Positions 1-64,000 of a DNA stretch of 64,000 nucleotides are shown piece by piece. The stretch is from an uncultured virus (IMG/VR IMGVR_UViG_3300037067_000914) (taxonomy: Duplodnaviria > Heunggongvirae > Uroviricota > Caudoviricetes). Made by a program: the position numbers and the translations under genes. Each line of letters starts with the position of its first letter. Position 1 is the stretch's first letter. The stretch lies in IMG/VR virus record IMGVR_UViG_3300037067_000914. One strand, given 5' to 3'. The notes under the pieces are model-generated. The model did no database searches. It saw nothing but the letters and a program-made list of their open reading frames with translations, and had not been told where the DNA came from.

Positions 1-125
1 AATAACTTAAAGGAATCTCTACGGCACAAGTGGAGGATCATAAAAACGAAGAAAGGAGATAAGGTGTATAGATGGAACCCAAATAAAATTGGAGCAGGAG
101 GGTTGGGATTTTGGGAGAGGATAAA

Positions 126-668
126 ATGAGACTAACGCCACTGGACCGCCCATTTCCCCTCGGTAGTGCTCCCCCTCGCACGCAAGGTTGCCACGTATAC
201 GACATTATAAAATCAATCATGATAGACTTAGGAGAGAAGCAGTACAAAGAAAGTGACCAAGGTAGGATCATCATGGAGACTGGGTTCCTATGGGAGCGAG
301 CCTTGGAAAGTGCTTGGGGGGAGCATTTAGGGAGGCGCCCAGGCGAGGTCGTGGTCGATGGAGTCATCGGCTCACCTGATGGCATAGTTATTGCAGATGG
401 TATTACCGTGTTAGAAGAGTACAAATGCACCTGGAAGTCAGCAAATCGTATGCCAGACGAGAACCTAAACTGGTTAATTCAAACCAAAGCCTACTGTTTT
501 ATGTTGGAATGCACCAAGTGTAACCTACACGTGCTACATTTGAATGGAGATTATAAACCACCAAGGCCGATGTACAAGGTGTGGGAGATAGAGTACTCAC
601 CACAGGAGCTAGTAGACAACTGGTCAATGATGATTAACCACGCTAGAAGTAAGGGGTTACTGACATGA
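126..668 (+). CDS. PD-(D/E)xK exonuclease, Cas4/RecB-like phage family
   Basis: Motifs GSPDGI, LEEYKCTW and W-x-x-Q-x-x-AY. ATG 126 follows GGAGAGG. Confidence 0.7.
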   Translation: MRLTPLDRPFPLGSAPPRTQGCHVYDIIKSIMIDLGEKQYKESDQGRIIMETGFLWERALESAWGEHLGRRPGEVVVDGVIGSPDGIVIADGITVLEEYKCTWKSANRMPDENLNWLIQTKAYCFMLECTKCNLHVLHLNGDYKPPRPMYKVWEIEYSPQELVDNWSMMINHARSKGLLT

Positions 669-919
669 ACTTAAGTGACTTGGTTGTGGAAGAAGGGATA
701 CCAGTAACGCACACCTCACACGACACTGAGTTAAAGAAGTTCATTATAAGTATGCCTAAGTACAGTTCTATTGAGTTTAATAACTTTGAAGAAGCTAGGT
801 TACTAGGAGGTTGTATTCGTTACTACGGGTATAGGGCCAATGTACGCAAGCAACCAGGTGGTAAGTATAGAGTTTGGAAGATGGATAAACGAGGCGTACT
901 AGGCCATGATGATGGATGA
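665..919 (+). CDS. hypothetical protein
   Basis: ATG lies next to the upstream stop; fits operon packing. Confidence 0.6.
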   Translation: MNLSDLVVEEGIPVTHTSHDTELKKFIISMPKYSSIEFNNFEEARLLGGCIRYYGYRANVRKQPGGKYRVWKMDKRGVLGHDDG

Positions 920-950
920 ATGGAAAGCCTAGGAGGAAAGGGATATTCGT

Positions 951-1904
951 ATGCAATTAGGAGAAGCCCTATTGTGGGACGATCTTGCCAACGCATATGA
1001 TAAGACTCATAGTGGCAGACCTGCTCGTACACTACATATGGACACGGTGTGGGACTGGGCAGTAAGACAAACCAATAAGTTTATTGTAGTAGATGGGTGT
1101 ATTTATAATGTGCCTAGTACGGATAAACAACTAGAAAAGGAGAATGAGATGGTAACTAAGAGTAGCAGTGACATCCTGTCGAGATTCAGACGATTTGATC
1201 CGACGATTAATAAGCGTCTGATCGTCGCATTGGAGGGTCCGCCCAAGGTGGGTAAGACCAGGTTTCCACTTACATTTCCTGGTCCTATCGTTGTTATGAA
1301 CACTGACCGACCCCTTGAGGGGCAGGAAGAGTTCGCTCGTAAGAAGGACATCTACTTCGAGAACTACAACATCTCTAAGGAGTTCGGTATCACAGAGTAC
1401 AAACAGCTTTGGGATCGGTACGAGTCTGACTTCTATGCTGTCTGTGATGATCCCGCAATTCGCACGATCGTACTAGACACGTTTACCGAGGCTCGTAATC
1501 TTGCATTGCTGGGTCTGTATGGACGGACTACACAGATTCAGCCATTCATGTATGGTCCCGCCAACGCACTGGTTCGTAGCATGGTCAAGTATGCTGGAAG
1601 TACGGACAAGAACTTTGTATTCACACACCAGATGAAGGCCGAGTACGACGGGGACAAGGCTACTGGAAAACTAATCCGTAATGGTATAGACGCTACAGCT
1701 TACTTTGCCCAGATCAACTGCGCCATGTTTAGGGAACGTAATCTTGTGGATGGTAAGGAACTTCCTGGGGACTTCGTTCTTAGAATCACAGACTGCGGCC
1801 AGAATGGAACAGCGGCTGGGGCTGAGTTGCGTAACGAGTTGATCGAGTACAAGTTCCTAGCCAGTACTGTGTACGCAGACACCACCCCGGAAGACTGGGA
1901 ATAA
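951..1904 (+). CDS. AAA-family ATPase (AAA_24/Sak4-like)
   Basis: Walker A GPPKVGKT and Walker B TIVLDT. A second RBS (AAGGAG) precedes in-frame ATG 1149, which may be the true start. Confidence 0.7.
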   Translation: MQLGEALLWDDLANAYDKTHSGRPARTLHMDTVWDWAVRQTNKFIVVDGCIYNVPSTDKQLEKENEMVTKSSSDILSRFRRFDPTINKRLIVALEGPPKVGKTRFPLTFPGPIVVMNTDRPLEGQEEFARKKDIYFENYNISKEFGITEYKQLWDRYESDFYAVCDDPAIRTIVLDTFTEARNLALLGLYGRTTQIQPFMYGPANALVRSMVKYAGSTDKNFVFTHQMKAEYDGDKATGKLIRNGIDATAYFAQINCAMFRERNLVDGKELPGDFVLRITDCGQNGTAAGAELRNELIEYKFLASTVYADTTPEDWE

Positions 1905-1908
1905 CCCA

Positions 1909-2112
1909 ATGCCCTCTCTCTTGAACTGCCCATTTTGTGGGGGCTGGGCACGGTTTGAGAAGTTTGACGGGGACCAGTACATTGAGTATTATGTTATATG
2001 TCTATCGTGTCATGCTAAATCCTGTCGGTGCGATAGCATATTAAAAGCTACCAATTGTTGGAATAGGAGGTATAATGGCGGCAAAGAAGGCGACAAAGAA
2101 AGTAACTGCTAA
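1909..2112 (+). CDS. Lar-family restriction alleviation-like zinc-ribbon protein
   Basis: LLNCPFCGG...VICLSC...WNRR pattern. Confidence 0.7.
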   Translation: MPSLLNCPFCGGWARFEKFDGDQYIEYYVICLSCHAKSCRCDSILKATNCWNRRYNGGKEGDKESNC

Positions 2113-2479
2113 GAAGCCCGTAACTAAAAAGCGTCCTGCTAAGAAGGATAAACCTGTAACTGACGTGGCTACGTCTCCTGTGGTGGGGGCGTCCAGTGGC
2201 GGGGAGTTAGCCCCTGGCCAGTTTCACTCTGGTACTATTAAGCACTCGGCAGAAGAAATAGAAGCTCCATTCTTCCGCAGTGTGGTCAATGAAGTATCCA
2301 GATTACTAGACTCTAAGCCCGGTACCGCAGTCATCTTGATTATCGGAGATGATCGTAACGATGATGTACTATCCGCGTTTCTAGGTAATCAGTGTGGGGC
2401 CAATACCGCAATCAACGTTTGCACACGTAGTATTTCGTTTGGCTCAACGTCTCTTGAAAATCTGAGCGAGAACATCTGA
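2075..2479 (+). CDS. hypothetical protein with Lys-rich N-terminus
   Basis: RBS AGGAGG; AAKKATKKVTAKK start. Confidence 0.65.
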   Translation: MAAKKATKKVTAKKPVTKKRPAKKDKPVTDVATSPVVGASSGGELAPGQFHSGTIKHSAEEIEAPFFRSVVNEVSRLLDSKPGTAVILIIGDDRNDDVLSAFLGNQCGANTAINVCTRSISFGSTSLENLSENI

Positions 2480-3201
2480 TCTATGTAGATGACCGAACTG
2501 GTTCTGTTGAACTCACTCGGCTACTGCCTGAGCATGAGGTCAAGAGGATGGAGTTCGGTGACTTTAGTTGGGAAGGTAAAGGGCCAGAAGGTGCTCCTTG
2601 GCTCGTTGGAGTGGAACGCAAGGTAATCGGTGATCTGCTATCCTGTATGACCACTAATCGGTTCACCGATCACCAACTCCCTGGAATGCTGGCTACTTAC
2701 AACGTATCGTATCTAGTCGTAGAAGGAATGTGTAAGTACGATCTTACTGACGGTGTATTTAAGGTCTATAAGGGGGGTGTGTGGGCACCTGCAGGTTTTG
2801 GTCAGAGATCGTTTAAGGTTAACGAAGTGCTGGGGTTTTTGAACACCCTAACCATCATGACTGGAATACACGTTATAAGAACGCAGTCTGAAAGGGAGAC
2901 GGCTTCTATCCTTCTGGCTCTTTACCACTGGTGGAATAGCAAGGACTTTGAACAACATAGGTCACATCTACAAGCTGGGACAAAGGTTCAGTTGCTTGGG
3001 CGTATGTCTCTGCTACGTAGATGGGCCAAAGAGTTACCGGGCATAGGCTACGATAGATCGAAGTTAGTAGAACAACACTTTAAATCTCCAATCGCCATGG
3101 CTAACTCGTCTATAGAAGATTGGGTACAGATACCAGGAGTTGGCAAAACACTGGCGACTAAGGCAACCGACGCCATAAGAAAGGAGATATCAAATGCGTA
3201 A
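2476..3201 (+). CDS. ERCC4/XPF-type nuclease with C-terminal HhH
   Basis: IYVDDR (upstream of the tracked ATG 2548), GDF, VERKVIGDL, LVVEG, and HhH motifs LPGIG and IPGVG. Start placed at CTG 2476. Confidence 0.8.
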   Translation: MIYVDDRTGSVELTRLLPEHEVKRMEFGDFSWEGKGPEGAPWLVGVERKVIGDLLSCMTTNRFTDHQLPGMLATYNVSYLVVEGMCKYDLTDGVFKVYKGGVWAPAGFGQRSFKVNEVLGFLNTLTIMTGIHVIRTQSERETASILLALYHWWNSKDFEQHRSHLQAGTKVQLLGRMSLLRRWAKELPGIGYDRSKLVEQHFKSPIAMANSSIEDWVQIPGVGKTLATKATDAIRKEISNA

Positions 3202-3475
3202 CACCTACATTTTGTGCGACGCTTTGCTTGTGGGGGAGAATGGTCGAATAGTTATTGACGGACTTTGTGGGTTCACGGAGCGCCATGGAGAGGCCAAGAG
3301 AATAAAGAAGTGCTATGGTAAGAAGATACTTATCGTGGAGCAACTAGATCGTACGGAGTTTCCTCTTATCAAGGACAAGCACCGTAAAGGTAGATGTGAA
3401 ATTCTCCCAATCGGTCATGTACTTAACGGTGGTCAAATAGGGGAGTTAAAGGATTTCTATGACGAAGTGCCGTGA
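3194..3475 (+). CDS. hypothetical protein
   Basis: RBS AAGGAG; overlaps the upstream stop. Confidence 0.55.
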   Translation: MRNTYILCDALLVGENGRIVIDGLCGFTERHGEAKRIKKCYGKKILIVEQLDRTEFPLIKDKHRKGRCEILPIGHVLNGGQIGELKDFYDEVP

Positions 3476-3597
3476 GTGTAAGTTTTGGAATAGGGATCAC
3501 AAGAGGACTGGCCTTTGTTGCAAACCTTCTCAGATGGAGAAGTCACCGTCTGTGAACGGTGTATCCTCTATGATACCTAAGATAACCAAGGACGTTT

Positions 3598-3888
3598 ATG
3601 GATGTAAGGAGGGCATACCACGTGAAGGTAAGTGAAATTCGTACTATTGATCTAAAGTTTCTGACTAAGAGACTTAACGAGCACCCCACCGAGGTATACA
3701 CAGTACCAGAACTGGCTAAACTTGGCTGGATTCCAGGGTCTGATAACCGTGTCAGACTGTACGTACGACGGAATATGCCAGAGACTTACCAAGTTAAGGA
3801 TGACGCTAAAAGACTTAGGTACTACGGTTGTCCTAAAGTGATTCAAGAAGTGGTTAAAATTCTGTCTAGCACAGAGGGGGTAGAGTAG
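3598..3888 (+). CDS. hypothetical protein, possibly DNA-binding
   Basis: Basic 96-aa ORF in the operon. Confidence 0.5.
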   Translation: MDVRRAYHVKVSEIRTIDLKFLTKRLNEHPTEVYTVPELAKLGWIPGSDNRVRLYVRRNMPETYQVKDDAKRLRYYGCPKVIQEVVKILSSTEGVE

Positions 3889-4042
3889 TGCAGACGTTCA
3901 AGATCGACATTGATGTGCACGGAGAGGAACTAGAAATCAGTGCGCACACCTTGAAAAAATTAGTACTAACCTACCTAAGAAAGGATTTAAGTGAGCCTAA
4001 ACTGCACGAGAAGTATGTTAACGTGACGGAGGTGTCATACTA

Positions 4043-5143
4043 ATGGACGTAGCTCAACTAGCAAAGTCCAAGAACGAATCCTCTAGAACAGACGCACAGT
4101 GGGAATCACTACTGCGCGATCTCCGACTGTCCGAGGATAAGTGCCAGAAATTACAATCAGTTACAGACACGCTAGAGGGGGTAGTCAGAAGTGCTTGCGC
4201 CCATCTTCCTGCTGAACCGCCGCCTAGGATCGAGATTTCCAAGTCATCTTACCCAGAGGAAAAGGCTGTACTCCTTTTCTCCGACGCCCAAATTGGATCA
4301 TATGTATCCAAGTATTATACTGGTGGGCTTTGTGGATACGACAAGACCGAGTTCTCAAAGAGAATCAAACGACTAACCAAGAATGCACTTGAGGTTATTC
4401 GTATCCAACGAGGTGGTGGTATCCCAGTCAAGCAGTTACAGATTCATGTGCTTGGAGATATCGTACAAGGAGAGTCAGTATTTCCTGGTCAGGCATTTCA
4501 GTTGGATGCGTTGCTCCTTGAGCAATCTCTTGTACTCGCACAAAAGATTGTTGACGACGTATTTATACCCCTATCTAGGGAGTTCGAGAAGGTAGAAATT
4601 CTATGTGTACCCGGCAACCATGGCCGTCAGGGTGGACCTTATAACGCCTCACGCATGGCCAACTGGGACTACGTAACCTACTTTACTTGGATGATGAGAA
4701 TGCAGGAGTTTAGCCATGTCAAGTTCTACATCTCAGCCAGCCCATTCCTCATCTATGACTTGTTCCCAGGACAAACCCACGCTCTCATCCATGGTAATCA
4801 GGCAAAGGGATGGCTTGGGTACCCGTATTATGGGATTGATCGTCTGTTCCATCGTCTTACCTCTCTTGCTGGTATGTACATTATGTATCTTCACCATGGG
4901 CATCATCATCAGCCTTCGATCCAGGATACGCACATTGGTAGGAAGGTGGGTAATGGGTCTATCGAGGGAGGAAGTGACTACTCTGTCGGGGACCTCACCA
5001 CAGCCAACGTCCCCCAACAGCACTTCTGCGGGTTCAATGCGAAAGGGGTCACGTGGGAGTACTGGCTGAGGTTGGCTGATCAGCCTAAGATGAAGAAAGA
5101 TGCAGCTACTGGATTGTTCACACCTACGATGGAGTTTCATTGA
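4043..5143 (+). CDS. calcineurin-like metallophosphoesterase
   Basis: Motifs FSDAQIG, LGDIVQG, PGNHGR, IHGN and GHHH. Confidence 0.8.
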   Translation: MDVAQLAKSKNESSRTDAQWESLLRDLRLSEDKCQKLQSVTDTLEGVVRSACAHLPAEPPPRIEISKSSYPEEKAVLLFSDAQIGSYVSKYYTGGLCGYDKTEFSKRIKRLTKNALEVIRIQRGGGIPVKQLQIHVLGDIVQGESVFPGQAFQLDALLLEQSLVLAQKIVDDVFIPLSREFEKVEILCVPGNHGRQGGPYNASRMANWDYVTYFTWMMRMQEFSHVKFYISASPFLIYDLFPGQTHALIHGNQAKGWLGYPYYGIDRLFHRLTSLAGMYIMYLHHGHHHQPSIQDTHIGRKVGNGSIEGGSDYSVGDLTTANVPQQHFCGFNAKGVTWEYWLRLADQPKMKKDAATGLFTPTMEFH

Positions 5144-5311
5144 TGACTACAGTTGAACAAACATTTCGGATTAAGATAAGATTTCCAGAAACTGGTGTGG
5201 CTATACACCCCACACTTCTAACTGGATTGTTAAGGGAATACTTCGTAAAGTCAATGCATAGAAGCGTGGATGTGGACGTGTACGAACTTCCTGCTAAGGA
5301 GCCGCGTTAAA

Positions 5312-5566
5312 ATGAAAGACCGTAGACTTAGAGAAGTGTTAGAACAAGCAGAAATTATACGTAGACCTTGCCCGGACGTTAGTGGAGACATAGATGTAGG
5401 TACTAACGTGAAACGTTATCTACGGTTCGAACACGTTGATCCCAACGAATTACAAAGACAGGTACAGTATCTAACGTGGGTAGTAGACGAGTTACTTAAC
5501 AGGTTTAATCTGCGAGTACACCCCACTGATTCCCAATACAGAATTGTGAAAAGGGAGACTAGGTAA
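5312..5566 (+). CDS. hypothetical protein
   Basis: RBS AAGGAG before ATG 5312; abuts the polymerase gene. Confidence 0.55.
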   Translation: MKDRRLREVLEQAEIIRRPCPDVSGDIDVGTNVKRYLRFEHVDPNELQRQVQYLTWVVDELLNRFNLRVHPTDSQYRIVKRETR

Positions 5567-8500
5567 TTGTCTTGTGAAGACTGTGGTCTTTGTGGCCAAC
5601 CAGTAGTCGTACCAAGGGGCAACGCTCACGCCAGGCTTATGATCATTGGCGAGGCCCCAGGTAAGGAAGAGGCAGAGACTGGTAGGCCATTCGTTGGCAT
5701 GTCTGGGCAAGAGTTGTCTGGGTATCTTAAACGGGCTGGTATCAATGAGAAGCAGGTGTTTATCTGTAACACCGTCTACTGTTGGCCCCCTAAGAATAGA
5801 GTGCCCAAACCCAGTGAACTCAAGTGTTGCCGTCAGAATCTGGATGACAACATCAATATGGTAGAACCAGAAGTTATCGTAACCTTGGGCAAGACTGCGA
5901 CGGAGGCCCTACTGGGTGGTGATATTAAGATGGACGCAGTACGTGGGATACCTGTAAGGATGGGTAATGGTACGGTTGTCGTGCCCTCGTTTCATCCTGC
6001 CTACGCACTGCGTTCCACCCAGTATATGACTCATATCCAACAAGACTTTAATCTAGTGGCAGACATTCTACGTGCAGGGGGAGCATCACGAGAACGGCTC
6101 GCTCCCGCCAGTACCGAAGTCATCTTGGCGCAGTCCTTAGACGACGTAACTGGTAATATAAACAATAGTTTAGTGGCAGTAGATACCGAATGGGCTAACA
6201 ACAAACCTTGGTGTCTTTCCTTCTGCACAGGCGGCCCAGGTGTGGTAGTCATGGCAGAGGATACTAGATTATTGGAGGAAGTGAATGCCCACCTATCTAA
6301 ACTAGACGTAACTACTATATTACACAACGCTTTATACGACATAAAGGTACTGGAACAGTTAGGTGTCTACCCATCAAGAGTGGAAGATACCATTATCATG
6401 GCACACTTATTGCAGGATGAACCTAAGTCACTTAAGTCCTTAGCTATCAGGCATCTAGGTCTCGACATGCACGAGTACGACGACGTGACTTCTCCGGCCT
6501 CAGACGACCGAGCGGCGCAGTATCTTTACAAGGTAACTGGTATCGAATGGCCAGAGGTAGACCCAATAGAAACAATAGTTAAGGGAACTATTAAGAGGAG
6601 ACAACCCCAGAACATCGGTAAGCGCGCGCAGAAGATTCTGGATGACTACGCCAAGAAGAAGTGTTCACCGTATAAACGCTGGAAATTAATAGACTTAGCG
6701 GAGGGTAGACAGTTAGTTGAACAGGCCATGGGTAAGATGCCCCGTGGTGAGTTGTCCGATGTAGACCCTGGTGTGGCTGTTAAGTACGCAGGAACAGACG
6801 CCATTGCTACTTATCACATCTACCCACGACTAGCCGAACGGATTAAGAAGGCGAAGTTACTAAATGCGTTTGACCTTGACATGAGTACTGTCAAGATGAT
6901 TAGCGATATGCAGGATCGTGGAATTTTACTTGACAAAGACAGGTTAAAAGAAGTATCTTCTGGGTTACGTAAGGAGATGGACGATGCACTAGTATCCTTA
7001 GAGATACATCATAGGAAGGTTAACCCTAATTCTCCAAAGGACGTAGCCAAGTATCTACACGAGGTGGGTGTATTTATTAGACCTACACAGTCAACCGAAA
7101 GTAAGTATCTACAAAAGTACGTTGAGAAGTCCGTCGAAGTGAGAATGATTCTGAAGTATAGGGTCGCTGCTAAGCTACTATCGACTTATATAGAAGCGTT
7201 GCCACATAAGGCAGATTCTAAGGATAGGATACACACTAGATATAGTATGACCACGACATTAACTGGTCGTCTATCGTCTAGTGATCCTAACTGTTTTTCA
7301 GGGGACACGGAGGTATTAACCAAGGAGGGTTGGGTAAGATTTGACGAACTAGACCCTACTAGGAAAGTTATGCAATGGGACAATGGTATACTTTCGTTTG
7401 TCAACACTACAGGTTATGTCAAACTGCGGTCTGATAATGTGATGCACATTAATAACCAGCACATTGACCTTTTAGTGACTGGAAACCATAGATGTTTAAC
7501 GATAAACAGAAAAACAAATCGCCAGAATATAACCCCGGCTGAAGCCTACCCAAAAGATGCCGTACAATTAAATGCGGGTAGGTGGTTGGGGGGTCAGGGA
7601 ATACCACTAAGTGACGACGAGATTAGAGTGCTACTGATGATACAGGCAGACGGTAGTATCACAAGTTGTGGAATGGTTGACATGTCTTTCCACAAGGAAA
7701 GAAAGTGGGAAAGAGCAAAAGAATTATTAGATTCTACAGGACTTTGTCATAGATTTGTGGATAATGGTAATAGAAAACGTTTCTACATTAAAGACTCCTC
7801 TGAGCTTAGGCACATACTAAGCTTCTTAGGGACCGACAAAACGTTTGGTAAATGGGTTTTCCAAATGTCTCGTGAACAGACAGACGTGTTCTTAGACGAG
7901 ATAACATTTTGGGATGGGTGCTTTACTCGAAACAACCACTACTCTTGTAACCAAAAAATTAATGTGGACTTAGTACAGGCTCTATATACACTGTCGAATA
8001 AACGAGCCGTGGTTAGAAGATACGAACACCCAGGAGGTAAAACTAACTGGCAAATAGATTTAACACAAAGAGACTACAGTCTTACTACTAATGTTAATAG
8101 GACAGTAACTGCCCCACAAACTGTCTTTTGTGTTAGTGTCCCGTCTACTTTTCTGTTGGTTAGACGTAACGGCAAGACTATGATAACTGGTAATTGTCAA
8201 AACATCCCAGCCAGAACAGAGGCCGGAAGAGCGATACGTAGTGCGTTCATTCCAACTGGAGAATATAAGTTTTTAGGCATGGATTATTCGCAAATCGAGG
8301 TACGATTGGCGGCGCATGAGTCACAGGACAAGTTACTAGTTAGACTGTTAAGGGAAGGAGCGGATATACATGGAGAAACCTCACAACGTATTTTTGGTGA
8401 TGCTGAAAAAGAACACCGTTACGCCGCTAAGCGTGTTGGTTTTGGAATCTTATACGGAATCTCGGCTAAAGGACTGTCTGAGCAAATTGGTTGGTCAGAA

Positions 8501-8953
8501 CCGGAGTGTCAAGACCTTATTGATGATTGGTTTGGAGTATACACTGGAGTTCATTCGTGGATTAAAAGAACCCATGAAGAGACAAGTAAAACTGGGATTG
8601 CACGAGACTGGAATGGACGATATCGGCTCATTCCCGAGGTCAATAGCGTACATAGGAGAATTCGGGAGGAAGGAAATAGATACGCTGTTAATGCAAAAAT
8701 CCAGGTGGGAGCAGGTTCAATACTTAAACGTGCGATAGCTGACCTTACTCCTGTGTATGTAGACATGCAGAAGAATGGGTTTCCTGTGTATCCATTGTTA
8801 CAGATTCACGACGAACTGGTGTGGGAAGTTAGTGACGAACACGTCGATTATGTACAACATGTATTTAAAGGTATAATGGAGAACTGTGTTAAGATCAGTG
8901 TGCCATTAGTAGTAGACGCTCACACAGCGGTAAATTGGGGAGAACTAAAATGA
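5567..8953 (+). CDS. polA: family A DNA polymerase with N-terminal family-4 uracil-DNA glycosylase domain, 3'-5' exonuclease and an intein
   Basis: UDG motifs CEDCGLC, GEAPG, GRPFVG, CWPPKNR, HPAY. Exonuclease motifs DTE, HNALYD, YAGTD. Polymerase motifs TGRLSS, DYSQIE, AKRVGFGILYG, QIHDEL. TTG start. Confidence 0.93.
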   Translation: MSCEDCGLCGQPVVVPRGNAHARLMIIGEAPGKEEAETGRPFVGMSGQELSGYLKRAGINEKQVFICNTVYCWPPKNRVPKPSELKCCRQNLDDNINMVEPEVIVTLGKTATEALLGGDIKMDAVRGIPVRMGNGTVVVPSFHPAYALRSTQYMTHIQQDFNLVADILRAGGASRERLAPASTEVILAQSLDDVTGNINNSLVAVDTEWANNKPWCLSFCTGGPGVVVMAEDTRLLEEVNAHLSKLDVTTILHNALYDIKVLEQLGVYPSRVEDTIIMAHLLQDEPKSLKSLAIRHLGLDMHEYDDVTSPASDDRAAQYLYKVTGIEWPEVDPIETIVKGTIKRRQPQNIGKRAQKILDDYAKKKCSPYKRWKLIDLAEGRQLVEQAMGKMPRGELSDVDPGVAVKYAGTDAIATYHIYPRLAERIKKAKLLNAFDLDMSTVKMISDMQDRGILLDKDRLKEVSSGLRKEMDDALVSLEIHHRKVNPNSPKDVAKYLHEVGVFIRPTQSTESKYLQKYVEKSVEVRMILKYRVAAKLLSTYIEALPHKADSKDRIHTRYSMTTTLTGRLSSSDPNCFSGDTEVLTKEGWVRFDELDPTRKVMQWDNGILSFVNTTGYVKLRSDNVMHINNQHIDLLVTGNHRCLTINRKTNRQNITPAEAYPKDAVQLNAGRWLGGQGIPLSDDEIRVLLMIQADGSITSCGMVDMSFHKERKWERAKELLDSTGLCHRFVDNGNRKRFYIKDSSELRHILSFLGTDKTFGKWVFQMSREQTDVFLDEITFWDGCFTRNNHYSCNQKINVDLVQALYTLSNKRAVVRRYEHPGGKTNWQIDLTQRDYSLTTNVNRTVTAPQTVFCVSVPSTFLLVRRNGKTMITGNCQNIPARTEAGRAIRSAFIPTGEYKFLGMDYSQIEVRLAAHESQDKLLVRLLREGADIHGETSQRIFGDAEKEHRYAAKRVGFGILYGISAKGLSEQIGWSEPECQDLIDDWFGVYTGVHSWIKRTHEETSKTGIARDWNGRYRLIPEVNSVHRRIREEGNRYAVNAKIQVGAGSILKRAIADLTPVYVDMQKNGFPVYPLLQIHDELVWEVSDEHVDYVQHVFKGIMENCVKISVPLVVDAHTAVNWGELK
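7292..8194 (+). mobile_element. intein (301 aa) with a LAGLIDADG-like endonuclease region
   Basis: Begins CFSGDTEVLT and ends VFCVSVPS...TMITGN, with +1 Cys. Removal restores GRLSSSDPN-CQNIP. Internal blocks LLMIQADGS and FLDEITFWDG. Confidence 0.9.
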
Positions 8954-9168
8954 TCATAACGTCAGCGGCAATAATCCTGGGACTGTGGTGCTTAGTGGCC
9001 ATGGGTGGTATTGTAATGATCACAAGCTATTTGTACACCGTCGATCGTAGTGTTTTACATCTTCTATGGCTTATACCTACTATTCTAGCAATGTTATTGG
9101 TAATGGTGCTATCGCTAGCCTACTCTATTGAAAGAGTAATTAGAATAGCAGACACGTTAATTAAATAG
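8950..9168 (+). CDS. small membrane protein
   Basis: Two hydrophobic segments; ATGA overlap with the polA stop. Confidence 0.6.
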   Translation: MIITSAAIILGLWCLVAMGGIVMITSYLYTVDRSVLHLLWLIPTILAMLLVMVLSLAYSIERVIRIADTLIK

Positions 9169-9195
9169 GTCACATAACCTATTAAGGAGGTAAAT

Positions 9196-9495
9196 ATGAG
9201 TGAAGACGTACATGAAACAAACAACGTAGTACCAACTGATCCACCAGTACCAAGGGTACTCGCGCCTGTGCCAACGCCAGAGCCAACCGTGAACCCCGCT
9301 GCTCCCCCTAGCGACGCTGGTGACTGGTCGGACAAATGTGTGTGTGGTTGGAGAACAGAGGACCTACGAGAAGACTCTAACTTCTGGGGACAGGTAGACT
9401 TTCCTAGCCCAAAGACGGCCACGGACTTTTTTGTCTGCCCAAAGTGTAACAGGGTACTTCGTATCTACATGAAGTCCACACGGAGAGGTGTGTAA
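9196..9495 (+). CDS. hypothetical zinc-ribbon protein with Pro-rich N-terminus
   Basis: RBS AAGGAGG; CVCG and CPKC. Confidence 0.6.
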   Translation: MSEDVHETNNVVPTDPPVPRVLAPVPTPEPTVNPAAPPSDAGDWSDKCVCGWRTEDLREDSNFWGQVDFPSPKTATDFFVCPKCNRVLRIYMKSTRRGV

Positions 9496-10184
9496 TGCAG
9501 GTACGAATTATTAGGGAACGTGGAGAACACAAACCATTTGTGACAGACCTCGAAGAGAATAAGGACATACTTAACGCCAGGATCAGCGACGCGCTCACCA
9601 GAGTATGTACTTGTACCGACTGTTCGGACCCAGGACAGGTTAGTATCAAGGTGTATCGTGGTGGGGATGAGTTTGTGATTCCTGTATACCAAATCACTTA
9701 CTCAGATGGGTCCATGTATAATCTGGACTATGGCTACCTATCTGCAGAACAGGTTAAAAATAAGCACCTTAGAGAGGAGGAAGATGCCAAGGCATGGTCA
9801 GAGACACATCAAACTGTAGTAGACCTAGTTCCCAAGGTTGCTCCGCTCCAAGAAGCTGACCCAACGGGGCGCAACCCACACGAAGCTGGGGCGAAGTTAG
9901 ACGCGGGTAAAGCGCCTATTCTTTCAGGTGTGATCCAATACTTCCCTAGAGCTTTGCGAGAGGTGGCAAAGGTAAGTCAGTATGGTATGACTAAGTACAC
10001 ATGGAAAGGGTGGGAATCCGTGCCCAATGGGATCGTTAGATACGGAGATGCCCTAGGTCGTCACCTTGTTGACGAGATTATCGACGGCCCAATGGACCCA
10101 TCCACCAAGTTACGACATGCTGCACAAGTAGCATGGAACGCTTTGGCTAGACTAGAACTTATCATCCAAGAAGAGGAGACCTAA
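9495..10184 (+). CDS. dATP/dGTP diphosphohydrolase-like domain protein (DUF5664-like C-terminal half)
   Basis: GAKLDAGK...VSQYGMTKY...W...YGDALGRHL...DPSTKLRHAAQVAWNAL. Confidence 0.75.
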   Translation: MQVRIIRERGEHKPFVTDLEENKDILNARISDALTRVCTCTDCSDPGQVSIKVYRGGDEFVIPVYQITYSDGSMYNLDYGYLSAEQVKNKHLREEEDAKAWSETHQTVVDLVPKVAPLQEADPTGRNPHEAGAKLDAGKAPILSGVIQYFPRALREVAKVSQYGMTKYTWKGWESVPNGIVRYGDALGRHLVDEIIDGPMDPSTKLRHAAQVAWNALARLELIIQEEET

Positions 10185-10399
10185 TGAAACTAGTACGAAC
10201 AGCCGTAGAAGTTGAGATTGAGGACAAGATTTGTAAGGTACAGGGACATGTTGGGGCTGTACTCGGTGCTCCAAACGGACCCCCCACATTCATGTGCACT
10301 CGTTGTGGTAAGACCCTGGAGTTTGAGATGCCTCCTGCGGTGAGTGACCAGACTGGACCACGTACACCTAGTATGGGTTTAGTTACCCCAGGTGCCTAA
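10184..10399 (+). CDS. hypothetical protein
   Basis: TAATG coupling; C..QGH...CTRCG. Confidence 0.55.
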   Translation: MKLVRTAVEVEIEDKICKVQGHVGAVLGAPNGPPTFMCTRCGKTLEFEMPPAVSDQTGPRTPSMGLVTPGA

Positions 10400-10766
10400 G
10401 TTTCAAGAAGGAGAAAGAGTGCGAATAGGTAAGATGTTTGGTCCTAAAGCACCCTTCTCCCACAAACGAGCACGAGTAGCTTATATTATTGGAGAGTGTC
10501 AATACATACTCCACGGCGGCGGACCATTTGTATATACAGAAGACAATCTGTCAGCTGTCAACAACAGCCATTACTACAATGGACGACGCCCTGGGTATAT
10601 ACCTGTGAGACCAGAAGATGGAGGAAAAGGTGGACAACCAAGACTTTACACAAGAAGCAAAGGACACGAAGACACTTCAGATGCTGCTCCAGCAGAGGAA
10701 GGAGATTTACGAACAGGAGAAGGACCTGACGTCGAGGAAGGATCGACTGATCACAGCGCTTCGTGA
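10392..10766 (+). CDS. hypothetical protein (SH3/KOW-like start)
   Basis: KFQEGERVRI start; 3' part overlaps the next ORF. Confidence 0.4.
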   Translation: MPKFQEGERVRIGKMFGPKAPFSHKRARVAYIIGECQYILHGGGPFVYTEDNLSAVNNSHYYNGRRPGYIPVRPEDGGKGGQPRLYTRSKGHEDTSDAAPAEEGDLRTGEGPDVEEGSTDHSAS

Positions 10767-10983
10767 ATATATGGAAGCCAATAATTTTACTGGGGTTAAC
10801 GATGACAACTTTGGGTCTGTGATTAGAGTAGAGGGTTCCAGGTCAAAGCTGGACCAACAGAGACTAAAGTTGGAACTGATTAACAAAGGGGTTGATCCTA
10901 CAATAGTAGGTGAGGCATTCAACATGGCGTCCAGTTCCAGTGATTATGTCTCTTTAAAATACATGTACCCAGGAGAGAAATAG
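10618..10983 (+). CDS. hypothetical coiled-coil protein
   Basis: Helical N-terminus; natural protein composition. Confidence 0.6.
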   Translation: MEEKVDNQDFTQEAKDTKTLQMLLQQRKEIYEQEKDLTSRKDRLITALREYMEANNFTGVNDDNFGSVIRVEGSRSKLDQQRLKLELINKGVDPTIVGEAFNMASSSSDYVSLKYMYPGEK

Positions 10984-11141
10984 TGAGTGACACTAGGCGT
11001 ACGTTCAATGACGAGTACGAAAAGAAGGATATAACCCCTCTGATACCTTTTAGGTCAGGTGATAGAATAAATATCAGAGGACAGGAGTACATGGTGGTAA
11101 GTGTCAAAAAGAATAAGATGAGCGTACGTCTAGTGGATTAA

Positions 11142-11222
11142 GGTGAGGTAGGCTCGTAGAGGTCGAGGGCGGGCTGTAAACCCGTTGTCATTGCCACGGT
11201 GGTGCGACTCCACCCCTCACCA
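11142..11222 (+). tRNA. tRNA-Tyr(GTA)
   Basis: Acceptor GGTGAGG/CCTCACC; anticodon arm GCGGG-CTGTAAA-CCCGT; T-arm GGTGG-TGCGACT-CCACC. Confidence 0.8.
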
Positions 11223-11226
11223 CAAT

Positions 11227-11308
11227 GCCCTCGTGGTGGAACAGTTTACACGACAGACTTAAAATCTGTTGGCGAATAGCCTTGTAGGTGCGAATCCTAC
11301 CGAGGGCA
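11227..11308 (+). tRNA. tRNA-Leu(TAA)
   Basis: Acceptor GCCCTCG/CGAGGGC; ACAGA-CTTAAAA-TCTGT; long variable arm. Confidence 0.9.
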
Positions 11309-11313
11309 CACAC

Positions 11314-11395
11314 GCCGGGATGGTGAAATTGGCAGACACATACGGCCTAGGACCGTATGCCGTAAGGCATGGGAGTTCAACTCTCCCTCCCGGTA
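11314..11395 (+). tRNA. tRNA-Leu(TAG)
   Basis: Acceptor GCCGGGA/TCCCGGT; TACGG-CCTAGGA-CCGTA; variable arm TGCC-GTAA-GGCA. Confidence 0.9.
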
Positions 11396-11403
11396 CTATT
11401 AAT

Positions 11404-11474
11404 TGGCCCGTCATCCAATGGTAGGATCAAGGGCTTTGGACCCTTGTATATAGGTTCGAATCCTATCGGGCCAG
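11404..11474 (+). tRNA. tRNA-Gln(TTG)
   Basis: Acceptor TGGCCCG/CGGGCCA; AAGGG-CTTTGGA-CCCTT; T-loop TTCGAAT. Confidence 0.9.
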
Positions 11475-11488
11475 CTAATTAAGGAGAC

Positions 11489-11671
11489 TTGTTTATGAAC
11501 ATCTTTAAAGAATTGGTGGATCGTTTTTGTGGGTGTGCGACAGAATACCATGATTGTAAGCATAAGTCTACATGCCCATACTACGAAGGTGGTTCGTGCT
11601 TTGCCTACGACATGAATGTGTTTTGTAAACAATATTATACACGTTCGAATCGTGTCGGGTCAGCACAATAG
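11489..11671 (+). CDS. small Cys-rich hypothetical protein within the tRNA cluster
   Basis: RBS AAGGAG; fills the gap between tRNAs. Confidence 0.45.
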   Translation: MFMNIFKELVDRFCGCATEYHDCKHKSTCPYYEGGSCFAYDMNVFCKQYYTRSNRVGSAQ

Positions 11672-11743
11672 CTAGGGTAGCTCAGACGGAAGAGCAGCTG
11701 ACTTGTAATCAGCAGGTCGTGGGTTCGATTCCCACTCCTAGCT
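11671..11743 (+). tRNA. tRNA-Thr(TGT)
   Basis: Acceptor GCTAGGG/TCCTAGC; GCTGA-CTTGTAA-TCAGC; canonical T-arm. Confidence 0.92.
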
Positions 11744-11914
11744 CTAGGAGGATACTATGATACAAAACGACGGAGCAGGACAACTCGACAAGGCTGCAAC
11801 GGAAATAGATAGATTGTTAAAGGCCCTCCAAGAAGTGCACCAGTTAGTGCATCAAGTAGGGCCTTACGAAAGAATAGTACACAAAATAAAGATCGTCGTA
11901 GATAAAGCATTAAC

Positions 11915-11987
11915 CAGAGTATAGCTCAGTTGGTAGAGCGCGTGCCTTGGGCGCACGGGGCCGTAGGTTCGAACCCTACTACTCTGA
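11915..11987 (+). tRNA. tRNA-Pro(TGG)
   Basis: Acceptor CAGAGTA/TACTCTG; CGTGC-CTTGGGC-GCACG; canonical D and T loops. Confidence 0.92.
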
Positions 11988-14900
11988 CTAGTAGTTGTAT
12001 TGCATCAGTTCAGGATTCATTCTCCTAAGTCTCTCGTTTCTAATCCTAGATAGTTTAGCCTTCTTAGCCCTAGTCCTGCGCATGTTCACTACATACGTGC
12101 GGTACTCAGCAGGAGATATCTTAAAGTTAGCTAGGATATCAAACAGCCTGGCCCTCTGTGCCTTGGACAACGACGGGTCTTTTAGCCTATTGATAGTGTA
12201 CCCTACATAGCTATCCACATCTATTAGTAAGGAGTTAAACTCCTCCTGCATGGACGCTGGCATATTCTTATCTGCCATTGCCCTTTCAACTTCTCGGTTG
12301 TAGTAGAGTAGGGTCTTTCTAGGATCACCCTCGCGTTCCAGATACCTGAACTGTTCCTCTCTCTTCTCTCTCATGTCGAACAGGTTTCTAACCCATTCCA
12401 TTTCCTTACGATCCTTCTCTGAGGTAACAGACCTCACACCCGCTGCGGCCTCTAGAAAGGACACCATGTTATTGAGTTTTCTCTGTTTAGCCTGTGTAAA
12501 CACACTCCACGAGATAGGCTTAAGTTCATCCCCAGCGTGCTGAGAATACTTAGCTAGCTTAACTAAGAATGGATCGGTAAGATGATATACCTTATCACCC
12601 TTCCAGTCAATAACCGAACGGCCCTCAGAGATGTCAATGAAGTCTCTGGTAAAGGCCACAACCCCAGAGTGCATGTTGCCTAGACGCTTGAACACCACTG
12701 CTGGAATCCTGTGTGGTCTACCAAAGAACACCTGACTATATATTTCCCAGTAATCCTTGTCGAATGTAAGAAGGTCGATCATAATAGTACGACCTTTGTA
12801 GTCCTTCTCGCCTGTGTCAATCTTAAAAGAGTCTCTAAGTTCGTCCTCATCCTCTGGGAACTTAGGCCACTTCTTGGTAAATACGGCAGTTCCTACAGCC
12901 GCTAGTACTGCGGAGATAGCGAACGAGTTCAGAACAGCCCAACGCGCCCTAGCGCCTTGTCCTTCTGCGTCTCCCCACTTACTCATGGACGCGTAGATCG
13001 TCTGCATGTTACCTTCAGCGAATCCTGGGGCGAAGAATGGGAAGCGTAGCAGAGAGGTCATAGTGCCTGTTCTACCGTAAATCTTCTCGTTGACTTCACC
13101 CTCAAGGAACATTCCCTGCTTGACAATCTCAAGTTTCTGAGCGGAGGTTAGAGGTGTTCCAAGCTTGGCAGACACTCTGGTCACTTCGGTAATGGCTCTA
13201 GCCGCCTGCAGTGTGGGAATGTAGTACTCGAATAACCACGAGTTAAACCTACGCCCAGCTGCTATATCTAGTACAGTCTTAAGCCCATTAGGGGCCTTAC
13301 GATATAGAGCTTCAAAACCCAACTTGCGTAGGACGCCCTCGAAATGGCCGAAGGCTTCGCGCTCCATAGTGGAAGAAGACACCCTACCAATGGGGGTAAG
13401 CCCGTGACGTAGCAAGTCTTCATAGATCGCCTTAGCCTCTGGGTCCTGATAGAACATGTCGCGGAGCTTGTGGCCAGAGAACAAGAAGTCCTTGAGACCG
13501 AACTTATACCCCGTCTTAGTCATCTTAGTAGCCCACGCTTCTGGGTTTAGGAACCCCATGAATCCGCCAGCATCAGCTATAACCTGTTTAGTAACCGTGC
13601 CATAGTGGAACGTGGACATAGAGAACTTGACCCACCTCATCGTGGTGGCTATCTTGCGCACCTGGTTAGCTGCAGATGTATGGGTTACTTGGTTAATCGT
13701 AAGGTTGTTATTGATAACCCTAGCCATGGTCGGTTCAGCGAAGTACTCACCGTTCCAAACAGGGTCAGTAACCTTGCCGATCATTTCCCAACCAGTAGGA
13801 GGTTCGATCTGATCTCCTAGTGTATACTCAGACGCCGTTTCCTTATACGCTAAGTTAAAGGCTTTAGCTCTCTTACGAGCTTCCTTAAGTTCTACCTGTA
13901 ACTGCTTAACAACTACTTTACCTTCTCGTGTAATACGGGTGACTTCCTGCTCAATGAGCATTTTCCTACCTGCGATACCTCTACCCCTAACAACCCTGCG
14001 GTACTTCTTACCATTCTTGCCCACTACCCACACTGTACGCTTAGGCGAAATATCCACCAGTTCCTTAGTCGTGCGTACAATGCGATCCTTGACCTCTTGT
14101 CTAGCAGCCTTTATTCGCTTAACAATCTCACGGGCTTCGTCTTTAGCTTTACCAAAGGTAGACTCTTTCTGCATAGCCTTTATGAAATCTAACGCTTCTG
14201 TCTTGTCGGCAAAGAATTTAAACTGACCCTTAACGAATGGACGACCTAGTCTCGCAGCAGCTTCAGGGCTTGGCATGAGTTTATCTACCCACCAGCCCCT
14301 GCGAACAATGAACTTAGACCCACTCTTATCGTTGTTAGTCTTCATCAAGTAGTCACGTAACTCTGCTTGTGCTATCATGTTACTAATAGCAGCGGTCTCA
14401 TCCAACAGGTTACGGAAGACATTGGGTTCCTTAAGCCTATTACCAGCCGCGATAGCGTCAGCATAACTCTTATATCTGGCCCGTTCAAAGAAGGAGTCAG
14501 AGGTTACATACACGTCATTGGACACGCCCAGGAACTTCCGTAGCTGCTCCCCCACAGATTGCGCGCGTTCGTAACGCCCATAGAATAGCTTAGTGGACGC
14601 CTTGGTAGGTTCCTTCTCAATAAGAGTCTCTAAGTACTGCATTAACCTGAAGTTATAGTTATATAGTTCCTTGGCTCCAGCTAATACGTTACCATCTAGA
14701 AGCTCAGGATGTTTAGCCTCAAGCATGGCTCTATACATATTCTGAGAAATCTGCCCAAAATCACTTTCTGGAGTACCACTGATAACAGCTATGATAGCGT
14801 CATTAGTTTCCCTATCATACTGTGATAGATAAGCCACCATATCACCCACGGACTTATCTATGGACTCCAACTTCTTGTTAAAGAACTCAGCTCTGCCAGC

Positions 14901-17900
14901 TTCCCCAGCCATGGCAGACATGACGATTCTAGCACTGACATCCTTACCCCACTTCCATCGTAGAGGAGATTCAGGGTATAAGCCATTGGCTAATGGAGCA
15001 ACCTTACGACGTAGTCGATCAAGCAAACGCTTAGAAAAACTCCTACCCTCAGGAGTACCTGCGATTCTCTCTTCAGAGACGCGAATTTTCTTAGACATTT
15101 CTTTGTAACGATTCGTAGTCTCAACAGCAATTGCATCCCTAGCTTTGGACATCTCGTCTAGATTCATGTCAGACAACTTACTCTTGCCAGTAGCCTTCTC
15201 ATATATCGCCTTGGCATCTTCCTCTGACATGTTGACGTTCCTAGACCAGCGGATGATACGCCCTTGCATCTGTGCTCTTAGTTCAGTCTCCTGTTCCTCC
15301 TTGGTCATGTCCTCGAACATCTTCTTGTCAGCTTTTTTAGGAGCTGGGGGCTTCTCACCGCCAAGCTCCGGCGCTACCATGTAAGTACCTGTTTTATTTC
15401 TACTTACATCATAGTATCCAGGCTTCCGCATGTTGTAAGAAATGTCGTTGATCCAGTCATCAAATGTCCATTCCTTACCTAGAAGATTCTTAACACCAGT
15501 CTTAACCTCATGCCACACCTTATTAAGGGTGTACATCAACTGATTCTTAGCACCCTCATGTAATTGTTTGCCCCTGTCTCCGATGGCGTGAGCAAGCATC
15601 TCTTCCTGAATACTCTCGTTGACAACCTTCTTGTACTCAGTGCTTAACTTACTATAGTCTTCACCAAAGATACTGTTAGCGAATACATCTACAATCTTCT
15701 TATCACCCTTGGAAAACTTATCTACTACTTCCTTAGCGTAAGCCGTATTAGTGACTAACTTAGTAAGTTGCTCGTAACCGGGAGCCTTGCTAACCCGCAT
15801 CCAACGCAGCACAGCATGTCCAAATTCGTGAGGTACAGTAGTCCTAGTTGCAATATCCTTGTTAAGAATAATGGCGTTATCTGCACTGGAATATAGACCT
15901 CTGATACTCTTACCAGCCGCCTGAGCAGCTTGGAACTTATCCGGGTCAGCTATCTTAAAGTATTCTTGCATCTCCTGATCACCTACAAACTCAACGCGTA
16001 CTCCCTTGACGGCTTTACCAATAACATTAGCCATGTCAGTCAGGTAAGCTTCTGTTTCCTCAGGAGCTGGGCGTTCAGAGATGGTTGTTGAAATGCTTGT
16101 GTCGGGTTTATCCAAAGAAACTTTGCGAACTCCCTCAATGATCTCGTAGTCATCTGGATTTCTTACCAGTTCATAAACTGGCAATCCATTACTCTTACTA
16201 ACAACGTTCTCTAAAATCTTTTTAGGAGATTGTTCTCCAAGCTCAGTAAACTTATCATATTCCTGGTTAAGCACACGAACTTTTCGTACTAAGTCACGTG
16301 CCTCCCTTGGCACGTCTTTATCTAAAGAAGCAAACACATTTTCAGATTTGATTCCATACTTATCTTCTAATTTGGTTAAGACGGATTCAATTTCATTGGT
16401 TATCGCATCTTCGCCTCTTATAGTAGTAAATTGAGAACTATCAACAATAATGGCCTTTGGTTTAGTTCTCTGTGTTGAAAAACCACGCCCTGGTTCATAG
16501 GGAACATCTTGTGTATCCATGTTATCAAAGACAAATACAACAGGGTATTCTAGAGCCTGGCCATCCGAAGTAGACACGCTGCTACGAGGATTAAGACCAT
16601 TAGAAACGATTCCATTAATATTTTCAATGTCGGTACCGTGGAATTTATACCCACTACCAAATACACTCGAAAGTGGCCTTAACTTCTTGGTATCTTCTGT
16701 GGCAAATTCGGTACTAACCTCTGGTTCAATGGTCCTAGACGTGACTTCTATTTTACTAGCGTCATCCCAATTACGCTTTGCTCTTTCTAAAGCGTGATTC
16801 TCATTCATGCCTTTGATTACATCCTCGTGTACAGTACCATCATCCCATGTAACCTTAACACCAATGGAGTATGGAAACTTAGTTTCTTCGAACCCCTTTT
16901 GTTGGTTCTCAGGTTTAGCGAATCCCATTAACGAGTCTGGAACCTTTTCATACCCAGTTTTTATTATCGCTCGTTTCTTATCCAACATCTCCTTAGCTTT
17001 ATGTGGCATATCCCAACGCATGAAGTGACGTTGTAGACTATCTAGTACCTCGTACTCCCCAGCACCCTCTTCAACAGCCAGAGTAGAACCAGTCAATGGT
17101 TCTGTGAAAAGCGTGGCAGGGGGAGCATCAGAATAGGATGGTTGGGCACCGCCAAAGTGCATACCCATGCGCTCCACGATCTCGCGCGTGGTTTCCTTAG
17201 CCTTCTTACCACCATCGGCCTTGTCTTGTACGCTACTAAGCGCTCCAGAGATTACTTTAGTCGCATGGGCAACAGTATCAGTTGTCTCGTCAAAGTCTCC
17301 TGTGATTTCTCTGTACCCAGGAGGAACAAGTACAACCCCACCTTTAGACTGTTCGTACTCCTTCGACTCTATTACAAACGCATTGTAATTATCAATAGCC
17401 TTCTGTCTACCACCCTTAGCCTTCTTATACTCTTTCTCAGTCATATACGCATCCCGGAGGGGGCCAGTTACCTCATTTTGGATTTGTTGTAGCTGGTCCC
17501 CCGTCACGGGACGCGAATCTGTTACATCAGGTATCGTATCTTTTAACTCATTGGCACGCTTCTTAGCGTTCAGTATCTTACCACGCATTACCGTACCGCC
17601 CATACCGGACAGCCCAAACAGGACAGAGGTGCCCGCCGTGGTAAGCATGGTCTCACCTAGAACCTCGTCGATAGGAGTCTCCTGCTCCATACCAGCGTGT
17701 TCTCTCAATGCGTAGTTAGCGTAGGACTGAATCATTTCGGTGGGGACTTCCTCGCCCACGGTAGCAAGATACCTAGGTATGTAAGCCTTAAGGAAGTTCT
17801 GTACACCAGGCTTGTCGAGTAGAGCTTTTTCAGTAGTTTGTAGGGTACGCCCAAACGCGGTCTTAGCAGGAGCAGCAACCCCACCCTTTGGCAGGCGTAG

Positions 17901-18497
17901 GAACAACTTATCGAAGATCAGGTCAGATGCCAGTTCCATGCCGGACTCAACTACCGCGGATAGGATGGCGTCGTCCCTTACATCATCTTCTTGTAGACCA
18001 GCGTCCTTGGCTTCCTTCATGAAGTCATAGTACTCGGACAGCCCAAACATTGGAACAGTACTGTACATACCGACACGACCACCGGCCCACATACCCCAGA
18101 CAGCGCCAGCAGGACCACCTAGCGCACCACCAGCAGCGGCACCTAGGATCATGCCAGCGCCACTAGTCGTGAAGTTACTAATGGAGTCTACAACAAACTT
18201 ACGTAACTTGGAGGTAGCGTATTCCTTGGATGGGTCGTCCCAGGCCACAGAATTCCGGTACCTGGACAGTCTTTCCATGGCGGAGGCGGCCCCAAAATCG
18301 TGACCCAGTGCTCCCCCCAGCACGTTAAGTGACTTCAACGCCATCTCTGCAACGTTCAGACCACCCTGTGCTACAGCGTGGCCCATGTCGTCAAAGAGAC
18401 CACGGGAAGGGGTAAAGGTTATGTTAGCGTTGTAACCTAGACGATCCAATCCAGTATTGGTATCTACGCCAGAGACGCGGTCTAGTCCATAGGACAT
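11988..18497 (-). CDS. large internal virion/DNA ejection protein, polyvalent type (zincin HExxH and ART-like segment)
   Basis: 2169 aa; last gene of the virion operon. Gly/Ala-rich hydrophobic N-terminal segment, VPHEFGH, and FHGT...GL...VSTS. Confidence 0.7.
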   Translation of the reverse strand: MSYGLDRVSGVDTNTGLDRLGYNANITFTPSRGLFDDMGHAVAQGGLNVAEMALKSLNVLGGALGHDFGAASAMERLSRYRNSVAWDDPSKEYATSKLRKFVVDSISNFTTSGAGMILGAAAGGALGGPAGAVWGMWAGGRVGMYSTVPMFGLSEYYDFMKEAKDAGLQEDDVRDDAILSAVVESGMELASDLIFDKLFLRLPKGGVAAPAKTAFGRTLQTTEKALLDKPGVQNFLKAYIPRYLATVGEEVPTEMIQSYANYALREHAGMEQETPIDEVLGETMLTTAGTSVLFGLSGMGGTVMRGKILNAKKRANELKDTIPDVTDSRPVTGDQLQQIQNEVTGPLRDAYMTEKEYKKAKGGRQKAIDNYNAFVIESKEYEQSKGGVVLVPPGYREITGDFDETTDTVAHATKVISGALSSVQDKADGGKKAKETTREIVERMGMHFGGAQPSYSDAPPATLFTEPLTGSTLAVEEGAGEYEVLDSLQRHFMRWDMPHKAKEMLDKKRAIIKTGYEKVPDSLMGFAKPENQQKGFEETKFPYSIGVKVTWDDGTVHEDVIKGMNENHALERAKRNWDDASKIEVTSRTIEPEVSTEFATEDTKKLRPLSSVFGSGYKFHGTDIENINGIVSNGLNPRSSVSTSDGQALEYPVVFVFDNMDTQDVPYEPGRGFSTQRTKPKAIIVDSSQFTTIRGEDAITNEIESVLTKLEDKYGIKSENVFASLDKDVPREARDLVRKVRVLNQEYDKFTELGEQSPKKILENVVSKSNGLPVYELVRNPDDYEIIEGVRKVSLDKPDTSISTTISERPAPEETEAYLTDMANVIGKAVKGVRVEFVGDQEMQEYFKIADPDKFQAAQAAGKSIRGLYSSADNAIILNKDIATRTTVPHEFGHAVLRWMRVSKAPGYEQLTKLVTNTAYAKEVVDKFSKGDKKIVDVFANSIFGEDYSKLSTEYKKVVNESIQEEMLAHAIGDRGKQLHEGAKNQLMYTLNKVWHEVKTGVKNLLGKEWTFDDWINDISYNMRKPGYYDVSRNKTGTYMVAPELGGEKPPAPKKADKKMFEDMTKEEQETELRAQMQGRIIRWSRNVNMSEEDAKAIYEKATGKSKLSDMNLDEMSKARDAIAVETTNRYKEMSKKIRVSEERIAGTPEGRSFSKRLLDRLRRKVAPLANGLYPESPLRWKWGKDVSARIVMSAMAGEAGRAEFFNKKLESIDKSVGDMVAYLSQYDRETNDAIIAVISGTPESDFGQISQNMYRAMLEAKHPELLDGNVLAGAKELYNYNFRLMQYLETLIEKEPTKASTKLFYGRYERAQSVGEQLRKFLGVSNDVYVTSDSFFERARYKSYADAIAAGNRLKEPNVFRNLLDETAAISNMIAQAELRDYLMKTNNDKSGSKFIVRRGWWVDKLMPSPEAAARLGRPFVKGQFKFFADKTEALDFIKAMQKESTFGKAKDEAREIVKRIKAARQEVKDRIVRTTKELVDISPKRTVWVVGKNGKKYRRVVRGRGIAGRKMLIEQEVTRITREGKVVVKQLQVELKEARKRAKAFNLAYKETASEYTLGDQIEPPTGWEMIGKVTDPVWNGEYFAEPTMARVINNNLTINQVTHTSAANQVRKIATTMRWVKFSMSTFHYGTVTKQVIADAGGFMGFLNPEAWATKMTKTGYKFGLKDFLFSGHKLRDMFYQDPEAKAIYEDLLRHGLTPIGRVSSSTMEREAFGHFEGVLRKLGFEALYRKAPNGLKTVLDIAAGRRFNSWLFEYYIPTLQAARAITEVTRVSAKLGTPLTSAQKLEIVKQGMFLEGEVNEKIYGRTGTMTSLLRFPFFAPGFAEGNMQTIYASMSKWGDAEGQGARARWAVLNSFAISAVLAAVGTAVFTKKWPKFPEDEDELRDSFKIDTGEKDYKGRTIMIDLLTFDKDYWEIYSQVFFGRPHRIPAVVFKRLGNMHSGVVAFTRDFIDISEGRSVIDWKGDKVYHLTDPFLVKLAKYSQHAGDELKPISWSVFTQAKQRKLNNMVSFLEAAAGVRSVTSEKDRKEMEWVRNLFDMREKREEQFRYLEREGDPRKTLLYYNREVERAMADKNMPASMQEEFNSLLIDVDSYVGYTINRLKDPSLSKAQRARLFDILANFKISPAEYRTYVVNMRRTRAKKAKLSRIRNERLRRMNPELMQYNY

Positions 18498-19891
18498 TAC
18501 CAGCCACCACCCTTAATTTTAACCGAGCTTGGGGCAGTTTTGACTATACGATCCATCGCCCTATTCAATGCGGCGTCCTGGTCATATGCTCTGCCATTCT
18601 CACCGAATGTATTCTCCAGCTCTTCCTCGTAAACAGCGTCAAAGTCTGGGTACTTAGAACGTATTTCTTTCTTGATATTTTCTAGATCAGCTTTGCTAAT
18701 GTTAGGATCACGCAGTTTTTGAACTCTAACTCGCAGCCAATTTTTGGTAGTACCTGTATCGGAATCGGTTAGTGCACGATCCTGGACATTGTGTCTAAAC
18801 TTATCGAACCACCCAGGTTTAGTACTTATAGTAGCGAAGTCGCTCTTTGTAGCTATACCAGACTCAATGGCCTTTCTTTGTATGTATCTATTCTGGGCCT
18901 TCGAGTTATCAGGATACAGCTTTAAAGCCTCATTTTCGATGGCAGTCCATTTAGCCGAGTTATCTAATATCTGATTTTCAAGGTCAAATAACTTCTGGTA
19001 CCTATCTGCCGAATCCTTATTCTCCGGTATCTCCCTCCACTTACTCCACGCTTCGTCGAACGAAGAGATATTGTTTTCCTCCCTGAACCTTTCAACCGCA
19101 GCATTGGTGCGATCGTACTCTTCAACCGTAATGTCTCTGGACCTGGCCTTCTCAGCTTGCGCGGATATCATAGACGCTCTCGCGCGCATCATGTCTGCTT
19201 CAGCACTCATTTTCTTAGTACCAAGTTCACCTTCCTTAAAGTCGAAGTCAGCATACTGGCCAGATAGAACGTTATTAGCAAATGCAGCAACCCCCTTAGC
19301 TTCTGGGGAATCCGGCTTGAACCCAAGAGCCTCAGACAACTTGCCCAGCTCCTCATTACTAATGGTGTACTTTGCCATTCCTGTTTCACCTTCAGAAGTG
19401 GCAAACTCGCCCATGGCCTTGTGCGCTGCAGCAGTATCATTGTAACCTTTAAAGTACTCAGACATACCAGCCTGTAGTATGTTTATCTCGTCTTGTAGTT
19501 TTAAACTGGCTTGCTGTATTTCACCAATAGCATTAGCGTGAAAGTCATCTTCATCATTGATATATTCGGACTGCTGAGAGATGTTACCTAGAACCATATT
19601 TACAGCGTTTTGGCCCCCTTCAGAATCAAGTCCCTTAACGATACCACCAAGCATCATGTTCTGGTTATTTAACTCATAGCGTTTCTGGGCCAAGTCTTTC
19701 ATGGCCGTAAGATGGGCACCAAGTAGCATCTCATGCTCTTGTCTCTTTGCTTCCGCGTCCATCTGAAACTGCAGCATAGTCATCTTAAACGCACGATCAG
19801 TGTCTTCTTCCCGCATATCTGATACAGTGTCACTGATGGTGTTAAACGCAGCCAGTGCTGCTGCAGTACGTTCTAAGGACAGATCATTCAT
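18497..19891 (-). CDS. putative internal virion/ejection protein
   Basis: Helical 464 aa directly upstream of the largest gene, as in podoviruses. Confidence 0.55.
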   Translation of the reverse strand: MNDLSLERTAAALAAFNTISDTVSDMREEDTDRAFKMTMLQFQMDAEAKRQEHEMLLGAHLTAMKDLAQKRYELNNQNMMLGGIVKGLDSEGGQNAVNMVLGNISQQSEYINDEDDFHANAIGEIQQASLKLQDEINILQAGMSEYFKGYNDTAAAHKAMGEFATSEGETGMAKYTISNEELGKLSEALGFKPDSPEAKGVAAFANNVLSGQYADFDFKEGELGTKKMSAEADMMRARASMISAQAEKARSRDITVEEYDRTNAAVERFREENNISSFDEAWSKWREIPENKDSADRYQKLFDLENQILDNSAKWTAIENEALKLYPDNSKAQNRYIQRKAIESGIATKSDFATISTKPGWFDKFRHNVQDRALTDSDTGTTKNWLRVRVQKLRDPNISKADLENIKKEIRSKYPDFDAVYEEELENTFGENGRAYDQDAALNRAMDRIVKTAPSSVKIKGGGW

Positions 19892-19912
19892 GGGTATTAC
19901 TCCAGTTTGTTA

Positions 19913-20737
19913 TTACCATATTCCACTACGAGTCTGCATAATCTGTTCCCGCCTCTTACGCTCTTGTTCCTGTCTGTACTGTGCGGATCGTTGTGCCCTC
20001 TCCTGCTTAAACTCATCCAACGTGCCAGCCCTTTTTGCCTGACCATACTTATCAACAAAAGTACTAATACCTTGGAACATATTACGTTGAAAATTAGCCC
20101 ACATACCTTTTCTGTCTTTATACTCTTCGTCGTACCGCGTTTCCCACTTTGCTTCCGTCTCATCTTTACCTTCGATTTCAGGTATCGGTATATAGCCGCC
20201 TGTTTCTGGATCATACATCTGCCCAGGCGGTGTGGGATAACCTTCCCCTTCTAGCCAGTCCTCAGCCTCAGCTCCCTGGCTCTTTGTCCAGACTGTTTCA
20301 CCTGTAGTATCTAAACTAGCTCTTTGTATTCGTATTGTACGCTCTTGCGAAGCTAAATCGTTAAGTCCCAACTGTCTCTGTTGTTCTAAGTCATACCTAG
20401 ATTCTCCAAATTTTTCGTACACTGAACCTCTAGCGATCTCCTGATCTTGTTGCAAAGCACCTGACGCTTCAAACCCAGAGCGCGCCATACTAGTATTGTA
20501 CGACTTAGTTACATCAAAGAGAGACCTTCCTTCTTGTACACCAAGAATATTTTGTCGAGTACGATACTCAGTCTGTAGTTCACTCCGCATAGGCAATAAA
20601 GCCCAAAGTGACTTGTCTAACTCGCGGGCTACTCTAGCGTTAATCTCGCGTTGTTCTTCGGTCTGAGCAGAACTGTTGGCTAATGACGCACCTACCCCAA
20701 ACAGTTGCACTCCCGCAGCTATCAGTGCAGCAGACAT
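19913..20737 (-). CDS. putative internal virion/ejection protein
   Basis: Ala/Gly-rich N-terminus and coiled coil; position. Confidence 0.55.
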   Translation of the reverse strand: MSAALIAAGVQLFGVGASLANSSAQTEEQREINARVARELDKSLWALLPMRSELQTEYRTRQNILGVQEGRSLFDVTKSYNTSMARSGFEASGALQQDQEIARGSVYEKFGESRYDLEQQRQLGLNDLASQERTIRIQRASLDTTGETVWTKSQGAEAEDWLEGEGYPTPPGQMYDPETGGYIPIPEIEGKDETEAKWETRYDEEYKDRKGMWANFQRNMFQGISTFVDKYGQAKRAGTLDEFKQERAQRSAQYRQEQERKRREQIMQTRSGIW

Positions 20738-20752
20738 CTGGTGCTCCTTGTT

Positions 20753-21265
20753 TTAGAAAATGTCATCGTTAGTAACGGGGGTAGTCATATCGCCGCTAGG
20801 TTTATCTACCGCACTCTTAACTGACTCTAGATCGTAAGTACCCGGACCGACCATCCACTGCCCTAACTTCTTACCTTGGTTGGTGCTATATCGGGAAGTG
20901 TTACCTAACAACAACATATCATACGCAGACAAGGTCCGTCCGTTTACAGAATACTTACTGCCCATATCTGGTCCCATTAAAGAGGATAAAAACGCTCCTC
21001 TACTTCCCTCAATTGGAGTAGCCCCAATTTGCTTCGCGCCTTCCTGTATTGCCTCGTACTTTTCTAAATTGCCGCCTACACGCATCCCTGCCTTTACTGC
21101 GTAGTTAATCAACAGTTGCCTGAATTGGCCCCGTTTCTCGTTCCTAAGGAGTTGCTCCTTTAGGGCAGCCATTCTAACCTCAGTCTCCTTTGATTCTCTT
21201 TCAAGGCTGCCAGCTCTACGTGCACCCCTAGATAACCCACTATACATACCCCTAGTACTATACAT
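20753..21265 (-). CDS. hypothetical virion-module protein
   Basis: RBS AAGGAGGAG; in operon. Confidence 0.55.
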   Translation of the reverse strand: MYSTRGMYSGLSRGARRAGSLERESKETEVRMAALKEQLLRNEKRGQFRQLLINYAVKAGMRVGGNLEKYEAIQEGAKQIGATPIEGSRGAFLSSLMGPDMGSKYSVNGRTLSAYDMLLLGNTSRYSTNQGKKLGQWMVGPGTYDLESVKSAVDKPSGDMTTPVTNDDIF

Positions 21266-21274
21266 AACTCCTCC

Positions 21275-21484
21275 TTACGCCGTCTTAAAGTCGTTGTAGA
21301 ACAGGACCCCACGTTCTCTGGTATACTCCCGCAACTTACCATTAACAAATACCCTAACCGACTGCCCATCTACCAGGTCCGTTAAAGCTGGTATGTTATC
21401 CACTACTATACTCTTACTCTTCTTCTGATGCAACAAAGAGTTAGTGGTAACAGAAAACACTGGGTGTTTTACAAGTCCAATCAT
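21275..21484 (-). CDS. hypothetical virion-module protein
   Basis: ATGA coupling. Confidence 0.55.
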   Translation of the reverse strand: MIGLVKHPVFSVTTNSLLHQKKSKSIVVDNIPALTDLVDGQSVRVFVNGKLREYTRERGVLFYNDFKTA

Positions 21485-21870
21485 CCTGTAGTCCTTTTGT
21501 AAATAGGTCTGTACTCAAGTAGTATTTCCCTGAACGTCACGTTATTGTCTGCGAATGATATTTTAGGTTGTAGACTCTCGACCAATACTTCCGGGGAGAA
21601 CTGTATCACATCAACCTGTACTCCTGAACCTCCAGACAGCGTAGCACTCGGTACTTTGGTTGAACCAAAACTAGCGTTTCCATTTTCGGCAATGGACACC
21701 GTATTCTTTGCATCTTGGGAACCTGACATAGTATGTAATAGATACAACTTATACACATGCTTTAGATTAATAGGCATGTCAAACGTCTCTGTGCGCAGTG
21801 TAACATATCCACTACAAGACGTGCTAGTGTTGTTCCACTTTAGTAACTCTGTACTATATACATCAGCCAT
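21481..21870 (-). CDS. putative tail protein
   Basis: RBS AGGAGAGG; beta-rich; follows the tail stabilisation-like gene. Confidence 0.5.
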   Translation of the reverse strand: MADVYSTELLKWNNTSTSCSGYVTLRTETFDMPINLKHVYKLYLLHTMSGSQDAKNTVSIAENGNASFGSTKVPSATLSGGSGVQVDVIQFSPEVLVESLQPKISFADNNVTFREILLEYRPIYKRTTG

Positions 21871-21878
21871 AACCTCTC

Positions 21879-23846
21879 CTATGTCACGTAACTATGGGCG
21901 ACTACTACATCATCCCACCACGGCTGAAAGTTACTAATCTCACCACTATCCACCGCGAATCTGTTACCTTTAGTCCAGGCTCCTGTTGTAGTATCGTACA
22001 TGTAATTAAGCCCGTATTTAGACGTACAATCTCTCAAGACTATGATTAATCGGTGGGATGGGTCGAATCCCACTATGGCGTTGTCTGTTATATATGCGGA
22101 CCACACTAACGGGTCTATGACTTTATACGCCGCCCCATTGGACTGTTTTTCAAGAAGATTAACCATATTGGAACCGTCGTAAAAATAGCACCCCGACCGG
22201 TTAACCCACACTACTCCATAGTCCGTTTTGTACATGGCCCCTGGGATTAGAACCCCAAGATGTTCGTGTTGGGTTTCTAGAAACCATTCAGCCTCAGACC
22301 CCGAGACGTTAACAATATACAACTTATTACGCTTAAACACTAGTAGTTTGTCAGCAAATGTAGTTATAGCAACTACCTCATCTCCGTCATTAATACCCAT
22401 TTCGAGGAAGTTCTTAGGGGGCCAGGTGTCGTGTTTACCAACAGGTGTGTACATAACCCTGTCACCATAATAGACGGTGTCCCCAGAAATGTTGGTGGTC
22501 TTTATACCAGCCGCCCAAGACCTGTTGCTTCCGACACAAAAACACTTGGCGTCTATAGACAGGGTATGTGAATCCTGCGAAAACCCGTTTAATGATTCAT
22601 AGGTTTCAGAGAATGGCTCTGCGGCTGTTAAAGTGCATCTGGCGTATACGTCGCTAACAGCCGCTCCACTTCCTGTACCATCTAAAGCGATCCAAGACTC
22701 ATACTGATCCTCGGTCGTTAGTCTACAACCCTGTACCAGGTCGATATCAACCAGTAGTTTCCAAGGTATGGAACTTCCGGTTTCCCGGTAATATACTCTG
22801 CCACCTATCACAGTATCTGGGTATGGCGTAGTTACATACACGGAAACTACAACAGAGTTATTGTCAGATATCGAACAAGTACCAGGAACTGTTTTTAAGA
22901 CAGACTCCTGCCCTCCGACATATATAAACGTCTCTGCAAATTCCAAAGTAGACTCAACCCAACTACCATCCGAACCTCCTGGCTCAACGTCTACATTAAA
23001 ACCTGTGCCAGTAGGAGGACATAGAAAAAACACGTTGGAGGCCCAACTATCACCATCCGCTAAGTCTACAGTAGTTAGTGGGTAAGGAGATGCCGGGCTT
23101 TGTGCCGTTACTATTCTGGCCTTAGGTGTACTGGAGTCGTACCAAACAGCTACGTAACCTTCTGTACCTGCAATGCCATAGTCCTCAAACTTGGCGCACG
23201 GCAGACTGGTACCACTCCCTCCCACACCACCATCATCGGCTACACCAGCAGATACGATACCGTACGTTGGTGGGTCCATTATAGTAGTGGTACTGGCCCA
23301 TTTATTAACATCGTTCTCCCTGCCTGTGATTCCGTCAAACTGTGTTTGTCGTATGTACCCAAACCATGTAGACGGTTGCACAAACCCGGCATCGTGTACA
23401 CGCATAGCACCGCTGGCATAATAAGCTACCGGTGTTGGTGGTGTAGCCCCAGACCCCCAGTTAATGTACCGTTCGTTAACCAAGCTATCTACAACCCTGA
23501 TTTGTGGGGTCCAACCATAACTAGTCGTATACACACCCATCATAGCCATACACTTACCTGGATTGTAGTAGGGTGTGGCTGAGGTGTCAACAGGAAGATA
23601 ATCTGTACCAAACGTTAGTAGTCCATACCCAGCTTTCATTTTAAAGCCGGACACGAGCGGTATAAGCGTGCTGGAGTCGGGGGAGCACTCAGGGGTGGCA
23701 AGTTGCCCTTGCGTTCGTATCATGCCAGGTTTGTCAAACATGACGTTATAGGCATCACACACCTCGTTGTCGCCTATATCTCTTGGGTCGGCTGCAGTGT
23801 TCATGCCGCCACTAAAGTCATTATAACGTTTGAATTGTTTAGGCAT
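21879..23846 (-). CDS. tail tubular/stabilisation (nozzle-like) protein
   Basis: DFSGGMNT..DPRDI start and beta-propeller-like segments (DGDEVVAITTFADKLLVFKRNKLYIV). Confidence 0.7.
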   Translation of the reverse strand: MPKQFKRYNDFSGGMNTAADPRDIGDNEVCDAYNVMFDKPGMIRTQGQLATPECSPDSSTLIPLVSGFKMKAGYGLLTFGTDYLPVDTSATPYYNPGKCMAMMGVYTTSYGWTPQIRVVDSLVNERYINWGSGATPPTPVAYYASGAMRVHDAGFVQPSTWFGYIRQTQFDGITGRENDVNKWASTTTIMDPPTYGIVSAGVADDGGVGGSGTSLPCAKFEDYGIAGTEGYVAVWYDSSTPKARIVTAQSPASPYPLTTVDLADGDSWASNVFFLCPPTGTGFNVDVEPGGSDGSWVESTLEFAETFIYVGGQESVLKTVPGTCSISDNNSVVVSVYVTTPYPDTVIGGRVYYRETGSSIPWKLLVDIDLVQGCRLTTEDQYESWIALDGTGSGAAVSDVYARCTLTAAEPFSETYESLNGFSQDSHTLSIDAKCFCVGSNRSWAAGIKTTNISGDTVYYGDRVMYTPVGKHDTWPPKNFLEMGINDGDEVVAITTFADKLLVFKRNKLYIVNVSGSEAEWFLETQHEHLGVLIPGAMYKTDYGVVWVNRSGCYFYDGSNMVNLLEKQSNGAAYKVIDPLVWSAYITDNAIVGFDPSHRLIIVLRDCTSKYGLNYMYDTTTGAWTKGNRFAVDSGEISNFQPWWDDVVVAHSYVT

Positions 23847-24367
23847 TACTTCCTCTTATAATCGCCACGTAGTAACTTATCGTAAATAGACTTTGCATAA
23901 GAAGATATTGTAGAGTCTCTGGGGTCTGTTATGTAATTTACCATGCCCTCCGCAAAAGGTTCGTAATCCATATTAGGAGCAAGTCTAGCTCGCAAGTCCC
24001 CTTTCCCAGACAGACGAGCAAGTAAGTTCTTCAGCCTTCCCACTGGATGTTTTTCGTAATAATCTATTTCCGATAACTGTGCTCTGTGTGCCATCTCATG
24101 GTACATGACCCCAGACTCCCCACCCTTCACTCTAGTATCATCCCACCAAGGATTAGTGTATACGGCTATACTATCACTATCTGGATTGTACTGTCCAGCG
24201 TACTGGTCTCCTGCTGTATACCCAGTACTCTTACCCCATAGTGAGTCGGGTTCGGTACTTGTACTGAACTTGATCTTGGTATCCCCAAAGTAGTTCTGTA
24301 GTAACTTAGCCAGAGCTACCTGTCGGGCAGTTAATTCCTTATTTTTTACATCAGTCCACTCAGGCAT
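23846..24367 (-). CDS. zincin-like metalloprotease-motif protein
   Basis: YHEMAH and downstream EPFAE. Confidence 0.5.
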   Translation of the reverse strand: MPEWTDVKNKELTARQVALAKLLQNYFGDTKIKFSTSTEPDSLWGKSTGYTAGDQYAGQYNPDSDSIAVYTNPWWDDTRVKGGESGVMYHEMAHRAQLSEIDYYEKHPVGRLKNLLARLSGKGDLRARLAPNMDYEPFAEGMVNYITDPRDSTISSYAKSIYDKLLRGDYKRK

Positions 24368-24382
24368 ACGATCCTCTTAGTA

Positions 24383-24427
24383 AGGTAGACAAGGGCGGCC
24401 AAGCGGTGAACCGCCCCTGTCTGACCT
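24383..24427 (-). terminator. intergenic hairpin after the holin-like gene
   Basis: AGGTAGACAAGGGCGG / CCGCCCCTGTCTGACCT; no clear U-tract. Confidence 0.35.
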
Positions 24428-24441
24428 ATGGGGAGGGAAAA

Positions 24442-24663
24442 CTACTTCTTTTCCTCGGCTAGTTCCTTGGCACGACGAATGGCCTTCTCGATAGCGGTCA
24501 TCAAAGCGCCACCAAGAATAGTCCAAATAGTCTGCCACACACCAGTTAGATGGCTGGCGAGCGCGGGAACCTGCTCGGCTGCGAACGTCAGACCCAGGGC
24601 GATACCGCCCCAGAAGGCGACACGTGCTAGACGCCATAGAAACGATTTGAGAATAGGATTCAT
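24442..24663 (-). CDS. holin-like membrane protein
   Basis: Two transmembrane-like segments and a charged C-tail; in the lysis cluster. Confidence 0.55.
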   Translation of the reverse strand: MNPILKSFLWRLARVAFWGGIALGLTFAAEQVPALASHLTGVWQTIWTILGGALMTAIEKAIRRAKELAEEKK

Positions 24664-24683
24664 GTGATCCTCCTTGGTCAGTA

Positions 24684-25250
24684 TTACTTTTTATCTGTGA
24701 ATGAATCTACCGCTTGTCTGAGTATAATACCAATAAGTACGTCTCTAGAAGTACGTAGCCAATTCTGTTTCCTCTTACCTTCCACAACTCCCTCCTGGTA
24801 AACCTGATTGAACATCTTATCTATACCTTCGTCCAAAGACACCTCATGTTTCACCACGTCAATAGGACCATAGCTTCTAGCTACTACCTTAGATCGCAAG
24901 GTGCCGAGCTTAGTAAGTTGCGTTGCTGTATGGTCCACGTAAACGGTATCCGCACCAATAGCTTCCATCATGGCGTAGAACCACGCATACGCAGTATCTA
25001 ACTCAGTTCTAGCCTGCTCAAGAGCTGCTTCTAGTTGTGTTTTATCAGCAACCCAGCGCTTTAACTCCTTGTTTAGTTTGATCTTATCTTCGGTTAACGT
25101 CTGACATTTGTGAATGTAGGTAGAGTCAACATACACCACAGGTTCCGATGGCACTGGTACCTCTACCTCTCGTGGGTGATACCAGTACATCGTACCGAAA
25201 ACCGTAGCCGCTAGAACAAACGACAAGATCGCTGCCCAATACCACTTCAT
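24684..25250 (-). CDS. spanin-like (Rz-like) protein
   Basis: N-terminal TM segment then coiled coil; directly after the endolysin candidate. Confidence 0.5.
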   Translation of the reverse strand: MKWYWAAILSFVLAATVFGTMYWYHPREVEVPVPSEPVVYVDSTYIHKCQTLTEDKIKLNKELKRWVADKTQLEAALEQARTELDTAYAWFYAMMEAIGADTVYVDHTATQLTKLGTLRSKVVARSYGPIDVVKHEVSLDEGIDKMFNQVYQEGVVEGKRKQNWLRTSRDVLIGIILRQAVDSFTDKK

Positions 25251-25672
25251 TTGTGCTCCCCCGTCACGCTTGTGACTTCTATTGTTATTGATTTCTCATT
25301 ACGTGTCATCCACATAAACTTATTGAACGCCAATCGACTTAACGCAACCCCAACAATCGATTTCGTCAATAAAGTCCCAAATGTGGTCTTCTTCATCCCA
25401 ATGCCGATGCACCCTAGAAGGTCGTTTACAGTATTGGCTACGTGGACTAGAATAGCGGTTCGTTTTAGAACCTTCAAAAGCTGCCAACACACCTGACCAT
25501 TTTTTCTGCGGTAACGAGCGCATTTGTAGGTCCCTTCTGGGATACAAGATACGTCATTAGCATTATTTTTCCAAGGCAATTCTATCGTTCTGAAGACAGT
25601 GTCGTTGTCAGAACATGTCATTACTCCTTCAGTACGGTCTGGAAAATATTCACGAGCAATTGTGAACTTCAT
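25247..25672 (-). CDS. DUF5675-family putative endolysin
   Basis: TIELPWKNN...SCIPEGTY...RTAILVHVAN...LLGCIGIG. Confidence 0.75.
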   Translation of the reverse strand: MKFTIAREYFPDRTEGVMTCSDNDTVFRTIELPWKNNANDVSCIPEGTYKCARYRRKNGQVCWQLLKVLKRTAILVHVANTVNDLLGCIGIGMKKTTFGTLLTKSIVGVALSRLAFNKFMWMTRNEKSITIEVTSVTGEHK

Positions 25673-25977
25673 TGGGCACGACTCAATATGTAGTTTTTGA
25701 CCAAGACCATGTCACCCTTGATATTTTCTGAATTGGTACACAACACCTTTAGATCGACCCTCATTGAGTCCACTCTAGCTTTTGTAAGAGCCGATTCAGC
25801 ACACACCTTCTTTACGTCAGACTTTAGTTGGGTATAGGCAAATGCTTGGTTAAATACCCAACCAATTGCCACGGCCAATGACATGCCTATACCAACAATA
25901 GCTTTGATCTGTGATGGTGTGCGGTTGACATGGGAGCCGCCATTACCATCCGACTTTGTCTTGAATAGGAAGAACAT
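25669..25977 (-). CDS. single-TM protein, holin/antiholin-like
   Basis: One TM segment then coiled coil; upstream of the endolysin. Confidence 0.5.
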   Translation of the reverse strand: MFFLFKTKSDGNGGSHVNRTPSQIKAIVGIGMSLAVAIGWVFNQAFAYTQLKSDVKKVCAESALTKARVDSMRVDLKVLCTNSENIKGDMVLVKNYILSRAQ

Positions 25978-26004
25978 GCCTAGGCTCCATTAGTTAGTGG
26001 TTAA

Positions 26005-26298
26005 CTACTTGACCTTCTTCACCGCTTTAACAACCGGCACCTTCTTGCCCCACTTCTTGACCTTCTTCGCGTCTTTGTCCTTGTAGTCAACGATCAACGT
26101 ATCCGCATCGGCTTTCAACTTCTCGATAGAGTTGATGGAGAAGCCGTAAAGGACGATCTCCTTTTTACCGAACTCATAGGTTAAGACGGCCCGTTCATAG
26201 GTCTGTTTGTCAATCTCGACGTCAGTTGTGTCAGAGACGATCTTCACCCCAGCCATACACGGGAGCGCGAGGAAGGCGAGTAGGATTAGGCGGTTCAT
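26005..26298 (-). CDS. hypothetical protein with signal-peptide-like N-terminus
   Basis: MNRLILLAFLALPCMA; TGATG coupling. Confidence 0.55.
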   Translation of the reverse strand: MNRLILLAFLALPCMAGVKIVSDTTDVEIDKQTYERAVLTYEFGKKEIVLYGFSINSIEKLKADADTLIVDYKDKDAKKVKKWGKKVPVVKAVKKVK

Positions 26299-27449
26299 CA
26301 ATTCAACGTCTTTCTGCGAGTCCACATCCACGAAGGCGTGGCAGTCACGGCCCCTGCGGTGTGAACGATGAACGATCCAGCTTTCCGCTCAAACCAGACC
26401 GCGCCGGGAGTGCCTGGATCAGAAGTCCATTCGAACGTGTAAACATCTGTGGTTGCCGCTCCGCTTATCGTAACCGTGTCAGCAGACGCACCACTTGAAA
26501 AAGTAGCTTCTCCATTTGCGAATCCGTTTTTGCCGGCAGGCGTTCCGTCTCCATACAGGGACATGATTTCGGAGTAGCCGCCGCCGCCGTTGTGGTTGAA
26601 TGACCAAGAATAACGTGCGGTTGATGCAGACGGAGCAGGGAGGACTGTACCGCCAGAAACTGAAAATACCTCCTCCTTAAATGTTTGCGTTTTATTAACT
26701 GGTGTTCCAGATGAATCCCATACGTTGGATTGCATTTTCTTGCTTGGTGCTACTCTCAGCGGCGCACTTGCAACCGTTTGGGCAGACGGCCTCATTAATA
26801 AGCCGTCCGATGAACTACCAGTAGTCAGTGTGCTAACGACAACCGTCCCATTCGTGGCTAACCCATAAGCCGAACTCAAATAAGCTCCCAATGTAGCGAT
26901 GCCCTTATCAAAACTATACCCCAGCCCTTGATTCAGCGTATTCGACATATACGCATTCGTAGGCGTAACGTTTTGCACAATCGTCTGCGTGTACGTCATT
27001 GGCGTGACTGCTGTCCCATCCGAATCCGCATCGCCCTTCATCACAAGTGCCGGGACTACATTGTCGGTTGTGGTTTCTGCGCCGATACGGAGGGAGTCTT
27101 TTGCGACAACACTCTGAGTAACCACCTTCCCTTTTTCGGAGACGCTGAACACGGTTACGTTATTATCCTCAACTTCGATCCTGTTCCCGAGAGTCGGATC
27201 GATCTTGACGGTATCCGTCCCATCTGCCCACCATCCGAGAGAGTCGAACAGCGCGATCTCTTGCATATGTACATATTTCTGGACAATGAGTGTGTCTACC
27301 ACAAATTCTCTTGCATAAAAAGAGTCCACACTAGCAACCACCCACGTAGAATCAGGCATGGGATAATGGACTCTTTCTACTTCCTGACCACGTAACATAG
27401 TTGGAAGTAGTACAAACGACAATAGTATTAGTAGTTTTTTCATTGTCAT
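26298..27449 (-). CDS. tail-fibre-like beta-rich protein with signal-peptide-like N-terminus
   Basis: MKKLLILLSFVLLPTMLRGQ; Thr/Ser/Gly-rich body. Confidence 0.55.
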   Translation of the reverse strand: MTMKKLLILLSFVLLPTMLRGQEVERVHYPMPDSTWVVASVDSFYAREFVVDTLIVQKYVHMQEIALFDSLGWWADGTDTVKIDPTLGNRIEVEDNNVTVFSVSEKGKVVTQSVVAKDSLRIGAETTTDNVVPALVMKGDADSDGTAVTPMTYTQTIVQNVTPTNAYMSNTLNQGLGYSFDKGIATLGAYLSSAYGLATNGTVVVSTLTTGSSSDGLLMRPSAQTVASAPLRVAPSKKMQSNVWDSSGTPVNKTQTFKEEVFSVSGGTVLPAPSASTARYSWSFNHNGGGGYSEIMSLYGDGTPAGKNGFANGEATFSSGASADTVTISGAATTDVYTFEWTSDPGTPGAVWFERKAGSFIVHTAGAVTATPSWMWTRRKTLN

Positions 27450-27452
27450 CTC

Positions 27453-27812
27453 CTAAAAAGGCATCCTGCGCCATTTGTTAACGACAAAGGTGGCTGTAGC
27501 TGACCCATTACTTTGAATCATAATCTTAGTTGCCGGTCTGTTGGCAATACGAAAACTACAACCAGCAGGTACAGTGATCTTATTAGTAGTGTCTTCGAAG
27601 GCCACGTTAAACGAGGCGTCTGCATTGTTGGATGAAAACACAATAAATGTATCCCACCCATCTCCTGTAAATGTAGACGTGTGCCACTTGTTCGCGGTCG
27701 GAGCAATCAATGTATCCCGATCAGACGCCAGATTACGTTTGTCAACAACCTCAATCTGTGCAGATAAGACCGTTACCAGTCCAGCTACGAAGAACAATAC
27801 AAGTCGTTTCAT
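27453..27812 (-). CDS. beta-rich protein with signal-peptide-like N-terminus
   Basis: MKRLVLFFVAGLVTVLSAQ; RBS AGGAGG. Confidence 0.6.
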   Translation of the reverse strand: MKRLVLFFVAGLVTVLSAQIEVVDKRNLASDRDTLIAPTANKWHTSTFTGDGWDTFIVFSSNNADASFNVAFEDTTNKITVPAGCSFRIANRPATKIMIQSNGSATATFVVNKWRRMPF

Positions 27813-27821
27813 TACAACCTC

Positions 27822-28208
27822 CTAGAACTTATACGGGCCTTTAGGAATAGACGCCGGAAATTGATTACCGTACTTTTCCTTAGCCCTGTGAAAGTGAAAT
27901 AAATACTCTGTGTAAAATAGATTACTAGACTTCTTATCGGTAGTAAGTCTACTTCTCAAGAAGGCAATCACTGCCGGGATCATAGCATCGGGTACGTTTA
28001 CAATACTCGCTTCACTAGGCACTGTATCATCCGAGGTACCATCACTCTTTAAGAATACCTTCTTACCAGTAAGGTACTCGAACTTCAGACCATCTGTAAT
28101 ACTAACTAAAGGCGCAGCCCATGTATCTGTAGCTACATCGTGCGAGTATAGATACAGGACACCCTTATCTATTTTGTAACACCAGGCATATCCACTAATT
28201 GAGTCCAT
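27822..28208 (-). CDS. putative head-tail adaptor-related protein
   Basis: Position; TAATG coupling. Confidence 0.45.
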   Translation of the reverse strand: MDSISGYAWCYKIDKGVLYLYSHDVATDTWAAPLVSITDGLKFEYLTGKKVFLKSDGTSDDTVPSEASIVNVPDAMIPAVIAFLRSRLTTDKKSSNLFYTEYLFHFHRAKEKYGNQFPASIPKGPYKF

Positions 28209-28498
28209 TACTCGGCCTCTGTATTAATGTTTGGATCAATGTCACCCACCAGTTCCGGTATCCTCTTGTACTTGTTACTGTCAGCGGTGTCCTTTAGATA
28301 CACAGCACTTACAATAGACGCGTTGTCTGGGACAGAATACGCTACTGTTCCACTCACTACGCTAGACGTATCTGTTACCGGGTGCTCAAATTCAAACAGT
28401 GCCATGTCCAGAAACATCTGTCTAAGATATTCTATCACCAGATTGGTTCGTTGTTCACCAACCAGGTCCATTACTTTTCCTACAGTATAACTAGCCAT
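28208..28498 (-). CDS. putative head-tail adaptor-related protein
   Basis: VSGTVAYSVP motif; position. Confidence 0.45.
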   Translation of the reverse strand: MASYTVGKVMDLVGEQRTNLVIEYLRQMFLDMALFEFEHPVTDTSSVVSGTVAYSVPDNASIVSAVYLKDTADSNKYKRIPELVGDIDPNINTEAE

Positions 28499-28995
28499 TA
28501 GTCAACCACCAAGTATTCAAGGGCGATATGTTCGTCTGAAACAGCGGCACCGGCAGACGTAACCACCTGGGCTTTCAGGGTGGTGCAGTTGAGGCCCCCA
28601 TTGTCGTCCTTCAGCACCACACACTCACCGGCGTCAAGGATGGACAGGAACTCGTCCGAGGCCCCAATCGTAATCTTGACACTGTTAGTAGCCGCCGCAC
28701 CCAAGGCTGTAGCACTGGAGAACTTGTAGCCGCTGTGTTTCAGGAAGACGAACTTGGCGTCAGCATCCGCACCAACCGCAACAGCCGCGTCGTCTGTTAC
28801 CTCCAGGTAGTTCACGGTGGCATTCAGATAGCCCTGATTGGCCGCAGTGCCGTCGAATGCACCGACTGCCGCCGTACCGTCACCACCAAGAGACTTTCCT
28901 ACCTCGGATGCGATAACACAGTGAGTGGATGCGTTAGCATCCGTTAGTTCCTCAACAGGAGTAACACTAATCGCGTATCTTACTTCATTTGCCAT
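28498..28995 (-). CDS. virion structural protein
   Basis: RBS AGGAGG; Ala-rich; capsid-like codon bias. Confidence 0.6.
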   Translation of the reverse strand: MANEVRYAISVTPVEELTDANASTHCVIASEVGKSLGGDGTAAVGAFDGTAANQGYLNATVNYLEVTDDAAVAVGADADAKFVFLKHSGYKFSSATALGAAATNSVKITIGASDEFLSILDAGECVVLKDDNGGLNCTTLKAQVVTSAGAAVSDEHIALEYLVVD

Positions 28996-29004
28996 AATAT
29001 CCTC

Positions 29005-30048
29005 CTAGTCAACTACTAGAAATTCCACGGCGTTACCAACACCGCTAGATATGGTACTACCATCAGTTTCCACTGTCTCGATTGTAACGTCAGATGGGTT
29101 TAGACCGCCATTATCATCTTTGAACGATAGCGGTTCTCCAGACCCCAACGACCCTACAAACTCATCTCCTATACAAACAGATACTAGGTAATCAGTCTTT
29201 GCTCCTAGAGAATTGGTTCCACTGTAAGTACGACCAGTATTTGCAAGATAGATAAGATTAGCAGCAGACGCGGACGACAACATGTTACCACCATTAACTG
29301 CGGCCTCTTTGTAATGTGATTTCTTGTTTTCGTACCCATTAACATCTCCAGTTAATGCCATGTTTGTCAGGTTCGACAAGGACTTACCTGACAAGACAAC
29401 AACTATCTCACCCGCCCTTGTCGGTAACTTCTTACCACCAGAATCCTCTAAAAACTCCTTAGCTGTGCATGTGTGTTTTATCCTGACAAATCCTGCTGCC
29501 TTCTTGACAACAATGTAATCTTCTTTGACAACAACCGCGTACTCATTATTTACCGACCATACTTCTAGTTTTACATCATACGATCCGGGTATCATATAAG
29601 CATGCACTGGGTTTTGGAGTGAAGATGTTGATCCATCCCCAAAAGTCCACTTCCACGTCTTTAACTGTGGCCCATAGGTACAGTCTCTAAAAGAAGAGGA
29701 CTGCTCCTCGTATATAATTCGAGGAGTTCCTGAAAAGTCTGGGAAGTAACCAATGTCGATTACCTGACCCGTGTCTCCCGTTTCGTGCGGCCTCGCAAAA
29801 ACGTGCAGAACCACAGCCTTTCTTGAAATAAACAGCGGATCGAACAGGCATGGCTCCCCCTCCAGTAAACCGTGTGATATCTCCGATCCATCCGCACATA
29901 TTACGGCAGAAGCTGACGTATATTTTTTTAAGGATAACTCTACAGCTTTCGTGGACTCTATCCCCGTCGTAAACATGGGGGACAAATTGTCCGAGAGACA
30001 TGTTTCCCCAAGGGTTATATTCAGACCTATGTCGAATCCGGCAATCAT
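29005..30048 (-). CDS. PKD-domain virion protein whose C-terminal domain is paralogous to 28498-28995
   Basis: PKD signature WKWTFGDG...QNPVHAYMIPGSYDVKL; shared KDDNGGLN and E[FY]LVVD. Confidence 0.75.
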   Translation of the reverse strand: MIAGFDIGLNITLGETCLSDNLSPMFTTGIESTKAVELSLKKYTSASAVICADGSEISHGLLEGEPCLFDPLFISRKAVVLHVFARPHETGDTGQVIDIGYFPDFSGTPRIIYEEQSSSFRDCTYGPQLKTWKWTFGDGSTSSLQNPVHAYMIPGSYDVKLEVWSVNNEYAVVVKEDYIVVKKAAGFVRIKHTCTAKEFLEDSGGKKLPTRAGEIVVVLSGKSLSNLTNMALTGDVNGYENKKSHYKEAAVNGGNMLSSASAANLIYLANTGRTYSGTNSLGAKTDYLVSVCIGDEFVGSLGSGEPLSFKDDNGGLNPSDVTIETVETDGSTISSGVGNAVEFLVVD

Positions 30049-30054
30049 TCATCG

Positions 30055-31536
30055 TCACGTACTTTCCGTGTCCAGAAACAGCAGATCGACGCTGACCGAA
30101 CCATTCGCCGACAACTCATCCATTGTTGCAAGGAAAACATAGTCTTTCGCTCCAATCGTCAACCCGTCACTCCCCTTTACTCTTGACGCGCTGTATGCGG
30201 CATAGATATTTTTTATCTGTCCGTAACTTCTATTCATCCCGGTTGAAGGGAACGAGGCGGCATCGTTTGGTCTGAGCCATTCCCCGACAAGCGGTCGCAT
30301 TGCGGCCCTTCGGCTTAAATCATCCGGGTTCATCTGTTGCAGGGTATTTACCAGAACGTCAAATTTTGTCGCTGAAGTTATATAAACAGGGGCAACGATC
30401 TGGTAGTGCATCGCGTACCCGACCGCGCCTGAACAGTACGGTATCGCCTGATTAATCTCCACTGAACCACTCGATCCATACCCGGAGAAATTAAGCTGGA
30501 TTGCGCCCGGGTACCTGTCCGTTCCGAGGAAAACGAAACGATGCGCATACGCGGAGATAATTGCTCCGTTCCCCATATTGTCCGTAAGTGTCTGGATGGT
30601 CACTCGATCGTTATCCGTGTCAACCGACGTACAAAAAACGTAATTACAAACTTCAACTCCATTGAAATCCATTATGAAATAGTAGTTGTTCTGCGTGAAA
30701 TTGGCGGCCTCCCCGGAGTGAAGTTGTAGAACAACGGAGGAGCCCGCCGTAGCGGCCCCATCAAGAGTCCCGACAGAAGTTATGCCCTCCACGAGATTCG
30801 CGTCACCCTCAAAATCCAAAACCCCCGCATGAGACCAAGACGAACCGATTCTCGATGAAATGATAATCCCCTCCGTACCTCCACGGAAGTAGTAGTTAAA
30901 ATCGGAGTCGTCAAGAGTTACGACTACGCTCCCTCCGTAATATCCGTACCCTTTATGCGTTGTCTTGTCCCACCATAGACATGCCTGAACCTGAATATAT
31001 CCCGCCTGATTATCCTGCTTGGTGAAAATAAGATATTTCGGAGGTAACCCCGAAAGCCCCGTGTTCACATCGTTCCAATTTGGACTCGCAACATCGGTAA
31101 CAACGATAAATGGATTATTGGGGGTAACGGTGTGAGTCCCGGAACCGGCGGACGTTATATTTATCGCTATTCCCTTTACCGCATTTACCGTAGACGAGGC
31201 GACCTTGAATACTGTGTCCGATACAATAATCGCATAGTACTGCGTTCCGGAGGTTAATCCACCCGGGACGGTATTGGTCGAAGTGAACACGATCCCTTTC
31301 ATATGGCTGAGGCCGTGACCCCCGGATATGGTAATGGTTTCATCACCCGTAGAAACATCACTCGTCTCAAACGTTTTCGCAACGCACGCAGTAAGATCGT
31401 CATGCAATGTCCATCCCGGCCCACCGGCGGCAGGGGCCTTTACGACCCATGCCGCTAATTTTGCCAAGAAGCCCGTTGCATCAGTATCGGCAAAACCTCG
31501 CCCGTGCGCTACATCGGATTCAACTTGCCAAGGCAT
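30055..31536 (-). CDS. tail fibre/appendage protein
   Basis: HGL...PGGLTSGTQYY...FKVASS...INITSAGSGTH module typical of phage tail proteins. Confidence 0.6.
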   Translation of the reverse strand: MPWQVESDVAHGRGFADTDATGFLAKLAAWVVKAPAAGGPGWTLHDDLTACVAKTFETSDVSTGDETITISGGHGLSHMKGIVFTSTNTVPGGLTSGTQYYAIIVSDTVFKVASSTVNAVKGIAINITSAGSGTHTVTPNNPFIVVTDVASPNWNDVNTGLSGLPPKYLIFTKQDNQAGYIQVQACLWWDKTTHKGYGYYGGSVVVTLDDSDFNYYFRGGTEGIIISSRIGSSWSHAGVLDFEGDANLVEGITSVGTLDGAATAGSSVVLQLHSGEAANFTQNNYYFIMDFNGVEVCNYVFCTSVDTDNDRVTIQTLTDNMGNGAIISAYAHRFVFLGTDRYPGAIQLNFSGYGSSGSVEINQAIPYCSGAVGYAMHYQIVAPVYITSATKFDVLVNTLQQMNPDDLSRRAAMRPLVGEWLRPNDAASFPSTGMNRSYGQIKNIYAAYSASRVKGSDGLTIGAKDYVFLATMDELSANGSVSVDLLFLDTEST

Positions 31537-31554
31537 AATTTCCTCCAGTAGTTA

Positions 31555-33474
31555 CTAAGCCACGCCATCTTGCCCACTCCTTCTAGTGTTGCTATTATCT
31601 ACCATAAAGAACGAGTTATACTGCTGGCCCAACTTAGCATATTGAGATTCTAACCACGTGTATTCTAGCTGGCGCTTGTTCAACGCCGCAGTAAAGTTTT
31701 GAATAGCCGCAGTAGATTCCGCCTGAAAAATACCAACCTCAGCAGAGAATACTGCCAGCACCCGCTTGTTAGCCTCGTCCGTACTTTGCAGTTCGTGCGC
31801 ATAAATATTTAACTGAGCATTGATCTTGGCTATGGCAGCCTCGACATCTGCCTTGTACCTCGCTACCTCGGCTTCTACCTGCGCGCGATAAACCGCAACG
31901 TCTAACCCAGTCTCCCTCTCGTACGTCGCTAGCGCTTGGTCGATCTGTTTAGACCAAACCTGCAGCTCGGCGTTAAATTCCTGAGAGTTATTCTGTAGCT
32001 GGTTAGCATATCTATTAAGCTCACTAGTAGAACCAACCTGGTAAGTCTGCAACACCTTCTGTACAGTAGCTTGATACTCAGTCGTGCTAGCCGCCAGATC
32101 GTTGGCCGCATTCTGAATATCGCTTTGGAACTTGTTAATCTCAGAAGTTCTGGCTGCTATCCACTTACCCTGCAAACCCTGCAACTGTTCCAATTGCCAC
32201 TTCTGTAGCGCCCCGGTCAACTCTGCTTGGTATGCGTCTAACGCCGACTTATTGTTGATCGAAGCAACATTAACGCGGCTTACATACGCCTGGACCTGAG
32301 CCTGATAACTCTCAAGACGCAGTCTAGCCTCTAGCCCCTCTCCCTCGTTACCATGACGTAGTTGCTCTATTTGCCTCTGTAGATCAGCTTGGTACCTTAC
32401 ATTATCTTCGTTGAACTTCGCAGCCGCATTTTGCATATCGGCCTGGTATTGGGCGACGGCGGCAGATACCTGTTGTAACTTAACCTGAGCCAGTTCAATG
32501 TCATGGTTAGTGTCTAGGTGTGTAGTAGACACTGTCATAGCAGTAGAGTACAAATCGTTGACAGGCGCTGTATATACAGGAGCAGCACCTAGTGTAATTG
32601 TTCCGTGAGCAAATGACAGCACAGCATCAGGTGGGGCATCAGGAGCCTCGGAATCAGTAACTTCTTCTAGTACTGGAGGAGGTGGGACAACCAGCTCTGT
32701 CAAGGCAGCTACACTGGTCATGGTTAACTCTGGAGCTGAATACGTAGGAGCTGTACCTAAGTCTCCCATAGACGGCAGAGAAATGGTACTAGGCTCTACG
32801 AACACTGGTATAGACCCTACATCTGAGAAGTCTACGTCTGTAGACACAGGCGCTGTTGGAAGCACAAAGCCAGTGGGTTCGGTGTAAGTAGGGAGAGCCG
32901 TAGCCACAGAAGTAAACGTTCCCACTACTGGCGGAACTGGTAGAGTCACATCCGCAGGAGCGGTTGTATCTCTCATTTTATCCACAATGTTCTGCATTGA
33001 CGCGTACAAAACTACGGCGTAGTTGTATTCATCCGGGAATCTGGGGATGTTGGTGTCTGTGTATAGAACGTTGTGTAGTGGTACATAAGACGCGTACGCA
33101 CTGGTAGAACTAATTGGAGCCACGTATAAGTGGTTGTTTTTTATGTAGTAAGCTGGGTTTCTGATAGTAGCCTTATGTATACTATCAGGTTGATACACCT
33201 TCCAACTCATACTCTCAGGAACTTCATACGCTGGGTAGGACCCCCTAGTCACTGATACAATATGTATAGAATTAGACAGGTCCAAACCGTTTGTAGCACT
33301 AACCCTGATAGGAGACGCCATGCGTGGTAGATCGGCTTTCTTTATGGAAATAAGCTTTCTAGTAACGTCTGTCGCACCATCAGTGAGCCAGATGTTTAGA
33401 TTGGGCGTACTAGAAACAGTACCAGATATAGCTTCAACTTGTGTCTGAAACGTAGCCACTATATACCTCTCCAC
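31555..33474 (-). CDS. head-tail connector-like protein with Pro-rich linker and long coiled coil
   Basis: NPAYY...LYVAP...FPDEYNYAVVLYA N-terminal domain; Gln/Ala heptads. Confidence 0.55.
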   Translation of the reverse strand: MERYIVATFQTQVEAISGTVSSTPNLNIWLTDGATDVTRKLISIKKADLPRMASPIRVSATNGLDLSNSIHIVSVTRGSYPAYEVPESMSWKVYQPDSIHKATIRNPAYYIKNNHLYVAPISSTSAYASYVPLHNVLYTDTNIPRFPDEYNYAVVLYASMQNIVDKMRDTTAPADVTLPVPPVVGTFTSVATALPTYTEPTGFVLPTAPVSTDVDFSDVGSIPVFVEPSTISLPSMGDLGTAPTYSAPELTMTSVAALTELVVPPPPVLEEVTDSEAPDAPPDAVLSFAHGTITLGAAPVYTAPVNDLYSTAMTVSTTHLDTNHDIELAQVKLQQVSAAVAQYQADMQNAAAKFNEDNVRYQADLQRQIEQLRHGNEGEGLEARLRLESYQAQVQAYVSRVNVASINNKSALDAYQAELTGALQKWQLEQLQGLQGKWIAARTSEINKFQSDIQNAANDLAASTTEYQATVQKVLQTYQVGSTSELNRYANQLQNNSQEFNAELQVWSKQIDQALATYERETGLDVAVYRAQVEAEVARYKADVEAAIAKINAQLNIYAHELQSTDEANKRVLAVFSAEVGIFQAESTAAIQNFTAALNKRQLEYTWLESQYAKLGQQYNSFFMVDNSNTRRSGQDGVA

Positions 33475-33483
33475 CTAATCATG

Positions 33484-34260
33484 CTACACCTCCAGCCAAC
33501 TATCGTCGTTACAAATCCAAGACTGAACCTGTTTAGACACTTCAACGGCTGGTAGACTTTTACCTATACGAAAGGCTTCGTTGTTAATGGCAGTAACAAC
33601 GTCTTCCAAGGTATTCCACTTGATTGCTGATGGAGTCTGGCCATTCCACACAGACCTCCGTCCCATCAGACCCATCTCTTGTACCGACGCTGCAATGCCA
33701 TCAAAATCACGTAGCCTGATACCGATGAAGCACTGCTCGTACATCTTTTTCAACTCTTCGGGCGTATAGTGCTTACAACTATCGGTCAGTAACATCTCAA
33801 AGTCTATATTCTTTGCAACCTCTTTAGCCAGCGACCTACCGTAAACTTCGTTAGGAGCATAACAATACACCTTGTTACCCAACGCGGCAGGGGGAGCATT
33901 GGGGTTTACCCACCGCTCAGGGATTGTCATTGGCAAAGGGGTATAGAACGGATCAACTCCAATCGACTTCAACACATGGTCGATGTAACACGACGTAGAT
34001 ATATGCTTTACTTTATCGACTAAGCTAACTGTCTTGACTACATCCAGCTTTTGGGCATCTGCTCCAAACCATAAAATTATTCTCTTGCCCTGATGATTAA
34101 AGAATCTCGCTAAATCCTCTGTTCTATATATACCTAGGAATACACACGGCGCGGTTGGATCGTACCCAGTTTCATTGACACAGGTGAGACCAAACCGACC
34201 ATCGTATACAGGTCGAAAGAACTTCACTGACTCAGAGAGAAAACACTGGGTGGCTTTCAT
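33484..34260 (-). CDS. glycosyltransferase-like protein (GT-B)
   Basis: WFGAD; YEQCFIGIRL...DGIAASVQEMGLMGRRSV. Confidence 0.6.
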   Translation of the reverse strand: MKATQCFLSESVKFFRPVYDGRFGLTCVNETGYDPTAPCVFLGIYRTEDLARFFNHQGKRIILWFGADAQKLDVVKTVSLVDKVKHISTSCYIDHVLKSIGVDPFYTPLPMTIPERWVNPNAPPAALGNKVYCYAPNEVYGRSLAKEVAKNIDFEMLLTDSCKHYTPEELKKMYEQCFIGIRLRDFDGIAASVQEMGLMGRRSVWNGQTPSAIKWNTLEDVVTAINNEAFRIGKSLPAVEVSKQVQSWICNDDSWLEV

Positions 34261-35303
34261 AGAAGTCCCTCGTACAAATCAGTCAGTGACGATATATACT
34301 TTTCCATACACAGTTCGTGCCGTACTCGCCAAAGGTTAGCCCTCTTTTCCACATGCTCCCCCCAGCGCGCTATCAATTCATCAGCTGAATTGACCACTAT
34401 GCCAATGTTCAAATCAGTAACGATCTTTGCAGCTTCAGTGCAGTTAAACACAACACTTGGGGTACCAGCAGCTGCAGCGTCAAAGAACTTGTTAGGTAGC
34501 GCAAAATTCCACACATAGGACTTGTTGGGATTTCCAACTAGGTTCCATGTATGTGATGGAAGTCTATCTAACAATTGGTCATGTGTCAGCTTCCCCAGTA
34601 ACGCCCCAGTAGCAGCATACGCAGCGTCTAGAGGATTGCTTGGGTCCAAAGTAAACGACGGGCAGTAGGCATACACCCGCTTTTTACCATTTAGGTCATT
34701 GTATAGACTCCTAAAGTCTCTCCAGTGGTCCCCGTCTGTACCAATACCAAGTGCTGTAATTGCGTGTCCACCCTGGGATACAAGGCCCCCCATAAATGGT
34801 ACCTCCATGTACCTATAGAACGTTTGTGGGCTAGCTGGGGGCAGAACCGCAATAGGCTTGTTGGTCCTTGTGCGAAGTTCTTCAAAGCACGGAGTTGACG
34901 GTACTACGAACGCATCCGCCAATTCTACCGCTGAATTCTCACTATACCATGAAGCATTCTCTAATAGTTGTGGCTTAGTCTCACTGACATCCATACGCCA
35001 GTAGTTGGAATCGTGGTAATCCATGATAATTTTAGCAGAATCACCAAGGACCCGTCTCATTAGCAACACCGGCCAATTAGGTTCGTTATGATACTGCCAA
35101 ATTCCAATGGATGATTTGGTGAGACTTAGCGCCTGTTCCAATTGGTAAGGGCTGCTGTAGTAGTGGACAGAGGAAAAAGAACTAACGCTTGATAGTGTTC
35201 TAGAAAACAAATGCACATTGTAGCCAAGCTGTCGTAGGACAGTCGCTTCCTTGACCACTCTAACACAACAATGATCTGTTACAAATCCAATCTCAGGTTT
35301 CAT
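34257..35303 (-). CDS. glycosyltransferase (GT4-like)
   Basis: RVVKEA..L...GYNVH, IIMDYHD, ALPNKFFDAAAAGTPSVV. Confidence 0.75.
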   Translation of the reverse strand: MKPEIGFVTDHCCVRVVKEATVLRQLGYNVHLFSRTLSSVSSFSSVHYYSSPYQLEQALSLTKSSIGIWQYHNEPNWPVLLMRRVLGDSAKIIMDYHDSNYWRMDVSETKPQLLENASWYSENSAVELADAFVVPSTPCFEELRTRTNKPIAVLPPASPQTFYRYMEVPFMGGLVSQGGHAITALGIGTDGDHWRDFRSLYNDLNGKKRVYAYCPSFTLDPSNPLDAAYAATGALLGKLTHDQLLDRLPSHTWNLVGNPNKSYVWNFALPNKFFDAAAAGTPSVVFNCTEAAKIVTDLNIGIVVNSADELIARWGEHVEKRANLWRVRHELCMEKYISSLTDLYEGLL

Positions 35304-35337
35304 CTTCACTCCCCAGTAAAGGTTCCCCATAGGTGAT

Positions 35338-35371
35338 TTAAAGAGTAGGAGGGGGTTTAAGGCCCCCTCCT
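35338..35371 (-). terminator. intrinsic terminator after the capsid genes
   Basis: 9-bp GC-rich stem AGGAGGGGG/CCCCCTCCT with a short U-rich tail on the - strand. Confidence 0.6.
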
Positions 35372-35389
35372 GGCTCCCTTACGAACAAC

Positions 35390-35848
35390 TTACGCCAGAC
35401 GAGAATCCATCGTGTACCACACCAGAACTTGAACGGTTCCAGTAGTGGCAGTGGCGTTGACCAGAACGTCGATGGTATCAGCCGCAGCATAATACCGACC
35501 AGACGCCTCACCTGTAGTGCCAGGCGCGACGCCCACATCCACAGGAGAAGTGATCGAGTCATACTTCGTCATGGTTGTGATGCCGTCGAAGTAACGGTCT
35601 GTATTATCACCGTCACCCACATCGAAGTCAGACGATGCAACAGCCGACTTCGCCAGCACGTCAACCCGGTAAACGTACGCTCCAGCGGGGACCGACACAG
35701 CAACTACCGCACCACCACCAGAAGGTGTAGCGGTAACACTAATCTCGTCCGACACTAGAGGACAATCTACCATTGCTTTTAGCTTGTCCGTGTTAACCTG
35801 ATTGGCAACACGTCCTCGCCCCAGATAATCGAAACCGGTACCAGCCAT
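35390..35848 (-). CDS. capsid decoration/cement-like protein
   Basis: Directly after MCP; FDVGD...DRYF and YYAAADTIDV. Confidence 0.6.
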   Translation of the reverse strand: MAGTGFDYLGRGRVANQVNTDKLKAMVDCPLVSDEISVTATPSGGGAVVAVSVPAGAYVYRVDVLAKSAVASSDFDVGDGDNTDRYFDGITTMTKYDSITSPVDVGVAPGTTGEASGRYYAAADTIDVLVNATATTGTVQVLVWYTMDSRLA

Positions 35849-35866
35849 GTGTGTTCCTCCTTCTCT

Positions 35867-37417
35867 TTAGAGCCAAACCGCGTGGGCTTCGCCGCAAGTG
35901 ATCTCGACGCCCGCTTCGGTACGGATGAGGTCCACAGTCGCGTCGATACCAGTGGTCTCTTCGGACTGCACGCCAAGCAGAATCTTCGTGTCGCGGTTCT
36001 TGCCGTTTCCAACCAGAGGCCGGTAAGCAATCTTGCTCAGATTGACGCCCAGCATCTTGATCGGAGACCCGTCAAGGTGGATATCACGCATCACGTTCAT
36101 CGTGCCATACTGAGTGGCAAACGTGCTCAGCTCGGAACCAACCAGAGACTTGGAACCAGCGAAGTCGAACCCAGCCAGCGCAGGATACGTGGCCGCGAAT
36201 CCACCAGCCGCCATCTTAAGGTTGGTAAGAGCGAAACCGCCCAGTTTGTGCATATAGTTGTACCAGTACGTCGGCATGAGGAAGATCATCTGGCTCATGT
36301 TATTATACCGAGGATCGGTAAGAATAGACATCTGATCCAGAATATCGTCCTTGGTCGTGGATGTGCTGAACGAGAAGACGTTCGCGTTCGACAGAATCCA
36401 GTCCACAATGCCCTGGGTATGACGAGCACCATCCGTGTCCGTACGAAGCGTGGACCAATAGATGGCGTCAGCAATGTCCCAAGCGTGCTGGGTTAGTTTG
36501 TCTGCCCAGATTCGGGCCTTTTCATTCTGGTACACCTTCAGCTCGGTGGCCTCGGCGGTACCGGTCCAGAAACACGCCGTCTTCCAGATTTGTGTCTGGG
36601 AGTAGGTCGTGCTCAGTGGGGTGTCCTTGAAGGTGTCGGGATACCCAGAGCCTTCCAGGAACGCGCTACCCACGACATAGGAACGAATGTGCTCCTGAGG
36701 AACCAGTGTCGAGGAAGCGAAGGTACCAACGCCACGGGTGTACGTGGTTGTGATCGGGGTGCTGGTTGCAGAGAACGAACACAGGTAGTAGTTGGTGCTG
36801 GTCTTCAGAGGCCGAACAACTTCACCACCAATGTACGCGTAGTTACCAGAGGTCTGCACGTCCAGAATCTTCAGAAGGAAGTAGTCATCACACGTATAGC
36901 CAGCGTTAGCAGACTTTGTGTTGATCTTAACTACTTGATTCTTTAGGAAGAAAATAGGAGCAGTACCAGAATCGCCAACCGAGATAGCATTGGTGGACTG
37001 CCCAAACACGTTCTGGATATTACCAGCAGACTTATAATCGCAGCCCATCTGCAGCGCGATATAGGAGCCAGCAGTTTCCGCACCTAGGCCAGTGATGCTA
37101 CCAGTGGTAGCATACCCAGTCACGGGGGCACTGCCAGACCCGCTCCATGCACGATGCCCGACAGCGATACCATACCGCTTATGGACCATGGAACGTTCCT
37201 GCATCACCTTGAAAATGGGGTCATTCGTGGACACTTTGCGGAGCTTCGAGAGAACCCGAAAGAGAGAATCCCGATTAACCACAAGGTCCGAAATCCGATC
37301 ACCTAGGGCAAACGAGCGCCGTAGATCACCGGTGTTAATAGTAACGCCTCCGACCGAGGTAGATACATTATTATCTGCCTGGTAAAGATCAGCGGAGACA
37401 TATGGGCTATCAGCCAT
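35867..37417 (-). CDS. major capsid protein (SU10/DUF5309-like)
   Basis: Follows scaffold; TQIWKT, HTQGIV, EAGVEITCGEAHA; strong codon bias. Confidence 0.85.
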   Translation of the reverse strand: MADSPYVSADLYQADNNVSTSVGGVTINTGDLRRSFALGDRISDLVVNRDSLFRVLSKLRKVSTNDPIFKVMQERSMVHKRYGIAVGHRAWSGSGSAPVTGYATTGSITGLGAETAGSYIALQMGCDYKSAGNIQNVFGQSTNAISVGDSGTAPIFFLKNQVVKINTKSANAGYTCDDYFLLKILDVQTSGNYAYIGGEVVRPLKTSTNYYLCSFSATSTPITTTYTRGVGTFASSTLVPQEHIRSYVVGSAFLEGSGYPDTFKDTPLSTTYSQTQIWKTACFWTGTAEATELKVYQNEKARIWADKLTQHAWDIADAIYWSTLRTDTDGARHTQGIVDWILSNANVFSFSTSTTKDDILDQMSILTDPRYNNMSQMIFLMPTYWYNYMHKLGGFALTNLKMAAGGFAATYPALAGFDFAGSKSLVGSELSTFATQYGTMNVMRDIHLDGSPIKMLGVNLSKIAYRPLVGNGKNRDTKILLGVQSEETTGIDATVDLIRTEAGVEITCGEAHAVWL

Positions 37418-37463
37418 GTCTATCCTCCTGCCGCTTCAGACGACCTGGAGTATCTTATTCAGA

Positions 37464-38357
37464 TTACCCCACCCGTAAGGGCGCGGCTCCTTTGATCAAA
37501 TTAAAGAAGTCATTGTCAGGGTTAGACTCGGCAGAACCACTACTCTTACTTGCCAGGGTTGTCGGAGAATCGGCAGCGCGTTTAAGTTGCGCAATGATGT
37601 CTCCCACATCCCCTCCAGAATTAGAAGTGTGCTTGGATGCTTTATCCATTCGGTAAAGCGCTACGATCTGATCGGGTGTGAGTTGAGTTTGTTTAGACCA
37701 CTCGAACGCTTCTCTTACCTCGTTCGCCGGAATTCTGGGGTTACGAGTTGTGAAATCACGCACAAGTGCCTCTTCTCTACCGATGTTTTCCGTAGCTTCC
37801 AAACGCTTCTTAATCGGGGCTAGCCTCTTCTCAACCTCCGCGTTTATCCTGGATTCGACTACTGATGTCGCAATCCGGGCGTCGTGCGCGAGTTTGACTC
37901 TCCCTGACGGAGAGTGTGGGTTGGCTATTGCCTCTGCCTCGTCATATTCATCCCAACTACTCAGTCCATATTCCCTCGGATCAATAGGTCTCACATCGGC
38001 GCGTACTTCAGGGGGAGCACTTCTAGGATCGCCAACCCCGCCTCCGCCAGCAAAACTGGAGGCATCGGGTGTGTTCCCTTGCGCTTTCCCGTACGCAAGC
38101 TGGTGTTCGACAAACCTTGGGTCAGTTTCGAGCAGATTGTAGAACGGTTCGTACTTCTTGTACTTCTCCGCCAGCGCAGCCTGCTCTTTTAACTGCTTGT
38201 TCTCTTCCGCCAGTCTCTTGCCCTCCTTAGAAGACGCCGAATAGTCACGTTCAATAGCTGCTAGCCGGGCTTCGAGAGGTTCTTTTACTGGGTCCTTAAT
38301 CAGTCCTTCCAGACTGTTGACGGGGGAGTCAACCTTGCCGTCTTGATTCTCTGCCAT
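37464..38357 (-). CDS. capsid scaffolding protein
   Basis: Charged helical protein between portal and MCP; DYSASSKEGKRL. Confidence 0.7.
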   Translation of the reverse strand: MAENQDGKVDSPVNSLEGLIKDPVKEPLEARLAAIERDYSASSKEGKRLAEENKQLKEQAALAEKYKKYEPFYNLLETDPRFVEHQLAYGKAQGNTPDASSFAGGGGVGDPRSAPPEVRADVRPIDPREYGLSSWDEYDEAEAIANPHSPSGRVKLAHDARIATSVVESRINAEVEKRLAPIKKRLEATENIGREEALVRDFTTRNPRIPANEVREAFEWSKQTQLTPDQIVALYRMDKASKHTSNSGGDVGDIIAQLKRAADSPTTLASKSSGSAESNPDNDFFNLIKGAAPLRVG

Positions 38358-38480
38358 TTTTCCTCCTTGGGCTTATAGCGTGTCTTGCATCAGTACATCT
38401 GATGGGACTACTAGACCCGTGGTTAACTTACTAATTTTGTGAAACAAAGTCAACTACTTATTTTTCTTAGCTTTGCTGTC

Positions 38481-40793
38481 CTAAACCTCCTTTCTTTTCT
38501 CCTTTAGTAGATCACCCATTCGCTGTCTGGCAAGTTCGGCGTCGGCCTGAACATTGGTTAAGGTGTTGTTAACATTAGCCTTAAGCGACTGTCTCTCTAC
38601 TTCCATCGCAGCCTTCTGATCAGCCACATTAGACCGGATTTCCACGTTGGCTTCCTGGATTTTGCTCACAATCCCAGACTGGACTAGTTGCCGTTCTAGG
38701 GTCTCGTTAGTACCCTTGAGTCTCTTGATCTCAGCATCCATGGATTGCATTTGCTGTTGCAGCTGGACATACAGGGATTTTCTCTGCAGTAACGCTTCCT
38801 TGCCAGTGATGTCAAGTTCAGCCACAGCAGCTACGTCGTCTATGATGCCAAGCTTGAATAACTCCATGTATTCCTGAGACTTAGCCCACCTATTAGACGG
38901 TAGAGTACCACCAGATACGAACTTAATATCGTACTTATGTTCATCAAGTCCATTCCACCTACCGGCCAGTTCTCCGTAGTCGTTATACACAGGTACATTA
39001 AGCTTGAACTCCTTGACCTTCTTGTCGTCAGGATTCACAATCCTGAACACCTTCTTAGACTTGTACATAAGCTTGGCGTATGGCAGCCATACCTTGGCTA
39101 GGTACTCCAGACATGGGTCAACTACGTTAAGTACCCAGTTCTTGATCCTACGAGTACCAAATTCATCCATGGCCACCAGTCCTCGGTATGGAGTCTCACT
39201 TGGGCTAGCTTTGCCCTGTGCTACTGCCGACGCGCCTAGAGTGTCGTCTATATACTGCCCACCTAGCTGTACTATTTCTAGGAATGCATTAGGCAGTGAA
39301 ATAGGTTGGATGATGCCCGGAGGAGCGGGAGCACCTGGGTTCACAGGCAGCAAGGCACCAGGCATGAACAGATTGTTCTTCCAAGTAGCTGCGTCAATGG
39401 ACCCTTGGTAGTACCAGAACCGTAGGGAGGCACCAAGAGATGTGTTGTAGATCATCAACTGGTGAGCCTTGTTGATCTCTTCCTGCTGTCCTACCACCAT
39501 ACTGACGGCGGATAGACAGTAAGGGGTACCAGTATGTATGTATGGCAGAGGTACAATCGGAATCTCGTCGATGTCTAATGTGTACTTGTGCAGCATAGTC
39601 TGATCGCCAATACTGACAACTACCACGACTTGGCGCTTCCAGAATGGCACCGCCTCGATTACAGCTTCTCTAGTCGGCTGGGCACTCATGATTAGCTTAT
39701 AATCTTTGTCCGACATAATGTTGGTAGTGATTTCGGAAATAGCCTCCACTTCCTTGGTCAGCAGTTCCTGCCGATACTGGGCCACCATGTTCTGGAAACC
39801 CTTCTGCAGGCGCTGCAGTTCGAAGTCGTGGCGCTCTTGGGAGATGCTACCATTCTTTAGACTATCCCCCAGTTCAATCGCGTTAGACGCGATCTCGTCT
39901 TGTAAGCCCTGAGCATACACAGCAGTGTCAGCATCCACCCTTTGCACAATAGCCTGCATCTGTTCCTTTGATGGCATGACACGCATAGACACGTTCCAGA
40001 ACTTACTACGAGTCCTATAGTAACCCTCGTAGTAGTCTACAACGTCCTCAGCCCCTTGCTCTTGCCCATCTACGGCTTCCATAGTACTGATATCGGCGGG
40101 AAACACCGCGTATGAGTCGTATGTATCTCGATCGGAATAAGAATACGACCTCTCGTCATTACAGGCCGTACGCATGATGATGTTCTTGTAATCAGGCAAC
40201 TCGTTGGCTAGCGTAGCTCTCTTGATGTCTTTCTTGACAATAATGTATTCAGCGTCTCGAAAGTACACATCTGTGGATGATGGGTCCACATACACATCGG
40301 TCCATGGGATGTAGCCGAACTTTACATCTCCCATACCATCATCTGAGGAGGGGTCGAAGTACACGTGCCAGTACCCACAGCCTACACTTAGAGCGTCCCG
40401 CACAATTTGTGAGAAGACACTTCTACCACTAGACACGTCCCAGCAGTACTCGAATAAACCATTGACAACACTGGCTTTATCTACATCACTTCCTTCTCTT
40501 CCCACAGCCGCCGGCTTGGGGTTGTTGGCGGAAACGAAGTAACGAAGCGTCTCAATGGCTGGAGTGACACGATTGACAATGAAGGTGGGCATACCAACCC
40601 GTTCCAACTGCTCCTTCTCCGTCTTGGTCATCTGTTCTCCAAGTGAGAACTCCAGCCACTTTTGCTGGTTTCGACGGTGCGTTTCCCACTTGTTGCCGAT
40701 TATATTCTGATATAGCTGCCGATTTCTCTTGGCAGCCACACTGGACGGCGATTTAGATTGCGCGGTACCAGTTGTAACGTTCAGAACGTCCAT
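38481..40793 (-). CDS. portal protein (P22-like)
   Basis: 770 aa after TerL; GEQ...PTFIVNRV, VYVDPSS, QEEINKA; C-terminal coiled coil. Confidence 0.88.
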   Translation of the reverse strand: MDVLNVTTGTAQSKSPSSVAAKRNRQLYQNIIGNKWETHRRNQQKWLEFSLGEQMTKTEKEQLERVGMPTFIVNRVTPAIETLRYFVSANNPKPAAVGREGSDVDKASVVNGLFEYCWDVSSGRSVFSQIVRDALSVGCGYWHVYFDPSSDDGMGDVKFGYIPWTDVYVDPSSTDVYFRDAEYIIVKKDIKRATLANELPDYKNIIMRTACNDERSYSYSDRDTYDSYAVFPADISTMEAVDGQEQGAEDVVDYYEGYYRTRSKFWNVSMRVMPSKEQMQAIVQRVDADTAVYAQGLQDEIASNAIELGDSLKNGSISQERHDFELQRLQKGFQNMVAQYRQELLTKEVEAISEITTNIMSDKDYKLIMSAQPTREAVIEAVPFWKRQVVVVVSIGDQTMLHKYTLDIDEIPIVPLPYIHTGTPYCLSAVSMVVGQQEEINKAHQLMIYNTSLGASLRFWYYQGSIDAATWKNNLFMPGALLPVNPGAPAPPGIIQPISLPNAFLEIVQLGGQYIDDTLGASAVAQGKASPSETPYRGLVAMDEFGTRRIKNWVLNVVDPCLEYLAKVWLPYAKLMYKSKKVFRIVNPDDKKVKEFKLNVPVYNDYGELAGRWNGLDEHKYDIKFVSGGTLPSNRWAKSQEYMELFKLGIIDDVAAVAELDITGKEALLQRKSLYVQLQQQMQSMDAEIKRLKGTNETLERQLVQSGIVSKIQEANVEIRSNVADQKAAMEVERQSLKANVNNTLTNVQADAELARQRMGDLLKEKRKEV

Positions 40794-42447
40794 CTTCTTC
40801 TCCTTCTAACTGATAAGGTTGACCAGTCTTCCAATTGATTCTTTGCCCAATTGCGCTGACCTTCGACTTAATTTGGTTACTGATTGCTTCAAAGTTACTT
40901 GGGTGGGTTAGATTTCGAGTAGATAGGTATAAGGCATCGACCACGTCGTCATGTTTCATCTTGGGGCCGACATTTTCGATTTGCTCCCGCAAACTGTAAT
41001 GCTCCCCCTTAAGATGCACGCGGCGTGTCGCAAACATGGAATTCAGCCCATTTACGATTCTGTTGACCTTATCTCTCCCCCCAGGCTTAAAAGGTATCGG
41101 TATAAGGTCCCATCTGTTCCTGCGTAACTGCTCAGCCTGCATATCCTGTATAACGCCGCGCGTTAAGGACACATCCTCGATAGTCGCACTCTGACAGTGA
41201 TACTTGTCATACAGGTCAAATATATAATCAACAATGCCTAGTGGAGTACCTTCAACCAGCTTACCATCCTTGTTCCTCAGCCCTAATTGTGGTATCGCCA
41301 GCTTCTCCACATACTCCAGCACAAATAGTCGAGACTCGTTATCATATGCCACCACCATTATGACACTGAAGTCAGAGGTACGAGTCTCTATGTCAGTCGC
41401 AGGGTCGCACCCGATAAAGGTGTTTACTGGCGACTTGACGCCTCTCCAATTCAAATACCCACACTTCTTGTCCGGGTCCCAGTTGTATATCGCATTATGG
41501 ACAATGTAGTGGTCCTTTGTCCAAATTCTCGCAGAGCCGCCAGAGGGCTGTAACTCGTACTCCTGGTAATACCCCGGCAGACGGCCCATATCCTCGTAAA
41601 ACTTACGCCTTTCCTCCAGTTTCGCGCGCGGGAAGTAAGAGTTCCACAGTACTCCACCCTCCATATTCGGCTGCGTTGCGGCGTATGAAATCACCCGCCA
41701 GCTATACTCTTCCCCTTTTCCCTCGTGAATCGCCTTCTTATGTCCATCCAGTATGTTCTGGCACACAGAATCGTTATGCACGGGGGTCCCCGCAAAAATA
41801 AGGCGACCCAGGTTAACATCCAACGCAGGATACACGGCATCTGTAAACACGTTCTTAAGCTTCTCGCGCGCTTCAAAAGTCCTGGTATTGTCTTCGTTTT
41901 CAATGTCATCGAGGATAATCCTATGATATCTCTGTGAACCGCCTGCTACAGTACCCGATGTCTCTCCTCTAATCGACTTGGCATTGGACCTTGATATCAA
42001 CGTACATCCATTTGCCAACCTGATATCCTGCTCCGTCCACTTATCCCCCTTCATATCACCAAAGTAGTGTCTTATTCTGTCGTTATAAGACAACTGTTCC
42101 TTGATGTAGGAGACGTTACGGTAGGATTTACTAAGAGAATCCGACACCCAGCCAAAGAATAATGGCAGTTCGGTTCTATCATAGAACTGATTATACAGAA
42201 ACTGTTGTAAAATATAGGCTTTAATGAGCGTAGTTTTGCCATGCCCACGAGCAATAATGATCGCAAGCTGCTTATTTGTCGAGGAATCGTTTAATTGCGA
42301 GGCAATTTCCCTATGGAATTCCGGCGTCTCCGATTTTCCGAAGTCCCCCTTCAAAAATAGCCGCCCAAAGAGGATCAGATCGTCTTTTGCCCTCTGCAAA
42401 AGCTCGTCTTCCTTCTTTTCCGGCAGATTTACTACATTCTCGATCAC
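40753..42447 (-). CDS. terL: terminase large subunit
   Basis: ARGHGKTT, IILDDIE, GTPVH, GCDPA and HDDVVDAL. Confidence 0.92.
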   Translation of the reverse strand: MIENVVNLPEKKEDELLQRAKDDLILFGRLFLKGDFGKSETPEFHREIASQLNDSSTNKQLAIIIARGHGKTTLIKAYILQQFLYNQFYDRTELPLFFGWVSDSLSKSYRNVSYIKEQLSYNDRIRHYFGDMKGDKWTEQDIRLANGCTLISRSNAKSIRGETSGTVAGGSQRYHRIILDDIENEDNTRTFEAREKLKNVFTDAVYPALDVNLGRLIFAGTPVHNDSVCQNILDGHKKAIHEGKGEEYSWRVISYAATQPNMEGGVLWNSYFPRAKLEERRKFYEDMGRLPGYYQEYELQPSGGSARIWTKDHYIVHNAIYNWDPDKKCGYLNWRGVKSPVNTFIGCDPATDIETRTSDFSVIMVVAYDNESRLFVLEYVEKLAIPQLGLRNKDGKLVEGTPLGIVDYIFDLYDKYHCQSATIEDVSLTRGVIQDMQAEQLRRNRWDLIPIPFKPGGRDKVNRIVNGLNSMFATRRVHLKGEHYSLREQIENVGPKMKHDDVVDALYLSTRNLTHPSNFEAISNQIKSKVSAIGQRINWKTGQPYQLEGEEDGRSERYNWYRAI

Positions 42448-42529
42448 TTATCACCACTTTTAGTAGGCATTACAGCCACTTTCAGCAAGTAAAGCATCAA
42501 ATAGGAAGTGCTATGGGGGAGCACCGGGG

Positions 42530-43303
42530 TTAACCCTCCGCTTCCGCCGTCAGCTTCGCCGGTCCCTCATCGGCAATCATCTCATAATCCGCCTGCTCCA
42601 GCCTATTCCCACTCGCCACCCTGTAGCTCAACCTTCCATTAATCTGCGTATGAGTATTCGTCGGCTCCAAATCCAGTAATCTCTGTATCTCCTTGATCGC
42701 CCCAAGCCTAACCCCATCCAGATCACTCGCCTCAGCCAGACTCTTCAGCCTTTCCAGCACATACTTGGCATCCAACCCTAACTGTTTTGCCGCATCTTCC
42801 ACAGTCTGTTTAATCACTAGCTTGACCCTTTCAGCTTTTAACAGCCCCTTTGCCCTCGCCACCACATACTGCTCGTAGTGTGCCTTGGGAAACGCCTTCC
42901 TAAACGCGTCAATCGGGTTCATCCCTTGCGCCACATACACCCCAAAAAGATACTCCGAGTTCGTACACTTCTCCCTATTAGGTATCCCATAGGGATGTTT
43001 CCTCTTCATCATCGACCCACTACAACTCAACCTCGTCGGGTCAGTGTGCATCCTATTTCCAGGATTGATAGAGAATGTCCCAAACGCCGTTTTAACAATG
43101 TCATACGGGTGATGCCCCGGCCACTTCTTGGTCGCTATATACCTCTTCCTTACCTGGCACACATGTTCATCATCAGACAACACCCAGTCCCCGGTATTTG
43201 CCGACCTCCAATCCGTAGAGTACTCGGTATCCGGGTATTTCTCCCTGAACTCCGGCACTGTATACGCGTAATGTGGAACTTCCCCAACCAATCGTGAACG
43301 CAA
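42530..43303 (-). CDS. putative terminase small subunit
   Basis: Upstream of TerL; HTH-like DAFRKAF...AKGLLK and YVLERLKSLAE...RLGAIKEI. Confidence 0.65.
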   Translation of the reverse strand: MRSRLVGEVPHYAYTVPEFREKYPDTEYSTDWRSANTGDWVLSDDEHVCQVRKRYIATKKWPGHHPYDIVKTAFGTFSINPGNRMHTDPTRLSCSGSMMKRKHPYGIPNREKCTNSEYLFGVYVAQGMNPIDAFRKAFPKAHYEQYVVARAKGLLKAERVKLVIKQTVEDAAKQLGLDAKYVLERLKSLAEASDLDGVRLGAIKEIQRLLDLEPTNTHTQINGRLSYRVASGNRLEQADYEMIADEGPAKLTAEAEG

Positions 43304-43525
43304 TCGTGACCTCCTATTATGAATCGAGTACTAACTTACTAAAATCCAACTAGATAAACAAGCACAAACTAGGTTAGTTTCACAAACGGGCAAGTTTTAC
43401 CGGAAAAAATTTTTGAAATGGCGAAAAGCGAACTCTAATTAGCTGAGATGGGACTCATAATTCGCGCGGTGCCCCCGCCAATCTCCTTTCGTCTTTATTA
43501 CTTTTTCGTTATGTTTCAATTACAT

Positions 43526-43631
43526 TGGCACGAATTTTGCTACGTTGCAAATTGCAACTGCCCAGGCGTGGCACGCTTCTTGCTACACGTTGCATAACGC
43601 AACATCCTGGCACGTTGGCATGGTTCTTGCT
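43526..43631 (+). promoter_or_regulatory. three tandem sigma-54-type (-24/-12) motifs
   Basis: TGGCAC-GAATT-TTGCT (43526), TGGCAC-GCTTC-TTGCT (43569), TGGCAT-GGTTC-TTGCT (43616). Confidence 0.65.
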
Positions 43632-43632
43632 A

Positions 43633-43670
43633 CACCATCACATACCATCACATCACATACCATCACACTA
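43633..43670. repeat. short tandem repeat (CCATCACATA-like)
   Basis: accatcacataccatcacatcacataccatcacacta. Confidence 0.7.
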
Positions 43671-44088
43671 TGTCAGCATTCAATACTATATGCCATAATG
43701 ACAGCGTGCTAAGTGCAATAATAACAATAGGCCATAGGCATGGGCACGTATGCAAGTGCCTGTTTATGCTGTGCTTATGTGTTCTGCCACTTTGTCATAT
43801 AACGATAACAATTCCTATTATCAATTTACTGCACACTAATGTGTCTACTTTTGGATACACTCTCATTGTTTTTATTGCACTTAACCCATGCCAGTAGGCA
43901 ATAATTGCCGTGTATTAATGACACGTTTCGAAACACGTTGCAATTTGCAACACGTGCTGTAATTCGCAACACGGCTAACTTCTTAAAAAACAACAGCACG
44001 TTGCACTTTATTTTTAACTTTGTCGCATTCTGCATCAGGTGTGTCAAATTACCACAGTTTAAGTGCAATAAAAACAACGTGTATTTTC

Positions 44089-44104
44089 TGGCACAAGGTT
44101 TGCG
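44089..44104 (+). promoter_or_regulatory. sigma-54-type motif
   Basis: TGGCAC-AAGGT-TTGCG. Confidence 0.55.
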
Positions 44105-44358
44105 TGCTTTTTGGGCAGGCGCACAGGCCTATGAATGCTAAGTCACAGGCAAAGCCAAAAATGTTCTTTTCATCTCAGGACGGCAAGGCAAACAGGCAAT
44201 AATTGCCAATTGGTCATTTTTCGGTCGCTGGTCACTTTTCGGCCAGTACTTCAAACCTGTTGATTTTTCTGGTTTTAAGTGGTTTGAGACGGTCGAAATT
44301 CGGCCATGCGGCAAAAATTGCCGGCCTGTAAATCCCTGTTTTTACTCGCTCGGATTTC

Positions 44359-44374
44359 TGGCACACGGTTTGCT
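44359..44374 (+). promoter_or_regulatory. sigma-54-type motif upstream of the first early ORF
   Basis: TGGCAC-ACGGT-TTGCT, about 80 bp before ATG 44454. Confidence 0.6.
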
Positions 44375-44453
44375 TGTGATTTTGTGAATTTGAAGTCCGT
44401 CCTAAGCGTTCATTGACATTTCCTAACCATTCACCAAAATAAGGGGTTAAGTC

Positions 44454-44771
44454 ATGAAAAAGGTGTATGTCATTCTGGCAGAAGAAAACGTCCGAATGCC
44501 TGAAGGTGTTTCTGTGATCGGTTCATCCGCATTCGCTCCGAATGCTCCCATCACGGCAAACAAAAACGGCAAAGGCGCGACCCGTGTCCTTTCTGCCATC
44601 GGTTCCAATTTCGGAGGCGAGGGTCTCGGGATTGCCGTTGAAACACCGGACGGAAAAAAGGCGGAGTTATTCAGCCGTTTCAGCCTTTACACAAGGCATA
44701 CTGTCTCGGAAGCAACTGCCGTGCAATCCGGGACAAAGGACGCAAGCGGACTGAAGTCGATCAAGCTCTAA
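44454..44771 (+). CDS. hypothetical protein, isolated first early gene
   Basis: RBS AAGGGG; has its own promoter motif and terminator. Confidence 0.65.
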   Translation: MKKVYVILAEENVRMPEGVSVIGSSAFAPNAPITANKNGKGATRVLSAIGSNFGGEGLGIAVETPDGKKAELFSRFSLYTRHTVSEATAVQSGTKDASGLKSIKL

Positions 44772-44784
44772 ATTCCGCAGTATC

Positions 44785-44839
44785 AAACAGTTAGGGGACA
44801 ATGCCTAAAACGGTTTTTGTCCCTTAACTGTTTATTTTC
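44785..44839 (+). terminator. long hairpin terminator
   Basis: AAACAGTTAGGGGACAA / TTGTCCCTTAACTGTTT then ATTTT. Confidence 0.65.
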
Positions 44840-45164
44840 ATGCCTTTGACCCTCCCATTCCCACGAAACACCAGAAAAACCCTTTCATTCTGTAATCATT
44901 TCAATTTGAAATTGTGGGCATTTCAAAATGTAAATATGCCCAAATTTGACGTTTACAGCCGTTTTACGAGGATTTCTGGCAGGGTTCGGGAATTTGTCCG
45001 GTGAATGGTTCGGAATGCCGGAAAATGCCGTTTCCGCTCGAAATTCGGGCATTTCTGAAACACTTCGAGACCGGGCAAACGGACAGAACAAACAAACTGG
45101 ACGAAATTTGACCACTTGGAAGTTTTTTCCCGATACTTAGTGTTAAGCTAAACGGAGCCTAAGC

Positions 45165-45587
45165 ATGGACTTTGCACTATCTCAAGATATTAAATGGACT
45201 ACGGGTTATAGGCCTATTATAAGTCCATACAATAACCGAATAATACATGAATCTAAGGCTAAGGAATTTAAGGAAATAAAGTGGGATAAACCTAAGTGGT
45301 TCCTGGGTATAGTCAAATGTACTCCGTATAGAGTATATGAACCTTTCCAATGTAATCATATACCTGAGTTAAGCGAATTTAAGGATTATATAGCCATTGT
45401 AGGCCCATTTAAATCAGCTACGGGATGTAAATGGGCGGCTACGTATGGGCATGATAATCCTTATTTTAAAACTGTGGGAGACGCTGAACGCTTAGCAAGA
45501 GCTAATGGTTTGTTTAAGAAGCGTAGAAAGAATGTAGTAGCTGAGAGTCACGACATTAACAATATGGTAATTATAACCATAGACTAA
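45165..45587 (+). CDS. hypothetical protein
   Basis: RBS GGAG. Confidence 0.6.
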   Translation: MDFALSQDIKWTTGYRPIISPYNNRIIHESKAKEFKEIKWDKPKWFLGIVKCTPYRVYEPFQCNHIPELSEFKDYIAIVGPFKSATGCKWAATYGHDNPYFKTVGDAERLARANGLFKKRRKNVVAESHDINNMVIITID

Positions 45588-45742
45588 TGGATTACAAATG
45601 CAAGACTTAAGAGTATTAATTGCTATAACCCTGAGTATATTCGGGTTAGTGCAAATCGTAGTTTTAAGTCTTGGATTTGCGAAGTATTATCTTATACCTG
45701 AGATTCGAATAGTCCGCGCAAAGTATAACTAATAGGTGACTT

Positions 45743-45943
45743 ATGATAGCTATTAAGATGGTCGTACAAGACACCAAGCTATTCAAAATCGTACATAATC
45801 GGTCTATCGAGCAGATACATAACTCCATGAAAAAGCTGAATATCACTGAGTTTGAGATAGTGGAGATAGACGAATTGACACTTGCCAAGTCTATATTCGA
45901 AGAGAACATACCCTGGGAATGCTACACAAATAAGGAGTTCTGA
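45743..45943 (+). CDS. hypothetical protein
   Basis: RBS AGGTG. Confidence 0.5.
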   Translation: MIAIKMVVQDTKLFKIVHNRSIEQIHNSMKKLNITEFEIVEIDELTLAKSIFEENIPWECYTNKEF

Positions 45944-45944
45944 C

Positions 45945-46154
45945 ATGAGTATTGACATTGAACACACCGCAACAGATGAATATTACGCTGTTACCATTGA
46001 CGATGTAACTGTTACTGTCCTTGTATCAGAGTGCGAAGCCACTGGCGGTACGTATGTATCGTGTATCAGCGAAGTAGGGGATGACGAAGGAATCACTGAA
46101 GATATACGCAATAAGGCAATTGAAGAGGTAAAGAAGTCGATAAGTATGAGGTAA
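45945..46154 (+). CDS. small acidic hypothetical protein
   Basis: RBS AAGGAG before ATG 45945. Confidence 0.6.
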   Translation: MSIDIEHTATDEYYAVTIDDVTVTVLVSECEATGGTYVSCISEVGDDEGITEDIRNKAIEEVKKSISMR

Positions 46155-46159
46155 CGTAT

Positions 46160-46360
46160 ATGATAAAGCGTTGCCAATACTGCCGATTTGAGTGTAACCA
46201 GTCCTGTCAGAGACACGCTCCTGTGTTCGACAAAGAGCGTAGCTGTAAGCACTCATTCCCGTATTGCCCAGACTATCCTAATGACTTTTGTGGGGACTTC
46301 GTACAAAAGGACACTATCACGTGGAACCCAGAGACACACGAATGGGATTTAAACCAATAA
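46160..46360 (+). CDS. small Cys-rich protein
   Basis: CQYCRF...CQRHAP...FCGDF. Confidence 0.6.
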   Translation: MIKRCQYCRFECNQSCQRHAPVFDKERSCKHSFPYCPDYPNDFCGDFVQKDTITWNPETHEWDLNQ

Positions 46361-46370
46361 TACTGGAGTA

Positions 46371-46610
46371 ATGCTAATGTCTGTCACGGACATGGTATTC
46401 TGTAAATACTGTAAGTACCTGGGAGAAGATGACCACAGGGATATAAAGTGTCACTACGTTAATAATAGGCAAAGCAACCCAAGAGCGTGGTACAGCATTG
46501 AGGATTATAATAAATTAGTACCTGGTGATCCTGCGGTATTAAATAGGAACAATAACTGCTTTTTCTTCAAGGAACGTGAAAGTGTAATTTTCTTTAGGAA
46601 CCTTAAGTAA
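46371..46610 (+). CDS. small Cys-rich protein
   Basis: FCKYCKY...C...NRNNNCFFF. Confidence 0.6.
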   Translation: MLMSVTDMVFCKYCKYLGEDDHRDIKCHYVNNRQSNPRAWYSIEDYNKLVPGDPAVLNRNNNCFFFKERESVIFFRNLK

Positions 46611-46621
46611 CGGAGTATCAA

Positions 46622-46879
46622 ATGTCACTAATGGATCAGTACAATGACCAGATGATAGAGGAATTAGAGGATGAGCTTATTTCTCTGTCTGGTTTTGGGT
46701 CATTCAGGATAGAAGCGCAAAAGGCGAAGAGTCCCCGTGACTTCATGAATCTGGTACGGGTTGCTTCAAAAGCTGAGGGGTTGTGTAAGGACGTCATGTT
46801 CAAGATACTCCAGTCAGCACACAGTAAGTTGGAAGATGGAGAGGAACCTACTGTACTGGAACCTGTTACCAGAGGATAA
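46622..46879 (+). CDS. hypothetical protein
   Basis: RBS GGAG. Confidence 0.6.
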   Translation: MSLMDQYNDQMIEELEDELISLSGFGSFRIEAQKAKSPRDFMNLVRVASKAEGLCKDVMFKILQSAHSKLEDGEEPTVLEPVTRG

Positions 46880-47178
46880 TGCACATGAAGTTTCAGATAG
46901 CAACAAAACTTGATGAGCGTGAGGATATTGGCATTACTCCAGAAATGGAGGACATGACAGGTGCTATATTTGACTTCACTGATACCAGCGGGAGTCAAAG
47001 GCCACACATTCAGAAAAGCGAACCGAGTTTCATATACATGAATCACTGGTTCTGGCATCCTGATTGGCTTATACCACTGGACGAAGAGGCAATTGAGTTA
47101 CATAATACAAGCTGTAACATATTGGGCATTAAGAGTAAATACTTCAACAGACAACTGGACTTGTTTAATGGCGACTGA
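46879..47178 (+). CDS. small protein with C-terminal QLDLF motif
   Basis: Ends RQLDLFNGD. Confidence 0.7.
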   Translation: MHMKFQIATKLDEREDIGITPEMEDMTGAIFDFTDTSGSQRPHIQKSEPSFIYMNHWFWHPDWLIPLDEEAIELHNTSCNILGIKSKYFNRQLDLFNGD

Positions 47179-47377
47179 CTATAGAATACCTGATGGTTAT
47201 ACAACGGCAGGTATTGGTGATATAATCACCAGAGACTTCTTAGTAAAGGTAAGAATTGGCCCTGATACTTGGAGGAAGAGTAGTAAACCAGGAAGTCCAG
47301 TAACGGAATACGCTTATGGTAGGCTAATTTACATAAAGCCTGTAACAGCTGGTCAATTAGACCTGTTTCATAAGTAA
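47168..47377 (+). CDS. small protein with C-terminal QLDLF motif
   Basis: Ends GQLDLFHK. Confidence 0.7.
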   Translation: MATDYRIPDGYTTAGIGDIITRDFLVKVRIGPDTWRKSSKPGSPVTEYAYGRLIYIKPVTAGQLDLFHK

Positions 47378-47439
47378 GCGTACTAAGGGGGAGCAGGGAA
47401 TTGGTGGGTGGAAACCGCTAAGGCCAAGGAGATAGGCAA

Positions 47440-47559
47440 ATGAGACAAGTGCCGATACCGCAGACAAAGCGACCAAAGGTATGGGGAATGCTCATAGCAC
47501 TCGCCGTACTGCTCACCCTGATCAAGTACATTCAGTCACTGGATAAACTCGTGAGGTAA
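47440..47559 (+). CDS. 39-aa single-TM peptide (not in ORF track)
   Basis: RBS AAGGAG; MRQVPIPQTKRPKVWGMLIALAVLLTLIKYIQSLDKLVR. Confidence 0.5.
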   Translation: MRQVPIPQTKRPKVWGMLIALAVLLTLIKYIQSLDKLVR

Positions 47560-47703
47560 TGTATGAGTGATACTTATCACTACGACAAGAAGGAACAGCA
47601 CGAGAACCCCAAGAAGGTTAACAAGGGGTTCCGTCACGAATGCAAGTGCAAAAGAGAAGTCAAGTGTGTGAATTGTGTAAGTGAAAAACCCATAGGTAAG
47701 TAA

Positions 47704-47985
47704 ATGATACCTGTTGATTCAAGGGTACGATTAATACGCAGGTCTGAACGTGGACCAGAAATACCGGAGGGAAGTACAGGTACGTTACTAGTGCACTATA
47801 ACGCACAAGTAGCAGGAGTGGAGTGGGACCTTCCCGTACCTAACCACGCAGGACATCGACTCTTAATGAATGGCCATATACAAACACGGCCGGAAAGACC
47901 GTGTAAACCTGGACACGGGTATTGGGTCTTCACAAAAGACATTGAGTCAATTAACCAACAGTTAGACCTATTTAACAAGGAGTAA
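47704..47985 (+). CDS. SH3-like small protein with C-terminal QLDLF motif
   Basis: SRVRLI...GSTG...GVEWD...GYWV; ends QQLDLFNKE. Confidence 0.7.
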   Translation: MIPVDSRVRLIRRSERGPEIPEGSTGTLLVHYNAQVAGVEWDLPVPNHAGHRLLMNGHIQTRPERPCKPGHGYWVFTKDIESINQQLDLFNKE

Positions 47986-47987
47986 TA

Positions 47988-48282
47988 GCCCACTTCTTCC
48001 CTCGTTGTGGAAGGACACATAGCCAAAGGCTCACACTGCCAACCGCCTAGTACCTAATGTCCGAGGTACCTCGGTTGTAGGAAAGAGTGCTATTCCTATT
48101 ACCCGAAACTGACGACAGCAGTGAACGGCCAAGCGACAGTAAGTAGCACGTGAGGCTAGTGGTAAGGCGATTCAACGAAGTGCCAATAACGTGGATTCCT
48201 TCGGGACCTGAAGCGGTACGGCATGGAGTATTCCTTACCGAGGTCATATCCGAGCTTTAAGATGGCCGGGGAAGAGGTGGGT
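47988..48282 (+). ncRNA. candidate ~295-nt structured RNA
   Basis: 15-bp closing stem, nested helices, UUCG loop; no + strand ORF of 60 aa or more. Confidence 0.55.
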
Positions 48283-48308
48283 ATAGTTTTAACAATAAAG
48301 GATTAAAC

Positions 48309-48500
48309 ATGGGCAGTAAAACTGTAATATGTGATGTGGCTGAGAAATGCAACAATACAGGCTGTGGTCACAGAATCCCACATGAACATTGGGGGCCGTG
48401 TAACAGTCATTGTAGAACAAGTACAAATGTGGAAAGTTCACGCTGTATACCTTATACAGAACCTAATAGTCAAATGGAGTTGTTCGATGAAACCAAATAG
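48309..48500 (+). CDS. Cys/His-rich small protein with C-terminal QMELF motif
   Basis: Ends SQMELFDETK. Confidence 0.65.
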   Translation: MGSKTVICDVAEKCNNTGCGHRIPHEHWGPCNSHCRTSTNVESSRCIPYTEPNSQMELFDETK

Positions 48501-48804
48501 ATTTAGGTTTAGAGTATGGGGCAAAAGAACCAAAGAACTTGAACTATTGGACGTTGCGTGTTTGTGCTCGTACTTAGACCAGGACGAAGATTATATTATC
48601 ATGCAATCCACCGGACTTACCGATAAGAATGGCAAGGAGATATTTGAAGGCGACTTGATAGAAGTCGGATACAGAATGGACTATCTAATTACCGTAGAGT
48701 GGGAACAAGAGACTGCGAGTTTTAGCGAGTCTGTGTGGCAGTATCCTGATGGAGTTGAAGTAGTTGGTAACATATACGAAAACCCGGAGTTACTAACCAA
48801 ATGA
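48487..48804 (+). CDS. YopX-family protein
   Basis: FRFRVW...MQSTGLTDKNGKEIFEGD...EVVGNIYENPELL. Confidence 0.85.
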   Translation: MKPNRFRFRVWGKRTKELELLDVACLCSYLDQDEDYIIMQSTGLTDKNGKEIFEGDLIEVGYRMDYLITVEWEQETASFSESVWQYPDGVEVVGNIYENPELLTK

Positions 48805-49028
48805 AACCACGTGTAGGACAACGAGGTGTACTTAGAGGGTACACCACTACGCCAGGTAGCACTCCCATTAACGGCACACCATTCGAAGTGATTGAAAGTC
48901 ACGAAAGTACCGTAGGTGCATTCTTTAGAATACGCATAAGTCCCCCGACAATATACGCAGGGGATTACAACGTAACACTGGCTAATGTTACACTTGAACC
49001 AACAGGTCAATTGGACTTGTTTGAATAA
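48801..49028 (+). CDS. small protein with C-terminal QLDLF motif
   Basis: Ends GQLDLFE. Confidence 0.7.
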   Translation: MKPRVGQRGVLRGYTTTPGSTPINGTPFEVIESHESTVGAFFRIRISPPTIYAGDYNVTLANVTLEPTGQLDLFE

Positions 49029-49045
49029 CCATAAGGTAACATACA

Positions 49046-49297
49046 ATGCGTATTGAAGATGTCAGAGTAGGTCAGATATTGGAGTGGACAAAAGGAAGAC
49101 ACACCTCTGATGAGTTTGTTGGGAAAAGGTTTAGAGTGACCAGAATAGAACCACGCACAGCCTCGTTTGGTGACTACAATGTTTACGGAGTCTTGCTGCA
49201 AAATATAGGATATTACAGGGAGGGAGAAGAATACAACTGCGGGTACAAAGATTGCATACCAGTCCCTGAAGTTGGGCAGTTAGACTTATTTGAGTAA
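49046..49297 (+). CDS. small protein with C-terminal QLDLF motif
   Basis: Ends GQLDLFE. Confidence 0.7.
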   Translation: MRIEDVRVGQILEWTKGRHTSDEFVGKRFRVTRIEPRTASFGDYNVYGVLLQNIGYYREGEEYNCGYKDCIPVPEVGQLDLFE

Positions 49298-49529
49298 CAA
49301 ATTATATACAGGAGTACCCATGCCTCACGTCAGATGTGGACGATGCGATAGACCATGCGACTTGTACTGTATACAAGCAGCACTAGCACGATTTATGGAA
49401 GAAAACCAGGAAGTATTAGACAAGGCACTACCTGATATGGACAAACCCATAAAGCTTAGTTTTTGTGGGTTTGAGATAATTCTTGACACAGACAGTACTT
49501 ATTGGATAAACGACACGACAGGTGGATGA
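49290..49529 (+). CDS. hypothetical protein
   Basis: CGRCDRPC; the start may be ATG 49320. Confidence 0.5.
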   Translation: MSNKLYTGVPMPHVRCGRCDRPCDLYCIQAALARFMEENQEVLDKALPDMDKPIKLSFCGFEIILDTDSTYWINDTTGG

Positions 49530-49537
49530 GTAACTAC

Positions 49538-49612
49538 TGCCCCTTAGTTCAATTGGCTGAGAACGTCGGCCCTACATGCCGGATGTTATAGGTTCGAGTC
49601 CTATAGGGGCAA
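49538..49612 (+). tRNA. tRNA-Val(TAC)
   Basis: Acceptor TGCCCCT/AGGGGCA; TCGGC-CCTACAT-GCCGG; T-arm ATAGG-TTCGAGT-CCTAT. Confidence 0.85.
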
Positions 49613-49677
49613 CTCAAGGACGTGTACTCTAGTCTTTATTCGTTCATTGAAATCATCACTAATCTAGGAGGCGTCTC

Positions 49678-50076
49678 ATGGAACCTATTGTATCCCCGTG
49701 GTTTATCTACTGGTTGGGTGTACTGGGAGGATTAGAGGTCTTCCTGCTCGTCCTCTCCGTCGTCACTGCCATCCTTGCGGTAATCTACCTTTTATGCAGT
49801 GTGGATGACGACACGGACAAGAACAACAGGCACGCGTACGCTAAAAAGAGTAGGGGGTTTCTGATCCTTCTAGCCTTCATAGCCCTTCTTATGGTGTTAA
49901 CCCCGTCGAAAGAGACGGTAATCGCCATGTACGCCAGCAGGCACGTCACCAAGAACAGCCTTTCCACAGCGGCGGGAGTTGTATCGAAGACGGCAGAGGA
50001 CATCAAGATGGACATAATTGACATTATCAGAGCGTTCACCGAAAAGCCCGACAGTACGAACAACAAGCGTCGTTAA
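49678..50076 (+). CDS. two-TM membrane protein
   Basis: MEPIVSPWFIYW...TPSKET; RBS AGGAGG. Confidence 0.7.
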   Translation: MEPIVSPWFIYWLGVLGGLEVFLLVLSVVTAILAVIYLLCSVDDDTDKNNRHAYAKKSRGFLILLAFIALLMVLTPSKETVIAMYASRHVTKNSLSTAAGVVSKTAEDIKMDIIDIIRAFTEKPDSTNNKRR

Positions 50077-50142
50077 CCAGCGGATGGTCTCCGTTCAGGT
50101 TCGACTCCTGGACGCTGGCAACTAATTTGTTAGGAGGTATTT

Positions 50143-50331
50143 GTGAAAGTATTCGAGGTCTCAATAAAGGCAGGCATCGTAGGAATGTTTCACGAACCAC
50201 AGAGTAAGTTTCGTGCTAAGTCGGAACAAGAAGCTGTTGATAAGCAGTGGAACAAGTCAGAGGCATTCTACAAAAAGCATGGAATTGAGAAACATATGCT
50301 ATTCGCAGAAGAGGTTAAAATAGAAGATTAA
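50143..50331 (+). CDS. hypothetical protein
   Basis: RBS AGGAGG; GTG start. Confidence 0.6.
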   Translation: MKVFEVSIKAGIVGMFHEPQSKFRAKSEQEAVDKQWNKSEAFYKKHGIEKHMLFAEEVKIED

Positions 50332-50349
50332 CTACTGGTCGAGAGGATT

Positions 50350-50574
50350 ATGGCTACAAAAATGTACCCTATTGGCAGTAAAGGTACAGTGAATCCAACC
50401 ACTGTGCCAAATGGCTTATCTGGTAAGCGGTTTGAACTGATAGGCATTGGCGGAGTGCCGCCATTTGTGTACCAAGTCATCATAAAAGGTTTTCCACATC
50501 GTATCAGCGCATGTGCTGAACATCTGATATTTGACAATATCCAAGAGAACACACAACTGGACTTATTCCAATGA
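50350..50574 (+). CDS. small protein with C-terminal QLDLF motif
   Basis: Ends TQLDLFQ. Confidence 0.7.
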   Translation: MATKMYPIGSKGTVNPTTVPNGLSGKRFELIGIGGVPPFVYQVIIKGFPHRISACAEHLIFDNIQENTQLDLFQ

Positions 50575-50825
50575 AAGATAAAAGACACAGCAAAGCCTAT
50601 TGGAATGGCCAGTCTGGTAAGAGAGTACTAACCTACCTGTTAGGTGTGGAGTTAAACCGTATAGATGATGTAAAAAGAATCTTCACTTTTGACAGAGTGT
50701 GTAACTGTGAGAGAACCCCAGTACATGGACTAGGATACTTAGACGGAGAAGGAGTAGCAGAATTCATAGACCTGATACACGCTGAACTGGTGGATGAAGA
50801 TAGACAATTGGAGTTATTTGAATGA
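50571..50825 (+). CDS. small protein with C-terminal QLELF motif
   Basis: Ends RQLELFE. Confidence 0.7.
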   Translation: MKDKRHSKAYWNGQSGKRVLTYLLGVELNRIDDVKRIFTFDRVCNCERTPVHGLGYLDGEGVAEFIDLIHAELVDEDRQLELFE

Positions 50826-51049
50826 AAACAGTGGTAGCAGGTAAGACATACAGATGGAGGTATACCCCTTCCCTGGTCAAAGACTTTATTGGGCACAAGT
50901 GTGTCTCGTTGAGAGGGGGAGACATTTCAGTAGTAGAAGTGCGTCTCTTAGAAAATGTTTTACACTTCCGGGTAGGAGATACTGTATACACCAGTACCGA
51001 TGCCTTAGAAGAATGCGACAATAGCCAACAGCTTGATTTATTTGAATAG
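50822..51049 (+). CDS. small protein with C-terminal QLDLF motif
   Basis: Ends QQLDLFE. Confidence 0.7.
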   Translation: MKTVVAGKTYRWRYTPSLVKDFIGHKCVSLRGGDISVVEVRLLENVLHFRVGDTVYTSTDALEECDNSQQLDLFE

Positions 51050-51078
51050 GCACAATAATTGCTACAAATCCTGTAACA

Positions 51079-51308
51079 ATGACACCGGCCCACTACGCTA
51101 ACACCAGCACATCCTGGTGTGCCTGACACGATCAGGTTAAACGCTTAGAAATGGGGGTGTCGTAATAGGCCAAAGAGCAACCAGCTTTGGCCGTGCTGGA
51201 CGTACTACGGAGTCGGCGCATTTAAACGGTGGTGGGCGGTTATGGTGGCGCGCCTGGTGTACTCCAACAGAGGCCCTTGGCACTGTGCTAATAGGCTCCG
51301 TACCGTCC
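51079..51308 (+). ncRNA. candidate ~230-nt structured RNA or leader
   Basis: At least five helices in an intergenic gap. Confidence 0.5.
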
Positions 51309-51326
51309 TCACTTTAAGGAGGAAAT

Positions 51327-51569
51327 GTGAAGTATAAAAAGGGGGATAGAGTACAGCTGTATAATACGGAACCAGATGGAGGGCCTGCGCCAAACAGTAG
51401 AGGTACAGTAATAGACGACGATGGTGTCTGTGGTGTATATACAGTAGCCTGGGATGGCTTTACACAAGGACATTCTAATGGTCAACATAGTGGGTGGAAT
51501 GTTCATCACAAATACTTTTACCTGATAAAGGGTAACGCACAACAGTTGGAGTTATTTGAGCAACCTTAG
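51327..51569 (+). CDS. SH3-like small protein with C-terminal QLELF motif
   Basis: KYKKGDRVQL...GTV...VAWD...GWNV; ends QQLELFEQP. Confidence 0.7.
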   Translation: MKYKKGDRVQLYNTEPDGGPAPNSRGTVIDDDGVCGVYTVAWDGFTQGHSNGQHSGWNVHHKYFYLIKGNAQQLELFEQP

Positions 51570-51622
51570 ACTTCAATACTTGCATATCACATAACCATTC
51601 ACCAAACACAAGGAGGTCAGAA

Positions 51623-52075
51623 ATGACCAAAGAAGCAATGCGTGAACTCGTCCACAAGCAGATCGTGGCGAGAACCCTGACGGCTCGCACCGTCTCCCCG
51701 AAGGTCCTGTCCATCGAGAAGGCACTGGCTCCGCTGGGCGACGGGTCCTGTCGGAGTGCCGTGGCCGAGGCCATCGGAGCGTCCATTGGGGAGAAGATCG
51801 AGCCCTCCTCCACCGGCTACCGGATGGGCGTGGCCTTCAAGATCAACCCGGAGTGCAAGGATCAGTACCCCGGAGGGACGATGAAGGGCCAGGTGTACGT
51901 GGCCATCGGGGACAACGTGGCGAAGTCCCGGCGTGAAGGGGGCCGTGAGTGGGTCGGCCTTCCGAAGATGGGCGGAACTCAGCACATGGTTCCGACCGAA
52001 GATGAGATCAAGGGCTACACGGACAATATGTCCGATGATGTCCTTTCCTTCTTCCTGCTCGCCCTGGCGGACTGA
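51623..52075 (+). CDS. hypothetical protein, probably highly expressed
   Basis: RBS AAGGAGG; strong C/G third-position bias. Confidence 0.7.
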   Translation: MTKEAMRELVHKQIVARTLTARTVSPKVLSIEKALAPLGDGSCRSAVAEAIGASIGEKIEPSSTGYRMGVAFKINPECKDQYPGGTMKGQVYVAIGDNVAKSRREGGREWVGLPKMGGTQHMVPTEDEIKGYTDNMSDDVLSFFLLALAD

Positions 52076-52173
52076 GCGTGGCAAACAGGACTTGATTTAG
52101 GCCAGTAGTTGAGTCAGGTAACTGACTTAATTACTCCGGGGTTCGACTCCCCGGAGTCTTGCTAAGGTACAAA

Positions 52174-53811
52174 ATGGCAACAACAACGGAGGTTAGTGTG
52201 CCCCCCACCAAACCTATACCCCCTGTGAGACCGGCCCACTTACGTCGATACGTAGTGGAATTCCGGGACGAATGGGGGGCTAAACAACAGACCAAGACTG
52301 ATAATCAGCTTGGTGAACAGATGATTTTGTTCGGAAGCAGGACTCCTTTGTATAGGTGCTTGGAGTGTGGTAAGAAAGTGGTAATGGTATGGTCTGCGTG
52401 TTCCTCTTGTCCTGAGAAGGATAAGCATAAGCATTGTGACCATTGCACAGTGCACCTTTGTCAGGATTGTAGACGTAATTACATACAGCCGTGTAAGAGT
52501 TGTGGTGGAATGTCTCCCAGACATCTATTCACGAGATTATCGTCAGGAATATTGGTATGTGATTCCTGTTATAAGAATCTGTGTAGCCCCTGTGAAAGTT
52601 GTGGTTCCAAGGAGCTAAGTCAGGAGCTGGTAAACGTCAGAACAAGTACAACTAAGGTCAAGAAGTATTGTAAGAAGTGCGCGTCTCAATACAGAACGTG
52701 CACTGAATGTAACAACAAAGCTGTTGACGATCAAATTAGTAAATTAGATAATCTGTACGTCTGTTCGAAGTGTTTACCACAGGTATCAGCTACTTGTGAT
52801 TGTTGTAAGAAACTGTTCCATAAGAGAAACGCCAAACAAGTAGCAAGAAGTGGCGAGCTGGTACTACTGTGCAATGAGTGCTTTTCCACAAAGTATTTTA
52901 AATGTGGGCAGTGTGGAAGTATACATCCACTGAGTAAGGAACACTATACAGATCGAATAACAAAGACTCATTACTGCATTCCCTGTTATAAACGAGAGTA
53001 CAACACTTCGATACAAAACTACTCACTTAAACCCATACCTAAGTGGTTTGGTGGTGGAACATCTCTCTTTATGGGGTTTGAGCTTGAGGTTGAGATGCCA
53101 CAGAACCCAAGAGGAGACGAGGCAGATCGAGTCATACAGTACCTACACAAGAATGAAATTTGTAAAGAGATGTTGTACTACAAGAGTGATGGATCGTTAA
53201 GTCATGGTATTGAGGTAATCACACACCCGTTCGTGTTTGAGTGGATGAAGGAACACAAGGAAGTTATAAAGCACATCAATGGTCTAGCCAATCTAGGATG
53301 TGCTTCGTACCATACCCGAACTTGTGGGTTCCACGTTCATATGTCTAAGGAGGCATTTACTAACGCGCAGTTATTTAAGTTTATGAAACTCATATACGAG
53401 AACCAAGAATTTACAAAGAAGATTTCACAAAGAACTTCGATTGAACGCATGAGTAGTTACGCGTCACTAACGGCTGGAAATCTAATCAATAGGGCAAAGC
53501 ATAAGAACAACCCACGAGAAGAGCGTAGAGGTGCTGTAAATCTGGCCCCTGCTCACACGGTGGAAGTACGAATATTCCAAGGCAACCTGAATCAGTCACG
53601 TATCTGGAAGAACCTGGAGTTCTGCCATGCTTTGTGGGCGTTTTGTAATGAGGTGACGTTCAAGGAAGTTACTGTACCTGTGTTCACTAAATTCATACAG
53701 GCACATAAGATCAAGTACAAAAACCTTGTACGGTTTCTGACCGGAGAGGTGGTTAAAGAGGACGACGAAGAAGAAGAGCCGACACCAGTAGTCAAAGGAA
53801 GGAGACCGTAG
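52174..53811 (+). CDS. putative amidoligase (COOH-NH2 ligase) with N-terminal CxxC repeat region
   Basis: GFELEVE, KSDGSL, GIEVITHP, TCGFHVH and TVEVRIFQG; many CxxC pairs. Confidence 0.8.
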   Translation: MATTTEVSVPPTKPIPPVRPAHLRRYVVEFRDEWGAKQQTKTDNQLGEQMILFGSRTPLYRCLECGKKVVMVWSACSSCPEKDKHKHCDHCTVHLCQDCRRNYIQPCKSCGGMSPRHLFTRLSSGILVCDSCYKNLCSPCESCGSKELSQELVNVRTSTTKVKKYCKKCASQYRTCTECNNKAVDDQISKLDNLYVCSKCLPQVSATCDCCKKLFHKRNAKQVARSGELVLLCNECFSTKYFKCGQCGSIHPLSKEHYTDRITKTHYCIPCYKREYNTSIQNYSLKPIPKWFGGGTSLFMGFELEVEMPQNPRGDEADRVIQYLHKNEICKEMLYYKSDGSLSHGIEVITHPFVFEWMKEHKEVIKHINGLANLGCASYHTRTCGFHVHMSKEAFTNAQLFKFMKLIYENQEFTKKISQRTSIERMSSYASLTAGNLINRAKHKNNPREERRGAVNLAPAHTVEVRIFQGNLNQSRIWKNLEFCHALWAFCNEVTFKEVTVPVFTKFIQAHKIKYKNLVRFLTGEVVKEDDEEEEPTPVVKGRRP

Positions 53812-54597
53812 ATGTGTGTAGCTATTGCCATACCCCCTGGCAAGGAGTTCTCGTACAACACGGCAAAGAACTGCTTCGACCGGAACAGAGATGGAGCCGG
53901 GTTTGCGTTCAACAACTTAGAGACTGGTAAAGTAGAGATACATAAGGGATACTTTACCCTTAAGGACTTCTGGAAGTCGTTTATACAATACCGTATGCGA
54001 TACCACCAGTCATCCTTCATGGCACACTTCCGTATCTCAACGCATGGTAAGGTGGATGAACCTAACTGCCACCCATTCCATGTGTATGAGGACGAGACAT
54101 TGGCATTCTGCCACAATGGAATCATATCTGCTATGCCAAAAGACGAGGAGAAGAACGACTCCAGAGTATTCATGGAAATAGTATTACAACAGTTACCCAG
54201 AGGATTCCAAGACAACTTTGCAATGCAGGTACTGTTACACATGGCAGTAACGTCGTCAAAGCTCCTGTTCCTTGACAATACTGGCAGATTTTCCTTTGTA
54301 AATAAGAAGGATGGGGAGACAAGTAAAGGGGTGTGGTACTCTAACACTTCCTACAAGTCTTACACAGTCACCACAACAACGTCACATAGTCTCGCAAAAA
54401 CAAGAAAGTGCCCCAAGTGTAACCAAGGAACAATATGGACAACAAGTGACGATAAAGCAAATATGTGTTACCACTGCCAAAAGAAATACCCGACACATTG
54501 TAAGACTTGTTCGATTGAGTTGGCACCTGACGAAAGATACGATGGAGAGTGTAGGATTTGTAGACCCAGGTGGGGGAGAGGAACATATGGGTATTAA
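53812..54597 (+). CDS. class II (Ntn) glutamine amidotransferase with C-terminal zinc ribbons
   Basis: Cys2, NRDGAG, HFRISTHG, NCHPF, HNGII and DSRVF. Confidence 0.85.
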   Translation: MCVAIAIPPGKEFSYNTAKNCFDRNRDGAGFAFNNLETGKVEIHKGYFTLKDFWKSFIQYRMRYHQSSFMAHFRISTHGKVDEPNCHPFHVYEDETLAFCHNGIISAMPKDEEKNDSRVFMEIVLQQLPRGFQDNFAMQVLLHMAVTSSKLLFLDNTGRFSFVNKKDGETSKGVWYSNTSYKSYTVTTTTSHSLAKTRKCPKCNQGTIWTTSDDKANMCYHCQKKYPTHCKTCSIELAPDERYDGECRICRPRWGRGTYGY

Positions 54598-55005
54598 GAT
54601 GACATATGAAGGCTTTGGTTATATGGACCAAAGAGTAATACTGGGGCCGTTAGAATATGCACAAGTAAAAGACTATCTCAGCATCTTTGTACTCTGTGTA
54701 CCGGTACTCATGGTACGGTTAGTGATCGCTGAACACAACAGAGGTTGGCATCTTGCAATCTTTGGGTTTAACTTCTCAGCGTGAAGGGGGGAGCAGTGGA
54801 ATTATACGACGAACCCGCCCAGGAAGATGACACAAGGCGAATGGAAATGTTACTAGCAGAACGTGACTTGGAAGAGGAGCTTTGGCATACTTATTGCTGT
54901 AATAAGGCTGTAAATAAAGGCGAAGAAAGGGCAAAACAACCTTGACAACAGGCCCTAATTTTCGTAAGTTATACCCGCACCGCACCACAAAATCATAGGT
55001 GGCAA

Positions 55006-55470
55006 TTGTCCTACACAGTAAAGTTCCGTTGTAAATCATGTGGTAAAGAATTCGAATCCGAGAGGGTGGAAAGCCCCAATGAGCTTGTAGCTATTATGGC
55101 TGGCCGACACCCGCAAATCCAACCCATTATTGGTCATCCTTGTAACGAGAACGACATAGGTATAGGCGAATGTTGTGGCCTTAACCTCATACAGGAGAAG
55201 GAATTACGCGTGCTAGAGTCTCCCATAGCGGAGACGGGGGAGCACACGCTAACTGGCAAAAGAGGACGGGGGAGGCCAAAAGCTTCTCCCTCCTCTGCGC
55301 CAGCGATTGATCCCACCAGTAATGTACGTGTATTCCTGGAGAACAGGAACATAGATATCCCTAGTAAAACCAAGAAGTTAACTGAGGAGAGTGTTGCTAA
55401 CTCCTTAGATATCAACAACTTGGTAGAGAATACCCCTACTGGCCTACCCACTCAAGTAGACTTGTCCTAA
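55006..55470 (+). CDS. hypothetical zinc-binding protein with AT-hook-like KRGRGRPK
   Basis: CKSCG; TTG start. Confidence 0.5.
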   Translation: MSYTVKFRCKSCGKEFESERVESPNELVAIMAGRHPQIQPIIGHPCNENDIGIGECCGLNLIQEKELRVLESPIAETGEHTLTGKRGRGRPKASPSSAPAIDPTSNVRVFLENRNIDIPSKTKKLTEESVANSLDINNLVENTPTGLPTQVDLS

Positions 55471-55479
55471 AACACATTT

Positions 55480-55746
55480 ATGACTGATAAAAACGCCACT
55501 GGCGTAACAGATATCTTTTCTCTGGACGATATCTCACGTATGTTATTGGTTAGTAAACCTAGCCTACAACACCGAGAGGATATTGGCATACTGCCTCAGC
55601 CAAAGAAACACGAAGACAACTCACCGTATTACACCCACCACGACGCAGTAGTAATCTGTGACATTTTCTTAGATAACGCCTTCTATGACAGAGATTTAGA
55701 TGAGGTTATCTATAGACCCGTACAACAAGGAGTTAAATGCAATTAG
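55480..55746 (+). CDS. MerR-like HTH protein
   Basis: FSLDDISRMLLVSKPSLQHREDIGILPQP...YYT. Confidence 0.5.
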   Translation: MTDKNATGVTDIFSLDDISRMLLVSKPSLQHREDIGILPQPKKHEDNSPYYTHHDAVVICDIFLDNAFYDRDLDEVIYRPVQQGVKCN

Positions 55747-55892
55747 ACTTGTTCTCAAAAGAAGACTCAAAGGTTCTAGCAAAGCGTCGCAGAGAACTAT
55801 GGAATGAGATACTAGCCCTATGGAGAAAAGAGCAGGACGAGTTTTTTCTGTATGGAAAGACCCCAGAACGATATCATATAAATCCTAAATAG
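55737..55892 (+). CDS. 51-aa protein with N-terminal QLDLF motif (not in ORF track)
   Basis: RBS AAGGAG; MQLDLFSKEDSKVLAKRRRELWNEILALWRKEQDEFFLYGKTPERYHINPK. Confidence 0.65.
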   Translation: MQLDLFSKEDSKVLAKRRRELWNEILALWRKEQDEFFLYGKTPERYHINPK

Positions 55893-55903
55893 TTAGGACA
55901 TTA

Positions 55904-57289
55904 ATGCCAGACCAGAACCTGACAGACCTGGGCAATTCGGAGAGACTGGTTGCGAATACTAAGGACGATATGCGGTATTGCCCCGCGTGGCGTTCATGGC
56001 TACACTGGGATGGAAGACATTGGGCTACAGACGACAGCACTGCCATCATGGAGAGGGCTAAGTCAGTCATAGCTTATATGCAAGTGGAAGCCCAGGGTGC
56101 TAATAACGAAGAGTACATGAAGTGGGCACAGAGGTCTGAGGATTATCACCATATCACAGCTATGATCAAGCTGTGTTCCCAGACCACGGGTGTAACTGTA
56201 TCACCTGAAGATTTTGATACTAACCCCATGCTTCTTAACTGCATTAACGGGGTCGTAGACCTGGAGTCAGGACAGCTGCTCCCCCATGACCGCGCGTACA
56301 TGATGACCCGATTAGTACCGGTCGTGTACAGACGTACTGCAGAAGCACCACGATGGCGTCAATTCATGCACGAAATCATGTCAGGTAATGGTGACTTGGT
56401 ATACTTCTTGCAGAAGGCTCTAGGGTACTCACTAACAGGTAGTACAAGAGAACAGTGTATGTTCATCTTGTATGGGAAAGGGGCTAATGGAAAATCTACT
56501 TTCATTGAAGCGATACGGAGTGTGCTTGGGGATTATAGTCGTGCTGCTGACCCCATGGTGTTCACCACTCGTAGGCAGGATTCTATCCGCACTGACCTTA
56601 TTCGTTTACGTGGCAGTCGCTTTGTATCTGCTGTTGAACTCAACCAAGACGCGAGGGTAGTCCTAGATGCCGCACTCGTTAAACAAATGTCAGGAAACGA
56701 TACACTGTCAGCGAGAATGCTGTTCTCCAACACCTTCTACGAATTCGTGCCCTCTTGGAAAGTATGGTTGTCTACGAATCCACTGCCTCATATCCCAGGA
56801 ACAGACCAAGGAATCTGGAGACGAATCAGACTAATTCGATTTGCGGCTAGTTTCGAAGGAGATGATGCTGATAAGAAGATCGACGAGAAGTTAGCACAGG
56901 AGAAGGAAGGTATACTGGCATGGTTAGTGGAAGGATGTATGAGATGGCAAAGGGAAGGACTGGAACCACCGGCATCAGTACAACGGGAGGTAAACGCATA
57001 CCGTGAAGAACTTGATCCTTTGGCGGGATTTATACGAGACAAGTGTCTTGTTCATGATGAGGCGATTATACCGAGCACTGAACTTTATGAAGCGTATACT
57101 GGCTGGTGTCAAGAAGCAAGGGAGAGACCCATGGGAAAACATCTATTCGGGCAGTCTCTTAAACTACGTCCGGGAATTGAGCAGGAGCGGACAAATACCC
57201 AGCGTTTCTGGACTGGCATCTGCCTTGGACGACAGGCAATTAAGAGGGTACATGTACTCTCAGTATCAACCGGGGAGGACGATGCCTAG
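55904..57289 (+). CDS. P4/D5-family SF3 helicase (primase C-terminal module)
   Basis: TDLGNSERL, LLNCINGVVDL, GKGANGKSTF, DQGIWRR. Confidence 0.9.
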   Translation: MPDQNLTDLGNSERLVANTKDDMRYCPAWRSWLHWDGRHWATDDSTAIMERAKSVIAYMQVEAQGANNEEYMKWAQRSEDYHHITAMIKLCSQTTGVTVSPEDFDTNPMLLNCINGVVDLESGQLLPHDRAYMMTRLVPVVYRRTAEAPRWRQFMHEIMSGNGDLVYFLQKALGYSLTGSTREQCMFILYGKGANGKSTFIEAIRSVLGDYSRAADPMVFTTRRQDSIRTDLIRLRGSRFVSAVELNQDARVVLDAALVKQMSGNDTLSARMLFSNTFYEFVPSWKVWLSTNPLPHIPGTDQGIWRRIRLIRFAASFEGDDADKKIDEKLAQEKEGILAWLVEGCMRWQREGLEPPASVQREVNAYREELDPLAGFIRDKCLVHDEAIIPSTELYEAYTGWCQEARERPMGKHLFGQSLKLRPGIEQERTNTQRFWTGICLGRQAIKRVHVLSVSTGEDDA

Positions 57290-57502
57290 CTCATATACTA
57301 CATATTCCACTTCGTGGAGTACTACCTCTAACTCTACTGCCACTACATACGAAGGTTATATCAGCCAACTGCAAGATGTTTATACGCGGCATCGAAGAAT
57401 GGCACTAGAATCTATAATACTTGATGACCTACAAGAAATGGCCAAACCAGAACCTAAGGGCCCAAGGTAGGGGACCAACTAGACCTATTTGAGGGTAAGT
57501 GA
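57282..57502 (+). CDS. Ser/Thr-rich small protein; zero frame stops at 57470, -1 frame continues to QLDLFEGK
   Basis: RBS GGGGAGG; the -1 frame TGA overlaps the next ATG. Confidence 0.5.
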
Positions 57503-57765
57503 TGGCAGAGAACTCACTTTATCAAGTAGTATACGGTACCTACAATGGTATAATACTCTATGATAACGATCGTGACATTCTTAAGGTGATGACCCCATTT
57601 GGGGGTATGGTCATAATGAATGGTATGTCAGTATGGAGAGAGCATCACTACCATTTAGAACAGTGGGCTAACCAAGTACTGGCCTCGATGAATCACCCGC
57701 CGCATAAATCGTACCAAACCGCGGATCAGGTAGGAAAACAACTGGAATTGGACCTAAATGTTTGA
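57499..57765 (+). CDS. small protein with C-terminal QLELDL motif
   Basis: Ends KQLELDLNV. Confidence 0.6.
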   Translation: MMAENSLYQVVYGTYNGIILYDNDRDILKVMTPFGGMVIMNGMSVWREHHYHLEQWANQVLASMNHPPHKSYQTADQVGKQLELDLNV

Positions 57766-57774
57766 TTTTTATGA

Positions 57775-58200
57775 AATTGACAAACCCTCAAAATGCCCCT
57801 TGTTTTTATTGAAGTTACGAGTGACAAGCTGTGACAAAGTTTTTTTGACTTTGTCACTCGATAAGTGCTTGTTTTTACAAGGGCCAGTGACGCGGTGACG
57901 CATTTTCATGTTATTAATTAAATGTGTGTGATGTTTATATATATACCTATACGCGCTCTTATGCAACCAACGTTGCAAAAACTTTGTCACTGTCACAAAA
58001 GATCACCGGAAACCATAAAAATCAACAACTTACAACGAAGAAAACTTTGTCACTACTTTGTCACTGATGGCCGAAAACCACTTGAAAAAGACCCAAAATC
58101 AGGCAAAAATTGCCTAGTGACGCGAGTGACGGGGGTTTTGAAAAGTTAAAAAATAGGTTTGAAAAAGGCGTGTCACTTTGTCACACCGGCAAAATTTGCC
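57775..58200. repeat. putative replication origin with GTGAC/GTCAC iterons
   Basis: About a dozen GTGAC/GTCAC copies in both orientations, an AT-rich core, and IHF-like AATCAACAACTTA at 58020. Confidence 0.65.
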
Positions 58201-58294
58201 TACTTAGAAAGGAGGTGCTGTGAAAAAGGGCAGTAAGAAGCCGAAAGGTAAGAAAAGAACTGGTTGTTAACTAATCACAAACGGAGGTAAAAGT

Positions 58295-59005
58295 ATGGGT
58301 GTAGGACTACTTAAGACGTTCTCAGGTGGTATGCTGGACAATGTTGTGGCGGAGATTAAGACGGCGAAGTACGCCGAATGGGAGTACCCCAACTCTACCC
58401 AGGGTCCGGTTCCGTGCGCTCTCATCGGGTTTCTCCCCGAGGACTCTGAGGACGTGAAAGAAGAAGCGTATACTCTTGGTGGTACGGTGGATAACTGGCG
58501 AATCTCCGCCGATGGGAAGACAGTGGATAGTCTCCGTACCAAGGAAGGTAAGGAAGCTGCGTTCAGTGAGAAGTCTAAATGGGGCAGGTTCGTAAAGGCT
58601 CTATCCAAGTGTCTTGTCGAACAGAAGCTTCCCACTGACTGGGCTACGGACGATATCACCAGCCTTATCGGACTTAAGGTTAACCTTGTACAGGTCGAGT
58701 CAGGGGGTAAGGGTACAGGTAAGGGAGAAGTGCGTACCATGGCTGTGCCTGACGAGGTGATTTCCCTCCCCGGTAAGGGAGCAACGGCTACATCCAGCGC
58801 CAATTCTGGTCTGGAAGCAAAGGCCGTGGCTATTATTACCGACATCATCGGGGATAGTGGTGCGCCTAGGTCGTCCCTGGCTACCAAAATCTTTACCATG
58901 ATGAAGTCTGACCCTGACAAAAATGGAGTTGCAGGTCTCATTACTAAAGATGCCTTCATGAATAAGAACTTCAATATTCTTGGCGGCATTGTGTACAAGA
59001 AGTAG
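58295..59005 (+). CDS. hypothetical replication protein, possibly SSB-like
   Basis: RBS GGAGGT; beta-rich N-terminal half; next to the origin candidate. Confidence 0.5.
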   Translation: MGVGLLKTFSGGMLDNVVAEIKTAKYAEWEYPNSTQGPVPCALIGFLPEDSEDVKEEAYTLGGTVDNWRISADGKTVDSLRTKEGKEAAFSEKSKWGRFVKALSKCLVEQKLPTDWATDDITSLIGLKVNLVQVESGGKGTGKGEVRTMAVPDEVISLPGKGATATSSANSGLEAKAVAIITDIIGDSGAPRSSLATKIFTMMKSDPDKNGVAGLITKDAFMNKNFNILGGIVYKK

Positions 59006-59067
59006 TGTAGATAGTCGCCCCTAAACCGTGGGGAAATCCCGGATCGAGGACTCTACGGGTGGGGCGG

Positions 59068-59139
59068 TGCGTGGTGGTGCAAGCAGACACAGGCCCACAA
59101 AGCTGAAGAGTGCAGGTTCAAGCCCTGCCCACGCACCCA
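59068..59139 (+). ncRNA. degenerate tRNA-like element with encoded CCA
   Basis: Acceptor TGCGTGG/CCACGCA-C-CCA; T-arm GCAGG-TTCAAGC-CCTGC; weak anticodon arm. Confidence 0.5.
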
Positions 59140-59178
59140 CTTTCATGCTCCCCAGTACGCTTAATAAAGGATAATAGT

Positions 59179-59325
59179 ATGGACGATAAGTGCGTATGGA
59201 GACCATTTATTAAGTTTGGAATACCTTGTTGGCTAACATATTGTGGGCATAAGTACGCAGTTCATCCAAAAGACTTAAACCAGTGTATGGGATGTGGCAA
59301 GCCGATAGAGGTGGTAAATAAATGA
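59179..59325 (+). CDS. small zinc-ribbon protein
   Basis: W.TYCG...CMGCGKPIEV. Confidence 0.55.
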   Translation: MDDKCVWRPFIKFGIPCWLTYCGHKYAVHPKDLNQCMGCGKPIEVVNK

Positions 59326-59447
59326 GCCTGTGCGCGGCGGGGCTTGGCATCGGCTGACTCTATGGAGATATATGTCCATAGTAGGACTGAAAATCCTATC
59401 AAGGGTTGCACCCGCGAAAGCGTATCAGCGACCCCGCGCACGGCTCA
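59323..59447 (+). repeat. closed-stem intergenic element, copy 1
   Basis: TGAGCCTGTGCGCGG ... CCGCGCACGGCTCA. Confidence 0.65.
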
Positions 59448-59469
59448 GTTTAACGAAAGGAGAGGCGGG

Positions 59470-59631
59470 ATGAAGAAGCGTATAGTACCCATCAAATACA
59501 AATTTGAATGGGAAAGAGCATTTGATGCGTGGTGGGAAAAAGAGCAGGGAAAAACGATGTTGCACTCAAAATATCTGGCAAGAAAGGCATGGGAAGCGGC
59601 ATTGGCGTATAAATTCAAGATGGACAATTAA
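59470..59631 (+). CDS. hypothetical protein
   Basis: RBS AAGGAGAGG; FDAWW...AWEAA. Confidence 0.55.
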   Translation: MKKRIVPIKYKFEWERAFDAWWEKEQGKTMLHSKYLARKAWEAALAYKFKMDN

Positions 59632-59652
59632 CCCCCGAAAGGACGGTGGAGA

Positions 59653-60462
59653 ATGAGCAAGAAGGAACGAGAAATTTATTCTTGGTTGATATTTATCGCT
59701 GTGTTAGTGTTTCTGGCGTGGCCCTTTGTTGTTCACGGCCAGACCTTCACCAAGCCGGACAACGTGCCGAGCGTCACGGTCTACTGGTCGCACGATAACC
59801 AGTCCGGCGAACCAATCACGTTCAGACTGTACGCCAACGGGACTGTTATCTGGAGCGGAGGACAGAAGGAAACGACCCTTGCCCGTTCCGTATTCGCCGT
59901 GGACAATCTCTTATACGTCACGGCCCTTGACAGCGTCCCAAATGAGTCCGAACCGTCACCGACAATAGCCCTGACGTTCACGCCTGTCGAGGAACCGCCG
60001 GACATTCCCGCTGAATACGACACTTTCCCGCTGACTTTCAGCCGGACAAACCTGGAAGGATGGACACGGTACGGAAACGTGATTGTCGTAACCGGTACGG
60101 ACGGAGGCGTACAGTTGTTCGGGAAATATTCCAGTAACACAAACAACGTTGCAATGATTTCTGGGAGCGTGGTTTCGGAGAAAGCACAGGACGTCAAGGT
60201 GATCGTTTCTGCAAAAACCAGATACAACGACCCGCTCGAAACCATGCACTTCAGCGTCCAGAATCCAGAGAAATCCGTTCAGCTTAACAGTAGGTCGGCG
60301 TGGACGGACTATTCTGTCGGCATATTCCATCTTGAACAAGGATTGAATATCCTTCAGGTGCGGTCATATAACACGGAATTTCTTGTCCGTTCGGTGTCAT
60401 TGGTTCCGGTGGATGCAGATGTGACGGCTCCGCTTGCTCCGGGTGGATTGGGCGTAAGGTAA
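59653..60462 (+). CDS. exported protein with fibronectin-III-like and carbohydrate-binding-like domains
   Basis: N-terminal TM/signal segment; YVTALDSVPNESEPS; LEQGLNILQV; DVTAPLAPGGL. Confidence 0.6.
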   Translation: MSKKEREIYSWLIFIAVLVFLAWPFVVHGQTFTKPDNVPSVTVYWSHDNQSGEPITFRLYANGTVIWSGGQKETTLARSVFAVDNLLYVTALDSVPNESEPSPTIALTFTPVEEPPDIPAEYDTFPLTFSRTNLEGWTRYGNVIVVTGTDGGVQLFGKYSSNTNNVAMISGSVVSEKAQDVKVIVSAKTRYNDPLETMHFSVQNPEKSVQLNSRSAWTDYSVGIFHLEQGLNILQVRSYNTEFLVRSVSLVPVDADVTAPLAPGGLGVR

Positions 60463-60468
60463 AATAAC

Positions 60469-60538
60469 GAGCGGCGCGGCCTCTTGCGGAGGATTGACTG
60501 CGTACAATGCCGGTTCCGAATCCGGCCCGCGCCCGCTC
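60469..60538 (+). repeat. closed-stem intergenic element, copy 2 (cloverleaf)
   Basis: GAGCGGCGCGG ... CCGCGCCCGCTC with three internal arms. Confidence 0.65.
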
Positions 60539-60559
60539 ATTTAACTGATCGAAAGGAGA

Positions 60560-60742
60560 ATGGAGATGCACCCACAGGTTGAAAATGAATTGCGTGAACT
60601 CGAAGAACTTTCAAGGCCAATAATGAAGTGGCTCAATGAAAATTTTCATCCTCATGTCACGGTAATTATCGACCCCACAAGAGCGCAGTTGGTAGAGGGC
60701 CGATGTTCAACCGGAGAAATCACGGATTACGTCAAGGATTAA
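60560..60742 (+). CDS. hypothetical protein
   Basis: RBS AAGGAG; RPIMKWLNENFHPH. Confidence 0.65.
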   Translation: MEMHPQVENELRELEELSRPIMKWLNENFHPHVTVIIDPTRAQLVEGRCSTGEITDYVKD

Positions 60743-60751
60743 CCGACTACG

Positions 60752-60861
60752 GAGCGGCGGCGGGAAGGTAAAGACTGCAACGGCGGCACTCGGCAACCAT
60801 TACGTTCTCACCCGAGTAAATGCGTCGGTATAGAGATAACCCGACACATCCCGCCCCGCTC
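60752..60861 (+). repeat. closed-stem intergenic element, copy 3
   Basis: GAGCGGCGGCGGGA ... TCCCGCCCCGCTC. Confidence 0.6.
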
Positions 60862-60879
60862 ATTTAAAGGAGGACAGTC

Positions 60880-61074
60880 ATGGAAGACGACGAGGATATT
60901 TGCGGATTCTGCGGATTACCGGGAGCCGACAAGATTCCGGCTCCAATGAGATGGCCCGGCGAAGATTCAGCAGGAACGCCTTACGTCCATGCGGCTTGCG
61001 AAGACGCAGAATGTAGACGCGCCCATTCATTGCTTTCCGACAAACAGAGAAGCGACTTTCTGCGGAATATTTAA
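60880..61074 (+). CDS. hypothetical protein
   Basis: RBS AAGGAGG; CGFCG...HAAC. Confidence 0.6.
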   Translation: MEDDEDICGFCGLPGADKIPAPMRWPGEDSAGTPYVHAACEDAECRRAHSLLSDKQRSDFLRNI

Positions 61075-61254
61075 CCGGAGGACTTATGAACACGAAGGAA
61101 ACTCCCGGCTTGATAACGCTGACGGAGGAGAGGCTGAGGGGTGTTATCGTGCAAGCATATCATGATGGGTTTGATGTCGGTAGGTGGAGCGATGACATGG
61201 AAAGTTACCCATACGCCTCCCGCATCATCGAGGCGTTGAAGAAGGAGGGATGAT

Positions 61255-61479
61255 ATGTATACAGTAGTTGGCCATTGTCCTAAATGCGGATCACCGATTC
61301 ATGCCCCAACTATTTGGCATGGTACGACTCCACCGCCAAGTACATACTCGTGCCTTTGCTTTGCATCTCAAGGAGTCGTAATAACTAACGCTACGCATAT
61401 CACGACAAATTCCCCCGCCTCGTCAGAGGGAGAGGGGGAGACGAAGCAGACCAACCCTCCATTTGAGGCAGGCGTATGA
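61255..61479 (+). CDS. hypothetical zinc-ribbon protein
   Basis: RBS AAGGAGG; CPKCGSP. Confidence 0.55.
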   Translation: MYTVVGHCPKCGSPIHAPTIWHGTTPPPSTYSCLCFASQGVVITNATHITTNSPASSEGEGETKQTNPPFEAGV

Positions 61480-61661
61480 GGGACATCGAAGAAATAAACA
61501 TTGAGATTATTAAAATTCGTGGCAGGATTGATGTTGATAAGATAAAACTCGACGGGACTGAAGTGATCAACGACAAGAGGGTTTTATTGGAGCGCATTAA
61601 TGATCAGTTATGCAAAATGGAGGCCCTCTATTGGGTGCTTGGTTCGGAGTGGCTTCCATGA
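61476..61661 (+). CDS. hypothetical protein
   Basis: ATGA coupling; ALYWVLG. Confidence 0.55.
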   Translation: MRDIEEINIEIIKIRGRIDVDKIKLDGTEVINDKRVLLERINDQLCKMEALYWVLGSEWLP

Positions 61662-61806
61662 CCCCGCCGAAATGCAAATGCGGACATGCAGAAAAGTTCC
61701 ATACGGAACGGTTTGGGTGTTGGGTTGGTTTTCACGAAGAAATACCGGGCGAACCGTGTATTTGTAGAGAATACCGCCCCGTAAAACCGAAGCGAAAGGC
61801 CGGTAA

Positions 61807-62046
61807 ATGAAAACACCGTTCATAGGATTTTCAAACAAAACGCTTTCGGCACAGGATACGGCAAGGAAAGGCGATTTAATAACTTGTCCACAATGCGGAC
61901 AGAAACATCCGCTTGAATGCGGAACATCTAACGGGAAAGAATCGGACTTGATAATGTTTTACAAATGCGGGACAGGATTATACATGGGTGCGCTTGCCGG
62001 TCGCTTAACTATTGGCGTTAAATCAGACGTTCAGGGGGAAATGTGA
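61807..62046 (+). CDS. hypothetical zinc-ribbon protein
   Basis: CPQCG. Confidence 0.55.
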   Translation: MKTPFIGFSNKTLSAQDTARKGDLITCPQCGQKHPLECGTSNGKESDLIMFYKCGTGLYMGALAGRLTIGVKSDVQGEM

Positions 62047-62703
62047 AAATCATCCGCAAGCACTACGTCCGCAACGGCAAGAGGGTTTGATTTCAGCAAA
62101 AGCATTTCCCGTAATGATTTCAGAAACGCGGACGATATAATCAGGATGTTACTGAAACATAAATTAAAATGGTTTAGGATAGGCACGATGGGTGATCCGT
62201 GCCACGATTGGGATTTAACTCTGAGAATATGCAGAGAACTTCACGAAATAAGAATCCCCGTTATTGTCACTAAGCATTGGGCGCAGATACCAAGCGATAA
62301 AATAAAAGAGTTAATAAAATATAACGTTATAGTAAACACTTCAATAAGTCCGTTAGATGATAAATTCGAACTAAAATACAGGCTAAACGAATTTTTAAAG
62401 CTAAAAATATTAGGCGTAAAAAGCGTATTGAGAATTGTGTCTTGTAAGTTTGGCGAAACATATAACGGATTAAAACTTAAAGAAATTCAAGAAGATTTAT
62501 TTAGAAACTATCCAACAATAGATAACCCACTTAGAATATCAAAAAATAATCATCTTGTTTTAGACGGTGACGTATTGGTGGAAAAAAGAAAAGATTTAAA
62601 TAGTTTCGTTAATGTGTCTATGTATAACGACAAAACGTATATTGGGCATTGCGATAAATGCCCCGATCAATGTGGGGTTAATTTTTATAAGGAGGCCGTA
62701 TGA
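62047..62703 (+). pseudogene. N-terminally truncated radical-SAM-like (spore photoproduct lyase-like) ORF
   Basis: FRIGTMGDP, VIVTKHW, NTSIS; no CxxxCxxC; frame open only back to the stop at 62044-62046; AT-rich. Confidence 0.45.
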
Positions 62704-63026
62704 ACTGGTACATTAAGGGATTAAGAAGTCAACTGGATGTTTGGTCTTACGTCCATTTCTTTGGCACGTACACGCTGGCAGACGTTACCGGAAGGTGGTG
62801 GCTTGCCGTGGGTGCGGCCCTGCTGTGGGAGGGTCTGGACGTTGCTTGGGCTTGGTACGTACACGGAAGCGGAGAGTTCAAGGCCGTGCGGTCGAACGTT
62901 ACCGGAGAGTTTTACCTTGAGCCGCATTTTCTGGACAAGGTTTTCGACAGGCGCGGGTTTTCATGGGTTGACCTTGCTCTTGGCTGTCTGGCGGTTGGAT
63001 TTTGGGTACTCGTAAATACTGCTTGA
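62700..63026 (+). CDS. membrane protein
   Basis: RBS AAGGAGG; D.WS..HFF...WE..D...FSWVDL. Confidence 0.6.
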   Translation: MNWYIKGLRSQLDVWSYVHFFGTYTLADVTGRWWLAVGAALLWEGLDVAWAWYVHGSGEFKAVRSNVTGEFYLEPHFLDKVFDRRGFSWVDLALGCLAVGFWVLVNTA

Positions 63027-63583
63027 CTTTACCGGTATTAATTTGTATATTACGGATAAGAAAAGGAGGGCTTATGGCTTGGGTTAATTGTTTCTTCGTC
63101 ACGGTTGGGGTTGCGGTTGTCTGCTTGGTCATGCTGATTGTCCCGATGGCTATTCTGGCCGGTGCTTTGTCTAAGTGGACACCGAGGAAGGGCGCATGAA
63201 GCAGACGTTTGAGATTGAGCATAATTGCAAAACCAAGTTTGGCATTAGCACGGANNNNNNNNNNAGCCACCGCCACCGAAATAACCGAGACCGAGCCGGA
63301 CAAAAAGGACTGCGATAATTGCGTGTTCTGTTATCCGTTAAAAAGTTATAAATGCAAAAAGTGCGTCAGCAGTTACTCCGCTAATGGTAAGTTTTCCGAA
63401 TGGTGCGGCAAGCCGATAGAGGTGAGCGATGGAAAGTAAAGGGTATCTCTGCCTTGATTGCAAGCGAGGTTTGTCGGTTTTCCAGGTATTCTTTACGTGC
63501 TATGTCAGGTGTAATAAGTTTTCTATACCGCCAACCGAAAAGCCTTCCCATTTTAAGCCAATCGAAACCGAGGAGGAAAAGAA

Positions 63584-63796
63584 ATGAGCGTTACTATTTT
63601 GGAAGCCTTGCAAAACGCAGACAGAAACATTAACAATCCGAAGCTTGCTTCGTTGGGTCTAATTTTAGGGAAAGACCAACTCCATAATGCCGTCACGCTT
63701 CTCGACAAAGGGTATGACCTTTACGATGACGTTGATCCGCTACTCGATGAATACGGTACAGTCGAGAATGTTCCAGAAAATAGTAATTCTAAATAA
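63584..63796 (+). CDS. hypothetical protein
   Basis: RBS GAGGAGG. Confidence 0.6.
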   Translation: MSVTILEALQNADRNINNPKLASLGLILGKDQLHNAVTLLDKGYDLYDDVDPLLDEYGTVENVPENSNSK

Positions 63797-63797
63797 A

Positions 63798-63919
63798 TGA
63801 GTCCGTGCGCGGCGGCGTGGAAGGGGACACGCAACCGTCCTCCGGGTTAGCAGGGAAACAGGAATAACGGAGACCTGTCCTGCCCAAGTCGGTATCAAGC
63901 CTGACCCGCGCACGGCTCA
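63798..63919 (+). repeat. closed-stem intergenic element, copy 4
   Basis: TGAGTCCGTGCGCGG ... CCGCGCACGGCTCA. Confidence 0.65.
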
Positions 63920-64000
63920 TATTAAACGAAAGGACGGGAGAGCATGAAGAGATTGAAAGACAGATTGAACTTGTCGCAAGACTAAACGTAGAGGCAGAAG

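Follow-up and report, generated by a model that had tools for sequence, protein, structure and literature searches.

Bacterial clamp-type motifs at the termini of small proteins encoded in one packed phage gene block

Known clamp ligands and how the locus compares

Ligands of the bacterial sliding clamp share a short motif that the excerpted review PMC11139829 defines as Q-aliphatic-x-[L/M]-[F/L] or Q-aliphatic-x-[L/M]-x-[F/L]. According to the same excerpt, the consensus QL[S/D]LF goes back to Dalrymple 2001, QLxLF and QLxLxF are high-affinity forms, and QLDLF is the strongest-binding consensus pentapeptide (PMC11139829). Placement is typically terminal, the motif being C-terminal in Pol II (QLGLF) and Pol IV (QLVLGL) and N-terminal in Hda, and it is favourable for the motif to be followed by acidic residues or a free carboxylate (PMC11139829). 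The window analysed here is the whole 64-kb stretch of DNA from an uncultured phage, and all 13 of the motifs found in it fit this published definition, in keeping with the original prediction that QL[S/D]LF and QLxLxL are consensus ligands of the beta clamp. As in the cellular clients, this class of motif lies at a flexible protein end and is followed by acidic residues or the free carboxylate. Each cellular client, however, is a lone enzyme whose function on DNA is known, whereas the window encodes at least 10 side-by-side tiny proteins without an enzymatic domain.

Among phage proteins, MuC of phage Mu binds the host clamp via terminal motifs, and in the excerpted source its overproduction is lethal through the motif (PMC12867686). 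The Mu transcription activators MuC and Mor resemble the window proteins in carrying terminal clamp-type motifs (N and C), but MuC is, in the same excerpt, one DNA-binding activator with the imperfect motifs QHDLF and QPDLF, whereas the motifs of the window are perfect and distributed over many genes. No likeness to Mor/C was found for the window bodies in the searches run. In phage T4, gp33, gp55 and gp43, among other clients, reach the clamp gp45 through C-terminal tails; the window proteins are predicted to be comparable, being small, phage-encoded and directed to a sliding clamp. T4 late transcription works through gp45, as set out in the excerpts of PMC2988020 and PMC7892883. T4 nonetheless supplies the clamp itself and uses a motif type of its own, whereas neither the window nor G002, an unrelated complete phage of 170 kb described below, revealed a recognisable clamp gene, and both of these carry the bacterial motif.

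A precedent for blockade is provided by SocB of Caulobacter and RipA of S. pneumoniae, small proteins that are toxic via the hydrophobic pocket of the clamp and whose suppressor mutations map to that same pocket (excerpt of PMC12795458); they are, however, single chromosomal toxin-antitoxin genes rather than phage early genes, and the excerpt describes no motif array. Gp168 of phage Twort (Liu 2021, via the excerpted PMC11139829) is, as is predicted of the window proteins, a small phage protein acting on the host clamp, which it disables; it binds the DNA channel rather than the pocket and has no clamp motif, whereas the window proteins carry the pocket motif. The presence of at least 10 clamp-type tails in one phage, and of such tails in an unrelated phage as well, would suggest that the host replication hub is taken over by a route not yet described.

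A packed block of small genes with clamp-type ends

A six-frame scan of the window with the pattern Q[LMIV][DESNQ]LF or QL[DE]L[DE]L returned 13 matches (8 QLDLF, 3 QLELF, 1 QMELF and 1 QLELDL), every one on the + strand and within the span 47152-57739, and no further match in any of the six frames of the rest of the 64 kb, so that the predicted list of motifs was recovered in full (Table 1). Ten of the 13 form the C-terminal end of ORFs of 63-99 aa and lie 1-4 residues before the stop. The tagged genes lie close together on the + strand in a single block that opens the non-structural arm, adjoining the intergenic region that parts this arm from the virion genes. A relaxed-motif search found no match on the window polymerase, primase, nuclease or virion ORFs, in agreement with the expectation that polymerase, helicase and virion proteins lack such a terminus; the sole match among 19 larger proteins is QMILF in the amidoligase ORF (52159-53811, Amidoligase_2).

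Table 1. Tagged genes of the window, with the position of each motif and the expectation value (E) of the body against the SH3-like profile; C-terminal ends are written up to the stop codon
Feature	Coordinates	Strand	Motif at	Product and motif	SH3-like profile	Other observations
g1	46879..47178	+	47152	99 aa, end QLDLFNGD	absent among matches at E <= 20	body of no recognised family; Atlas leads weak, all under 0.9
g2	47168..47377	+	47354	69 aa, end QLDLFHK	not recovered (E 2.7)	ATG within g1 tail
g3	47704..47985	+	47959	93 aa, end QLDLFNKE	borderline member (E 0.05, rank 4/447)	DNA directly upstream of start encodes another QLDLF end (run X3)
g4	48309..48500	+	48471	63 aa, Cys/His-rich, end QMELFDETK		tail overlaps start of YopX-family gene (48487-48804)
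g5	48801..49028	+	49008	75 aa, end QLDLFE	borderline member (E 0.16, rank 5)	weak paralogue of g6 (E 2.45e-4)
g6	49046..49297	+	49277	83 aa, end QLDLFE	E 0.0034	modelled as SH3/KOW-like five-strand barrel with low-confidence tail; hhalign E 2.3e-4; model pLDDT 87
g7	50350..50574	+	50554	74 aa, end QLDLFQ	not recovered (E 9.8)	stop overlaps g8 start (ATGA)
g8	50571..50825	+	50805	84 aa, end QLELFE	E 11	body differs from the others
g9	50822..51049	+	51029	75 aa, end QLDLFE	member (E 0.0081)	
g10	51327..51569	+	51543	80 aa, end QLELFEQP	best member (E 6.1e-7)	GTG start after AAGGAGG; weak DUF4314 match (E 0.021, below cut-off)
g11	55737..55892	+	55740	51 aa, N-terminal MQLDLF		AAGGAG ribosome site; 12 bases upstream of D5-type primase-helicase (55904-57289)
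g12	57282..57502	+	57476	62 aa, stop at 57470; tail GDQLDLFEGK after it in -1 frame		one extra base behind 57458 in a co-occurring strain (run X1) puts the tail in frame
g13	57502..57765	+	57739	87 aa, end QLELDLNV		hexapeptide type QLxLxL, three residues before stop
QMILF	52318..52332	+		residue 54 of amidoligase ORF		weak candidate for an extra motif

This concentration exceeds that of the controls. In 100 first-order Markov random sequences, the mean was 0.1 motifs (maximum 2) with 0 terminal, against 12 and 10 in the window, and when the residues of the 31 gene calls in the window were shuffled 1000 times, the number of tagged termini was 0, compared with 10 of 31 (10 of the 23 genes of <=100 aa) in the real sequence. 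A set of 53 comparison loci, made up of T7 and other viral and metagenome contigs (538,679 bases in total, leaving out seven loci that are G002 or copies of the window), contained 1 terminal match, even though 47 of the 53 had been chosen for carrying the motif twice. The proposed check of terminal motif frequency thus came out at 10 in the window, compared with 0 in the random and shuffled controls and 1 across the 539 kb of comparison loci.

As judged from codon usage, it is the peptide and not the DNA that is under selection at the tails, as had been claimed. The codons of the window motifs are CAA (9) or CAG (4) at the first position, any of six at the second, and GAC/GAG/GAT/GAA, TTG/TTA/CTA/CTG and TTT/TTC at later ones; the tails of G002 vary synonymously too, and in run X2 both changes listed for the hexapeptide of g13, namely 57741 A>G together with 57754 C>T, are synonymous. 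Most other pattern matches in viral contigs are DNA repeats in non-coding frames, which might suggest that a repeated DNA element (a regulatory site or a recombination scar) happens to translate as QLDLF here. Such an element, or chance, has a negligible probability and is ruled out by the codon spread, the dissimilar DNA flanking the window motifs, the placement of the motifs always in frame at ORF ends and the zero terminal matches in random controls.

Genes for an Amidoligase_2 protein and a GATase_4 (class-II amidotransferase) lie inside the tagged block (52159-54597), and four of the tagged proteins end in ...LFE, as might be expected if the tails were substrates or tags of these neighbouring enzymes in the style of Pup and its ligase. 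We regard this reading as highly improbable. The last residues vary among the proteins (D, K, E, Q, P, V), G002 proteins often end at the Phe itself, and G002 has no Amidoligase_2; a Pup-like tag was rejected, there being neither a fixed C-terminal residue nor constant co-occurrence with a ligase.

Bodies, tails and a second tagged array

While the original prediction knew of no other phage with this many tagged genes, G002 also holds a tagged array, a tandem set of 13 paralogues with the end QLELF. The Q, L and F of this tail are invariant across 12 paralogues; their bodies share 31-43% identity with that of the first and retain a fold together with several conserved polar positions. The window phage and G002 both have a family-A polymerase, beyond which no kinship of their replication proteins was detectable. 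No clamp family or DnaN domain was found in the scanned window ORFs, and neither the DnaN domains PF00712 and PF02768 nor a Pol III alpha was found in complete G002. A divergent phage clamp is nonetheless conceivable, as is one encoded in the part of the 66.3-kb genome, about 2.3 kb, that lies outside the window.

A profile of the SH3-like bodies, built from 29 sequences of other phages with none from the window and run on 447 window ORFs with tails cut, placed g10, g6, g9, g3 and g5 at ranks 1-5, the chance of this ranking being 1.7e-9; for g2, g7, g8, g4 and g13 (E 2.7-20) membership is unsupported. By this profile evidence, at least three bodies (g10, g6 and g9) are members of one diverged SH3-like family that also makes the G002 array, and g3 and g5 probably belong to it as well, giving five in all; no Pfam or PHROG model covers the family common to the two phages. 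The bodies had been described as unrelated and mostly dissimilar, which is only partly right in view of g10, g6, g9 and probably g3 and g5; that several look SH3/KOW-like and one is Cys/His-rich was borne out.

The two proteins modelled, g6 and one G002 paralogue, are predicted with confidence as five-strand small barrels of the same strand order; the g6 model is not independent of the other because its alignment includes G002 paralogues. The last 10-13 residues in both have a pLDDT of about 55-73, so that each folded domain is predicted to finish in a floppy tail. The best structural neighbours of the barrel are KOW, Tudor, PsaE/NdhS and YorP (Z up to 7.7), a generic fold match with no neighbour at Foldseek E <= 0.001.

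The exact end QLELF or QMELF also occurs on three additional small proteins with a body of this family. In three other relatives the aligned position is taken by a conserved end of another kind, HYPxWW or HWPEWL, which shows the tails to be exchangeable modules. Such exchange would also suit a tail that binds a partner other than DnaN or serves as a degradation signal. Candidate partners would be the phage polymerase or primase-helicase, an unrecognised phage ring, or an adaptor of a host protease. In T7, gp2.5 and gp4 bind the phage polymerase through acidic aromatic tails, and several window ORFs are without assigned function (for example, no family or solved relative was found for 58295-59005). 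We nevertheless consider another hub quite unlikely, since 11 of the 13 motifs agree with the clamp consensus in each of their five residues and the motif recurs in two phages whose replication proteins show no kinship other than the family-A polymerase. Additionally, the number of residues that follow the motif Phe in the window and G002 ranges from none to five, which is more readily reconciled with a pocket ligand than with a signal read strictly at the C-terminus.

Clamp blockade, clamp delivery and capture of host factors

We favour, with a probability of roughly 0.5, the reading that the tails are docking motifs for the host beta clamp (DnaN) with which small early proteins occupy the clamp and bring host replication and repair to a halt. 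The flexible tail of each protein would insert into the hydrophobic protein-binding pocket of host DnaN, the tail being the conserved, selected part and the bodies small stable carriers, about half of them probably belonging to the SH3/KOW-like barrel family, which diverges fast, and the remainder being other mini-domains. The tagged proteins are taken to be made together and early because one packed + strand block heads the non-structural arm; early timing is thus suggested by gene position only. Jointly, they would fill both pockets of every clamp and displace Pol III, the clamp loader, Hda, the repair polymerases, mismatch repair and ligase, with the shutdown of host replication and repair as the outcome. 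The phage's family-A polymerase and D5-type primase-helicase would be spared, since they carry no such motif, and g11-g13, located around the primase, may also tie clamps to the phage replisome. We infer both the binding to DnaN and the competitive shut-off. A single well-expressed blocker would suffice, however, and blockade alone therefore explains neither the 10-13 genes nor the kept folds.

A broader proposal, which we hold to be rather doubtful, is that the tail is a portable label directing mini-domains of unrelated phages to the clamp, and that the SH3-like arrays are an arms-race family catching clamp-associated host factors. Each body would capture or neutralise a different host factor (of repair, replication licensing or defence), and the invariant tail would anchor it on a hub that the host cannot change. 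If true, this would amount to a clamp-centred host-takeover toolkit without a described counterpart.

Alternatively, and as a tentative possibility, the tails may bind the clamp to deliver proteins rather than to block it, carrying domains to clamps that stay behind on replicating DNA, chiefly that of the phage, and coupling replication to transcription, recombination, DNA modification or host-factor capture. This would accord with the conserved polar positions and fold kept by the bodies and the resemblance of the fold to KOW/Tudor/SH3 adaptor domains, and with the position of g11-g13 flanking the primase-helicase. Precedents are Mu MuC on the host clamp and T4 gp33/gp55 on gp45 (excerpts of PMC12867686, PMC2988020 and PMC7892883). 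However, the bodies are without any assigned function, the structural matches to their fold are generic (Z of 7.7 at best, with no match at Foldseek E <= 0.001), at least 10 different cargoes vying for two pockets per clamp are hard to picture, and the window phage's own enzymes are untagged. Elsewhere, proteins of replication/recombination modules do bear the tail: it is found on a 196-aa protein within such a module of G002 and, at another phage locus (L012), on a PD-(D/E)XK nuclease and its neighbours, a pattern that looks like clamp use rather than blockade.

Terminal motifs on small genes of the window phage

When all six frames of the 64-kb window are searched for the patterns Q[LMIV][DESNQ]LF or QL[DE]L[DE]L, 13 matches result, all on the plus strand between 47152 and 57739, with none outside that interval or on the minus strand. 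The motif list of the original prediction was thus borne out, and ten of the matches end small ORFs (g1-g10 in the table below, where g11-g13 are the ORFs associated with the other three). The genes are tightly packed, with stops overlapping starts at g1/g2, g4/YopX, g7/g8 and g8/g9; Shine-Dalgarno-like sequences precede most tagged genes, and the residue after most tails is Glu, Asp or the chain end. The phage polymerase, helicase and virion proteins had been described as untagged, which held for the 19 larger plus-strand window proteins searched with a relaxed motif; the sole exception is a QMILF at residue 54 of the amidoligase ORF, only a weak candidate as an additional motif.

Coordinates and features of the window and of the other loci carrying clamp-type motifs
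Feature	Position	Strand	Description
g1-g10		+	ORFs of 63-99 aa; motif 1-4 residues before the stop (10 matches)
g11	55737-55892	+	starts MQLDLF, with AAGGAG ribosome site 5'; directly upstream of D5-type primase-helicase
g12	57282-57470	+	stop six codons ahead of QLDLF in the -1 frame
g13	57502-57765	+	hexapeptide-form end QLELDL
Amidoligase	52159-54597 region	+	Cys-rich, 550 aa; Amidoligase_2 with class-II glutamine amidotransferase; mid tagged block
Polymerase and MazZ-like gene	5567-8953 and 9495-10184	+	uracil-DNA-glycosylase (UDG)-family domain, 3'-5' exonuclease and family-A polymerase fusion; MazZ-like diphosphohydrolase nearby
Other plus-strand genes		+	MazZ-like dATP/dGTP diphosphohydrolase, Sak4-like ATPase, ERCC4 nuclease, exonuclease, primase-helicase
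Virion genes		-	SU10-type capsid protein, P22-type portal, terminase
tRNA cluster	11227-11988		Leu(TAA), Leu(TAG), Gln(TTG), Thr, Pro
tRNA Val(TAC)	49538-49613		inside the tagged-gene block
Sequence break	63255-63264		10-N run
G002 array	L005 5306-8563 (G002 ~145.4-148.0 kb)	-	~3-kb run of 14 paralogous SH3-like mini-genes
L012	4629-8608	-	PD-(D/E)XK nuclease ending KQMDLFNT; PcfK-like protein ending QQLDLFAEAQA; next ORF starting MEEQLDLF
L021	5613-6234	-	large ORF with four internal QLDLF copies

Neither chance nor a DNA repeat accounts for this motif set, and both explanations can be excluded. One hundred first-order Markov random sequences held a mean of 0.1 motifs and no terminal ones, against 12 and 10 observed, and a comparison of terminal frequencies with shuffled controls, of the kind proposed at the outset for phage proteomes, gave no tagged end in 1000 residue shuffles of the 31 gene calls as opposed to 10 of 31 in the actual set (10 of the 23 genes of at most 100 aa). 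Among 53 other loci comprising 538,679 bases, most of them chosen for carrying the motif and with seven loci representing copies of the window or the second phage G002 left out, a single terminal match was found. In the 15-base motif stretches Gln is encoded by two codons, position 2 by six, the acidic residue and Leu by four each and Phe by both of its codons, and the DNA flanks of these stretches are unlike one another; this synonymous spread, together with the dissimilar flanks, supports the proposal that selection acts on the peptide rather than on a repeated DNA element.

The window represents most of a ~66.3-kb genome, a size taken from the longest contig for g6. No clamp family was detected among the window ORFs scanned, and the presence of a MazZ-like diphosphohydrolase near the UDG-polymerase fusion hints at non-standard nucleotide handling. 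Six tRNA genes are present, and those for Gln and Leu read the commonest motif codons (CAA, TTA/TTG, CTA/CTG), which may be a coincidence. Promoter and terminator scans of the window performed no better than shuffles, an Rfam search of the window returned tRNA only, the sequencing runs listed as containing the window sequence included no RNA run, and no solved-structure relative was found for 58295-59005. The phage collection held no near relative by DNA or capsid protein, and IMG/VR none by primase or amidoligase; the primase search returned only distant Firmicutes-phage relatives, and the terminase is at most 25% identical to those of named phages. The nearest record, G001, repeats no more than the structural region. 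One IMG/VR relative, L003, was found by terminase (62% identity); it has a different gene order, with genes upstream of the terminase lying on the terminase's own strand. Its 16.5 kb contain no ORF-end clamp-type motif and one lone, non-terminal QISLF, so the tagged block either is not fixed in the lineage or lies elsewhere in the L003 genome.

Tagged proteins in a second phage and at other loci

Four pattern scans of IMG/VR, with differing codon choices, looked for pairs of motif-coding stretches at a spacing of 186-216 bases. They returned 51 loci, of which four hold true arrays, all belonging to the unrelated phage G002; the rest mostly represent repeated DNA or motifs away from the ORF ends. 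The three scans with other codon choices yielded no further array among their 46 loci, and since the scans cover only motif pairs at this spacing, arrays elsewhere were certainly missed. G002 is a complete phage of 169.7 kb with terminal repeats. Twelve intact paralogues of its array encode proteins of 74-117 aa that end in QLELF, QMELF or QLGLF 0-5 residues before the stop, one further copy has its tail cut by a frame break, and another is tail-less. Compared with the first sequence, the bodies show 31-43% identity; in the tail, Q, L and F never change, and synonymous codon variation is seen there. The array is flanked by a Mom-like/DUF723 protein and an adenylosuccinate-synthetase-like gene. 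The sole other QLELF-coding site in G002 forms the exact C-terminus of a 196-aa protein encoded between the primase-helicase and a 343-aa ORF, the latter judged by eye to be a Cas4-like nuclease. Additionally, the contig L012 carries three clamp-type termini within 3.5 kb, beside a Sak4-like ATPase.

Searches of open-access articles and of bioRxiv turned up none that describes arrays of clamp-tagged phage proteins. This agrees with the statement in the original prediction that no described phage system was known with so many clamp-tagged genes; with the 13-fold array of G002, the window phage is not unique. Clamp-binding motifs, and single phage proteins using them, were already known; what is new is the number of carriers (10-13), their mini-protein format, the unnamed SH3-like family to which some belong, and the 13-fold tandem expansion in G002.

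A shared body behind part of the tails

The bodies had been regarded as mostly unrelated, with several SH3/KOW-like and one Cys/His-rich. Pfam and PHROGs gave no match for the 13 tagged proteins, BLAST among the window bodies identified g5 and g6 as the sole similar pair (E 2.45e-4), a homologue search with g6 returned g6 itself only, and the Atlas offered no usable match for g13 and only leads below 0.9 for g1. A body profile was then built from 29 non-window sequences, comprising G002 paralogues, six further small proteins and repeat units of two longer proteins, with the tails cut from all 29 as well as from the 447 window ORFs searched. Ranks 1-5 of the 447 were taken by g10 (6.1e-7), g6 (0.0034), g9 (0.0081), g3 (0.05) and g5 (0.16), a five-body ranking with a chance probability of 1.7e-9. 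In profile-profile comparisons of the tail-less G002 family with single window proteins, g6 matched at E 2.3e-4 over 48 collinear columns, g9 at 6.7e-4 over 45 columns and g10 weakly over 14 columns; g3 gave no match. The AlphaFold model of g6 (pLDDT 87; not an independent model, because its alignment included G002 paralogues) and that of a G002 paralogue (pLDDT 88) agree in a five-strand barrel with a low-confidence tail behind it. Structural searches bring up KOW, Tudor, PsaE/NdhS, YorP and other SH3-like barrels, a likeness of generic fold only given a best Z of 7.7 and none at Foldseek E <= 0.001. The SH3/KOW-like description thus agrees with the g6 model, as does the Cys/His-rich one with g4, and the view of the bodies as unrelated has to be abandoned for g10, g6 and g9, and probably for the borderline g3 and g5. 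The remaining proteins were not linked, and in the searches run no family was assigned to g1, g2, g4, g7, g8, g11, g12 or g13. Collectively, sequence profiles and models suggest that the domain shared by the window and G002 represents an SH3-like phage family not named before.

With the mixed alignment A3 as query, a full HMMER search (E <= 0.001) collected 40 proteins: 13 from G002, the window's own six (query members, matched by construction), three additional small proteins with QLELF or QMELF as their exact end (P0017, P0018 and P0031), three small proteins with the same body and a different conserved end, HYPxWW or HWPEWL (P0029, P0030 and P0032), and 15 longer proteins. Profiles A2 and A4 added none beyond those already collected. 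For each of the three additional tagged proteins the longest contig measures 7333 bases; they may lie on a single contig and form a possible third array. Among the longer proteins inspected, nine contain the domain, mostly as tandem repeats, with no tail and with weak SH3-type Pfam hits; four longer proteins look like unrelated beta-repeat proteins. Homologous bodies with no tag, which the original prediction had proposed to look for, are therefore present in these nine and in the three with other ends, and the occurrence of the body without the tag identifies the tag as a module. P0029, P0030 and P0032 carry K-x-H-Y/W-P-x-W-W/L where the others have QLELF, and this end may represent a second docking tail for another partner.

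Contigs of four public runs (X1, which may be the source sample, and X2 and X3/X4, from two further studies) were aligned to window 46800-57800 and indicate how the block varies among strains. For 57276-57566, X1 contains a second variant that co-occurs with the first (depth 9.09 vs 9.8), with 40 differences and an extra base behind 57458. As read from the listed changes, g12 of this variant continues in frame into the tail seen in the window, so the natural end of g12 is taken to be ...GDQLDLFEGK* and the window strain to carry a one-base deletion. A programmed -1 frameshift, for which the window offers the heptamer G_GGC_CCA in the right frame, was rejected; the break is read as an indel because the X1 variant lacks the heptamer and has just one base more. 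Both changes listed for X2 within the g13 motif are synonymous. Immediately 5' of the g3 start codon (47704), the X3 sequence encodes QLDLF and a stop overlapping that start, and this abutting end implies that the X3 relative has another tagged gene there. In the lagoon runs X3 and X4, the untagged gene at 50143-50331 (window 50089-50351) is replaced by 57 other letters. The gene content of the block turns over and the tail persists.

Probable clamp docking and its possible uses

QLDLF is the strongest consensus clamp-binding peptide according to a review that also defines the canonical forms, reports that Pol II, Pol IV and Hda carry the motif at a terminus, and describes a negative charge or free carboxylate after it as beneficial (PMC11139829). 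Among phage and toxin precedents, MuC of phage Mu uses the host clamp via terminal motifs, and the motif causes lethality on overproduction (PMC12867686); suppressor mutations for the toxins SocB and RipA map to the hydrophobic pocket of the clamp (PMC12795458), and Twort Gp168 is described in the same review as disabling the clamp through its DNA channel (PMC11139829). Because the tails match the bacterial consensus and these precedents exist, we read them as putative host-clamp docking peptides, with a probability of about three in four. That the tail instead binds another hub or acts as a degradation signal appears unlikely beside this consensus. A connection to the neighbouring amidoligase, a gene not found in G002, we consider highly improbable.

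No DnaN domains or Pol III alpha were found in G002, and a family-A polymerase is present. On this reading the tagged set serves to occupy or exploit the clamp, which the family-A replicase of these phages would not itself require. Blockade of the clamp pocket, binding included, has in our estimate a roughly even chance, and is favoured because an invariant tail is borne by freely diverging or unrelated carriers. The tail might alternatively deliver its bodies as cargo to the clamp, a doubtful though tenable reading in keeping with the fold retained across bodies and with the tagged replication and recombination proteins of G002 and L012. The data do not decide between blockade and delivery.

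The beta clamp, an essential hub of high conservation, is currently pursued as an antibiotic target, and to our knowledge the phage tactics known against it consist of single proteins, MuC and Twort Gp168. If clamp docking is correct, the clamp pocket would be a major battleground of infection, with ten or more genes for perfect pocket ligands in one phage and a 13-fold amplification of one such gene in a second. Nature would thereby supply stable pocket binders that are genetically encoded and serve as candidate replication blockers. For metagenomes, we suggest a simple sequence rule: where a phage lacks its own clamp, small ORFs with QLxLF at a terminus are candidates for clamp-directed proteins. 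Finally, the four internal QLDLF copies of the L021 ORF lie in an Ala/Pro/Ser-rich, low-complexity and probably disordered stretch, and this protein may be a multivalent clamp binder.
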